64,000 nucleotides of DNA from Aplysia californica (lineage: Eukaryota): positions 2,156,009 through 2,220,008 of the forward strand of contig NW_004797278.1 of assembly GCF_000002075.1 (NCBI RefSeq). The letters are read 5' to 3'. This document shows positions 1-64,000 of this stretch, piece after piece; positions within the stretch are counted from its first letter, which is position 1, and each line of letters opens with the position of its first letter. The notes under the pieces are model-generated. The model had not been told where the DNA came from, made no database searches, and saw only the letters and a program-made list of their open reading frames with translations. The translations under genes were made by a program, and so were the position numbers.

Positions 1-216
1 TAGAAGGAGCAGCACTTAACAGCACCCACCAACCACCAATAATTATGGTTATTGCAGACTTAATTAAAATCTGGGTCCTTGTTACATTGTTACTAATGAA
101 AAACCAGTCTTGAGAAACAGGAGGTGTGAGAAGAACTTAAAAATCTCTTTGCAGACATTCACCTGCTGCAGATCTGGTAATGACGTAAATTTATAAAGTC
201 GTATCTTTGACATTAC

Positions 217-335
217 CTCCAGGGCAATCAGCATATCAGAGTTGTAGGACTCCTCGGTGCTGATGAGTTCTTGAATGACACGCTGGCGCTTTCGCTCTAG
301 TTTAGACAGCTCCTCCTGAACGTTGTCATTCATCC
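217..335 (-). CDS. ITSN: ITSN-L first DH (RhoGEF) domain exon
   Basis: T|GG junction gives W, followed by [39 protein letters not shown], which matches the DH CR1 motif (ELxxTExxY). Acceptor ctcag at 336, donor gtaatg at 216. Confidence 0.9.
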
Positions 336-3300
336 CTGAGAGGTACAGAAGAGGAGAAGACAATCCTATTAGTCGGCCAGTCAATCAGAACACTTTTCAA
401 ATCCCTTCCATGCTGTGGATCAAGCCAATATCACCTCAACAGGACACCAGGCCTGCTATATTGTCCTGTAACTTTGCAGTTTGATAACAAATCAATTCAA
501 TGCATTTATAGACACTTGAGAAAGACATACCAGGGAAGGAGATTTGAATCAATGCATCATTCTGTGAATGGCAGCACCACTTTCCAAACTCCCAACACGC
601 ACCCTCAATCATATTGCTTTCTTTGTTCCCCAGACACATCTTTTGTTCGGAAGCCCACTATTAAACCGCCCGTTAGTATAAAGGGAGGCGACAAACTATC
701 ACAAAAATGAAAACAACTCCTGGTCTTGGAGTTCCCAATCCACATTGATTCAAAACTGCTTTCCCAACTTGAGTGTTGTGACATTTTATCAGTTGAGCAA
801 AGAGAGATATCTTCCCAGACTGGAATTTTCAAATTTAACGATGATAATGTTGGCCTATAGAGCTGATGATGATCATGACCGCAGAAGTAGATGGTGCTGC
901 AGCTGCATGGCTCCCAGAGGTAGTTGAGGAAACAGATCCACGATTGCAGATTCCCTGGTTGGAGCAAAGGCAGATTTAAGTGTGTTTTTCTCTCCTTTTC
1001 TTCCAAAAATCTGCTGGATTTAGCTGCTCTTACAATCTTAATACTCTGAACAAGGCTGTTGTTTGCAATTCTTTCAAAGTTATTTTAGTCAGAGGACAAA
1101 GACAAGAAAATTGAAAGGCAGATGGACAAATTGTATTCCCCGATGCAGAAGAGGGTCTTGCCATCAAATCAATATGATTGAAACAACAACAAAAGTTTTT
1201 CATTGGGATGTGAACAGCGACTAGCTAGACACACCTCATCTTGTGCATGTAAAGTTGTGTACTGTGGGATTGCAAGATAACAATATGTTGCCAGTCAATG
1301 GATGACAACAAGAACAGAGAAAAACGAACAACCATACAGAACAACCACCTACCAACTGCTTTATTTTTTGGTTGTATCTGTCATCTGTACACTAACTAGC
1401 AGCTAAGTCCGAAGACTGATGCTGTTCTCTGGTTCTACAAACTAATGAATGATTTTTAAACAAATTTCCTTTTGCACTATGTTTAAAATGATTCTTTATC
1501 TTGTTTAACCCTATCCGTACGTTGTGTTTTACTATCGTATCCATACGACGTGGGGAACTCTGTGCCACTTTCCAAAGAGGAAATTTACTCGTTAATCCGA
1601 TCCGAACGCTTTGCATAGCAGTCTGTCAAAATGATTTTTTGAGAAATACTGAAAGTTTCAAAGAGATCTTTGTACTAGAAGTATTCTAAAATGTGAAGAA
1701 ATGCAACCCCGGGGGTACAAAATGACCCCAGGGCGTACGGATAGGGTTAAGAAAAACAGCAAAAGTCAAGACTTGCTTCGAGGATTTCATGAATGAAAGG
1801 CTTTAAATTGCCCAGTTATCATATTGTTTTTCTTTATGCTGTGAAAATTTTATGAAGATTGGAAGAATAATGGTGGAGTTATTTTTAAAAAAAGTATATA
1901 GAAAAACCACGCTTCGAGAAAATGGACGATAAAGAAAAATAAAAGATATACTTTATGAGGAAATGGTGGTGACAAATATGCCCGGTATGGGAAGAAATAA
2001 GGCTTAAGGGGGTTCTTTATGCAATGAAATAGTAGTAAAAGAGGCTGAAGAAGCAAAAAATGCCTACAACTTAAAGCCCATAGTTTTGAGCTGAATCTGG
2101 AGCTTCGGGGTGCCGCTCCCCCCCCCTGAAAGAAAATAAGGTTTTCAGGATTAAAAGGATGTAGATTCACTGGACAATTTACCACATTTTGACAATTAAC
2201 CTCTTGTCTAAATGACATTCACATGGCTACAGATTTTCACCGGGGAACATTAGGACGCCCAAAAACAAGAACATAACAGATACAGAAAGAGACAATTGAG
2301 CAGTAGCGAAATTATTCTCAAGACAAAAACATAAGCCTTATGAGGATGAAGTATACGTATTCAAACAAATGGAAAATTCAAAACAAATGAAACAACACAG
2401 TGTCATCTTGCTGAGGCTCTTTAATAATAAATTATACAGTAATAATACAACGGTATCTATTAAACATGGGCTACAAAGTAAATGTGCACTTTCTACCACA
2501 TTTTCAAGCTAACAACATTTACCAAATACTAGAAATCTTTCACCTGGAAGAAGCTTGTCAGGAGGACTTTATGAATTCCTAATAAATAAGTCTTCCAAAC
2601 TGTAACACAACTATGCCAATGGCCATTTAGAGCGGTAAACAAGAAAGAAACTTGAAGTAAAAGAAGGTCTGAACTTCACTAGAATTTTCAAAGAACTCCT
2701 TTTCAATGTCACTAGATGATAAGGAAACAAACATCATAACATTTAAGGATGCGTGAGCCTCCTCGGTGACAGGTTTATCCTCTGACTCTAAATGGTTACA
2801 CAAGGAACCAGACTGAGGCTAACAACGCTAATGAGCTTGGACAATTAAATCTTACTGTTCAAGGGCAAGAACATCTAATTCTATACAGAATAACTTAGGG
2901 TTGGTGTAAACAGCACATGAAAACTGCAAAAAGTGATCGGTATTGGACGTAAAGCAGGGAAGAGAAGTCAAATACGGGTAGTTTCACTCCATTTCAGATA
3001 AATATGTGAATCTATCAAAATAAATAGTAGTTTGAATTCACAAGAAGTGCAAACTAAATACCCTGAAAATAATATGGCCATAAGCAACACAATCATTAAC
3101 GATAAAGAATCCCTTATCAGATACCAGAATATGTTGGGTATATTTATAACAATAGTCATTAAAAATCCTTCTCGGTTTACACTCCATGAAAAATAGTTAA
3201 TAACTTTGGCTATAATACACTTGCAAAAAGTGAAAACACAGTAATATGACTTTTATAGGTTAGCGTTGCCAGGCTTAAAAAAAAAAAGAGAGAGGAGTGT

Positions 3301-6300
3301 AAAGCTACATACTGGTAAATAAATTCAGGCTCCAAATATATCCGTAATAAATGCGCTAACTCTTGGCTGGCAAAGTGATTGCAGATAAATTTACAACACT
3401 AGGTGGATATTGCACACAGAGGGAAGGCAGTAAGCAACAAACTCAGGTTGTAACACAAGGGACAAAGGGATGGACTTGGGAATCAGGAGCAGTACAGGAA
3501 TAGCAGAGATGACTGACACCAATTTTGCAACTTGATTATTTTTCATGAAGACACCAATAAAAAAGAATTGACGGTATGAAATCATGGATGAAACCGTGGA
3601 AAACAATTTCATGTAGCCATGAATACAAACACACTTTCTCATTATTACCTCAGAAGCTATAGGTGTGGACATATTTGCTGCTCTGACAAGTTGCACACCA
3701 ACAAAACAAATGAAATGAATCAAGGCTAAGATATTTTCTTGAGTTTAGTCATCTCGAGAAATAGATAGAAATGTATCAAATGTCTTGACCTGAGTTGCGA
3801 CCAAATGCAACATATTCAAAGAAGGCTAAACTGCTAAAGCACAACATCAGTTCAACAGAGCTACAAGATAAAGATCTGAAACAAGTCCAGCACACACAAC
3901 ACGCACGAGAATTCCTACTTCTACTTGAGGCTAGAACTTAGGATGGAAGGGAGAAAAAGCACTCCAATCGTTTTTTGAAATTACCTTTGAGAAAACACAC
4001 GATTCACATATTTTTACAGGTCAGGAATGTTGGACCATCAAGGTTATATCCATAGGCAAATAACTAGAGAAAGTTAACCAGGCAATGTTGTTGTAGTATT
4101 TTGTTGCCAATTGGTTTGGGCGTAATACCCTACAGCTCTCAGGACTTTATTTATGATGATATATGATGACAACCACAAAAATCATTCCTAGTGCATTTGG
4201 AACAATTAACAAAACAAAGACTTTACACAGGGTTAGTAATCGGTAATGAGCTGGTCACCTTCAGAGATAACCTTTGTCATCTTACAGATATAATGTATAA
4301 TGGTAGCAAATTATAATGCAGGAAGAGGTTAGACACAGAATAAGCAGTACAGGAAGAAAAGAATCATGATAGCAGTTAGTAAGGAAAACATTTTCACTTC
4401 GAATCTTTTTCTTAATTTGCTGAAGTACTTGGAGGAGAAAGAGACACTCGGTGCTTCAAAAACACTCACTGAATTTCTATACTACACTCAATATTTCAGA
4501 TGGACCAAAAACTGCTTATATTTGTATCAAAATTCTAATAAGTCTTTAAAAAAAAGCTAAATATGACAGCAGACAGCAGGGGCAAAAGGATAAGATACTA
4601 GCTCATGAATTGAAAATGGTGTTGACTTAATTTTCTACAACCCCTCAGATTAAGTTGTGGAGACTATCACTGATGGATATGAAGAGCTATGATAAAAAAA
4701 GAACTGCAATACTGGGAATCAATACCAAAAACTTGGGGTTTAAAAAGGGCAGTCAGGGTGAACAAAATAAGGTACCTGCTTTGCTCCTCAGAAAGAAAAA
4801 GTTGCAACCTACACACTGCAAACTGATCTGTCTGATTTCAGGGTTCCAGGGTGAAAAATTAAACAGATGAATTACAAAAAACTTGGTCACCTCTGTGAAC
4901 TTTGGAGTGAATCTTAAACCGAAATGGATGCTATGCTCCAAACACACATGAATTTGAGACAATCACCTGCTGTATTAGACTGAATAGCTCTCCTACTTCT
5001 ATAAACAAACATAAGACGGGGAATGGAGAAAACTTCCCAATCAGAGCATACTCTCAAATAAACCATTCATCTATCAAACCCAGCAATTTCAGAGAGCGAA
5101 AAGAATTTTGGCAAAGCGAATATTATAAAGGACTGACACCGGTCATTTAAAATGATAAAGAAAGATAGAAACACAAGAAAATCAAAATTCACTTCCGTTT
5201 CTTCAACCCCGTCACAAATTGTATTTGCATAATTGACATACACCCTTGCTAGCTTTGATTCTATGAGATCAATGTCGCATGTAGTATGGGGGCAAATATT
5301 CCTCACTGCAAGAAAGCAGAGAAGGGACCTCACTGAAACCCATTATAACAATAATGTCTACAAACGCAGGCAAACAGTTTTGATTATGTTTAATTTAAGC
5401 ATAAAATCTGGCTGGCAACTTCACTGAAAGCTGAAAATCATGATGTTTCATATAAACTAGTTCAGTAATTCATAGGGAAGAAACCATTGCAGTCACACGA
5501 GCAATACATTCCACTCCATGGTGTCTAAACAGTCAGATATTGAGCACAAAGTCACATTCTGGAACCTAGATAAAGCCCTGGAAGTATCACTTTATTGACT
5601 GAAACGTAAACATAAGCAGTAAAACGATTTGAACTTCGTGAATTTGACTAGGCACACACATTATTATTCTGGTAATATTGCATACCTTTGACCAAAAATA
5701 CCTCGATAAAGGTGATTTGTTTTATCCAGGGCCTGTGTATTTACACAGTCCACACAGATATACAGTGCGGTTTCCTCCCTCTAGTCTAACTTGCATGAAT
5801 TGAAAAAAAAAGTTTCTTCGTCATTTTAATAGCTGATTCAATCTAACTGAAAGCCCTCAATCATCACTATTCATAGCATGGCACATGACATAGTAGATTT
5901 TCTCCTTTGAAGTTATACTATTTAATTGAAAAAATAATTGCCATTTTTTACTCTTTTACTGAGTCTTCATGTACATTTATCTGGTGCGTAAAACATTAAA
6001 TAAGAACACAAATAAGGAAAAAAATTTCAGTATTCTAGACTCGTATATAAATCCAATATATGACAATTATTGCAGGAAAATCTTCACTATTCCGCTAGGT
6101 CAAAATTATCAGACCAAAATAAGATGGATGATCAAACACTGACATAACTCAGAATTACAAAATATTTAGCACCGCTCTATAGACTATGCCAAACATGAAT
6201 GCCCAAAAGAAACAACAGCAATCTACTGATGTTTGCAATATATGATGCACAGCAATTAATTGTCTACAATTTGTAAATTTTCATGAATTCTTTTTCAAAT

Positions 6301-9300
6301 ACTGTAGCTCTCTTTCAAACCTTTGGTTCTAATATTTCTTTGCTTTATAAAGGAAAAGTACAGTTACACATGTAAATGGTATCGTATCTACTTATGAACA
6401 CTTTGACACCCTATGAGAACACAAATAGTAGCCCGAAGTTCAAAACATGATCAGAACTTTTCAAGTGCACAGGGCATTTTTCCAAACCCTAAATACACAA
6501 CAGGTTTGAGACTGAACTTTGTAAACTTCTGCTGAGGACATCAAGTTAAGCAAAAGTGACACTGCAGCCACAAAATCACAAGCTGGAAATACTGTCTCCC
6601 AACTTTGACAACCACATAAATATATCAAAATTGGAAAAAACACATCGTAATGAATGCTGCATCTAACACAAATGTTTAAGTAAAAACTGACCTCCCAATC
6701 ATGTATATGGAGACCTTGTTTACATACTAAGCTAAACACAGTGATTTCAAACTACATACCATCATTCACAAGAACACTGATAAATTACAGAAGATGCTGA
6801 TTATTTTTAAGGAGTCTATTGAGGCTCACACTACAAATCTAAAGACAGGAAACATAACAACAGGGCAATGTGGGTATTAGGAATATCACAAGTCTACAGA
6901 GTATTAATGATCAGAGCTCTAAAATCAAAGGCAATCAGCTAAAAAAATACCAAAGAACATTTCTAAGACATTTTACAGTTGAGGCAAACAATGGATGTCG
7001 AAGGTTCTTCTGATTTAGCTGGACATAAATTCCATTGAGGATGAAAGTACAACAATCGTGTACGTTCAAAGGCTAAAAAATACTGTTACAAAACCTATTT
7101 TTCATGCACTTCCAGGGATATTACGCCTGAGACAGAAATCCAGTTCTAAGAAGAAAAGGACAAAAAACATTTTTTTAAGGAACAGAAAAGTAAGAAAAAT
7201 GCTTCCTGCAGACTCCACGCAGTGTATTTCAGCATAAGGGACGGTACAGAAAGTAAAGATGAATACAGCAGGAATGTACAGAAACATAAAAGACAGCAGC
7301 AAAAAAGGGAATGAAGAAGACAAAATGCTGGTCCAAATGGTAAAAACACAAGGACAGTCCTTCTCAATTTTAAAACGAACCTTTCAGTACTCGAGCCTCT
7401 ACTCGTGGTAGATTTTAGTCGGACTACATCAAAATAGTCTTCCTCTTTATTCTGATCCCGAAAACATTCATTATTTCAGTCATTCTGAGTTGCCTAAGAA
7501 CCAGATTTAAAAAAAAAATATTTTGACAAAGTTTTTTGTCACTAGTGAAGAATGCACAAGGGAAGTCAGTATGTACTTCAGAGATCGGACCATGTAAACC
7601 TATTGTCGAGTCCTAAAGATACACTCATAAAACTCGAAACAGTCGTAAAGACCTTCCATCCTCATAGCAAGAATCAATCATTGGGCAAAAAGTTTCTTTA
7701 AATTATCAAAAATTGAAATAACTTAAAGGTTAACACAATTGGTGAGGGAACTGCTTCAATTCTTCTCTTTTTACAATGGGGATCTTCAAAAAAAAAAGAA
7801 AAAAAGAAAGAAACTTCCAACTCATTATCTTAAATTCATTCTTACTCTTAGCCTTGCTATTCTGGTCAATAGATGAATGAAAACGTGGTACTGTCCTGCT
7901 GTCACTGAGTAAAACTGGAGGGACACAATGGCTTTCAAGTACTGCATACAAAAGCAGACTAAGCACCACTCATTATTTTAAGTACCAGCACATATTAAGA
8001 CCAGTTCAACAACCTGTAACCAAGTTTTACAACTATATGGCATATGGCACAAACTAACGCAAGTCAACCAAGGTTCTTAAAACAACAGAAATGTTAACTG
8101 TTTCAAAATTAATCATTTCTGCGAACTATTTAAGGGGACACTCACAACATAACTCTCATCAACATCTTTGGGTGTTAAGGGCAAAGAAGGAAACAGATGC
8201 AACAAACAACAAACAAAACAAAGTGCAGTGGTCTCCAGCTAATAGCACACAGGATAAAAGCACGATCCACTTTTAAAAAGCGTGGAAACGAAATTCTTGT
8301 ATATAATTATCATGTATAAGTGTACCTTTCAAACCTCAAAAACTCTGCCGAAAAGCACAATCGTTTTTCATTAGAGTAAGAAATAGATCAGTCCTAAAAT
8401 GACTCCTTTCCCATGAGACTGATGGAAGCAAAGAAAATACCACATGCCCTCTTTCATTTCTTGACATTGCAGCTTAGCCAGGGAGAAAATGGCAAATAGA
8501 GAAAAGTAATGAGACAATTGTGCAATAAGGAAAGCCAGTGACTAGCCATGAGTGGTGGATGAACAGTGTGATAGGGATGTGACATAATCATGATGGCCAT
8601 TGTCTGTGATCTCTCTGCCCAGAAAAATTCGCACCTCAGGGCGAGCTGAGCTCAATGATGCAACTCATCACAAGAGATCAGATGTAAGGTGGTTCGCTCT
8701 GAAATTCTCTTCATAAACATTTGCATAACAGCGTGCTTTTCTTGTCATCGAAGTGTGTGCTATTAGCCAGAGACCACTGCACTTAAAATTCGAAGTAGAA
8801 CTTTCTATAAAACGTCATCCCAATGTCTCCCCAAGACTATTTTATAATTATTCCTAACAGTTGTGCATAATGATATCATTTTGATTTTCTTATAAACGTA
8901 CTTCTTAAAGAAAAAAAAGGAAAAAAAAAGCCATCTCACTTCTCTCACTCCTGTAAATATAACACAACAGACGTAAAAACTTTTGAAAGACTATTTGGCT
9001 AAACAAATAACCAATACTACTAAATAAGTTTGTAGCATAGAAGTGAATCCAGGAAAGCAGTGACGGAGAGAAGACTTGCACAGCAGTACAGCAGTTCAGT
9101 GATGGTGTGATTTTGTGCAGTGCGGTGCTCAGCTGCAAACTTGCTGTCCTGTAGAATAGACAAAGGAGATTCGTTGTTACAGCAAGCTCACAGCATAAAC
9201 ACCGCACGCCTTCTAAAGAACAGAATGAGGAAGTACAAGTGTAAGACAGTTACTGTGTACTGTGCTCCGTGTTTCTGGCACAAGTTGCATCATTGTCTTC

Positions 9301-12300
9301 TGAATGACAAACTTGCCAGCTGATGCCCAAAGCATCATACAAAAATGAATAAATACTTGCACCAGTACTAACCTTACGAGTTATTTCTCGAAATTTTGAA
9401 AAACCAATAGCATTCCTGAGGAATACTTCCTGATAACACACCACCACAGATCTAACAGAAAGAAGACAAGAAAGATGAGAAACATCTAGGCCTTCGCTAA
9501 GCTTAACAAGACAGCAATAACAGGTCATGTACAGGAAAGCCCGGGATACAATTCAAGTCCATTACAATGTCTCTTTGAAAGGGGAATCATGGCACAAGTA
9601 GGAAGACCGTTCCACAGTCCATCAAATGTTCTAGACAGTATAAGTGCATATGATGCACGTGTAAATTGAAGAAATAATACAAGACATATTGAAATGCCAT
9701 ACAAAGTAGTGCAGGATCTTTTTTTATATGAAAGAAAGCCTTTCTGAGGTTAGTTCCAAACAACTGGATGTTTGAAGTTGGAGGAAACCGTAACCACGGG
9801 AGTGCCTGTACTTTTAAAAAATTACTTGAGACCTAACAGCCACTTGAGCACAGCAAATAGAACCATGTGACAGAAAAGAAAAGGAGTTGTATGGGGAAAG
9901 CCATGATGTAAACAGACCAGATAAACAAAGCGTTTACTCACACGACTGAGACTGAGGGTTCGGGGTGACGTAGTTTGATGGGAACACCCCGGTCTGGCCG
10001 TCCAGCTGACCACTCCACCAGTCAGGGTTGTCTCGGCTGAGGACTGTAATGACTGCGTCTTTCTGGAATGTCAGCTCGTCATCATTTTGAGCTGTGTATG
10101 CATAGAGGGCCACCACTGTCTCCTCTGAAAAGGAGAGAAGAAAAAGCTTGAGACACATTCAAAACGTAAAAAAATATTACCTAACTTCATATTTAGACTA
10201 TGTAATCTTCTTAACCCAACAGCCATATTATTTATGGTTACTTTTCCTATCAAAATTTACCATGTTTAAAGTGCATCACTGTTTTTTCACAATTATGACT
10301 ATGCAACATTACTGTCCCTCCCTAGAGGGTTCTGCTGATCAAAGTAAAACTTATAAATTCCCATTTACCCTAAGAGAGTCTCCTCTCTTCAAGAGTAGAA
10401 AATAGTTTCATTAATTCACTAATTCAAAATTGGGTTTGAAAAGTTTCTTGACTAAGAGCTGCAAATGTTTTCAAGATACGAAGACATGTAAAAAGCAACT
10501 TACGCTGATTAATCCCTTGCATGCCATCCTGACTGGCAATGCTCTGAGGAGTGGCTGAGCGGCTGCCTTGTGATCCAACCTACAAATAGAAAGACATTCA
10601 GCTAATAAAAAAATAAAAACCTACAAAAGTAAAGGACATTTATCATCTCTAAAAACAAATAACAGACCTCCTATAAATATTTTACATCACAAACATGAAG
10701 TCCAATTTCACTACTCAAAGTCAGTAACTTTCATAGGCGATATGGCATTCTTTATAAATAGAAAAACGAAGCTTTGGAAGGATGATCTGCTATTCTCTAA
10801 AACCTTGACTATTCAGTTGCTTTCTTCAATGTTTCGTTCCCTAAAATTGTATAATTAAACACACTATGGAAATATTGACCTCCACTTACTTATTCTTAAA
10901 AACATTGATCTGTAACAAAACATCACGGTAAGTAGAAATGCTATTATTCTCACATACATTGTAATAAAACACAAGGACTGATACATCCTAATCAGATCAT
11001 TCAAGATGGATGTGTGAGAGGACGAGAATAAGGTGATTGATCAATTAAAGGTCACCCCTTTTCTCAAAAAATGAATACAGAGTGGTAAAAAAATAATTCA
11101 GAGTGTGAAGGTGTCCTATTGACCAGTGCCCATGAATGCTTAAGTTTAATTTTTTTGGTTCAATAACAAATACAGGGCAAAGAAGACACATTACCTGTAA
11201 ACTCAATTACCCTATATTTGAACCCTCAATATCCATCATAGATTTGGAGTATTCAGTTGACTTTCATCACAAGCAAATAAAAAAAATGTTTGACAATTGC
11301 AACCAGGGCTTGCTCTCAGAGCTATCATGACAATCTATAATGGAAGTATGTCTTTCCTTCCTGAGAGGACAACACATCAATTTCCACTCACCATAAGACC
11401 GCCAGCAGCAGTAGGTTCTGGGGTGGACCTTGCACTAGCTGAGCCCAAGAGCTTGACATAGTTTGCTGGGAACCATCCAATCTTTTTCTTCTGCCCCCGA
11501 ACCTACGAAAGAACAACAGCTGGTAGAGAATCTCTCACTGAGACATGGTCTCCAAAACGATCAAGGAGAACCTCCAACACAGGCAACAAAAAGCCATAAT
11601 ATTTGAAACAGATGGTGAACTAACTGCAACCATTTTATATTTTGATAATTTGTTTTGTATAGCTGTTACTACCCTTTGAGGTGGGTGCTTTTTCTCTTTG
11701 CAAATTAATGAAACGCTCTACTCACATCCCGGAAAAGACTATGTGAAGGTCAAAAGTAACTAAATAATTCCGCTGAAGCAGCTCACTCATAGCCTCTGGT
11801 CAGGAACATGGTCATCATGCAGAATTTTTTAAAACAGAAATTGCTCATTATAACTGTAACCTACTTAAACAGCAAAAATATCACCAAGGTAGTCCACTTG
11901 TTCCTCTAGACAATAAGCAAATGGGGGACAAACAGCTGTTCATGACACTTTTATACAAGACAACAAAAAAAAAAAGAAAAGAAAAGTTCACAAGCCTGGA
12001 AACTTGAAATTGATTTTTAAAACTCACAAAGCCAAATAACTAACAACATATGATCATTGCCTCAGTAGTAAACCAGGGGACACATTCAGTACAAGTGTTC
12101 CACGCAATTTACTGATCGACGCAGTGCGTTTTAACGATCGCATAATTGTGCAGTAATCTTAAGATTGCACTGCGCATTTTAACGATTGTATAATTGTGCG
12201 TCAATCTGAGGATTGCGTTAATACTTTATATTTTTGAAATTAAAAAAAAAAAAATTAACTTCCATCTTAATTCTTTTACTCACACCAAGGAACTTGTTTT

Positions 12301-15300
12301 TTATTTGGTGTTTTGCTGCGCTCGCAAATGCATAAGGTCATATGAGCGCACGAGACACATTAAACTTTTTCAGTTGGTAGGAAATTTTGAATTTTGCCTG
12401 GGTGGCGGCTGAAGCCTACTCTTACTGATTTTAGACCACCAAGGGATTTTTTACGTGCGCAACTTAAACATGGGCCCTCAAAGATTTTTCACCCTTATCC
12501 GAGAAGGCTAGGTGTAGATCTTTCCTATCAGAAGATCAGGGGTGTGGCTGAAAGACAACAGTAAGAAGGAGCCAAGGAGTAGCAGTAGAAAGGCTGCAGA
12601 AAGAGTCAGAAGCCCAGAGAAGGGGGCAAAGGAGATAAGAGGGTGGGGGCAGAAAGAGGAGACCAAAGCAGATGACAGAACATTGCTAGAGAGCAGGAAA
12701 GGAGGTGAAAAGAGACAATATTAGAGAAGAAAATTTTCCGTTGCTTCCTGGATTCGAACCCAGGACATTTGAATAAGAGGCCAACACCTTAACCTCTAGG
12801 CCACGTGAGCTTCACATCAAGGAACATTCACATATATTTTCAAAAGTGTAAAAATATGAAAATTAAAATTAACAATAACGTATGAAACTGAAGGGCCCAC
12901 AAGAATGATACAATTATACTATTGTTAAAACGTGCAGTGCTATCTAAAGATTGCCACGCAATTATACGATCGTTACAACACGCAATTGCGCCAATCAGTA
13001 AATAGCGCGTAACACAAGTACCAACTACCTAAGCTACTCGGGGTTTGCGAGATGATATTTTGTACCTGGAGTTCACCTTCCCACCAGCCACGAGGACTTT
13101 TCTGACGCACGTTGATCAAATTGCCAGTCTCAAGACTTAACTGGCCTGTGCCAGTTGCCACATAGGGTGCTATTACCCGAGCAATCTCTGTCGAAGAACA
13201 AAAAAAGGAAAATATCTATCTTTACAGTCTACATATTGTATACCTCAACCAATAGATGTGAGCATATTTGAAAATGTGCTAATGCATCAACCACAAATTT
13301 GAGCATGGATTTTCAAGGTCCCACCTCAAGGCCAGGGGGCAAAAGGTGCTGCTTCTGAATATTATCATCGTATTTCATGAAAGGAAGAAGTAAAAAAAAG
13401 CTCCATATTTTTCATTAAAACCCTACAATGGATACTATGAACAAATAAAAAATTTCATCACCTAGATAAACCAATAACATTATGTTCTATATTTCAGAGA
13501 ACAAAATAGTCTACACCACAGCAACTGTGGGGTGTTCATCGTAATCAACAAATCATGGAGACCCTATAAAATTTTTCCTAAATCAGTACAGTTTATGCGT
13601 GTGAAACCAGGACCTTGAAAGAAGGATCAAAGCTGTGGAGATGAGATGCTTCCGAAAAATCACAAATGATGAAGTCAAACAACGAATCAAAAATGAAATT
13701 GGACCCTATGCTGACCTTCTCACTCTGGTCAGGAAATGCAAACTGCAATGATATGGACACATCACCCGTTCATCCAGCCTTGCCAAGATGATCCTGCAAG
13801 GCAGTGTCCAAGGAAAATGGAGCAGAGGCAGACCGAAGAAGAGTTCAGAGGACAACATAGAGGAATGGACAGGCCTGGAACTCAAAGACATGCTCAGGAA
13901 AGCTGAAGACTGGAAGGAGTGGAAGAAGCTGGTGGCCAAATCTTCAAAAGCGCCCGACAGACATCCAGTCTACAGGATAGATGAAGTGAAGGAAGTGCTG
14001 TGTGCTTAAGATGTTTCCTATGACAACATAATTATGAGCACACAGAAGAAACATGTCCTTACCTGGTTTCTTGGTGCTTTTCTGCTCGGGCTGCAACAAA
14101 AGAAAATACAAAGCAAACTATTATTGAAAAGGCAAAAGAAAGGAATAACACTCCCCCCTCCCTCCCCCCAAATCTATATACTGAAGAAACGATTATCCAC
14201 TCTTGACAATTACGCATTTTAAAAAAATCGATGTTAACTAGAGGTCTTTAAAAAATTCAGCTACATTGATCAGGTAAAGTTTTTGGTAGTACAGTCTCAT
14301 ATTTCAACTTTTTTTGTCCTCATGCTAGCCCCTACATTACTGGTATGTATGATGCCCAAAAAAGAGATTAACTTTAAAGGTGAAACCCAAGCAGCAATTG
14401 ACATTGGACATTATGATATAAAATAGCAACAGGTACCGAAAGTAAAATCTTGTAAAAGTAGTGTCTCTTCAAACATAATATAATGAAAAGACCATAGTTA
14501 ACCTGTAAAACTTCATACCATCTAGAGCAGGGCCATAAAAAGAACAAGCAAATGACAAATTCAAAATGGGAAGGGAGGAAAGACTACAAACCGCTGATAA
14601 ACTCATGACAAAAAGAATGACTTCATCAGCCCCACAAGGACATACTATAACAGTTATCCATAATTCATTTGTCATCCAGAGAAGAATATCTTCATGACTG
14701 CTACTCAAAGCAGAAAAAAAATTGAACGTGACTAGCATGGAAAGTTTCATGCAGTGAAACAAAATAATTTAGCGCGATTCGAAACCCGTGACCCCAAATT
14801 GAACAACTCTAAAATTTAAAATTCTGGTTTTAGTTCATTCTTGACATTCGCCGCAGAACTGTTTCACTTGGGACAAGATGCTACAAATGAGAGGACAGAA
14901 CAACCCCCCCCCCTCCTCTCCTAAAAAAACAACCCAACAACAAAAAAGAAGGGGGGGGGGGGGGGGGGAAGAAACGAGACGAAATATGCAACGCGGAAAA
15001 ACTGGGTAATCTTGGGAACAAACAGGAATAAACTGATTCAGGCAAGAAGGTTATTGACTGTCAGATTGTGCAGTATGTGTAAATTATAACTTGAAAGATT
15101 TCTTCTTCAACCAACCCTGTAATACAAATAATTTAAAATTTAAGTGACTAAACAATCAAAGAGAGGTAAGTACAAATGACTAAGGAAAAGGGTAAGTTAA
15201 TACAATATACAATAATAAAATCAGGACTAAATGAAATAAGTTAACTTGGGAAAAAAGAAGAAAGAACCAATCAATACAGTATCGGTGCCTTCTCTGTAAA

Positions 15301-18300
15301 CTATTGTCTTTACATCAGTATAATCTGACCTCAACTTTCTATCAACATTTTTCTTTCTGGTCTATCTTCCTACTATGTAGGCTGATGACAGAAGTGTCAC
15401 AAAGGCTTGATTTAAAAAGTCCTATATTAACCTTCAAATACATAATGGAACAAAAGGAAAGCTCTTATAAGGGGAAGGGAGAAACACATTCACACAAAAA
15501 AACAAGTGAAACAGGGTTAGATTTAAAGTACCTATAGTGTACGATTGACAATTTTTTTTTTCACATTCTCTCCCCACTGTTCAACAAGTGCAGGGGAAGG
15601 ATTCAACATCAATAATCATTTAAGGCTTGTAATGAGGGTAGCAGGTGGGCAGGGCAGAGGGGGGTGGCAATCTTATGAAACGTTGAGAGATACCCCAGCA
15701 TTTTTGTCCGGAGCAGAAGGAGCAGTTCCGGCACTGGCTACTGGTGGGGGTGGGGCTCGCCTTGACCCACTTCTAGTTCTACCCATGCCTGAGTCAACTT
15801 GTGTGGTCATCGACTCCATAGCGGCAGAGCTGAGGGCTGGGTTGTCTTTAGTGATGATCCCATCTTTGAGTTTAATCTCCAGCGAGTTGTTCTGAAGGGC
15901 ATCCTGCTCTAGAGCTACCAGATCTGGGAGGCTGGAAGTACTTTGAGGAGGCTTGGCACTTGTCGGAGAAGCCACTAGGTCCAGAGAGAACAGGTCATCA
16001 TTTTTAGAGGATGATTTCTCCTGGCTGGTGCCTTGGTCAAGACCGTCAAACAGGCCAAAATCTACACCACCAAGCACACCAGAACCTTTTAGGTCACCCT
16101 GAGAGACTGGTGCTGACAATACGCCAGCAAAGGGATCTGAACCTTCTGGAGCGGGAGCCGGCTTGTCAGACGGCGCATTATCATGAACATTTTCCTTTTC
16201 TGCTGTAGCTCCAAAACCTTCAAGGACAGCAGTGGTCATTTCTTTGCCAAAGGGATCATCATTACTTAAAGCAGAGCCCCCTTTTCCAAATGGGTCCCCT
16301 CCTCCGAAGAGATCTTCACTGGTACTAAATGCATCAACACCACCCGAGGCCTCGTCTTTCTTGACACCTGATGCCGCAGTGGTTGGAGAAGGTGCTATGG
16401 CATCCAAGAGTCCTCCTTGAGGCTTATCATTACTATTATCCACTCCAAGGTCTCCCCAATCCAGCCCACTTAAAGCGGCAAAGCGATCCTCTCCACCTCC
16501 TTCCTCAGCAGGCAGTTCCGTGCCAGATGCAGTAGTCCCTAAAATGTCAGGAGGATTCTCTGACTTGACTGCAGTAACACTGCTTTCTTCCGACTTCGCC
16601 AAGGTTAAATTGCTCAACAAGTTAGACACATTCTCTGACATAGGTGTAGCGGTAGACACAGTGGTGTCAGATCCATCAGACAGAATAGCAGATGACACAG
16701 ACTGAGTGGGTTTGGTCTCCGTGCTCAAGGAAGCACTCCCAGTTGAACCAAAAGCACCACTCATGTCACCAAATCCTGAGAGTAGATCCGAGCCAAAAGC
16801 TGATGAGGAGGAAGATGTTGGTGCAGGATCAGCACTGGCAAATAAGTTGTCCACCGGACTTATGGCAGACGCAGTGGTGGAGCCAAACATGTCATCCATG
16901 GGACTTGTAGGTGAAGCAACTGCACTGAACATATCATTTGTGGAACTTGCTGTCCCAGAAACACTGGCAAACGGGTCACCCATGGGATCCAAACCTGCCC
17001 CGGCGAATGGATCATCCAGCTGGTTTGAGGCGGATGACAAAATATCTGATCCAAAAGGATCATTGCCACCAAAGTCACCGAAGAGAGAATCTGAGTTCGT
17101 TGAATTTGGAGGAGCTTTATCAGGCTGCAAAAGGCGGAGTTAGAATGAAAACATAAAACATTTACTAAAGGTCCCTTTCCAACATTAAAAAGCAAGACAA
17201 CAGGTACAGTGATGTTTATGGTATTTGAGAAAAAAACAAAAACACCTTTACTAGCACTCCCAGAGGAAAGTTATACAAAGAAACCATGCACTGGAAATCT
17301 AGGACAAACGCTGTGATTTTAAAGAATGAAAAAAAAAGTCACAATGGTGAACAGACGGCTAAACTGAGGAATCAAAAAGCTTCCATGCCAACACTACACG
17401 CAAATTATATAAGCAGTGCATGCAAACCTAGTACACATGAAAAGTAAAAAAGAGACTTTGCAATGTTATGGATAGAGAAGAAAAAGAATGTCCTAAATGA
17501 ATTATTCGCCAAGAACAAAACAGCAACCACAACCTAAAGCAGGAGTACTGAAAAAGTTACACAAACTTTAATGCATTTTGGTAGGCCAATCACCAAAGAG
17601 AAATCAAAAACAGAAATGTGGTCCCCAAGAAAATAATTAATTACAATAGGAATATGTGTCACGACGCCGTGGATTCTGGCGAACATCAATTTTTTTAAAC
17701 ATGGAATTATTGATATCATCTTAAAGCTTGTTCATTTGTCTTGCTCTGTTGAAAAAAATATCCATCTATCTTAAATAAAAGTCCAGATAATTGCAATAGA
17801 AGGAAGCAGGGATCACCTGGTATCAGCCGTAACATTAGTGAGAAAATGGCCGTCAAAATTCGAGGACTTCCATAGCTTGAGTATCCTTGGGAACCGAACA
17901 TTTACAATTTGTGTGCCTTTGACCAACGTTTTTCAATACCATCTACGCAGAAATTTGTTTTCAAATGGAAATGAAAGGTGTTCAACCCCCNNNNNNNNNN
18001 NNNNNNNNNNNNNNNNNNNNNNNNNNNNNNNNNNNNNNNNNNNNNNNNNNNNNNNNNNNNNNNNNNNNNNNNNNNNNNNNNNNNNNNNNNATATATATTA
18101 TCGTCAAGTCATTGTAGAAGCAGTGCGCACCACCTGTGAACGGAAACCTCATTTGTTTACAATGGCGTCTTAGAAGATGGACTTTCCCAATATTAGATCT
18201 AAACAAAACTAATGACAAATTGAACAGTAAACTACAGCGACTTCAGACTCCTTAATATAACTGTGCGCCTTTTAAATGATTCTGAATCACCTTTATTTTA

Positions 18301-19146
18301 TTTTTCAAATTCGAAAGTAAGTGGTTCGGAAGTTTTAGGCGAAGAAAGTGAGGAACTTTCACAAATATAATAATACTAGCTGGGCCCCCTTTCGATGAAA
18401 GGAATTAGTTTTAGTAGAGGTTTTACGGCGCAGACAACTGCATAAGGTCATATGAGCGCCAGAAGATTAGAGGTGTTACAAGAGAGTAACCGACATAAAA
18501 AAGAAGAAGGGGAGATAAGGAAGACAGTCATAGGAGAGAAGAAGCAAACCACACCAGAGCACCCGCCAACCGCCCACGATGAAAGGAATGATCGGTGCAT
18601 TTAACATCAGCCGAAAGTCATCGGCCTACGATATTTACACTCTACTAGAATGAAGCAATAAATCTTGAGAGATTCAAGAAATTTGAAGGTTTAGATCTAT
18701 ACTCTCAAAACAGTGCCCACAATTAGTGAATGGAAACCTCTCTGGTTTACAACTGCGTCTTAGAAGACGGACTTTCCCAAGATTAGATCTAAACGAAACT
18801 AATTATAATGAAAAAACTGAAAATTAAACTACAGTGACTTCAGGCTCCTCAATAAAACTGTGCACCCTTTTAATGATTCTTAACCACCATTAATTTGGTC
18901 AGATTCGAAAGTTAAATGGTTCAGAAGTTTAAGGCTACGAAAGTGACGCACTTTCACAAATATAATATGTATAGATATATCATTTAAATATTACATATGA
19001 ATATAGTCGAACCTTCCTTAACAGCAACCTATGCAAACGACGACCTCTCACTTTTTCATTTGCGATTTTTCTAAACCTCAAAATGATACTGTCCAAGACG
19101 ACCACCTGTCTAAGAGAGCCTCATTTCTGTTTAAGAGAGAGAGAGA

Positions 19147-19189
<43 letters not shown>

Positions 19190-22100
19190 GGGGACAGACA
19201 GGGGGTAGGGGATAAAAGAAGAAAAAAAAGACAGAAAATTGGAAGAAAAACATTAAATTGCCCAATAGCGTGAAAAATGCTGATTTCTTTGATTTAATTA
19301 TTTTGATCCCTCGTATAAGTTGTTTTTTTAAGTAACAAAAAACAATTTAATCTATGAAGCAAAATCTAAACAGCTTTTCCCATACTAAAGAATGTGGCTC
19401 CAAACATATTTTGAAACAGTTGGCACAGATGGAATTATTGATCTCCTACTACCAGAAACTTGGAATAAGATAAAATAGTCAGTGGACAGCTCTTTCTACT
19501 TAGGTGAAACCACAGAAATTTTCTACAGAGTGCAAGTAGCGACATCACGTAATTCGACACTACAAGAAAGCAAACAAACAATCAAGGTTGCCATTATTTC
19601 CCACATCTCACCTGAATATCAAGTTTTTTTACGTAATTAGCAGGGAAGATGCCAGACCTTCCCTGCTCAGCGATGGTGCCAGACCACCAGTCTCCCGAGG
19701 CAGCCGTCACAAAGATCATGTCACCTTCGCTGAAGGTGAGGTCTGACGGCTCATCAGAGGTGTACGTGTACATGGCAATATAGTATTCTGAGGACCCAGA
19801 CAATGTATAATTGTGAAGTAGATTTACACAAAACAGTACTCAAGTCTCACCGAAAGTGGTAACAAATATAATGCTCACATCCTTTGTTTCTAAACAAACC
19901 ATGACAGATAGAGCGGAAAGCAATAAATGTGAAAAGAAACTTAAAGCAACATACCAATGACGACAAAAACTGCAAGTCTCTCCATAGCTCTAAGCCATCC
20001 AAATTTTCAACATCATACTATACATCCAATATCCTGAAATGGTCTCCTAGGAACCCAGCAACTCAGGAAGGCTGAAATCACTGAATGATCAGCAATATTC
20101 ATATTACTCTTATCCATTATGAATACTTAAATACATCAACTCTGGACGGTCAATGTAAAGTTATCATCATAACCAAATTGTGCTCAGGACCTCTACATTA
20201 AGTCTCACCTCCCTGAGTGTCTGGGGCTGGGCTAACACTGGCTGGTTCTGGAACTTTGGTCTGGGTTGGTGTGGAACTTTCAGCTGACAATCTAAATGTA
20301 AGATCATAAACAAGTCAGACATGCAATACTAATGAAGAAAATAACTACAAAACATTGAACTTAATACCACCACATTATTTTCCACTCTATTTTCTGCTCC
20401 AACAAAATTATGAATGAATTCATACCATCACATTATTTTCAAATCTATTTTCTGCTCCAACAAAATGAATGTCTTAATACCATCACATTATTTTCAAATT
20501 TATTGTCTGCTTCGACAAAATGAGTGTCTTAACATTAATACCATCACATTATTTTCAAATCTATTTTCTGCGCCAACAAAATGAATGTCTTAGTATTAAT
20601 ACCATCACATTATCTTCAAATCTATTTTCTGCTCCAGAAAAATCAATTATATACGCAGACATTTTCACCTAAACACATGATAGTCTCCAAAAATAAATGT
20701 GGTTTTTTTCTCTTTGTTTTGGAGATTTGCTGTCGACATTTTGTACACATCAGGAAGGCCAACATTATACAAGCCTTATAACAACAACCGATAAAACAAA
20801 ATTCTGAAAAATAAATGGAAAAGGTCCTTACCCTGACTTGGAGGCAACACCAATCAGTTTAACATATGCCTTTGGAAACCAGCCACTCTGTGAATGAAGA
20901 AACAGAACTGGTAAAGACTCATGGGTTTGTATAAATTTGAAATAATGTACAGAAAATTCTACACATCTGTCCAGTGAATTTATTTCCGACAATATTCCCA
21001 AATACATTTTTTGTACCAACTTTAGGGAAAAAGAGGGGCAGTGCAAACATGGAAAGTTAGCATTCATCTTGCCCTTGATAAGTGAAGTGAAGTAAGTAAA
21101 AATGGGTGAACAGGCATCAAAGTTGCATAAATAGAGATATCTTTTATTTGAATATACTAATATAACACACAGTAGTTGTAAAAAGTGGAAACGTCATATT
21201 TATGAGATCCACCTGGTTTAGAACAAAATTATTTTGTGTTGACTACAGCAAAAGTGAAGAAAAGGGCAAAGTCAGCAGGCTCCCTATTTTGTTTGTTTTA
21301 GTAGAGGTTTTACGGCGCTCGCAACTGCATAAGTTCATTTGAGCTCCCTGTGAAAATGTAAAGGAGCGCAAGAACATAATACTAAACTCTCTGAAAAATG
21401 TTGAAAGAAGGATAGACAACCAGGGAATCATCTCTCTGTCAAGACCTCACATGGAATGTCCATCATCACGAATGAAAAACAATTAGCTCAATCTCTTCCG
21501 TAATACCAGCGTCTGTGGTGTAGCAGTCAGGCACTTCACCGTCACACTCTGAACACATGATTTCAATTCCCATGTGGAGAGTGTTGTCAATCATCTCAGC
21601 CTGTCTGCTGGGACATTGTATCCCTCTCAACCCCCATTGCCCCTGACCGGCAGGGTCAAAGAAGCCCAACTCCTAAATGATCTAAATAGTGCTAATTAGA
21701 GCATGTTGTTATCTATCCTGCACTGATTGGGGCATAAAACATCTACAATTACATTAGTTCCATAGAACATTTGTGTCACAACGCGATGGAATCAGGAAAA
21801 TTTCCTTTCAGGATTTCAAGAAAATCCCCTTTTGTCAATTTTTGCGCATGTGGAGTTATTGTTATCTTAAAACTTGTTCATTGCCTGTCTTTCGAAGAAA
21901 AACCCCTTGAAGTTAAGATATTTGCTATTGAAGGAGTGGGGGTCGTCTGGTATAAAAAGTAAAATTAGCGAGAAAATGGCTGCGAAAGTTTGGTTAATTC
22001 CAAAGCTTGAGAGTCATTGGAAATTGAAAATTTACATTTCTTGTGCTTTTAGTCAATGTTTTTCAGTAAAATCCAGACATAAATTTGTTTTTAAATAAAC

Positions 22101-24648
22101 ATAAAAGGTGTTGAGCTAAAAAACAAAAATTCGACAATAATTGCTAAACCGGCCGAAAAATGCAGATACCTTCGATTTCATTATTTGGACGAGCGCCTGA
22201 TTTCACCACGATGCCTCACATTTCATTATTACCATGCTCACTCAAGTTTTGTGCACATCTAACCCTTAACAATTTTCTCACACTGTAGCATTAAAAATCA
22301 AGTAAACAATCAACTAACCTTTTCATTGAGCTCTCCGTACCACTTCATGTCTTGCTGCTCCTTGACTAGAATAATGTCATCTTTATCAAAGGTGAGATCA
22401 GCCTCCTGTCGCGCTTTCCATGGGTAAGTGGCTTTGGCCAGTAGACCTTCTGGAGGGATCTGTGTACCCGATGAGGGACTTGCAGAGGCAGTACTGGTAC
22501 TATCTGATATTGCACTTGACTGAAGGGGCAAAGAAAACAACTTTCACTTTTTTACCCAAACATTCACATTCAAAGTATTTCAAATTGGCAAAATCAGTAA
22601 ATGATTTACGTAACTGGTTACTAACTTACAAATCAAGCTCCAATATAAAATTCAGAAATAAACAATTCACCCCACTCTTTTTTAGCTGATAATAAATTTT
22701 AATGAATATAAAGATACCAATTTACCTGTAGAAAAACAACCAAACTAAAGGAAAATAAAGACAAGTTGAAGCCTCCCAATAACAAAACGCAATCTGCACT
22801 TGAAATACAAGGTAAGACTACAATCTCCCAAATTCTACATTGCTATGGAACTAACACAACAATCATCATCTTCTTTATAAAACGTTCAACATAAATTTAC
22901 AATTCTATGTTGTACTTTCCAATCTTTTCAGCGTTTACCAGTGAAAAATAACAACTGAATAATACCTGAGTAAATTGAGAAGAACTGAATAAGTCAGTCT
23001 CGACTTTTTGACTGGTTGAAGACTGTACCACCGGTTCAAATGCACTTCTGAAATAAAACAATTGGGAAAACTGAGCAAATTTCAGAACAACAATAAGTTT
23101 TGACACTCAGGTCTTCTCATGTACTTCACAGATACTTGTCAGACCTCATCTCTTGCTTTATTGCACACTGTCAATTCTCACGCTACTGTTAATTCCATTA
23201 AAGGGCTAAAGTCTAACCAGAAATAATATATAGGTGTCTTATTAAAGGATAACATAATTCATCACTTTATAAACTTAGCTACAATATTATCTTTAGATTA
23301 ACTTTCTAGAAGAATTAAGTATGGCTTCACTTTAGATTGAGACTATAATCATATTGTATACATTTGAAAAGATTTTTTTTTAAATACGCATTATTTAACA
23401 GTATGGGAAATACCTACCCAAACACATTCCCAGATGGTTCCTCTACTTTCTCTACATATGCCTTAGGGAACCATCCCACAGAACCATTACTCTCTCCCCG
23501 ATGCCAGTCTTCCATGCCTACCACTGGTTCTGATTCATTTAGGACCTGAAAGGGAAAAAGTTAAATTAAAATACATTGCAGAAATCAAGTACATTCTTCC
23601 ACAAAACATCAAACACTGCACTTAATTTTGCCTATGTAAATAATGTAAATAATAAACACCTTGAAGGTCATTTCATAACAACGTAAGTTCCTGACACAGC
23701 AATTACTATTCATTTAAAAAATCCGAAAGAACCAAGGAAGTGGAACAAGGAAGACAGTATCATTGGAAAAACTTTGTCAACATGAAAAATCCATTGCTCA
23801 AAACATCCTTTCGACTCAGTTTGAGCCAAATCTGCAAATTACATTTCTCATGACATCAAAATCTTACTTACCCAAACTTCCATGCCAGCGACAAGAGTAA
23901 GTTCATCTTCTCGGGTAGCAGTGAAGTCATATATAGCTTTGCATTTAGTTTTGCTCTGTGAACCTGAAACATAAAAACAATCTAAATTGGTAATTGAACA
24001 TTTCAATCAAGCTTATAAAATATTTAGGGTGCTCTCCTCAGCACATGCCACTGTTATCCTCTACATATTGAGCAAAAGGCTCAGCCTCAGCTTGCGTAAA
24101 TCTAGGGAGCTCTAGTATAGGCTCGTGGGACAACGACACAAAGACACAAATTGCACTTCTTCCTCCGAGATCTAACACTCATAGCACACTCTATGGAACA
24201 TTACAGAAACTGTAGCAAACCAGTACATATCTCTACACAGCACAGGACAGAAGACCCAACTATTGCTTTTTTAAAGTTTCAGTAGAGGTTTTAGGCGCTC
24301 GCAACTGCATAAGGTCATAGGAGCACCAAGGGGTGGATGTCAACAGGGAAACCGAGCTTACTCTGCTCACCTCTCTAGCTTCAACAGCACAAAGTCTGTT
24401 TCGACTATCAAGGCACCCCGGAAATAGCGGGTCATAAGAGAGTGAAAAACATGAAAAAGAAGTAGAAGAGAAATGACGATAGTAAGGATTAGGAAAGAAA
24501 AAGCAACAGTTCCCTGTTGCAGTTCAGGCACAGTTATGAGCATGACATTGATGAATCAGCCCATTTACAATTCTACTGTGCATAAAAACATATTTAAGTC
24601 CACCCTTCGGGAATGGCCTAAAGACACTTCAGTCAGTAGCACCGCCCT

Positions 24649-24680
<32 letters not shown>

Positions 24681-27600
24681 CAGCTATTGCTGGATCGATA
24701 ACAACAACTACAACAATAACCACCAACCCGTACTGGCTACAGAGCCATTTGTGCTGCCCCACGCTATACTAGAGCCTGCTGTGGTTGTGGTGCCAGAGAA
24801 AGCAGAGTCCCAGTTCACAGAGGAGCTTGTAGTGCCACCACCTGCTGAACTCACAGCATCCGAACTGTTAAAGTCAAACCAGTTGGCATCAGCTGCAAAA
24901 ATATAAGAACGCAAATTTGTGAACGAGAATCAGACCAGCTCATTTTAGGCGTACTATGACTGACAAGACAACAATCAATTTTCAATCATTAAACTTCAAG
25001 CATGGATAAAGTCACTAAAAAAGTTTAGGCCTGCTGAAAATGACCCAAAAAGATCAACCTCCCTCCCAACTTTCGAATAAGTTACATTAGCCAGACATCC
25101 AGACATAATACTGAAGCTTATCTGACAGCAATAAAGTTCTATATTTAAAAATCTTTCACAACAAAATTTACCATTAGAAGCTGGTGCTGGTGCTGGTGCT
25201 GCTGCAGGTGCTGGTGCTGGTGCTGCTGCAGGTGCTGGTGCTGGTGCTGCTGCAGGCGCTGCTTTAGCTCTGTCAAAGGGAAAAAACAAAAAGAAAGCAA
25301 TGATCATCATCGCTCGCAGCCATTATAGAAAAATAACAATCATTTAGGTTATTTAAACAGACAGGGACATCCACAACTCTCCCACCCCCTTTTCCAATCT
25401 AAAAAAATATACAAGATGTACCTTATATAATGAATATAAACATTGCTTAAATTTGGCGAACATAAAGTTGTTATGAAATATTAAATCTGAACATCAGAAT
25501 ATTAGACAATTTTGACTATGTAAAATTCACAGCTCCAGTGATCAGAGACTGAATTATTTCCATCAACACTGCTGGCACTGTGCAGACTTTTCAGTAATAT
25601 ACAACAGGACAGTCTTCAGTATTATGTTTCTACCTTTGCTGTTGCTCTATTTCCTGTTTCAGCTTTTCTTGACGTTCCCTTTCTTGCTTCTGTTTCTGCT
25701 GCATTTCTTGAGCAGCTTTTTTCTGCAAGGTGATCTTTTCTTCTTGTTGTTTCCTAAGAAGGGGAAGGTCTCTCTCTAGTTTGGATATTTGTTCCTGCAT
25801 GTTCTGAAATCATGACAAAATATATAACATTTGAGAACATTAAATCACAAGTATAGAGTGTATCAGGTGCATTAGGCAGGTAGTCATGTAGCTATTGCCA
25901 AAAACTAACCATATACATAAGAGGCTGTCCAAAAGATTTATTGATAAAGCAGCAGTCTACAGATTTATGATGTAACTTTTAAACCCTTTCCGGGCGTATC
26001 GCCGATTTATTGGCGCGAGTCCACACCCCTTGCGGACGTATTGCAGATATATTGGCTGTGATAGGTGTCTCAGTATTGTTTCATTTTAACACGATCCGTA
26101 TTTATAATTACTTTTTATTGCTATAGAAAAACTCAGAAAGGATTTAGGAAACGAAAACATCTAGTTTCACTTTGTCAAAGTGTGGGTTTGGGGAAAAACG
26201 AGTGAATTAGTTCTAGTGGTCTTGCATCAACAAAATGATGTAACCGGACTCTGTATAAATATCATAACTTAAAGAAAAATTGGAATATTGCTTCCAAATA
26301 AAAAGCTGCACATACAGAAATTTATGGATTACGCTCTTGGCCTGTATATGATAAGATAGCTATGCTGATTTGCTTTCATATGTTTGGTGAATGTTATTTT
26401 TTCGGTCAAAATTTATTTTTCTCATCATCATCGCCATTTCTAACCCTTCTAATGCATACTTATGTTCAAAATTAATCCTTGTTTCATATTGGAATGTATT
26501 CCTCATTCAATTTCCTTCAATTTGATATATCATATGTTACGTTTTGAGTGACGGTTATGCTTCTATGAAGTTATTTTGTACACCAACTGCATAGCCAAAT
26601 CGACCCACAAGTTAATTATGTCTAGACCCAAAAAAAACTACATCCGTAGAGTTAAAACAATTCATTTAACATTAATATCCAATACCATTTTTTTCCACCA
26701 CACAAGAAATCATGACAAAGAGAACAAACCTTGAGCTCGGCATTGTTACAATCAATCTCTCCCAGTCTGGCTTCAGTATCACTTTCTAGCTGTTCCACTT
26801 CTTTGTTTAGCTGCTGGATTCTCGTTCGCTTGGTGTCAACACTATGCATGACAGTGCGATGAGCGTCCGCTAAATTAGGATAAAGCAATTTAAAACATGT
26901 TGATATTATTTGTTCGGACAGGACCATTCCAAAGTCAGGAACTCTGTACAATTTTACTGAAAAAGTCTTTAAAAAAAAATACAAGTCACCAAAAATTCTT
27001 ACGCACAATACACAAATCTCTCACAGCATCTTCCTTTGAGACAGCAATTTTAATAGTCATTCATTATTTTATGTAATGTAACACACCAAAACAAATTATG
27101 ATTTGGCAAAAAGAAGGCAAAAAAAGAAGATATGACTTAGACAAGAGCTTAAAGGAGATGTTAAAGTTTACTTCCTTATTCATTACTTTGAACCACAAGG
27201 GTGCCTTTGGCATGGCTTAGTGTTTAGTCACACAACAGATCAAACACGCTCACAGCAGCAATTTACTTACATAAAGGTGTGCCCTGAGCAGTCTGAACTT
27301 GAACATTCAAGACATCCTTCTCGCTGTTGAGGCCAGACGATTTCTTGTTGAGTTCCTACAGGAACAAAAAGTATACTGTACCTGCTATTTTGAAACAATG
27401 TTACAAAATAAATAACACTGTACCAGCTATTTCAAAGCATTGCTTCCCATAAACAATCTCCCTACATTTCTTTTTTTTTTTTTTTTTTTTTGATAAAGTG
27501 TTTTTACGGCGCTCGCAACTGCATAGGTCATATGAGCGCGCGGGACACTCCTAATATTTTCAGTTGGTAGGAAATTTTGAATTTTGCCCGGGTGGCGGCC

Positions 27601-30600
27601 GAAGCCTACTCTTATCGATTTTAGACCACCAAGGGATCTTTAACGTGCGCAACTTGCACACGGGCCCTCCGAGATTTTTCGCCCTTGTCCGAGAAGGCTA
27701 GGTGTAGATCTTTCCTACCAGAAGATCAGGGGTGTGGCAGAAAGACAGCAGTAAGGAGGAGCCAAGGAGTAGCAGTAGAAAGGCTGCAGAAAGAGTCAGG
27801 AGCCCAGAGGAGGGGGCAAAGGAGGTGAGGGGGTGGGGGCAGAAAGTGGACATGAAAGCAGACAACAGAACATTGCTAGAGAGCAGGAAAGGAGGTGAAA
27901 GGAGACAATTTTAGAGAAGAACATTTTTCGGTCGCTACCCGGATTCGAACCCGGGACCTTTGAATGAGAGGCCAACACCTTAACCTCTAGGCCACGAGAG
28001 CCCCCCTACATTTCTAAAAGGCTGGAAACAAAAAAATGTAAAAAAAAAAAAATTAAGATAGAGTAATAAGATAACAAAGCATTCCTTCAATGTGCAGGCT
28101 AAGGAAAGCATCTTGACAGCAAAGACTAAAATAGACAGAGCACTCCCCTCAGGGAGAGGCTCTGACTTCTTTGAGGAACAAAACTTGTTCCAAACAACCA
28201 TTCTATTTATTGACTGACATGGTTTCCAACCAACTAAGGCCCCATTGTAAATGATACTATTTTTTCTCACTGGTGAAATAAAAGTCAAGACCAAAACAAA
28301 ATAGAAATAGGTTGAGGATACAATTTTTTTTCAATAGCCTCTTCAGGTGCTTTTCTCATCATGTTGTCAAAATCCCTTACAGCTTCTTTCCTTTAAGAAA
28401 AAAAGCAACAAATGCGCCAGTGACAGCGTGACATGAAAGAAAAATGTTTTAAACGAATTCATCCCAGTAATGCAACAGTCCTTTTAGTTCACTTTTTAAT
28501 CTAAATGCTTTTGTAGTAAAAGTTCCAAGTCCCCTCATTTCTGAGAACATTGGGTTATAAAAAGTTGAAAGCAACGGCTGCATGTGAATGTGATAAGAGC
28601 ATATTTTAGAGCAAAAGCAAATAGTTGAGTGAAATTTTGACAAGAGAAGTAATTATTTTCCACTACGCTATCATAGAATACATCAGGTCATGGCATTTCA
28701 AGCCATGTGAAACACAGGTGGAAATCTTTTTAAACTAAAATCTCTTTGCAAATATAAGTTACCTTTGATACAACTGCCAGATCAGGCCATACTGGCAAGA
28801 TCACTCAAGTCGTTGGTATGGAAACGGTTATGGTAGAAAAGTATTTTAAAAAACCAAAGGCCCCAAAATTAACACCTACCATTGACTGCCTCTCATATAA
28901 GTCAATATCAGCGAGGGTGCGGTCACGAGATACTCTCATTCCATCGATGCTGGTGGTGAAATCAGTGACACCACCCTGGACTTGAGTGATTTTCAGGGAC
29001 AACTCTGCTTTCTTGGCATCCTATAGACATAATGGAAAGTTACCGAGACTTCATTTCCTTCAATAATAGAAAATGTCATCAGCAGCAAAACAAAACTGAG
29101 CCAAATGGACTCACCAAAGCTCATAATCAGTTCTAATGTACAATTCCTTGTACACAAATGTTTCCTTTCATTAGTTAACTTTTCCAGTGCACATCTAGGA
29201 TCTCAATTTTAAAAAAGACAACTTTAAGGTTTCATTTTTTACCAAAATTCCCCCCCCNNNNNNNNNNNNNNNNNNNNNNNNNNNNNNNNNNNNNNNNNNN
29301 NNNNNNNNNNNNNNNNNNNNNNNNNNNNNNNNNNNNNNNNNNNNNNNNNNNNNNNNNGTAATAGAATTGGGGGGTGGGTACTATCAAATTTAAGCGCCAC
29401 GATGTTTACAGTAGTGGTAGATCTAGATCTAGAATCTAGTGCAGTCGCAACCGCAAGACAACGAATACAAGACAGCCAGGTCTTTTTCCTCTAGACTCTC
29501 TATATTTTAGAGTTTCGTCCCAACTATCGGACATGATCATTTATTTCTTCTCTAGAATCTAGATCTAGAATCTAGTTATTGAGACAAGAGAGAGCAGAAC
29601 ATGTCAGAAGAAACAGAAAACACGCCCAATGACATTGCTTTGATTTTGAAAAACATTGGTAGATCTACTGCTGCTCTCAGATACTCTTTTGACCTCTGCA
29701 CCCAAGACTTGCGGGTGAGACACGAGCTATACAAGTAGATTAACTGGGATTCAGACTAAACTATAGACAATAGGATACAAATAAAATACTAGTAGCTAAA
29801 GTAGAGTAAACTAAAAGGGAGGGAGAAGGAAGACTGCGGCACACTCCGCCGTCTTCTTCATCTCCTCATCATGTCTGAAGTCGTCTGTGTAGAGATTCTA
29901 GAATCTATAGATCTATGATCACAAAAGCAATTCTGACCGTCTTACCTTCACTATCTCATTGAAATCCTCATATCATGCAAATGCAGTTTATCTTACAGTT
30001 CAACTGCTGATGTAAAATACAATCATTATTTTGACACCCCACGACAAGAGGCACACAGATCGAAATTATTATTATCAGTTTGCGGAGTGCCCCCCGGTTG
30101 TGGACACATAAAATTTGCAATGTATTGTGGGTAAGGGGGCGTTTCCGGAAATTTTCAATTTGTTGCGAGCACGTACGGTACAGTCAAGGCTGTTCGAAAA
30201 TAGAGTCGAATCAACACAAACACCACACACTGTGAAGGAGTCTGCCACTGCACAGTTTCCACACATAGAAAGTCTTATTATATATCATAAATTTGAGTGT
30301 ATTGCTCTAAAGTTGTGTGGAACTGACGAGTAATCACGTATAAATTTGTTGGATATATATTTCCGTTGTTGATAAGATGGTGCATTTGTGTGAAGATTAG
30401 GAATTAGACCAACAAGCTAGGTTTCGAGGCCTAGCCTAGCCTAGCGTAGGCGGAGAAAACTCAAAATCAAACAGGGGAAAACAGTTTGAATTTTAATGTT
30501 GTTAACAATGCAAACTTTGAGAGGAAACTTCATTGGGCCAGACGCTGTTCTTACGAATGAAGAGGTATGTATGATTTAGTGAAATTTGGCCCAAGGATGA

Positions 30601-33600
30601 AAGTCAAGAATAGCATACAAACAGTGTGAGTAACTGTTCGAAATAAAAATTGGATGAAAAGTTGGCGCTTTTTCGGTAGTTCCCACCCCGCATTGTTATT
30701 CGCCGGTATTGGCCCCAAGAGTAGGGGGGATTCAAAAATTATTGAGCTTTTACAGGAATAAAATTCTTGGCTTCCAAAACTCTGTGGGTAATATAATTTA
30801 CGGCTTCCACAGTTATACATAAAGACACGCACATAGTCTACAATCTCAAACAAACAATAAAACTCCAACAAAAACAGAGGCAAAGAAAAAAGAAAAGAAA
30901 CCATTTTAAATTTTTATCCACAACATACAGACATGACTCACTGTTATTCTAAAAAAAAAAAGAAAAAAAAAAAGAAAAAACAACTAACTTCATAACGATA
31001 CACAATTATAAAAAAGCATTTTATTTCATCTTCACTTTGAAAGTGGGTAAAGAGGATAAATCAACACATTTTTTCTCTCTCAAAGCAAAGGTATGAAAAT
31101 ATGGCATTTTAAGAAGCTCTGTGTTAAAAATCTTACCAAGGACTCCAGTTCATTCTTCAGTTTGGCCATCTGTGATTTGAGTATACTCAGTTGCTCATAC
31201 TCCCGTTGCTTTTCAGCAATCAGTTGTTCTTTTCTTTGTCTTTCCCATTCCATCTGCCTCTGGCGTTCCAACTCTCGCCGAGCAGCCTAATCAAAATACA
31301 TTTTAGAGAAATTAGAACAGTACAACCCCCCCCCCCCCACAAAAATTTTTTTACCCTGTGCCCAAAAAATCTCAGCTTCTACCATTAACTATCACCAAAA
31401 TCCCCCCTCCCCCCCAGGAGTGTATACACCGTACAAGATCAAATTCATTCTAACAAATGCACTGCCCTAAAACTATTGGCATTACAAACAATATCCAAAA
31501 TGCTCGCCTGCAGTCTACTGCTTACTTGGTAATGAAGTAAACAACCCTGTTATTTCAGCTATGCCACACTTTAGTTCAATGTTATTTTACAAATCTGCCC
31601 ATCCCCAGGCAACCCAACATGAAAATAATGTGGTCCTTGTATTCTTGGTAACTTAGAATTTCGTCTCAAGCATAAACTGATGCAGCTCAAACTACATCCT
31701 CTACTTACTTCTCTCTGTTCCAACATCTTTCGTCTTTGCTCTTCAATCTCTCTTTCTTTCTCTCTCTGTTTCTCAAGCTGCCTTTGAAATTCAGCCTGCC
31801 TTCGAGTTTCAGCTTCCAACCTAATTCACAGGTGCAAAGAAAATAAAAATTCAAGCTTAATATTTAACAAAAATATAACCTTTCATGCAGGAACAGATAT
31901 AACAAATTATCTACTTAAAATACAGCTGCGATCACGACCTCAGTCAATGCTGCTTTAAACAATCCAAACAGCACTGTATGACAAAAAAACAGAAGATACA
32001 TATACCCCAAATCTTTTATCACTGCCTGTACGTTAGTCTTGCTCTGGTTAGATATTTTGAAATAGTGATGTAAGAGTACACAAAATTTCTATAAAATCAG
32101 GCTACTGAACCAAGACATAGAAAAGATAAAAATTTTATCAACTCAGCTTTATAATTTCTGCAAGGTAAACAAGACAAGACCTAGGTAAACAAGACAAGAC
32201 CTAACTATTCAAATGAATACCAAAATCCATTTTTGTGACCCATATTTTTCTGAAAGCCACATTACCTTTGCCTTTCTCGCTTCTCAGCCTCTTGCCTTTC
32301 CTTTTCCAAACGTTCATTTTCTTCTTTCTTTTGCTGCTCTCGCAACAAAGCTCTCCTCCTTTCAAGTTCTGCTTGGCCTTTATCAAAGTTCTCCTTTCTC
32401 TTGTCCTCAAAAGTAACTAGACAAGAATTTAAAAAACATAATTATTTACTAAATATGGGGACTAAATATGTGTACCAGGTTTATCATGACACGATAAATA
32501 CAAATCAAAATGACAGCAATTCCAAGTTCCAACTATTCAAATATAAAATAAACAGTTATCTTAAAGGAATTTTAAAAAGGCCAGGAAAGTCAGCCATCTA
32601 AAAATAATTAGGGTTCAGTGATATAAAAGCAATAAGTAGCATACATGAATCTTTACAAATAGTTCATCCTCTTACAGTGATTAGAATAAGCATATGAAGA
32701 CAGAATACAAAGAAGTAAAGAGCCTTATTATTGGAACAAGAAACATGAGCACACTAACTTGCAACATCAATGCCAGCTTGCCTGAGAGTTGATATTCTGA
32801 CTCCCTTCACTTTGTCCAAAGAGTTTTCTTTATCTGCTTTCTCAAAATCAACTTTTAATCTTTCAATCACGTAAACATATATTCTAACTGTATTTATGAG
32901 TCCACTAATCAATACAACAATCTTAAAAAGATCTTCCTACCCTGATCATCTATGGACAAATCCTCAGCTGGCTGAGCATTAGCTGGAATAGGAGCAACAG
33001 GCTGAGGCATGCCAGCGTTACCCAAGAGGTCTGTGAAGGCATCCTTCTTTGGTGTTGCTGAAGAGCGACAGAAAGAGAGAGGGTGAATACAATGAAAAAA
33101 AAGACCAGTTTCTCAAAATATGTAGAAAAAAAATCAATCTATACATTTGTTATCTCAGAGCAAGACTACCTTAAACACTCATTATCCTATATCTGATTTT
33201 TAAAAACTGTGACACTTAGCAACTACAGTACATTAAACATTTTACTCACACACTCACTTTTTAACTATCAGGGAAGAAAAAATTATTTTAAACCATAATC
33301 TTCATTTTGGATCACATAAGTTTTTCGAAAAGGCCAATAAGCTAAAAACATAAATTAAGTTAACCAAATTTAGCAAAAACTTTGAAAAGAAAGTTCAAAT
33401 AGAAATATCACTAACTGGGCTGGGCACTGGCTGGTGGGGGAGATGTGACACTCCCTGATCGGGACTTGCTCGGCAGTAATTCTGGTGGCAGAGTTGGTGG
33501 CAAAGTAATGCCCATTCTCCCCAGTTCAGAGAGATGCATAGCAATACAAAACTCGTCACAAGTCAGCTTGCCGTCTCTGTCGATATCAGCTAATGTCCTA

Positions 33601-36600
33601 AAAGATAACAAACAGACATGAAAAAATTATTGAGCTTTTACAGGAATAAAATTCTTGGCTTCCAAAACTCTGTGGGGAATATAATTTACGGCTTCCACAG
33701 TTATACATAAAGACACGCACATAGTCTACAATCTCATATCCCCCACCTCTCTTCCAAAATGCAATAAAAACTCAGAAGGAAATAAAGACATCTTCCTAAA
33801 CAAAATGTACAGCACAAACACAATGAGAGCTTACCAAATTTGAGCTAAAACTTGCTGAGGCAATCCAGATTGCATCAAAATTGCTCTTGCTTCTACACCT
33901 GAAAAAAAAAAGAGTGCAAATGTGCTATTCCAAAGACTGCTGAATGACCTCAGGCTTGAAGACTTCCCTTTTCAATGATTGTGTTCAGCTCATTATGTTG
34001 TCACTGGAAGTGAAATCTCAGTATTAACATAAGATAACCAAAACAAAAAAAGAAAGATAATACAGATATGGATAAGCAGACAACACCGAATCAAGGCCAA
34101 AGAACTTGGTGAACAAATTTTCTCAGAAATCTTCTCTCAACACCCCCCCCCCCCCTCCCCCAGCAAAATGAATATATTTCTAGAGAACTGAAGCCAACAA
34201 AAGCCATTTTTTACCTAATATTTCTCTATAGACCTATATTATGATGTTTTACAAACTTTTATTTGGAAATTCTTTAGTAATACTAACAATATTTCACGTT
34301 TCAACAATACTATGTACCATCTGATTGTAAAGTCCCTTGAGCTTCATTTTCAAGCATAAATGTCCCAGAGACTTCAGTATCTTCATGATTATTACTTTTA
34401 AGTTATAAACTTACCCAGCAAATATCCTCTTTTATTACGATCGTTGGCATTAAAAGTTTGAGTGTGTTTCAGTTTTGTGTTGTGAGGCATTGCCCACTTA
34501 CTGCCCCTGAGGAAGAAAGACAAATGTCAACATGAAACACATGACATGAGGATTCAACAACTTCTAGGCATCTACCCATAGGAGAAACATTTGAGACTTT
34601 AACTGTAAAAAAGAAGCATTTGAAAACTTTTAAAGTTTCAGAGCCCACAGATTTATTGGCAGATGCTCAAAAATGGATTAAACAGTGAAAGTACCAACTT
34701 AGAAATTGAATGTCGATAACTAAAGATCCCATGAAAGGCATATAAAACACAAAATCAGTATAATGAAAACTTTGAAAAGACAGAAAGGCAGAAGTAAAAT
34801 GTTAAGGGTAACAACGGGGGGTGAGAAACACACTAAGTCAAAGGAGAATGAAAGAAATTAACCCCACACAAGTTCATTATAGACCAATAAAACCTACTGA
34901 AAAAGAATGAGCTTGCCAGATGGTAAGGTGATCAAGACATTTTACTTACAGCAAGACTTAACCAGAATCATAAATATAGTAAGAAGCAAAACATGAAAGA
35001 ACATAACTCACCCTTGTCCAGCGACTGGAGCACCAGGAACACCTGGAACCAAGATGACAACATGTAATTTGACATTTATTTTGTTCCTGTAAACTGAAAT
35101 ACCTATCTAAACTGTTCACTTCAAATACATATATATCTTTTCAAAGTTCTTTCTATGTTTTTTTATACACAACAAAGTAAAAGAGACAGGGATCATTAAT
35201 CAATATAATACAAACACAGGTCAACAGTCACAAACCTAAGTATTTTACCTATGACTGGATCTTTAAAATATTTCTACATATTCCTCAACCTACTGTAAGT
35301 CTGTCATTTCTTATCCTTTAACACTTTGCAGTCACACAGCCACCACTACAGAATACCCCTTCTGGTCACCCAGCCAGGAGAGTGATTACAACTGACTTCT
35401 CGGGCCTGGCCCATGATCGTAACAGATAATCTTCACCGTCGCATTATTGCGTCAAGTGACGGCAAAGTGTTAAAGCGGGGGAGACTTGAAACTTTCACAT
35501 TATCAGCTGACTACTGTACACTTTAAGCTCAAACAATTATTACAATTACAGGTATTACATCCAACAAAATAAGAAGGATACACTGAAAGAATTAGACTTG
35601 ACATGAGTTTACCAGAATGCATTCTAGATTATATCTTTTCTCTCTTCCTTGAAGAGAAGAAAAAGTCCACAATTCTAAAAAAAAATTCAAAATTTCCAAT
35701 TCTAAAGAGTGAATGCTGTAATCAATTATCACGTTTTAAGAGTTGTAAAAAACCTGACACGAGCTCACCTGTGGGAGCTACCCCTGCAACTGGCATAGCA
35801 CCTGGCACCTGCTGAATACCCCCAGCTGTGCCATTGGCCATCCGAGGGCCCATGCCTAGGGATCCAGTCGTCATTGTACCCGTGCCTAGAGACGCCTGGG
35901 GCTGCATCATTGAAACCACAGGCATGCCCATTCCTCCACCCATGGGTGCTGGAACACCTGTTCAAATTCAGCGGCAGAACTGAGAACTTCAGAACTTCAT
36001 ATTCACAATACTACAGCAGTGACTTCGGAAGAAACACTACCAGGAAATGACAAATCAATAAGAAAAGTATGCACCTTCAAAATAAAAGAATCAAAGACAG
36101 ATTTTATTTAGTCAAGATCGCAATGGAAATTATGGAGTTTCATGCTTCAATCAAAATCAGTATTTCTACCAACAGAAAATGCGACAGGTAGCAAAGCATT
36201 AAAAGTTCCATTTTCCTCTTTTGAAAGTTTTCTTTTAATGCTAGAAAGCTAAAACAAATGAAGATGACCAAATTACCTCCCATATGAAATCCCATTCCCA
36301 TAGCAGGAGACATGGGTCCACCCATGCCTGGTTGTGCGAAAGAACCCATCATGGGAGTTGGATCAGCTTTCAGGGAGGCTGGCAGAACTTTGGGCAACTC
36401 ATATCCTTGGAGCTTTTTCTTTATTAAATGCATGGCAATGGAGAATTCTTTCCTGTCCATTTTCCCATCTCCATTCATGTCTGCTAATGTCCTGAAAATA
36501 AGTACTCAACGTCACAAATCATAATGCACTACAATATCAAAGTGTGCTCTGGATTAGGCTTTTTCTTTCACTGAATGGTACAATATCACTCATAAACACT

Positions 36601-39600
36601 AGAAATAAGTCAGTGCAGTAATAACCAAACAATTTCTATTTATTTTAAAAGTCCATGTACAGCTTTACAATTTCAACTTTAATCTAGTTAGCAAAACATG
36701 TTCCCCGATGATTTAACTGGATTCAATAATGTTGAGAGTGCATGTGTGAAAACGATTTCAAACTACGTCTAGAAATTCAAATTCAGTTATAGTTGCATGT
36801 TAGTAACCAGTATAAGAATTTGACATGTGTTCCTAATAGTACATATTTTGCTACCGTAGAATTACAAAGTTCTATCTGACATTTTTCACCAAATGTTCTA
36901 CCTGCTCTACCATAATCGTAAGATTATTTGAAGTCGGTATCAACATATTCAAAGAATTGCATTAAAAAAACTATTTACATGTGAAACTCAAAATTTTTTA
37001 CATCCAATTTCTCAAAACAAGGTTTGTAATTTTGGGGTGGAGATTTATGAAATCAATTTAGAATAGTTTATGTCCCGAAAAATTCTTTTGGAAATAATAA
37101 ACAGTTCACTGATAAGCTAAAATTGCAAGTTAAAGTTACCATATTTGTCCAAGAATATTCGTCGCTAAACCAGACTGCATGAAAAAATCTCTTGCCTGGG
37201 TACCTGAGAAAATGAAAAAAAATAAATATATATTTTGTTGTTGTTGTCATTAGCGATACAGTAGCATCTGAGCGTTAACTCTTCTGCATGATGCCATTCT
37301 GTAATAGCTGCATGTCTGCTCGAATTGTAGTCTTGAGGAGTAGAGACAGTTAGATGTGTGGGGTAGCCTGGGAAGAAAACATCCCCTCAAATCGGTTAGT
37401 TTTCTACAGAAGAACAGATGATGCTCCACTGTCTCTGAGGAGTAGTCACATAGTGGGCAGGCAGCAGACTGCTTTACTCCGATTCGGTTGAGATGTTGAT
37501 TGAGGGGCACATGTTGTGTTCTAAGTTGGAAGATTGTGGACTGATCTCCCCTCCTCAACTCATTGATTGGATCTTTGACCAGTGGTTTTTATATATATTT
37601 TCAAAAGCATAAAATTAATGACAAAAATTTCAATATGTCATAAAGCTTTAACTATGTTGTAGATTTGAAGCTGAAAATATTACTGTTATCAACCAACACA
37701 TCTAACAAAACAAAATTTTTTTAAAACTTTACAACAGGGAAAAAATAGCAAAGAATAATTACTTCAATTCCAGTGAGCATAGACAGCACAATCAACATTT
37801 GTATGTATCGAGGTGCAAACCAAAATAAAAAATTAACTTAATTGCAAAAAAAATAATTTATCAACCACAAGCTGCAGAATGCAAATTTAAAAAGCCAGAA
37901 AAAATAAAATGCATTGACCTTTAAATGATCCCTTGAAATGTCAGAAACAAACAAACAAATTTAATAAATAAAAGCCTTTCACTATAAATGTCAATATTTA
38001 ATTCTTTATCCACATTCATACAATTATAAGAGGAAACAATTAAAAAAATTTTTAAGTTGTGAATCTCATTCAGCATCTAGTCTTATTATCTATATAACTG
38101 TTTACAGATCGATCTATGTTATCTCATCCTATTTAATAGACTGAGCACTTTATGAACTGTTTGAGAAAACAACGCTTTTATCAATGCAAAAGCCATTGCT
38201 TAAAAATTAGAATAAGATGAAAACAAATAAACACTGAACATTTTAAGATTAAAAATTATATGCCATAAAGAGGGTTTATATATATTTCTTTACCTGTCAC
38301 AAAGCCATTGACAGGCTTCAGGGTATAAAACTGGTCATCATGCTTTGCCCGATCTTCCCCAGTTACTCGCCAAGCATCTGCAGAACCATCAAGAATATAA
38401 AAGTAAAGGCTATAAATATAATTCTACCATGAACATGAACACAGAGCAAATCAGAGGGAAGATTAAGTCAGTTGCCCAAGACTTTCATTACTCAAAACAT
38501 TTAACTTTACTTGTCCACATGTGATTAAAATACAGAAAACTGGTTAAAAATAATGTATCTGTATCTGGTGGTCCTGACCTTTACATCACTTTTTAGAAGG
38601 AACCATATATTCTTTGGATCTCAAAATTTAAGCAAGGAAAATCCAAACACCCCCCCCCCCCTTTTTTTTTTTAAATGCAACAATTTGGTGTTTATTCTCA
38701 AGTGATCCAGCCCCTTGCAGTTTCAAAAACTTTTTGAATTAAAAAAAACCACATAAATTTCTAGAGAAATTAGAAGAACAGCAAAGACCATGTGTGTTTG
38801 TTTACGGAAGGGGGGATTTAATTAATTTTTTTTTTTTGGGGCGGGGGGGACGAGTATTTCTAATAACTTTTGTATATGGAGTGTCACTGTAACCCCCCCC
38901 CTCCAAAATCCCATGAAAATATGATTAACTCTTAAAGACTTTTATTCAAAACTAAGCTTACAACCTCTGTATAGATCTTCATACAAAGAATTAAAATCAT
39001 TTTTCTTCCACGATAAAGGGATAACTTTTTAAATTAATAATGACGTATATAATATTATAAAATTAATAAGTACCCATACATAGCAAAGTAGACACAATTT
39101 AGATGAATCAAAGTAAAAACAACATTTTTTATTTTTAAAAAAATCAAACATTCCATCAATCAATAAAAACCTGTGCTATATTATAATATATAAATGAGTC
39201 ATGACGTGGTGGAATCAGGCGCTTGTCAATTTTTGGGTATATGGCGTTATTGGTATCATCTTAAAGGTTGTTCATTGTTCTTGCATTTGATGAAAAAAGT
39301 ATCCATTTATCTTGAATAGAAGTCAAGATGTTAACGATTGAAGAAGGTGGGGTCGCCTGTTTTCAGAAGTAAAATTAGCGAGAAAATGGCCGCCAAATTT
39401 TGGTGACTTCCATAGCTCAAGAGTCCTTGGAAACTACAAATTTACATTTGTTTGTACTTTCATTCAACATTTTTTAAATAATCAACACACAAGAATGTTT
39501 TTGAATGGACATACAAGGTGTTGAGCCAAAAAACAAATATTCGCAAAAAAATTCCAAACTGGTTGAAACATGCCGATTCCTTCGATTTCATTATTTTGAC

Positions 39601-39695
39601 AAGTGCCTGATTTCACCATGATGCCTCACATGATATAGCAGTTTTTTTTCCTAAATGACGAATTACAGCTGCAACATACCTTGACTTCCTGCCAT
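217..39695 (-). CDS. ITSN: Intersectin (EH-EH-coiled coil-5xSH3-DH...), long form 3'-incomplete in this window
   Basis: 33 coding exons with GT-AG boundaries and consistent phase (5154 nt = 1718 codons): 39695-39680, 38377-38294, 37203-37140, 36491-36277, 35957-35769, 35042-35012, 34506-34415, 33898-33835, 33597-33416, 33057-32941, 32416-32266, 31820-31709, 31286-31137, 29020-28880, 27355-27271, 26869-26730, 25803-25634, 25269-25172, 24892-24728, 23963-23872, 23545-23418, 23047-22966, 22519-22319, 20887-20832, 20291-20209, 19787-19612, 17124-15694, 14090-14063, 13187-13066, 11502-11392, 10579-10504, 10124-9942, 335-217. The translation resembles vertebrate ITSN1 (e.g. [76 protein letters not shown]). 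Confidence 0.96.
1509..1746. mobile_element. piggyBac-like MITE
   Basis: TTAA|CCCTATCCGTACG...CGTACGGATAGGG|TTAA. Confidence 0.88.
9942..14090 (-). CDS. ITSN: ITSN SH3D and SH3E exons
   Basis: [28 protein letters not shown]...GWWEGELQ|[19 protein letters not shown]; [52 protein letters not shown]. Confidence 0.95.
12088..13021. mobile_element. Foldback/MITE with about 115-bp imperfect inverted repeats, interrupted by a SINE
   Basis: About 12088-12200 aligns to the reverse complement of about 12905-13021. Confidence 0.7.
12294..12812 (-). mobile_element. Second copy of the tRNA-derived SINE
   Basis: Aligns end to end with 27472-28003; TSD CACA(C/T)CAAGGAAC. Confidence 0.9.
13590..13990 (+). 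mobile_element. RTE-clade LINE 3' fragment
   Basis: Degenerate ORF C-terminus (EMRCFRKI...GHITR...[17 protein letters not shown]...DNIEEWTG). Confidence 0.8.
15694..17124 (-). CDS. ITSN: Large symmetric (phase 0/0) ITSN exon encoding a 477-aa low-complexity DPF/DLF-rich insert between SH3C and SH3D
   Basis: Stop-free 485-aa ORF in an otherwise stop-rich intron. Acceptor ccttttgcag|CCT at 17124 is in frame with the SH3C exon. Candidate donor GGG|gtatct at 15694 is in frame with exon 14090. Read-through ends at TAA 15675-15673. Confidence 0.82.
18091..18975 (-). mobile_element. Non-autonomous Helitron-like element (18975-18376) with a head-to-tail partial second copy (18375-18091)
   Basis: On the minus strand it starts A|TCTATACATATTATATTTGTGAAAG and ends CAGCTAG|T. 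About 18120-18370 repeats about 18710-18965. Confidence 0.6.
18406..18576 (-). mobile_element. 5'-truncated retroposon with the shared tail, inserted in the Helitron
   Basis: 13-bp TSD CGATGAAAGGAAT; different body from the other families. Confidence 0.8.
19134..19190. repeat. (GA)n microsatellite
   Basis: Directly visible. Confidence 0.9.
19612..23963 (-). CDS. ITSN: ITSN SH3A, SH3B and SH3C exons
   Basis: [16 protein letters not shown]...GWFPKAYV; [17 protein letters not shown]...GWFPKAYV; [21 protein letters not shown]...GIFPANYV. Confidence 0.95.
20362..20637. repeat. Minisatellite of about 5 units of 52-61 bp
   Basis: Unit ATACCATCACATTATTTTCAAATCTATTTTCTGCTCCAACAAAATGAATGTCTT. Confidence 0.9.
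24268..24680 (-). mobile_element. About 390-bp retroposon without a tRNA head (copy 1 of 3)
   Basis: Shares the 3' tail with the tRNA SINE; 5' end at a C run; TSD CA(A/G)CTATTGCT. Confidence 0.85.
25634..32416 (-). CDS. ITSN: ITSN KLERQ coiled-coil exons
   Basis: Seven K/L/E/R/Q-rich exons starting [14 protein letters not shown] and including [22 protein letters not shown]. Confidence 0.92.
27472..28003 (-). mobile_element. Full-length tRNA-derived SINE
   Basis: A box TGGCCTAGAGG, B box GGTTCGAATCC, central GCACGTTAAAGATCCC (Deu/Nin-domain-like, from recall), hairpin tail, poly-A, TSD CCCTACATTTCT. Confidence 0.9.
29358..30729 (+). repeat. Near-identical direct copy of 41108-42473 (bidirectional promoter, ITSN 5' exon and CRYZL1 exon 1) inside an ITSN intron
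   Basis: Constant offset of 11744 (identical ORFs at 30075/41819 and 30115/41859). The differences I saw are one extra ATCTAG and one substitution. The copy starts right after an N gap. Confidence 0.95.
30734..30848 (+). repeat. 115-bp direct copy of intronic 33622-33736
   Basis: One mismatch seen; abuts the promoter duplicate. Confidence 0.9.
33416..34506 (-). CDS. ITSN: ITSN EH2 exons
   Basis: [28 protein letters not shown]|[22 protein letters not shown]|[22 protein letters not shown]. Confidence 0.95.
35322..35469. mobile_element. TTAA-targeting (piggyBac-like) MITE
   Basis: TTAA|CACTTTGCAGTCAC...GTGACGGCAAAGTG|TTAA. Confidence 0.75.
36277..39695 (-). CDS. ITSN: ITSN start and EH1 exons
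   Basis: MAGSQ|[28 protein letters not shown]|[22 protein letters not shown]|[33 protein letters not shown] is an EH domain with an EF-hand. ATG at 39695 lies in the 35-nt exon 39714-39680. Confidence 0.93.
37232..37583 (-). mobile_element. LINE (I/Ingi-like) 3' fragment
   Basis: [19 protein letters not shown]...[18 protein letters not shown] zinc knuckle; (CAA)n tail. Confidence 0.8.
39195..39631. mobile_element. TIR MITE family, with further copies at about 21770-22221 and about 17653-17990 (truncated by a gap)
   Basis: Imperfect TIR (GTGGAATCAGGCGCTTGTCAA / TTGACAAGTGCCTGATTTCAC) and shared internal sequence such as ATTAGCGAGAAAATGGC in the three copies. Confidence 0.7.
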
Positions 39696-40544
39696 GACTG
39701 TAAGTTCACTGTCCCTGCGGAATATAATTTGAAATAAAAATCTTTGTTTTTGTTTTTGTTACGGTTTTGCGGCGCTCGCAACTAAATCTCACTTTAAAAC
39801 ATGCCATGAAATTATCATCAAAATACTGTGGTGTGAACAACAAAAGAAAAAAAAAGGGAGATGGGAAGCAGCAAAAAAACCCAAACATTTAAGTTTCTTC
39901 CTCTGCACCGACAAGAAATGCCAACCAATAGCTGGGGGTTCTTTAAAGGAGCAAGATAGACACTGACTCATTTATTTAAGCAGTCAACAATCCCCCCCCC
40001 CCCTTAAAAAAAAAACCCCACGACAAACACAGTCAATGACAAGACAAATGAGTCTCCTGCTTACTTTTTAAAACCATGGATAAAGAAAACAGGGGTCATA
40101 CTAAACTGCGGTCTTTTCGTGTCTGATCATGAAAAGACACGAATGGATAAAAAAAAGACACGAAACGGTAAGATTAAATTGCTTGAAATCAATTCCTATC
40201 ACAACAGTTTCCCCTGTATTGTGACTAGTCAAGCAATTCAACCTTACCTGATGCAAACAGACATATGTAAAGTAAAGACACGAAAAGACATGATAACATA
40301 ATGATGAACATGGGTACTGTCGATGTCGGGGCACCTTGAAGATGATGAAGTCTGAAGATCTCCAATGGCTGTAAATCCCATGACCAGTGATGTCACTCCA
40401 AAGTATTATATCTTTTCGTGTCTTTTAACATTTTAGTGTACAATAACCGAGAAAACAGCCAGGGCTTAGTCTTTAGAAAACTTGAGTCAAAAGAGTTCAG
40501 AGGAGAACCCATCCTCGACAATAATACAAGAGTAAGGACAGAGA

Positions 40545-40797
40545 CAGACTGAGAGACAGTAGTAAGTACTGCAGGGGGAGGGGCAGTGTGTTGAGAGTAA
40601 GAGCAGGTTAGTGAGTAGGCCTACATTTTGACAAAATATCAAAGTCAAAAGTAACCGACCATCAAGTAGGTCTATCAAGAGTAAAGGCAGAGACTGAGGG
40701 ACAGTAGTAATCACTGCCAGGGGAGGGGCAGTGTATGAGTATGAGCAGTGAATACATTTTGACAAAATATTCAAAGTCAAAAGCAGGGCCATCAAAT
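40545..40797. repeat. Two-copy tandem duplication, period about 145 bp
   Basis: CAGACTGAG.GACAGTAGTAA...GGAGGGGCAGTGT...TACATTTTGACAAAATAT occurs twice. Confidence 0.75.
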
Positions 40798-40883
40798 TAT
40801 CAAAATATCATTAATATTCACATTAAGATCTACAATGCAAATATACAAACACTAGGCCAATCAAAATTTGAGGAAGAGATGTT

Positions 40884-41148
40884 GGCGCTTTTTCGGTAGT
40901 CCCTACCCCCCTTATTTGGGCCTAGATCTAGACTATCTAGATTTCTAGATCTTAATGTTTGATGCGCAGTGAGCGAGAGATCATGCCCAACAATTGCAAA
41001 ACATCAAATTATGGTGGTAAACTTCTGCCCCCCTGAACCCCCCACCCCCTCCATAGTTTTATAAGGTCAGGGGGAAGCCCCCCAACTCTTTGGGCCAAAA
41101 CTGGCAAGTAATAGAATTGGGGGGTGGGTACTATCAAATTTAAGCGCC
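40884..41148. mobile_element. Older copy of the same Merlin-like MITE, inverted relative to 42408-42682
   Basis: Same TIR start GGCGCTTTTTCGGTAG, degenerate right TIR, internal sequence aligning to the reverse complement of the other copy, degenerate TSD (GAGATGTT/ACGATGTT). Confidence 0.75.
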
Positions 41149-41689
41149 ACGATGTTTACAGTAGTGGTAGATCTAGAATCTAGTGCAGTCGCAACCGCAA
41201 GACAACGAATACAAGACAGCCAGGTCTTTTTCCTCTAGACTCTCTATATTTTAGAGTTTCGTCCCAACTATCGGACATGATCATTTATTTCTTCTCTAGA
41301 ATCTAGATCTAGAATCTAGTTATTGAGACAAGAGAGAGCAGAACATGTCAGAAGAAACAGAAAACACGCCCAATGACATTGCTTTGATTTTGAAAAACAT
41401 TGGTAGATCTACTGCTGCTCTCAGATACTCTTTTGACCTCTGCACCCAAGACTTGCGGGTGAGACACGAGCTATACAAGTAGATTAACTGGGATTCAGAC
41501 TAAACTATAGACAATAGGATACAAATAAAATACTAGTAGCTAAAGTAGAGTAAACTAAAAGGGAGGGAGAAGGAAGACTGCGGCACACTCCGCCGTCTTC
41601 TTCATCTCCTCATCATGTCTGAAGTCGTCTGTGTAGAGATTCTAGAATCTATAGATCTATGATCACAAAAGCAATTCTGACCGTCTTAC

Positions 41690-41850
41690 CTTCACTATCT
41701 CATTGAAATCCTCATATCATGCAAATGCAGTTTATCTTACAGTTCAACTGCTGATGTAAAATACAATCATTATTTTGACACCCCACGACAAGAGGCACAC
41801 AGATCGAAATTATTATTATCAGTTTGCGGAGTGCCCCCCGGTTGTGGACA
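41690..41850 (-). other. ITSN: Putative non-coding first exon of ITSN (5' end approximate)
   Basis: Strong donor GAAG|gtaaga at 41690/41689, upstream of the ATG exon and next to the CRYZL1 5' end. The TSS cannot be determined from sequence. Confidence 0.55.
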
Positions 41851-42130
41851 CATAAAATTTGCAATGTATTGTGGGTAAGGGGGCGTTTCCGGAAATTTTC
41901 AATTTGTTGCGAGCACGTACGGTACAGTCAAGGCTGTTCGAAAATAGAGTCGAATCAACACAAACACCACACACTGTGAAGGAGTCTGCCACTGCACAGT
42001 TTCCACACATAGAAAGTCTTATTATATATCATAAATTTGAGTGTATTGCTCTAAAGTTGTGTGGAACTGACGAGTAATCACGTATAAATTTGTTGGATAT
42101 ATATTTCCGTTGTTGATAAGATGGTGCATT
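41850..42130. promoter_or_regulatory. Putative bidirectional promoter shared by ITSN and CRYZL1
   Basis: Only about 560 bp separate the putative ITSN exon-1 donor and the CRYZL1 ATG. The region is CpG-richer, with a palindromic ETS-type TTTCCGGAAA near 41886 and a YY1-like AAGATGG near 42118. Confidence 0.6.
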
Positions 42131-42251
42131 TGTGTGAAGATTAGGAATTAGACCAACAAGCTAGGTTTCGAGGCCTAGCCTAGCCTAGCGTAGGCGGAGA
42201 AAACTCAAAATCAAACAGGGGAAAACAGTTTGAATTTTAATGTTGTTAACA

Positions 42252-45200
42252 ATGCAAACTTTGAGAGGAAACTTCATTGGGCCAGACGCTGTTCTTACGA
42301 ATGAAGAGGTATGTATGATTTAGTGAAATTTGGCCCAAGGATGAAAGTCAAGAATAGCATACACACAGTGTGAGTAACTGTTCGAAATAAAAATTGGATG
42401 AAAAGTTGGCGCTTTTTCGGTAGTTCCCACCCCGCATTGTTATTCGCCGGTATTGGCCCCAAGAGTAGGGGGGTTTCAGGGGGGCTTGCCCCCCTGACCT
42501 AATAAAAACATGGTGGGGGGTTTCAGGGGGGCATGCCCCCCTGAATTTTACCACAATTTAATGTTTTGCAGTTGTTAGGTTTGATATCTTAGCTTGCCGC
42601 GAATCAAACGTATATAGATCTAGATCTAGATGTAGGTCAGGCTCAATCAAATAAGGGGGGTGGGAACTACCGAAAAAGCGCCGAAAAGTTTCCCTTTCTC
42701 TACAACTACTTCAACCATAACTACACAAACTGGCTTTCTCACACCACAGACTAGAAAGTAAGTCAGTAATGGAGCAATGTTGGAAATACAGTCTTGTAGG
42801 ACAGCTTTTATAAACAGGTTTATAGATTTAGATGTCAATTCAATACTTACTACAGTAGAAGTGTTTAAATTTTATTGAGATAAAATACAGGGCCAGGGGT
42901 TGGGTATTCTTTTACTTTGACTTTCCCTCTCGTCTCACACTTAGCAGTTTTTCTACTGGAAATTTAGATGTAAATATTGATGCGCCGAACACTAATTTGT
43001 CAACTTCATTTCCGTCGCAAATTAATAGTCTTTGAAATATTTGATTTAAGTATTTTTTCGAGCTATAGTGCCTAAACCGCCTTTTGCGCACTTCGAACCA
43101 ATCGAGGGGTTTCAGGGGGCCTGCCCCCCTTTGATGGAAAATAAAATCTGGGGGGTTACAGAGGGGCATGTTTTAACCCATAATTTGATATTTTACAGTT
43201 AGTTTTGAAATTTTCTTGAAAATAATTGATTTGCGACAGTTTTAGTGGCTTTATGAATATATATACTGCTAACAACAATATTGCAGTTTTACCCCTGAAT
43301 CAGTGCGGGTGTGAAGAAAGTAAAAATGTATCTTGATCTTTTTTAATTTGGCAGAAATTCCAAATGATTCACCCTTAATCAAAGTTTATGTCTATAATGA
43401 TCTCGTGGAATTTTTCTTCAAAATTGTGAGGGGCAAACCCTCATACCCTCCTCAAAAGCACTAAAAAGAAAATTTAAAAGACACTTTTAGAATGAAAAAA
43501 TTAAACTTAACGATCAGTGTCAGGATATATATTTATATTTATATATATATATATATGATTTTCTGTCTTTTAGACTTTAGCATCACTCCCAATTCACCCT
43601 GCGTTGCCACGGCAGTACACTTTTTTGTGTCCGCCCTGGCTTGCCGTGAGCTGGGGGAAAAATTGATCTGAACTGGACACGCTGAACTTAGACACGCATT
43701 GTGCCAAAACTAAGGGTATCTATACGAAATTATTCATCCGACTGCGACTCAAGAGTTACAAGAACAATCACAATGAATTGTCTTGTAAAATGTAGTGGCT
43801 GTCAACAAATTACAGTCGAATTTGTGTAAGATTGGCACTCATTGTCGAGGAGAAAAGTGGGCATCTTAGACTGGTGGCCACCTTACACAGAGTCAATGTA
43901 ATGTTTTTAAAAACGCAAAGGGGGGGGGTTGATGGGACTTGGCTGTTTGTACAAGTGATTGTCTAATACAGGAGGCGGTCAGAGCTGGTTCTACTATAAA
44001 AAATTGTTATAATGTTATAATACTACTGTTGACTGAATAGGGTGGATCATTTGGGATATTTTTCTTAGATTTGGAACCACAGATCAAGTAAATCTTGAGT
44101 TTTCAAAATTTTTATAAGAAAATCTCTCGTCTACAATCTAACTGAAAAGTTGATAACTTGTTTTTGTTTTCTTTAAGCATGGTGTTCCTGACCTTGGACC
44201 CAATGATGTGCTTATAAAGGTGAAAGCATGTGCTGTGAACTTAGAAGAGGAGAGGGTAAGTGCATAAACCGAGTCAAATAATTTTTTTCTTCATTTAAAA
44301 AGCTTTTGGTTTCAAAACCCAGTCCTTGTTGTATGATTATTATACATTCACCATATCACTTCACATGTATGGCATACAGAATTTGTTCGTCACAAGTTGA
44401 TTCTCTTTCATTTTATTTTGTAGTGCTTTGCTAGTAGGTTGGGTTTTTTTTGGGGGGGGAGGTTGGTGGGGGGGGGTATTGTATTTTTTCTTCCCGTTCT
44501 CTATCATGTACAGTAATAGTCTCAAGCTTTTAAAACAAAACAACTTCTTTTTCTTTGTTACTAACAGAGATCGCCATTAGTTAAAAAGAAAAGAGCTAAA
44601 CTGATTTCTTTAAAACATACCAAATAAGTAATTAACTAGTTGACCAGAATGTGTGTCCTCAATGACTTAGTGCTCAATTCAAAGGCAAGTCTCAGACTGA
44701 AACATCAGACTGTTGCTGTAGAAGTTAGGATAATGGTTTAGTAGTTTTTTCTTGATTTTCTTTTTTACTGTTGAAGTAATATATTACTGGTATATTCCAG
44801 AGGTACCAACAACTGCTCACTTCTTCACTCAAGAGCTGTGCCCTTGGTAGAGATGTGGCTGGCGACATTGTCAAGATTGGTTCACAGGTTGAATCTCTTC
44901 AGGAAGGAATGGCTGTTGTAGGTATGTCATCTAACTGAATTTGGCTTTTAGACTGCTCATAATTATTTGTTTTCTTGTTAATTTTCTAATAAACTCTCCT
45001 CGTCTAGAATTTACCATGGCCTCAGCGTCTCTTTATTTCAATGCAAGTAGAAGCTAGCTGTTCTAGTGACCCATCGTAAAATGACTGTAAAGAACATGAA
45101 CACACTTTTGCGAACCCAGTGAGTCCACATTAAAAGTGGTTCTTCTCTTTAAAGAGCTAAAAGATCATGAGCTATCAGAGAAACTTTATTCTGTGCTGTT

Positions 45201-48117
45201 ATGTGTTAGTATTTAATTAGTAATATGGTAATCTCCAACTAAAATCCTACTGCTAATAACCCTGGTTTCAAATCATGATCTCAGTAAGCCTTGAATTAGT
45301 TGTATTGTCACTATCCTGTGACAAAAAAAGTCACTTCCTCCTGGACCATTTGGCAAAGGTCTCATGAGATTTACTCGGTTTCTGTTTCTGAAAGTTAAAA
45401 CTTTGCTTTGAGGTATTTCATCAGGAAGTAGACTTCAAGAATCGATCATAGTTGACATTCATTCATGAAGCATCTTAACATTTTTGTTGTGTTTTTGTAT
45501 TCAGGTTTCGTGTCCTTTGATTTTGAGCTGGCTGGATGTGGTGAGATGTGCATATGCAACCAGTTTGATGTTGGTAGGTGAAAAGTTTGATAAACCCATC
45601 ATAACATTGTTCTTCTCATTAAACTTCTTACTTTTAAAATTTCTTGTTAACATGAAGAGTTATGTACACTTACGATAAACTTAAGCAAAAATTTCAGCTC
45701 TTTATGCCGTTTTGGATTCAGCATTTGACCAGAACTCTTTATAGTAGAGGTTTTACGGCACTCGCAACTGCATAAGGTCATATGAGCGCCAAGGGGTGGA
45801 TGTCAACAGAGAAGTCTTAACAGTGAATTGGGCTTACTCTGCTCACCTCTCTAGCTTCAACAGCACAAAGTCTGTTTCGACTTTCAAGGCTTCCCAGAAA
45901 TAGCGGGTCACAAGAGTGTGACAAATATACAAAAGAAGTAGAGGCAAATGACGATAGTTAGGATTAGGAAAGAAAAAGCAGCAGTTCCCTGTTGTAGTTC
46001 AGGCACAGTTATACGTGACATTGTTGAATGAGCCCATTTACAATTCTAATGTGCAAAAGAATGAGAAATGTCCCCCCTTTGGGAATGGCCTAAAGACACT
46101 TTAGTCAGTGGCACTGCCCCGGAGGGGGACCAGAACTCTTACGGTAGGGTTGACAGCATTTTTGGAAAAAACATTTTTTTACTATAAATATTTTAGAAAA
46201 CTTAAGAAACAATGTATTATATCTAAATATCTCTTGCTCTCAGCAGGCAAATTTTTTGGGTAAAAAATGAGATGGAAATTTGGTGCAGAATACCCTAGTT
46301 TTGTGAAGAAAAAAATAACTGTAGGCAAATCAATGAAATCTTTCTTTTTTTCAGTGGAAAAACCATCCTCTGTAAGTTATGAATTGGCAGCAGCTTCTAT
46401 TGGTGCTGGTCTGTCAGCTTACACTGCTGTACACTACCAAGGTCATGTGACAGCTGGTGACACTGTGCTGGTATTAGAAGGAGCAACACCTCGTGGAAGT
46501 TTTACCGTGCAAGTTGCGCAAGCTTGGGGTGCTAAGGTAGGCCTTTATGCATTTTGTTTAGAAGCTGCTATCTTTTACAGAGATAGCTAATGCAAAAGTT
46601 TTGATGGGAAAATATAAACACAGTAGAAAAATCCTCGCTCATATCAATAGGCCTGCTTGAATTTGATAAGTGTTTAAAGGTTTATTCTTGAAATAGAACT
46701 ATTCTGTATTTGTAATATTTGTTTAAAAGAAGTCAAAATACTCATACACTTAGTCATTTTACCCATAGAGCTGCTGGAACAGAGAAATGGATGAATGAGA
46801 AGAGGGTAACCTTTTCTGTCTTGGGGTTTGTCTCTTTTGATAATGAGGTGCCATTAATGAAGTCCAGACCAAATCAATCTCTTGTTTTATTTTTTGGTTG
46901 TGTATAAATAAAAATAATCAAAAGGTATTCTGTTCATTTCACTGGCCCCGCGGAAAATTGCATTTTTGAAATAGAAAAATTGCACTAAAAAAAAGCAAGG
47001 TAAACTGCCTAAAAATTGCAAAAAATTTGCAACCTTCCTACCCCAGGTGCATTAATACGGGCTTAACATTTTTAGTTTTAAAAAACATGACAATTTGAGT
47101 ACCGGTAGCATAAAAGCAGAACAGCCTTTTAAAAAATCATGACTCACTATACAAATTTTATTAACAACATTTACTAGTAACAACACACGAGTACGTTAAC
47201 AATAAAGTTATTGACCAAATATAATATAATACAGCGTGACCCTAAATAACGGAACCTTCGGTTTTCGTAATAACTTTTAAATGAAGGCATAAAATTTGAC
47301 CAAAGTTAGTAATACCGGGTACTTGGTTCATGCAAAGATCTAGAAGTGTAGTATGAGGTTTAGTCTATGAAAACAAAAAAAGTTGATGGGAGATTCGAAC
47401 ATCCTCTAAATGCAAAATTTGCTTATGCCCCAATCAATTCAGATCCTATTCTATTTTTCTCTTGAAACCTTCGATACACCGGTAATCTGTATTTAGATCT
47501 ATTACAGATATTTTCCTTTTTTAAAATCAGTATTGTGATATTGTTTTAACTCTATGTCAAATCGTAAAATACAGCAAATTTTTTCCCCATTTAATAGTAA
47601 TAATAATGTAGATCATTTCTATAGCGACCACTCTCGTGTGAACGCAGCTTAAGGCGTTTTACATTTAAGGGAGTGTCTACGTACACGGTAACCGGGCACC
47701 TAGCCTCAGTGTCACGTACACGGTAACAGGGCAATTCAGAACTCCAAGTTCAGTTTTTGTCATTCGGTGTTGCCTTCAACCCCAGCCCTCTCCCGACTGT
47801 ACTTTTTTTAAAAATCAATGATCCCCCCATTTCGGAGCCCTATACTTTGCAGCGCACAGACTTTGAATGAACTTTGGTGACCCCAACCGGTACTCACAAT
47901 GTGATGCGAAAGCACTGGTTCACTGACCGGTCACGATGGTGAGCCCGACAAGACACTTGTACATGTATGACTTTCTTTTTTTTTTTTCAACAAGTGACAG
48001 CACAGAACAAATATTGATTTATTTTCTTTCCAGTTACAGTGTACGTAGATACTGAGACTAGGTGCCCGTGTATGTAGACACATGCATCATGTACGAAAAT
48101 ATTCATGCACGCGCGCT

Positions 48118-48148
<31 letters not shown>

Positions 48149-51100
48149 ACCTTACACGCGCACACACATGCACACTACACACACGCACACACCTACTTTC
48201 TTAGTACACGGGCACGCTTACACTTGCACACATTAGTTTGTCTCAGTTTGTCTGATACATGATGTATTCTGGCCTGAATTTTCAGTTATAGCTTTTAGAG
48301 TACGCCCAGTTGACTAGAGCTGGGCCAAAACCATGATTTACGTAGGCCTATCGGTTCTGTACTTGCACCATTTCGAATAAAAAATTCTGTTAAAATTAAA
48401 ACGTTGATGTAATTTTGCCTAAAATTGCGAGAAATTGCGAAATTGCAAAAAATTGCGGGTTTCTTGCGGACCTCGACGAAAAATGCGACCGCAAGACCGC
48501 GATTTCCTGTTGACCAGATTGCATTGTTGTAGGGTAATTTTGTGAGTTTGTCAGTGATTTATAATCCCTCTCCAGTCCCTGTTTCCAAACAAATGTGTGA
48601 CCTGTCTATCAAAAGACAGTGATAGACTTTAGTTTGTTATCGTAACTTTGTATAAAAACACATACAGGTCATTCTCCTTATTTTTCACTTTTCAGGTTTT
48701 ATCAACCTACAAAACTCAAGGAGAGAAGCAAATTTTAGAGAGTATGAAACCTCCTGTAGGTATGTCTTTTTTTTTTTTTTTACATAATTATACTTACAGT
48801 CGGCTATAATTTCATCACCCTCTTTAAATTTGCTTAGGAATGTTTGAGTGTCTTAGGAAATGGTAGATATTTCATTTCATTTTTGTTTTATTGTCTTTGA
48901 TCCATTTGTCCACATAGGTTACTGATGTGTAAAGCTAGTTTTTGCTTGCATTAAATCAGGCATGTTGTTAATTTTCCCCCCCTGTTTTTCCCAGCCCAGG
49001 CTATTGAGCTGACTCAGAGAACAAATATTCTGGCCAGCTCAGTCCAAGAGGAGACAGGTGGAGTTGGCGTAGACTGTATCATCGACAATGGTGGTAAGGG
49101 TTTTTATTTCTGAAAAAAAAAAACTTTGAATAAGGGCTTTGAGATTGTTGATAGGTGCTGTCATGAGAGTGCTTAGTGTTCCTTATTAATCTGTTTGTGA
49201 GTTTCAAACCTGATTGACATATTTGAGGTGTTGCTTTTAACCATGGGAAACTATAAATTATTCACACACTTGCAAGCTCACAGAAGGACAATGAGAAAAC
49301 AAAAGTGAGCTTATATATCCAGAGGGTACAAGCAAAAAAACATAGTTTAACTCATTCGCTACGTATTATTTTCGGCTTGTGGACAAATTTTTTTCGGGAG
49401 GGCGAATGAGATGATGACTAGTGGACAGTTGAAAGGTCTTTGGGGCGACAAATTCAAATAAATATCAACATATTATATACCAATATTTTCAGTATGGATT
49501 GTAGAATACATCTGTAATGTTCATTTATGTATTTTTCAACTTTGGTTCCTGTAAGAGGCGATTATGCAACACAATTTTGATTGGATGCGGATAAAATTTG
49601 AAAATAAAAACTTTATAATCTTTGGTGAAACTCAAAAAATATGCTTGCACCTAGTCAAATGATATATCAAAACAACCATAAATGAATATAGAACTGGAAA
49701 ATATCGAAAAGTTTGCAGTTATTTACATACATTCCATAATATTTGTACATTTGGATCATAACATCCGATATTGAAAAAAAAAATTTTAATTTTAATCTTG
49801 AAAAACAATCACAAAGAGATAAAAACCCACTCGTATCTAATATGGAATTATTCAGAATTGCATTTGGAATAAACCTATACATGTCTTGAATGGCATCTTT
49901 TGGGTAATTTCATCAAAAAGTATTGATTTTGTTATGTAAAATTACTAAGACTGGTTTCCGGGGTATAATTTTGGCATCGCGATAAAACAAAGTCGAAAAA
50001 ACTAAGAAATCACTTTTCAAAACTGAATCTAAACTTCCGATTTTCAGTGGAAATGCTTGAACCGGAAGTCAACATTATATTATGACCTTCATTTTAACAT
50101 GGATATGCGGATTGGAATAGAATCTAAGCTAAAATTGAAGATCGGTTCTCGAGCCATCGGGGGCGGCTTAGCGTACTGATGGCGCGGCCCCATGGCTCGG
50201 CGTAGCGAATGAGTTAAAAAATGAGAAAAAGTGTGTGATATTGAACTGTCACCGTGGTTCTTAGTTGTAAGAATTTACAAGAAAAAGAACATCACATTCT
50301 TTTCTTCCTGTATTCTTTTACCCTGCTATAACTCATGAATTAGTATCTTTAGCTCTAAATTGAGATACTATGGGTGCCATTTTGGTTTTGTTGTATTATA
50401 CTTCCTATTTTACCATCTGTTTACTGTTTCCACTTCTAGTCCGTCTCTTCACCAATGAAGAAGACAAAGATATGATGGAAGAAAGAGCATTACGATCAGT
50501 GCCGCACAAGCAAGACATCATAGGCAGCTTAGGATTTTCAGGAAAATGGGTCTCTTCTCAGCCAAACTTACAGGTACTGTGTAGAGTTGCCTTGTATTGA
50601 AAGTGTTGGGAAAAGTTGGTTTATGTTCTGTCCTTGTAATTTATTGTTTTCTTAGTCATAGAGTCATAGGGGTATTTTTGCTATTTATCTTATGATGTAA
50701 AAATTAATTGGACTGTATCTTAGTTGCTTATTATTGTATTTTCTCTTGTGGTTTTTCTCGTACATTTTCTCTTTTTGTCACAGTATGTCCTGTTTAGTTT
50801 GTGAAAGTAAAAAAGTAATAGTTTGGTTAAATCACAATTACTTTCTTCTCTTTCTCAATTTGTCTACTTAATATCCTGATCTTTTAAAGTATCAGCAGTA
50901 TAATTTGACAGTAATAAAATAAAAGTTTTTGCAATATGCTCACATAACAATGTCGCAAAATAAAATTCAAATTGTTCTGTAATTTGAAGAAAAAATCTTA
51001 TGATTTTGGCATGAGGCTTAACATGTTTGTATTATTTTTTTTTGCGTAGCTGGATCCCCCAGACAGCCAGCAATTGTTTTTACGAGGAGCATCAGTGTCC

Positions 51101-54100
51101 TTCTTATTCCCTCCTGCCTGGTGTTTGATGAAGGCACAGCATGGCCGCTTTCTCCGTATCCTTTTTTATTGTTGATGTTCTCGCAAGTAAACTAGTGCTG
51201 AGATTTTTTTATGTTATTAGTGATGAGCTTCCTCTCTTTTTAACAATGTGGAAATGGAGTGAACATAGTGTATTATCTTGAGCAGAGTGGCGTATGTTTC
51301 AAGGATGGATAATTTGTGGTTGTTTATTGATTAGACTAGCAAATTTATTAAATATAAACAATAATTTTTCTTTTGAATTGTCGAAGTCAATGCCATGTTT
51401 CTTGCTGATCTGACTTCAAGTGAGTGCTTGTGACCTGCCCACCACTTCAGTGTACAATTTTATAAAAATGAGGAAGACTATAAAGAGCGCAAAATAACAA
51501 TGATAAAATTCAAAAGTCCCTTGAGTGCACACAGTACTGTACATAATTCTGTATTACTTATTGCACTGATATAACATAAGTGGTAACCATAATCTTGTTT
51601 TTGATGGAGAGTTTATTGAAGATGAGCTCAGAATATTTTGGTCAATGCAGACAAAGATTTAGCTTTCATTTTTATTTTCTTAACTTTTTGATCTTTTCAT
51701 TGTGCCAATTGTATCTTTGTAAGCACTTGTTGGGATTTTTATAAGTTGGAAATGCAAATCATCATCTTAGCCTTTCTCACTCTGGATCAGGAACTGGCCA
51801 CAAACAAACACTTTCCACCTTTCCCTATCCTGTGCTTGTCGCTTGATGTCGCTCCATGTCTTCCCACTTTTCTGTACATCCATTTCTGTGACTCTTCTCC
51901 AGGTTCCACGTGGCCTTACCCCTTTTTACCATGTGGGTTCCAATCTAACACTTTCCCTGTTATGCAGCTGCTTGATGTCCTGAAAGTGTGTCCAATCCAT
52001 CGCGAACGCCTTCTTCCCTCTTCATCTCTGACTGGGCTCTGTCTCATATTCTTAATACGTCTTCGTTGGTGATCCTGTCTGTCCATCTGATCCTCAGCAA
52101 CTTCCTGAGACACTTGTTCAAGGAAACCTGGATCCTCTTTATTTCAAGTCTGAGATGCGTTCCAGGTCTCACATCCATACAGCAGGAAATTCAACAAGCA
52201 GCCAGTAAATCTTTCTCCTTATTTTCAGGAGTACCTGATGACCAAGATTGTCTCCCCTCTTTTCCTTACCAACTTAGTTATTTGATTAGTTCTGAATGTT
52301 GAGGGGCAATAATGTTGAACATTTGTACGTACAACCTTCCAATATATACTGGATTGTCCCACATAGTCAGAGCAGAGCTCTTGTGGGTTTAATTTGATAC
52401 ACAAACTATCCCGCTGGTTTGTAAGTGCTTCCATCATCTAAAGATTTCTTCAAAGAAGCAACTTTCAAAATAGGATTAAAATAGAGGTGTGCTTTGTAAC
52501 ACTTTGTTTTATTTCATGTTTTCTAAAGATATGCTTTCTTTGAATTTTTAGAAATCATACATGTTTAAAAATCATGGCCCTGCTAGGAATGTCTGAAATA
52601 ATGAAGATAATCCAGAAATGTCAGTGTCATTACCAGAGAAAATGCAGAAAATTTGGTTTACTTGATATACTGTGTTTACTGTGCTTACTGCTCATTTCTG
52701 TCCAAAGATTTTTGTACTGCGTGAACTACCTTTGACTTGAGTATTTCCCAGAGTTTTGCTTTTGTACAAAATACTGCCAACATCTTTTTGGTCTGTTACT
52801 GCAGTTTGATGTGAAGATGTTGAGCTCTAAAATGAAACTGATTTTTTGCATAATATTTCTGTTTCACCGTCTAGTAATACTTGTCCCTTAACTGCATCAG
52901 ATATTCTTAAAGATATCATGGATCGTATTCAAAATGGAGAGTTCAGGTATGCCTAAATTAATCATTCTGTTTAATCATTTTTTCCTATGCTATTAATCAG
53001 GATATCATAACATATGGTTCTTTTATTGTTCTTGTGTGTGGTGTGGTTTGCTCCTTCTTTCCTTTCAAACATCTATCATCCTAATCTCTCTTTCTTCTTT
53101 TTTGTGTACTTTCTTGTAACACCTCTATTCTTCAGCACTTTTATGACCTTATTGCGTTGCAAGTGCTTTTGTACTCTTACTAAAACTAAAAACTGTTCTT
53201 GTCTCTTGAACACAAATGTAGTTCATGAGTGTTTGTCCTTAGACACGATTGATTTTTTTCAGCTCTGTTAACATAGTTTACGCGTGTATACATTTAGGGG
53301 ATCATTCTTGCAGCTAAAATCTTATTTGTTTTGGAATATTTACCTTGAAATGATTTAATTAATCATAACACAATCACAAAAGGCTTACCCAAGGAAAATA
53401 ACAGTGCAGTATTTATTACTCAAGGAACCATAACTTCAGTTTCCAAGAGGATATCAGGATTGATTTGACTCATTTGATCTGAAGAGAGTCATGAAAAAGA
53501 TACATGTATTAGCGCAGATCATTATCAACCGGTCGGACAATTAATTTAATAAGGAAGTAATTTGGATGTCTTTTATAGTTGTTTCATTTGCTAACAGCAA
53601 ATTGTTCTGTCTTTTTGGACAGGCAACATCACTTTTTCCTTCAAATTATAATATCAATATGAGGAAAAAGACCTATACTTCTGCTGTGTAATAAAGGAAG
53701 GTACAAAGTCAAAAGGTCATTTTTTACAATTATTCATTAAGTCTCTTTCTCCGAGGGGGCAAAACCCACTATGCCGAGCCCTCTTTTGATACGAAATCTA
53801 AAAGTGACAAATACATCACTAAATTGATCATCATCATCATCATCATCCAGTGCCAGATCTGCGACAGACATCGGCGATCTTGATTTTCCATTCATTCCTT
53901 TGCTCGGATGCTCTCAGAAAAGCTACGTTTCCCTGATTTTTCCCTGTTACCCATTTGTTTAGGTTCCCTAAGTATGTTGTTCTGGGCCTACCCCTTCCTC
54001 GCTTGCCCTCAATATTGCCAGTGAGAGCTAGGTGTTCAAGACCCTTATGTCTATTCAGGTGTCCCAAAAACTGCATTTGTCGTTTCCTGATTATTTTTAA

Positions 54101-54614
54101 CATTAAGAGTCCCATGTGGGCTTCATCAAGCACTACCTCATTTGATTTCTTTTCCTTCCACGATACTCTTAGCAGTCTCCTAAGAAACCACATTAAATTG
54201 ATCATTAAGTCAAAACAAGTAAACTTGCTTTGATAGTTGTCCATCTAATGAAAGAACTCCCGGTAAAAGAGACCTGTTTTCAGCTAATTTGACGTCAAAG
54301 TCGTAAAAAAAATGTGCCCAAACCATCTCACTGGCATCGGGGGTTGGGGGGGGGGGGAGGGGGCACGAAACCATTGTGCCAGCGTCTGGGCAATAAACAT
54401 TTGTCTTATTTTGCCGAGAACGAGGAAGAAAAAAAAAAGAAGTCTTATTTTGTTGTATTATAATTATATTTGTATATTCAATTTGATTCTATAATAGTTT
54501 TTGTTATCATTTTTCAGATGTAATGAAGTGTTGTCCATCCCTTTGACTGAAGCACCGGAGGTGCTGTCTAGGAAAGACCTGGACTCAACAAAGAGCTTGG
54601 TAGTCACTCCTTGA
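42252..54614 (+). CDS. CRYZL1: Quinone oxidoreductase-like protein 1 (zeta-crystallin-like, FERRY complex subunit Fy-4), 350 aa
   Basis: 11 exons, 1053 nt, in frame: 42252-42308, 44178-44255, 44801-44921, 45505-45573, 46355-46536, 48696-48759, 48995-49093, 50440-50573, 51050-51155, 52901-52946, 54518-54614 (TGA). CRYZL1-like motifs: VKACA, GRDVAG, AYTAVHY, EETGGVGVD, VRLF, PHKQDII, NLQLDPPDSQQLFLRGA, ILKDIM. Confidence 0.93.
42408..42682. mobile_element. Merlin/IS1016-like MITE
   Basis: TIR GGCGCTTTTTCGGTAGTTCCCACCCC...GGGGTGGGAACTACCGAAAAAGCGCC, perfect 8-bp TSD GAAAAGTT, GG...CC ends. Confidence 0.85.
45740..46127 (-). mobile_element. Headless retroposon, copy 2
   Basis: Perfect 13-bp TSD GACCAGAACTCTT; aligns to 24268-24680. 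Confidence 0.88.
48117..48192. repeat. Imperfect (CA)n microsatellite
   Basis: Directly visible. Confidence 0.85.
49351..50213. mobile_element. piggyBac-like non-autonomous DNA transposon
   Basis: TTAA|CTCATTCGCTACG...CGTAGCGAATGAG|TTAA, 863 bp, no transposase ORF. Confidence 0.88.
51156..52900 (+). other. U12-type (minor spliceosome) GT-AG intron in CRYZL1
   Basis: 5' splice site GTATCCTTTT matches the U12 consensus RTATCCTTT. Branch site CCTTAAC at 52886-52892 ends 8 nt before the intron end (tgcatcag), with no polypyrimidine tract. Phase is consistent with the flanking exons. Confidence 0.92.
51758..52165 (-). mobile_element. RTE-clade LINE 3' fragment
   Basis: RRSRWIGHTFR...VLDWNPHGK; (GAT)n tail. 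Confidence 0.75.
53832..54193 (-). mobile_element. RTE-clade LINE 3' fragment
   Basis: FLRRLLRVSWKEKKSNEVVL...FLGH...GNIEGKRGRGRPR; (TGA)n tail; TSD TAAATTGATCAT. Confidence 0.85.
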
Positions 54615-55188
54615 AATGTCAGATTTAAACACTGTTGTTCATTCCCTTAGATACTGATTCAAATAATGAAGTTATAAGAATGTACTCTTTTGTTTTGTTG
54701 GTTCTCCAGAACTAATGAAATTGCATTCTAAAATGCTGTCAGTCATCTTTACTGATGTGAACTTTGTTATAATTATGGCAGACTGAACTTTCTGTTTCAC
54801 TGGTGTTATATTAAAGAGTATAAGCTGTCTTTTAAGATTGCATTTGACCTTTGTGATACGTATTTTGTGCTTGTGTCTTCTCAACAATGTACTGCGAGGG
54901 CCATGAATTTCCATGCTCAAGAGAAATTATAACAGATATATTTTTTTTGTATTGACGTTTCTTTCAGTTTTGTAAGTTCTTGTTTTAGAAAAAAAAATGT
55001 TTATTTTTTTGTCAATGAAAGGAAACCTTTTTTTTTTTAGCCATCCCTAGACTAGGACTGTGGGGTAGAAGTGCAGACTGAGTCGAGATCAAGTTAGCAT
55101 GATGTGCTGTAGATTGGGTGACTGCAGAAAGTAAAATACTGTAAAACATTTTTTTGTTGACATGTTACAATGGACAGCTTCATAGTGC

Positions 55189-55194
55189 AATAAA
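55189..55194 (+). terminator. Putative CRYZL1 polyadenylation signal
   Basis: AATAAA about 575 nt after the stop codon, followed by T/GT-rich sequence. Confidence 0.5.
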
Positions 55195-55279
55195 ATGGTT
55201 ACTTTGACAGGTGAGAATGAGTTTGGAAATTTAATCTTTGATTTGTTGCTTTAATGTTGATTAAATATTTATTGTTTTG

Positions 55280-55662
55280 TTTAGTTTTAGTAAGGTTTTA
55301 AGGCGCTCGCAAATGCATAAGGTCGTATAAGCGCCTGGGGGTGGATGTCAACAGAGAACAGGGAATCTGGCTTACTCTACTCACCTCTCTAGCTTCGACA
55401 GCACAAAGTCTGCTTCGACTATCAAGGCACCATGGAAATAGCAGTTCCCAAAAGAGTGACAAACAAAACAAAAGAAGTTAAGGAAAAATGACCATAGTAT
55501 GGACGAAGAAAGAAAAAGCAGCAGTTCCCCCAATGTTGTCCCGGCACAGAATGGGTATGACATTGATATATCAGCCCATTTACAATTTTACTGTGCATCC
55601 CCCCTTTGGGAATGGCCTAAAGACAACTTCAGTCAGTAGCACTGCCCTGGTTGGGGGGGGGG
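55280..55662 (-). mobile_element. Headless retroposon, copy 3
   Basis: TSD TATTGTTTTG; aligns to the other two copies. Confidence 0.85.
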
Positions 55663-55933
55663 TATTGTTTTGATAAATGATGAAGTAGTAATGTTCAGTT
55701 GAATAGGGGCTTGCGAGACCCGAGGAACTTAAATAGATCTATACATATGTACCTACCAAAATACATTGTGATAAATAGAATGAAATCAACCCCTGGCACT
55801 TCTGTCAGGACCCACAATGCTACTGACTTTTCGTAGTAGTCTGTTTTTCTAGAAGGTCTTAGAATGAAGTGTCCTTTGCTTTCTAGACTGGCTTGCTCAA
55901 TATTATTTTGAAAGATACATAATTTACCATTAA

Positions 55934-57026
55934 CCCTTTGAGCCCGAGCTTCCGATACACCGATGGCATGTAAAATTGCCTGTATGCCTAGCCACTAGTG
56001 CACTGGTGAGCGAGACCCTTTCCCTAACGCGGCCCGTCTGGCAAACATGAAAAACAGTGTTTACTTCAAAGCACATCATTGATTTTTTAAAAAGATCTTT
56101 CTGAATTAGATGTTTGTAATGACGAGAACTACCCTTAGTGGTACAGTGGAGTCCACTTATAACGAGTCCGTAAAAAAAACGAGAAGTCTGTTATAAAGAC
56201 ACTTCTAAAACCCCGTTTTTTCTCCTCCTTACCTCTGTAAATAAAATACTGCTATAGCGCTATCAGACAAACATGCAAGTCGGTTATAGCCGAATATTGC
56301 AGCTGCTGTGCACAGTACATAGGCCAATTATACATGCAAAACCTCGCCAGTTGAGAAACTTGTTGGTGATCTAGCGAATCAAAGAATAGGAGAGCCCATG
56401 TGCGTCAACAATGAAGGCCGGAGCGACTGAGTAGGGAGGGACAAGCAGAACGCATTGCGTGATAGGCCAGCGTAAGCCTAGTTTAGATTATCAAGGCCTT
56501 CCATGCCTCTCACTTCTCCGATGCGGGGATGGAGAGGTCACAGCAATGTATGTGATGGATGGAGCGAATGTGTGGCGGGCGCAAGCAGACGGAATGCACC
56601 ACAGGGTGGGGTGTGGTGGGGGAAAACCACAGTCGGCAAGTTAGCCCAGAGCCCTTTCTTTCTGATCGCCAACGCCGAGCTGTCAGTCCATATGGCTAGA
56701 GAAAGAAACATGATTCGATTTTTGATCAAGTAAGACCTAGCTAGAGGTCATGTTGAAACAAAATTATCATCAGGGGGGTAGCAAAAGGAAACTAACAGAA
56801 CACCAAACTCATAGATTAGGCCTACTTTACAGTTTCCTTTGAATTTATTACTGGATCCCTTGTAGCGAGAATTCTGCTATAACGGACATTTGGCTCCGGT
56901 CCCCTCCCTCTCGTTATAACAGGATTCCACTGCATAGGGAATGTGATTCTGACGATGATATAGTTTATTAATATGTGAGATTAATTTAAATTAGGTGTGA
57001 ATCGCTCAGGAGCTCGGGCAGAGGGG
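55934..57026. mobile_element. Degenerate piggyBac-like MITE hosting a nested element
   Basis: TTAA|CCCTTTGAGCCCGAGCT at left and imperfect AGCTCGGGCAGAGGG at right. Confidence 0.5.
56144..56932. mobile_element. pogo/Tigger-like MITE
   Basis: TA|CAGTGGAGTCCACTTATAACGAG...CTCGTTATAACAGGATTCCACTG, imperfect TIR. Confidence 0.7.
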
Positions 57027-57229
57027 CACAGTTTGTCCTGCCCAGAGTTTGTTTTTCAGTTTGGGGCTAGAATTAATTTGGATATTTTGCTTTGATGACC
57101 AGTTCTCCTTCCTATTTCTTCTGTGTTTTTATTATATGTTTACCATGTGCTCATGGCCTCTGAAGGTTTGCTTCTTTATCCCATGTTCATGTTGAAATAG
57201 TGCTCAATCCCATTTGCTGCCTTACCAGA

Positions 57230-58073
57230 GTAGTTAGAAAGCAGAAAAAAAAAGAATTGACCTGTGACCTTGCCTGGTAAATGGGAATCAAACCAGATGC
57301 TTTAGCTTGAGAGGTAAACTCCTTTCCCTCTGACCGAGAGTCACCTCTTCCACTTCCATAGTATAGGGGTGTTTCTTCCTTCTAGATCTAGACACAGCCA
57401 GAAACTGAACCCATTATCTTTCTATTGCAAGGCCAGAAGGTTCATCACTGATAACCCTATCATCCTGATCGTAGAGTAACCGGATCATTGTGTCTGAGTA
57501 CATTATTTTTACCAATAACAGGGAAGAGTCGAAGTACAAAGTCACTTCAACTAAGCTTCATTTACATCACAAACAGCAGGATAAAAGTCTACTGAATTCT
57601 TGAAAGTCTGTGATTGTGTCTCCAATCACCCTTATTGAGCAAAGCATTGCACATGTTTTTGAGCAGCACTGATTATGGTGGCCAACCAGTGTAAAAGACT
57701 GGTTTTCACTCTTCGACCCAAAGCTGTGGCGTCAGTGGTCTAGTGGTTATAGAGTCTAAACCTGAGGTGCGCTGAGGTTTTCTGGTGTGTTGGGATGTGC
57801 AGGGTCAACTGCAACACCAGGTCGATAGTTTTCAGGGGGCATGTTAGATTTCTTTCAATGTCACTCTGCAGATTGATGAGGAATATCTACCATTCTTGCC
57901 AGGTCTCAGTTTTGATAGCAGCCATTCTCTCTACAGCATGTGGGGAGTCCTTGAACACCACCTTATTTCCAACCCCTGTAGGTTGTTTAGACGGTAGATT
58001 ATTGATCTTTGAACTGTTAATTGCCATCTTTCCAACTCCGTAATTGACACATTGTTTTCTAAACCACAAAAAG

Positions 58074-58131
<58 letters not shown>

Positions 58132-59170
58132 GTTTAAAAAGTTTCAATGATGTTTTCCGCAACTCCACAAACGTACGCTGTTACTTCCTACTGCCTGGTT
58201 AACTGTCCGCGTCTGTGGTGCAATAGTTAGGCCATTGATTGACTGCTGCACACTGAAGACAGTAGTTTGATTCCCGTATGGGAAAACCTAATTTAAAGGT
58301 ATCACTATCAGTGCTTTCGTTCTGCTCAGATGCTGCATCCATCCCACTCATCCTGGGCTGGCCCTGACACGGTGGGTCAGAGCAGTGTTCAACGAAAAGT
58401 CGCTAGCTCAGAATGACATAGTTCGATCTGCTCAGAACCTAGTTTTGAGAAATTTGACATTGAGTTTCACAACATGTCAATCCAAGCTTTTTGGGATGTA
58501 ATTCTTTGAATATCCTGATAATGACTCCGCTCCGAGTAATCTTATGATTTTGATAGAGCAGAAAGAACATATCATGGTCTTAGTACCTCAAAACAGCCAA
58601 AAATGTCAGACGGTACTTTGTAATTACAAGGTAGCGAAGCACATGTACAGTATTAATTCCAGCAACCAATCAGCGTCTGTGGTGTGATTGATTGAATTTG
58701 TTTAGACGTTTATTAGTTGCACACAGAAGACGTGAGTCCGATTTCCGCGCGGGAAAGTTGTAGTTTTATCGCGTATCTTCTACAATGTTTGTCAACCGGC
58801 TTGATGAAATGGTTTGTCTGTGAAGTGAGGGAGGAGGGTTGATAGGCAAGCAATCAGAGACAGACAGACAGACAATCAGAGACGAGGACAAACATTATGT
58901 GTAAGACATTTTATTTAGTATCAATTCTTCTTTTTTCTGTTTTTGGACGCTCTGTCAGCTCAGTTGGTATCTTGCTGGACTAATCGGATGGCCCTGGTTC
59001 GCATCCCAGACAGGGAGTTCTTGAACCCGGGTCGTTTTGTGACGGTTTCACGGCTCTCAACCCATTTGACTCGGTCCTGACGGAGACGGACGTTACATTA
59101 CACAATACAAAAGGAGGCCACCCCTCTTCAATAACCTATTAGGGTTGATAGGGCATTAAACCTATACGCT
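57230..59170. mobile_element. Cluster of degenerate tRNA-derived SINE heads and SINEs
   Basis: A/B-box-like sequences at about 57280-57345 (-), 57725, 58208, 58673 and 58946 (+). Similar heads occur at about 21508 and 62240. Confidence 0.5.
58078..58128. repeat. (GT)n microsatellite
   Basis: Directly visible. Confidence 0.95.
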
Positions 59171-59493
59171 TGCTTTCTTTCTGGGGTTTTTTTTTCGGGT
59201 GGGGAATTATATAGAGGTCTATCTATAAGTATAAGTTCACCTAACTTTTTATGTATAACTAGGCCTCAATCCAACGCTTTATCCTACGCTAGGTGTAACA
59301 CAAAACACATGAGGTATTAACTTTCAAGATAATTAATTTGTATGCACTGTTACCTTCTTGGTTTTTTAGGAACGTCATTTCGCTGGCAGCTGGTTTCGAT
59401 TGTGGAAAATTATGCCTATCATAAACACCTAAAGGTTAATTAATCAAATTGTGGCATTCGTTTTTGTTCCGTTTGTGCAAGCCCTCTCACAGA

Positions 59494-59507
59494 CACACGC
59501 GCGCGCA

Positions 59508-59556
<49 letters not shown>

Positions 59557-59565
59557 GCGCGCGCA
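59494..59565. repeat. (CA)n(CG)n compound microsatellite
   Basis: Directly visible. Confidence 0.95.
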
Positions 59566-61935
59566 TGATGTTCAGACACATACATACTGTATATTATTAT
59601 AAACCGTGCCTTACAAAAGAAGCTTGAAAATGTATTCCCCCTATTGTCTTGTTAAAGTTAAAGCCTTGCACTCCCCACACTTGATGCATACATGTACCAA
59701 TTTAAAGCTAAATAAATTTTGCATCACCTGACACATCAATTTTTTTTATTTACGAATAAGAGTCGCTCGAGATGTGGTTACTCAAAATTAACCCGAAAAA
59801 AAATCATGCTTGGCAAAATTGTGTTTAATCAAAGGAACGTAAAAGTGTGTTACCGATTATATTGGAAGGTACATGTATTGCTTTTTAGAAGAATGGAGAA
59901 TATCATTGTGCTCTTCAATTGATAATGTTTTACTATGATATTTTTCAGACAGATTGGAAGGCAGAGCAGATACAGATACTTCAAATGGGCTAAACATCAA
60001 ATGTGCTCGTCAGAATTTTGTTTACGAGCCTTTGTTTTCGTGGACAATTATCACTAACCCTTTTGAGCATGAACCGTGTTACATTTTTTGACATAATCAT
60101 CTGTCACTGAGGAACAGACTTTATAAAACTTCCATGATTTGGGGTGGTCTGGCTGGAATGAACAAAGCCCCGTTTGTGAGTATCAACGGATGGCGGGATT
60201 TAGATAACTACATCGCCACAAGTACTGGAACTTCATGTCGCTTCCTTGTTTTCGTAATGGTGCCATTCAAGTAGACTTCTTTAAGCACCTTCTCACATGG
60301 TTAACAGCTTTAGATAATTCTTGGAAAAGCAAATCATACCAACGACAGAGTTGTCATCAGTAAATTATAGCCCCGATGACTCCTACCGATATGTGGAAAC
60401 CCCATGAAACAGCAGCTGAAGAAACGCAACTTTGCTTCCAGTTCAGACGCTTTGTTTGCAACTCTGTGACACTTGGGATCAAATGACAGGTTCATGCTCT
60501 ACACAAAAATAATGTCTCCTAAGCAAAATACTAATGAGCACATTTAATGCTGAGTCCATGCTCTGTGTGGTATATGTGACTGTTCTCTTTTCCAATACGT
60601 TTCAAACTATCGTAATGATATCATTTTTGTTTTTAAAAGTCTCCATTTGTTTGATATGCAATACTTGATTTCACAGAATTTTGCCGAGTCAAATTTTTAA
60701 AGATTATTGAGTGACCATATCTCGGGCCACTCTTACTTATGGTAGATGAAATATTAATGTGTCAGATGATGCATAATTTATTTAGCTTTAATTGCTGTGC
60801 TGCATGAGTGGGTAGTGAAAGGCTTTAACACGATGATGGGTTGAACACATTTTTACGTTTNNNNNNNNNNNNNNNNNNNNNNNNNNNNNNNNNNNNNNNN
60901 NNNNNNNNNNNNNNNNNNNNNNNNNNNNNNNNNNNNNNNNNNNNNNNNNNNNNNNNNNNNNNNNNNNNNNNNNNNNNNNNNNNNNNNNNNNNNNNNNNNN
61001 NNNNNNNNNNNNNNNNNNNNNNNNNNNNNNNNNNNNNNNNNNNNNNNNNNNNAAAATAAACTTGAAAGATGCATTAGATCTATATCACCTCCAGTTTGAG
61101 GGCGGAACACTGGAGCCAACAAGCACACAACAAACTCAACAGTATCATGCCCAAATTTGGCCCCACAAAGTTTTCGGGTTTCTTCTGAAGAGATGAAGTT
61201 ATTTTTAATTAGATACATGTATTGTACACACCTCCCGAAGTCCCGGACACACGTATCACCTGCAGAGGGCAGAGAGACGAAAAACGCTTTTGTGTCAGAT
61301 GCTATGCCGATCAAACGACCGGCACATCCTTACTAGGGTCTCCAGACTTTGGACAGACCCGAAGGAAATATTATTCTGAATGCATCAATTTGAAGAATTT
61401 ATTCTAGATTGTTAATCTTAACAAAATTCTCACTTTCGTAACTGTCTTTTGTTTGTTTTGTTATTGTTTTGTTTGTTTGTTCTTTTTTTTTTGGGGGGGG
61501 GGGGGAGGGGTAGGGTTCTTTCAACGGCGCTCGCAACTGTATAAGGTCAAGTGAGCACACCATTTGTCTTTATCAAACTCCCATGCTACATTAGAGTACC
61601 TTCTAACTCACGTATGTGCTACGATAGAGAGATCGAAGACACTATCGACCTAATACTAATACATATTACGACTTGCTATAATAATGTTGGCTTGGTCAAC
61701 AAGTTCTATCCATGCACGACCTGTCTCCCATTTCGAGAGGAGCGTCTCACGTTACCATGTGGCCTATACATAATTAGTCTTCATCTACATGTGTAATTAT
61801 ACTGTATGTGAAATTTGATCCTCACGTATAAATAAGACTGGAAAAACTCAAGGTTCAGTGTGTTTACATGAGGCCTTTTGGTATCTCTGCGATACGTATC
61901 CTTCCCAAGACCTGTGTTCTATTCTTTGAAGCGCA

Positions 61936-62000
61936 ATGGCATCAACAAACAACGACGGCGAGGAGGAGCAGAAGAAAAAGCCATTTTTCTACTATGTCAA
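61936..62000 (+). CDS. Possible first coding exon of a downstream gene (MASTNNDGEEEQKKKPFFYYV)
   Basis: ATG in a good context (GCAATGG), coding-like composition, donor-like AA|gtatga. No homology recognised. Confidence 0.2.
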
Positions 62001-62576
62001 GTATGAAGATTTATTTATTTATGTATTATATTATATGATATATTATTATATGTATACATTAAACATGCATAAATATATATATATATATATACTATTCTAA
62101 ACTATACTATACATAATAATATATATAATATGGTATGACATAATTATATATAAACTGTATTTACATTATGCGTTTATTCCTCCATTTACTTTATCATGTA
62201 TTATTGTAGGAAAACTGCACCAGGGATTTACACCATCATTTATGGTGCAGCGGTTAGGTGCCTCGTTGTCGCACGCAAAAGACAAGAGTTCGATTCCCGT
62301 TTGAGGAGAATTTGTATTGTGTATCTCATATTTTCTGCTGGGACGTTGTGTCTCTTACAGCCCGTGTTGGCCCTGACAGACAGAGTCGAAACAGCTCGCA
62401 TCTTAAAAATGATATCAATTAAATTGCAGTCATTTTTGGGGATGGGGTGGTGGTGTAAAACATCTACTATTACTTAACAAGTTTACATTGGCCTACATAC
62501 GTTTTCAAATATTCACAGAAGTTCTTACATGCCCACAACATTATTTCTTGAATAATTTTTTTAAAAAGTTGGAATG

Positions 62577-62578
<2 letters not shown>

Positions 62579-62664
<86 letters not shown>

Positions 62665-62733
62665 GTTGTTGGTTTTTTTGCGTGTGTGTTTTGTTGTTGG
62701 TTTTTTTGCTTTTGTGTGTGTGTGTGTGTGTGT
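62579..62733. repeat. (GT)n microsatellite and low-complexity tract
   Basis: Directly visible. Confidence 0.95.
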
Positions 62734-63489
62734 TTTGTTTGTTTGTTGTTGTTTTTTTTTTTGTTAACTGCGTTAAGAACTTTATTGCACTGATAGACGA
62801 AGCATGCATGTCTTTTGGCCAGCTCCAGGGTCTTGACAATGTTTTAAATGAAAAAGCTTATCATCACTATCATCTGCATTGTCATCTGAAGAAGCCCCGA
62901 ATTCGATTCACGCACAGTAAGAATTTGTTTAGTACCTCCGTCTTTCGACAAGGTCGTTGTTCCCCTCTCAGCCCAGGTTGGCCCTGACTCGTAAGGTCGA
63001 AGCTCTCCCCTAAGTGATCTGAAGTGTGTCGATTGAGGAGTAAAACACACATTATAATTTTTTTAAAAAGAAAGAATAGAAACCGCTGACAACTTCAATA
63101 ATATACTTTGCCCGAGTTGAATTACCTGTAAACCTAAAGTGGAGTGTTTACTGAGAGAAACATTGTACGAAAAAAGACACGACAGTGCAAACCATCGCTG
63201 GGAGGATGGAGGAGCTTAAATGGGTTTGTTTTTCTCTGACCCCCCCCCCTCTCCCTGACACATCGAGTAAAACTAGAATGATGCTAAAATGTAGCCCCTA
63301 AGTGATACGAGTACCTTATGTAAGTGTAGCAACCCTAAATATGATAGTTTTATACCCTCTCTTTTTTTCTTGGCTTGTTTTACTCTGGATACTTTACTTT
63401 TTACTTTTCCGATCCAGCGGCCATTTGGGTTCTAGCCCTTCGGTCTGTCGATATGGCAAAGAATTTACAGGTTTTAATCAGCTGTGCTT

Positions 63490-64000
63490 TGTCACTGTAT
63501 AGAGTATTTCCGATGTCTGGGGAGGCAGGTAGGTAGCTGCTACGCAGGTCGCAAAGTGATGGTCAGTTAAAGAGGTGGTGTGGTACTGTTTCATCCTGGC
63601 AGTCGCACAACGGGCAGTTGGGTGGGGTATCCTTGCGGATCCTATTAAGGTAAGAACTTAGTGGTGTGTTTTGTGTTCGCAGGCGAAAGATTGTGACCTG
63701 TTCTCTTCTACTCAGGGAACTTATTGCATCTTTAGAGTTGGGGGCTGTCATGTGTGCAAATACAGTTCTTCCAGTTTTGCCCATTGCCCATCCATTCAGC
63801 CACTGTTCCCTAGTGTTGCATTTGATGATGTTCTTGGCTGTCTGTTGTGATACTGGGTTGTGAGGTTGTGTTTGTGATGCTCCCTTCTTGGCAAGGGTGT
63901 CTGCTCTGTCGTTTCCTGGAATGTTGCTGTGGCCAGGTATCCACTGTAGTGTCAGGTCGACGGCATAGGTCTGTATGAAGGTGTTGACTCTTTGAGCCAC
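63490..64000 (-). mobile_element. LINE ORF2 fragment with RNase H C-terminus and zinc knuckle
   Basis: LQWIPGHSNIPGNDRADTLAKKG; FRLRTQ...CPLCDCQDETVPHHLF; runs off the window end. Confidence 0.88.

Follow-up and report, generated by a model that had tools for sequence, protein, structure and literature searches.

A large phase-0 exon between the SH3C and SH3D exons of sea-hare intersectin encodes a predicted disordered segment with a DPF-type motif array

Two scaffolds, intersectin and Eps15, act as a pair of pioneers in the initiation of clathrin coats, and current models place the AP-2/FCHO-binding DPF array in Eps15 and the SH3 array in intersectin. In the sea hare Aplysia californica, a very long open frame lies amid SH3-coding exons within a 64-kb stretch of genomic DNA, which is referred to below as the window. 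The locus raises the question of whether this frame is part of an intersectin and, if so, whether it brings a DPF array into that protein. A preliminary interpretation of the nucleotide sequence (the sequence-only reading) had proposed a skippable 1431-nt exon that equips intersectin with its own Eps15-like tail.

A large coding exon within the SH3 array of intersectin

On the minus strand, the open frame from 15676 to 17139 comprises 488 codons and is threefold the length of the next longest in the 64-kb window. Translation of positions 15694-17124 yields 477 codons with zero stops. The exon, its splice sites and its neighbors are as follows.

15694..17124, minus strand: large phase-0/0 coding exon (1431 nt, 477 aa), encoding an S/G/A/D/P-rich, acidic, predicted disordered region
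17125..17160, minus strand: 3' splice site, a pyrimidine-rich tract leading to ttttgcag, read directly
15686..15693, minus strand: 5' splice site gtatctct; the donor GGG/gtatct is weak but usable
19612..19787, minus strand: SH3C exon (Pfam SH3_1, E = 4.9e-13), the upstream splice partner, ending in phase 0 with CAG/gtgaga at 19612
14063..14090, minus strand: 28-nt linker exon, the downstream splice partner, starting at cag/CCC, with ...KKPG homologues in the L002, L037 and JGI loci described below
13060..13188, minus strand: first exon of SH3D, from tblastn mapping, 97.6% identical in L002 and L037

The acceptor of the large exon (...ccgccttttgcag/CCT) was graded good, and past the donor the frame meets a stop seven codons on; both splice sites thus coincide with the limits of the open frame. 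All three junctions around the exon are in phase 0, so that the skip junction from 19612 to 14090 stays in frame. The GC content is 50% in the exon versus 36% in the flanking introns, codon-position periodicity is strong, and the exon is present as a single copy in the 927-Mb genome. A tandem-repeat origin of the open frame was ruled out by a repeat check. Taken together, the open frame and the in-phase splice sites bear out the exon of the sequence-only reading in length, phase and position as well as its status as a size outlier: it is a real coding exon of sea-hare intersectin, located between SH3C and SH3D.

The identity of the host gene follows from its other domains, all on the same strand. 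Searches by tblastn with an intronless intersectin-like ORF (L032) placed EH-type exons near 36.4 and 33.5 kb and exons of the coiled coil between 32.4 and 31.1 kb; more coiled-coil ORF segments lie near 26.7 and 25.7 kb. Thus, two EH domains and a coiled coil precede the large exon. SH3B, SH3D (two exons) and SH3E were placed by tblastn together with ORF reading, SH3A is recognizable from ORF reading alone near 23.9 and 23.5 kb, and the large exon interrupts this SH3 array between SH3C and SH3D. A DH-like segment at 85-384 of the window, recognized by ORF reading, is a candidate for part of the DH-PH-C2 extension of the long isoform. The EH, coiled-coil and SH3 exons identify the gene as intersectin (ITSN/Dap160), a protein with the order EH-EH, coiled coil, SH3A-E and then DH onward.

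Two relatives carry a counterpart at the same position and likewise in phase 0/0.

L002 (ENA ERZ24894579), 10533-11852: counterpart exon, 440 aa
L037 (ENA ERZ26859052), 9974-11308: counterpart exon, 445 aa

Both counterparts have cag/CC acceptors and gtaagg donors and are flanked by SH3C on one side and by the ...KKPG mini-exon on the other. In the JGI metagenome host contigs, which represent a more distantly related group of invertebrates, the exon is absent and SH3C joins the ...KKPG mini-exon directly, so that the 28-nt linker exon is kept also where the large exon is missing. The exon is also absent from the intronless intersectin-like gene L032. Its absence from these two sources indicates a lineage-restricted exon that was inserted into the ancestral intron between SH3C and the linker exon; the restriction is drawn from three exon-carrying genomes and one exon-less group. 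The probable annelid loci lack the exon, and it is therefore not a general lophotrochozoan feature. The contigs L003-L007 are too short for this comparison and end ahead of the place of any large exon.

Database searches added no further carriers. A word-indexed protein search with the whole exon, covering proteins of 262-835 aa, gave zero matches, and so did an exhaustive phmmer search against 1.84 billion representatives; the latter blank says little about relatives because even the orthologous exon of L002 is undetectable by sequence, and the sea-hare genome itself may be missing from both collections. The best look-alike in the ESM Atlas had a meaningless score of 0.75. All four matches in a search with the SH3C exon run on into the intron and are therefore genomic rather than junction-spanning transcript fragments. 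In the open-access literature, no intersectin with its own DPF array was found.

Composition, motifs and constraint of the encoded segment

A Pfam search of the exon protein returned zero families. The mean pLDDT of the AF2 models is 40.4 for the sea-hare exon and 42 for that of L002, and no residue reaches 70 in either; on these models, the exon is predicted to encode an intrinsically disordered region. The segment is strongly acidic in all three species (net charge −36 to −43) and free of cysteine. The acidic S/G/A/D/P-rich stretch of the sequence-only reading is thus confirmed, and disorder can be added to its description. All six of the DPF contexts it had listed are present (residues 22, 38, 50, 277, 290 and 330), as are its further motifs: two DMF, one DAF, two DLF, one DLL, FGDF, FGDM, WGDL and DFGLF. 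The closest DPF-to-DPF spacing is 9 residues, and there is no NPF in the insert. Three elements of the exon can be delimited.

16750..17091, minus strand: N-terminal motif cluster, residues 12-125, including FG repeats (translation and motif scan)
15985..16488, minus strand: second motif cluster, residues 213-380, with weak collinear matches to L002 (GLDFG..., SEDLFGD)
15736..15762, minus strand: RRAPPPPVA at the C-terminal end of the exon, resembling a class-I SH3 ligand ([RK]xxPxxP)

The last of these is of low significance, because it is absent in L002 and its shuffle P value is 0.15; the matching exon end reads RPAPSQP in L037 and holds no SH3 ligand in L002.

To judge the motif counts, expected values were obtained from composition-preserving shuffles of the exon protein. 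The six DPFs of the sea hare compare with 0.18 expected, a count matched by 0 of 5000 shuffles, and the counts in L002 and L037 are four and five (expected values 0.07-0.18 across the three species). D-x-F occurs 12 times in the sea hare (2.1 expected) and 10-12 times across the three species (about 2 expected), and FG 12 times (2.4 expected) and 8-12 times (2-3.4 expected), respectively. The [FW]G[PDE]-hydrophobic motif has counts of 3, 1 and 2 in sea hare, L002 and L037 against about 0.1 expected (0.1 also for the sea hare itself). DL[LF] occurs three times in the sea hare, three times in L002 and not at all in L037 (P = 0.01, 0.007 and 1). A tandem DPFx3DPF is found once each in L002 and L037 and is missing from the sea hare.

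These counts stand out against the divergence of the surrounding residues. Between the sea hare and L002/L037, identity in the flanking exons (SH3C, SH3D1 and SH3E) is 83-98%, whereas the large exon of the sea hare is unalignable with its counterparts (BLASTP E = 0.2). DPF, D-x-F and FG have nonetheless been kept in both relatives, which is the outcome that the sequence-only reading had named as a check of its proposal. The exons of L002 and L037 share 45% amino-acid identity and can be compared site by site: all four DPFs of L002 are kept in L037, and phenylalanine, the best-kept common residue, is conserved at 17 of 24 positions versus 38% for other residues (Fisher P = 0.002). LFGDL is kept between the two as well, together with two non-DPF blocks, KKAMAFTDIMQ.SLL and DL.MIEMDAS. 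The dN/dS ratio for this pair is between 0.29 (YN00) and 0.40 (NG86), with dS of 1.07-1.5. Judged from these comparisons, the frame, the length, the charge and the Phe-centered motifs appear to be held by selection, and the spacers appear to drift freely. With nearly identical flanks around an unalignable insert, the locus would be a clean case of motif-only constraint in a disordered region.

Splicing, binding partners and rival readings

Skipping of the exon would keep the frame and give a plausible protein, and the gene structure is compatible with a regulated cassette, to which we assign slightly better than even odds. The phase symmetry as such is no evidence for skipping, because any exon with phase-0 introns on both sides necessarily has a length divisible by three. 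This point also benefits the competing view that the exon is constitutive, so that every intersectin carries the insert and a splice switch does not exist. Strong gtaagg donors in both L002 and L037 and a dN/dS below 1, which implies that the exon is in use, favor this view further, and it has a substantial chance of being correct, albeit somewhat short of even. However, the donor of the sea hare is weak, and an internal exon of 1.4 kb stands out among neighbors of mostly tens to about 200 nt; such oversized internal exons are often regulated. The skip junction would restore the ancestral join of SH3C to the mini-exon seen in the exon-less relatives. A weak hint against a constitutive exon also comes from the upstream intron flank, which is conserved between L002 and L037 with z = 6.6, compared with −1 to 2.5 at the flanks of neighboring exons.

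A second alternative concerns the partners of the insert, which might act mainly through the gamma-ear of AP-1/GGA, through the clathrin terminal domain, or as a spacer whose cohesion or charge tunes phase separation and the distances between SH3 domains. Each of these routes has a counterpart in the data: the excess of [FW]G[PDE]-hydrophobic matches and the retained LFGDL for the gamma-ear, the DL[LF] motifs of two species for clathrin, the conserved net charge of about −40 for a spacer, and the kept non-DPF blocks of L002 and L037 for further partners. Yet the DPF enrichment is the strongest and most consistent of all motifs in the three species, DL[LF] is missing from L037, and the few gamma-ear matches overlap with the general FG/D-x-F pattern. 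We therefore regard a predominantly non-AP-2 role as rather unlikely. The DLL/DLF and gamma-ear-type motifs named by the sequence-only reading are present as sequences, although their signal across the three species is weak.

It is very improbable that the frame represents a gene of its own nested in an intersectin intron, or an unspliced transcript there, rather than part of the intersectin mRNA. Gene calling in the prokaryote style reports it as a stand-alone ORF in L002 and in L037, but these are mechanical ORF calls, and searches that recovered no annotated or predicted intersectin protein with the segment are weak blanks. The reading is rejected because, in all three species, the acceptor and the donor are in phase with neighboring intersectin exons on the same strand; furthermore, the sea-hare exon has no ATG ahead of codon 49. 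A chance open frame or a decaying, functionless exonized intron segment is effectively refuted, since none of 2000 nucleotide-shuffled versions of the exon remains open, 440-477 codons are open at the same place in three genomes diverged beyond alignment, and the dN/dS ratio and the conserved motifs indicate constraint.

Proposed role and comparison with known systems

With a probability of roughly 0.6, we interpret the exon as a translated, disordered array of AP-2/coat-binding motifs in intersectin that arose as a lineage-specific insertion. It would have originated in one invertebrate lineage, so far represented by the sea hare and two close relatives, in the intron that ancestrally separated the SH3C exon from the small ...KKPG linker exon, and would have added about 440-480 disordered residues to the SH3C-SH3D linker. 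Selection would then have kept DPF, D-x-F and FG (in the relatives also LFGD) while the spacer drifted. The most likely role of these short motifs, judged from Eps15, Dab2, AP180 and epsin, is repeated docking onto the AP-2 alpha/beta2 appendages; intersectin could then touch the adaptor layer in a direct, high-avidity manner, beside its contacts through EH and SH3 domains. In L002 and L037, the tandem DPFx3DPF may bind the FCHO muHD as well. Coat nucleation without partners and AP-1/GGA binding by the exon, both suggested by the sequence-only reading, are speculation. It is possible, but doubtful, that two splice forms exist, one of them (perhaps neuronal) with an Eps15-like array that binds AP-2, and FCHO in some species, and that seeds or stabilizes coat-initiation condensates with less dependence on Eps15.

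If the main interpretation is correct, one lineage wrote a DPF-type array into intersectin itself, with selected motifs in drifting surroundings, and provides a natural experiment on how much of the function of Eps15 one scaffold can carry in cis. If there are indeed two splice forms, a single scaffold would couple the adaptor layer, the EH partners, dynamin/synaptojanin (via SH3) and Cdc42 activation, and a classical model animal of synaptic research would possess a natural intersectin-Eps15 chimera. Presynaptic physiology uses Aplysia as a standard preparation, and isoforms with and without the exon are testable in identified neurons. If the exon is constitutive or its motifs do not bind AP-2, it is a lineage-specific linker expansion of modest interest.

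Among the known systems, AP180/CALM and the gamma-ear ligands resemble the exon in that D-hydrophobic-F/L and FG-type motifs occur along an extended disordered region (on these motif classes, in part, PMC11246429). Because DL[LF] and the gamma-ear motifs of the exon are too few and too inconsistent across the three species, we do not file the insert with them. The SH3A-SH3B linker of ITSN1 resembles the exon as an unstructured linker within the SH3 array, and it binds AP-2 appendage domains directly (Pechstein 2010, as reported in PMC3645719); AP-2 binding by the exon is a prediction. The statement of the sequence-only reading that ITSN1 obtains its DPF array by binding Eps15 leaves out this direct contact and was overstated. 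The ITSN1 linker lies between SH3A and SH3B rather than SH3C and SH3D, is much shorter, is encoded by ordinary exons and has no DPF array; the sea-hare exon is a separate, lineage-specific insertion.

Closer in composition is the C-terminal region of Eps15/Eps15R, which is disordered, acidic and rich in DPFs and belongs to a known intersectin partner; an excess of DP[FW] in a disordered, acidic region was likewise found in all three species. The Eps15 array is denser and partly tandem, whereas no two of the six sea-hare DPFs are closer than 9 residues. The AP-2 alpha appendage is bound by single DPFs through avidity, and the FCHO muHD recognizes tandem DPFs, DPFx2-3DPF (PMC4921775). The sea-hare exon contains no DPFx2-3DPF, and its spacing resembles the single-DPF type of the AP-2 alpha ear and not the tandem type of the FCHO muHD. 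The exon has no detectable sequence similarity to Eps15, and its sole match in the genome is itself, so that a recent copy of an Eps15 tail was rejected. The sea hare also retains an Eps15-like gene of its own (G000:C859), with about 14 DPFs in tandem, so that the exon comes in addition to Eps15 rather than in its place. Overall, the sequence-only reading holds in part.

For a switchable module, the best precedent is Dab2, in which a spliced central region of the p96 form with DPF and clathrin motifs decides coated-pit localization (PMC3315808). Dab2 is a cargo adaptor with a PTB domain in which the splicing is documented; the intersectin insert lacks NPF and is known from genomic sequence. 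The segment that distinguishes p96 from p67 comprises about 219 aa, is likewise disordered and spliced in, carries DPF, NPF and clathrin-box motifs, and binds FCHO2 (PMC3315808).

Host gene and structure of the large exon

By its predicted domains, the gene hosting the large exon is an intersectin.

Features of the intersectin gene in the window (splice sites of the large exon and the mini-exon read from the sequence; slash, exon boundary)
~36.4 kb and 33.5 kb, minus strand: EH-type exons
32.4-25.6 kb, minus strand: coiled-coil exons
Between 23.9 and 10.0 kb, minus strand: SH3A-E
End at 19612, minus strand: SH3C exon, upstream neighbour, ending CAG/gtgaga (Pfam SH3_1, E = 4.9e-13)
15694-17124, minus strand: large exon; acceptor with pyrimidine tract, ttttgcag/CCT; donor GGG/gtatct, weak but usable, with a stop 7 codons beyond
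14090-14063, minus strand: 28-nt mini-exon, downstream neighbour, cag/CCC...CCAG/gtaagg (10 protein letters, not shown)
85-384, minus strand: DH-like open segment, past SH3E

According to two reviews, intersectins of invertebrates exist in the short form only (PMC3753573, PMC3645719); unlike that description, the sea-hare gene seems to encode a long form. Two open segments between the coiled-coil and SH3A exons (24711-25322, minus strand) may represent additional linker exons of this gene that are disordered and bind adaptors, one with Trp/Phe motifs (NWFDFN, NWDSAF, AWGS, GWW) on an S/T/G background, the other an Ala-Pro repeat (10 protein letters, not shown). Near the upstream end lie retroelement-like ORF fragments with RNase H/RT-like text (63566-64000 and 53846-54244, minus strand), and there are three N gaps (17991-18090, 29258-29357 and 60861-61052), one falling within the intron that immediately precedes the large exon.

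The large exon comprises 477 codons without a stop. The open frame around it (15676-17139, 488 codons) extends a few codons past each exon end; no other in the 64-kb window reaches more than a third of its length, the runner-up having 159 codons. None of 2000 nucleotide shuffles of the exon remained open, its composition shows strong codon-position periodicity, and its GC content is 50% versus 36% in the flanking introns. No tandem repeat was found in it, and a search of the sea-hare assembly (927 Mb; 927,310,431 bases, 4332 contigs) revealed a single copy. The SH3C exon, the large exon and the mini-exon join in phase 0 at all three junctions, so that inclusion and skipping both preserve the frame. 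Open frame, splice sites and domain mapping thus bear out the phase-0/0 coding exon between SH3C and SH3D proposed in the sequence-only reading.

Motif content and conservation of the encoded segment

The 477-aa segment (S 77, G 54, A 52, D 47, P 39) has a net charge of −43, no Cys, no Tyr and one Trp, and a Pfam search with it returned no family. AlphaFold2, run on the single sequence and indicative only, gave a mean pLDDT of 40.4, no residue at or above 70 and essentially no secondary structure. The motif list drawn up from the sequence proved exact: DPF occurs at residues 22, 38, 50, 277, 290 and 330, together with two DMF, DAF, two DLF, DLL, FGDF, FGDM, WGDL and DFGLF. In composition-preserving shuffles of the exon protein, the mean for DPF was 0.18 versus 6 observed (reached in 0 of 5000 shuffles); the corresponding values were 2.1 versus 12 for D.F, 2.4 versus 12 for FG and 0.1 versus 3 for [FW]G[PDE]-hydrophobic. 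NPF, FxDxF and WxxF do not occur in the exon.

Searches of protein libraries and for ESM Atlas look-alikes with the exon itself found no relatives. The SH3C exon as query matched four genomic ORF fragments (81-85% identity), one of them on a 995-kb ENA contig (L002, ERZ24894579) with a large open frame about 370 nt after SH3C. A profile built from the sea-hare and L002 exons led to a third species, on a 32-kb ENA contig (L037, ERZ26859052).

Large exons of the two relatives
L002, 10533-11852: 440 aa, phase 0/0; acceptor ttctcag/CCA, donor AGT/gtaagg; downstream a mini-exon (...KKPG), SH3D and SH3E
L037, 9974-11308: 445 aa, phase 0/0; gattcag/CCT ... GAT/gtaagg; same neighbourhood

In both loci, SH3C, SH3D1 and SH3E are 83-98% identical to those of the sea hare. 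The L002 exon shows no significant alignment to the sea-hare exon (BLASTP E = 0.2), and only collinear motif patches line up between the sea hare and its relatives. Common to all three exons are a length of 440-477 aa, a net charge of −36 to −43, the lack of cysteine, 10-12 D.F and 8-12 FG each, and DPF counts of 6, 4 and 5 (sea hare, L002, L037) versus 0.07-0.18 expected. The motifs are therefore kept on a background too diverged to be aligned with the sea-hare exon, which answers positively a check proposed in the sequence-only reading.

The L002 and L037 exons can be aligned to each other (45% amino-acid identity; dN/dS 0.29 by YN00 to 0.40 by NG86, dS 1.07-1.5). All four L002 DPFs are retained in L037, and Phe is conserved at 17 of 24 positions versus 38% for other residues (Fisher P = 0.002). 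The conserved blocks include DPFADFGS, QEDPF, DPFG.EDPFS and LFGDL, as well as two without DPF, KKAMAFTDIMQ.SLL and DL.MIEMDAS, which were not seen in the sea hare. AlphaFold2 gave a pLDDT of 42 for the L002 exon. Together, these sequence comparisons give the pattern characteristic of a disordered region that is translated and under constraint at its short motifs.

The relatives' exons also carry repeated D-I-Y-x-N (Y.N 2 in L002 and 4 in L037 versus 0.15-0.29 expected), which we take to resemble phospho-Tyr/Grb2-SH2-type sites; in contrast, the sea-hare exon is entirely devoid of tyrosine. Within the L037 exon, one stretch is duplicated (...DIYLNFE..SKKSSSDTQG.F.Q twice). The sea-hare exon has, close to its C-terminal end, a class-I-like SH3 ligand ([RK]xxPxxP), RRAPPPP (15736-15762, minus strand), with RPAPSQP at the corresponding end in L037 (near 11258-11278) and no such ligand there in L002; this motif, statistically non-significant, might bind the adjacent SH3 domains in cis.

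Origin and inclusion of the exon

When JGI metagenome contigs were scanned with an SH3C alignment, 24 host contigs were recovered (Ga0209xxx/Ga0056xxx; SH3C 56-72% identical), presumably gutless-oligochaete host DNA. Ten of the 24 carry SH3D1 just 823-2146 nt downstream of SH3C, with a homologous mini-exon (NVPKST.GSKKPG) in between; open segments in these ten intervals do not exceed 117 codons, and no DPF array was found there. In L032, an intronless 2183-aa intersectin-like ORF (554-7102 of JGI Ga0187759_1064934), SH3C and SH3D are 34 nt apart. This ORF, grouped with L033, has EH, coiled-coil and SH3 regions, with SH3C and SH3D almost contiguous, and presumably comes from an intron-poor microbial eukaryote. 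Absence from the JGI loci and L032 identifies the large exon, on comparative grounds, as a one-lineage insertion into the ancestral SH3C-to-mini-exon intron, and the skip junction (19612 to 14090) would recreate the ancestral join.

Sequence hints favor a regulated cassette with a probability of roughly 55%. The weak sea-hare donor, the outlying size of the exon and the ancestral nature of the skip junction point to regulation, as does the unusually conserved upstream intron flank between L002 and L037 (z = 6.6; neighboring-exon flanks, −1 to 2.5). However, the donors of both relatives are strong, and phase symmetry proves nothing; constitutive inclusion is accordingly a serious contender, if slightly the less probable one.

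Proposed role and known systems

Binding of single DPFs to the AP-2 alpha appendage relies on avidity, whereas tandem DPFx2-3DPF occupies the FCHO muHD trough (PMC4921775, PMC3315808). No two DPFs of the sea-hare exon lie closer than 9 residues, which places them in the alpha-ear class; one DPFx3DPF is present in each of L002 and L037. Most economically, the exon would insert a multivalent tail that binds AP-2 appendages into the SH3 array of intersectin. The wider claims of clathrin and gamma-ear contacts are not supported by the respective motifs, whose numbers are too small and too inconsistent across the three species (DLL/DLF 3, 3 and 0; gamma-ear type 3, 1 and 2 in sea hare, L002 and L037).

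A separate Eps15-like gene of the sea hare (G000:C859:201757-237671, minus strand; loci L050-L055) has EH-type exons, a coiled coil and four DPF-rich exons with about 14 DPFs, mostly DPFx2-3DPF. Because this gene is kept, the large exon would supplement Eps15, not replace it. A recent derivation from the Eps15 tail was rejected, the exon being single copy. In the region of the Eps15-like gene, which is rich in N gaps, the final DPF exon is present in two identical copies together with its surroundings (202185-201757 and 214188-213760), through recent tandem duplication or as an assembly artifact.

In the open-access literature, neither a survey of intersectin/Eps15 evolution (PMC4824007) nor searches directed at the motifs revealed an intersectin with its own DPF array, so that such a protein is, within that literature, apparently undescribed. 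The underlying principles are known from two precedents. Vertebrate ITSN1 contacts AP-2 appendages via its SH3A-B linker (PMC3645719), whereas the sea-hare exon lies in the SH3C-SH3D linker; Dab2 p96/p67 is a documented splice-switched module of DPF and clathrin-box motifs (PMC3315808), and the sea-hare exon is likewise DPF-bearing, as a putative cassette. Taken together, the sequence comparisons mark the large exon as a real, conserved, lineage-specific variant of this known module type, with a probable adaptor-binding function and putative splice switching.
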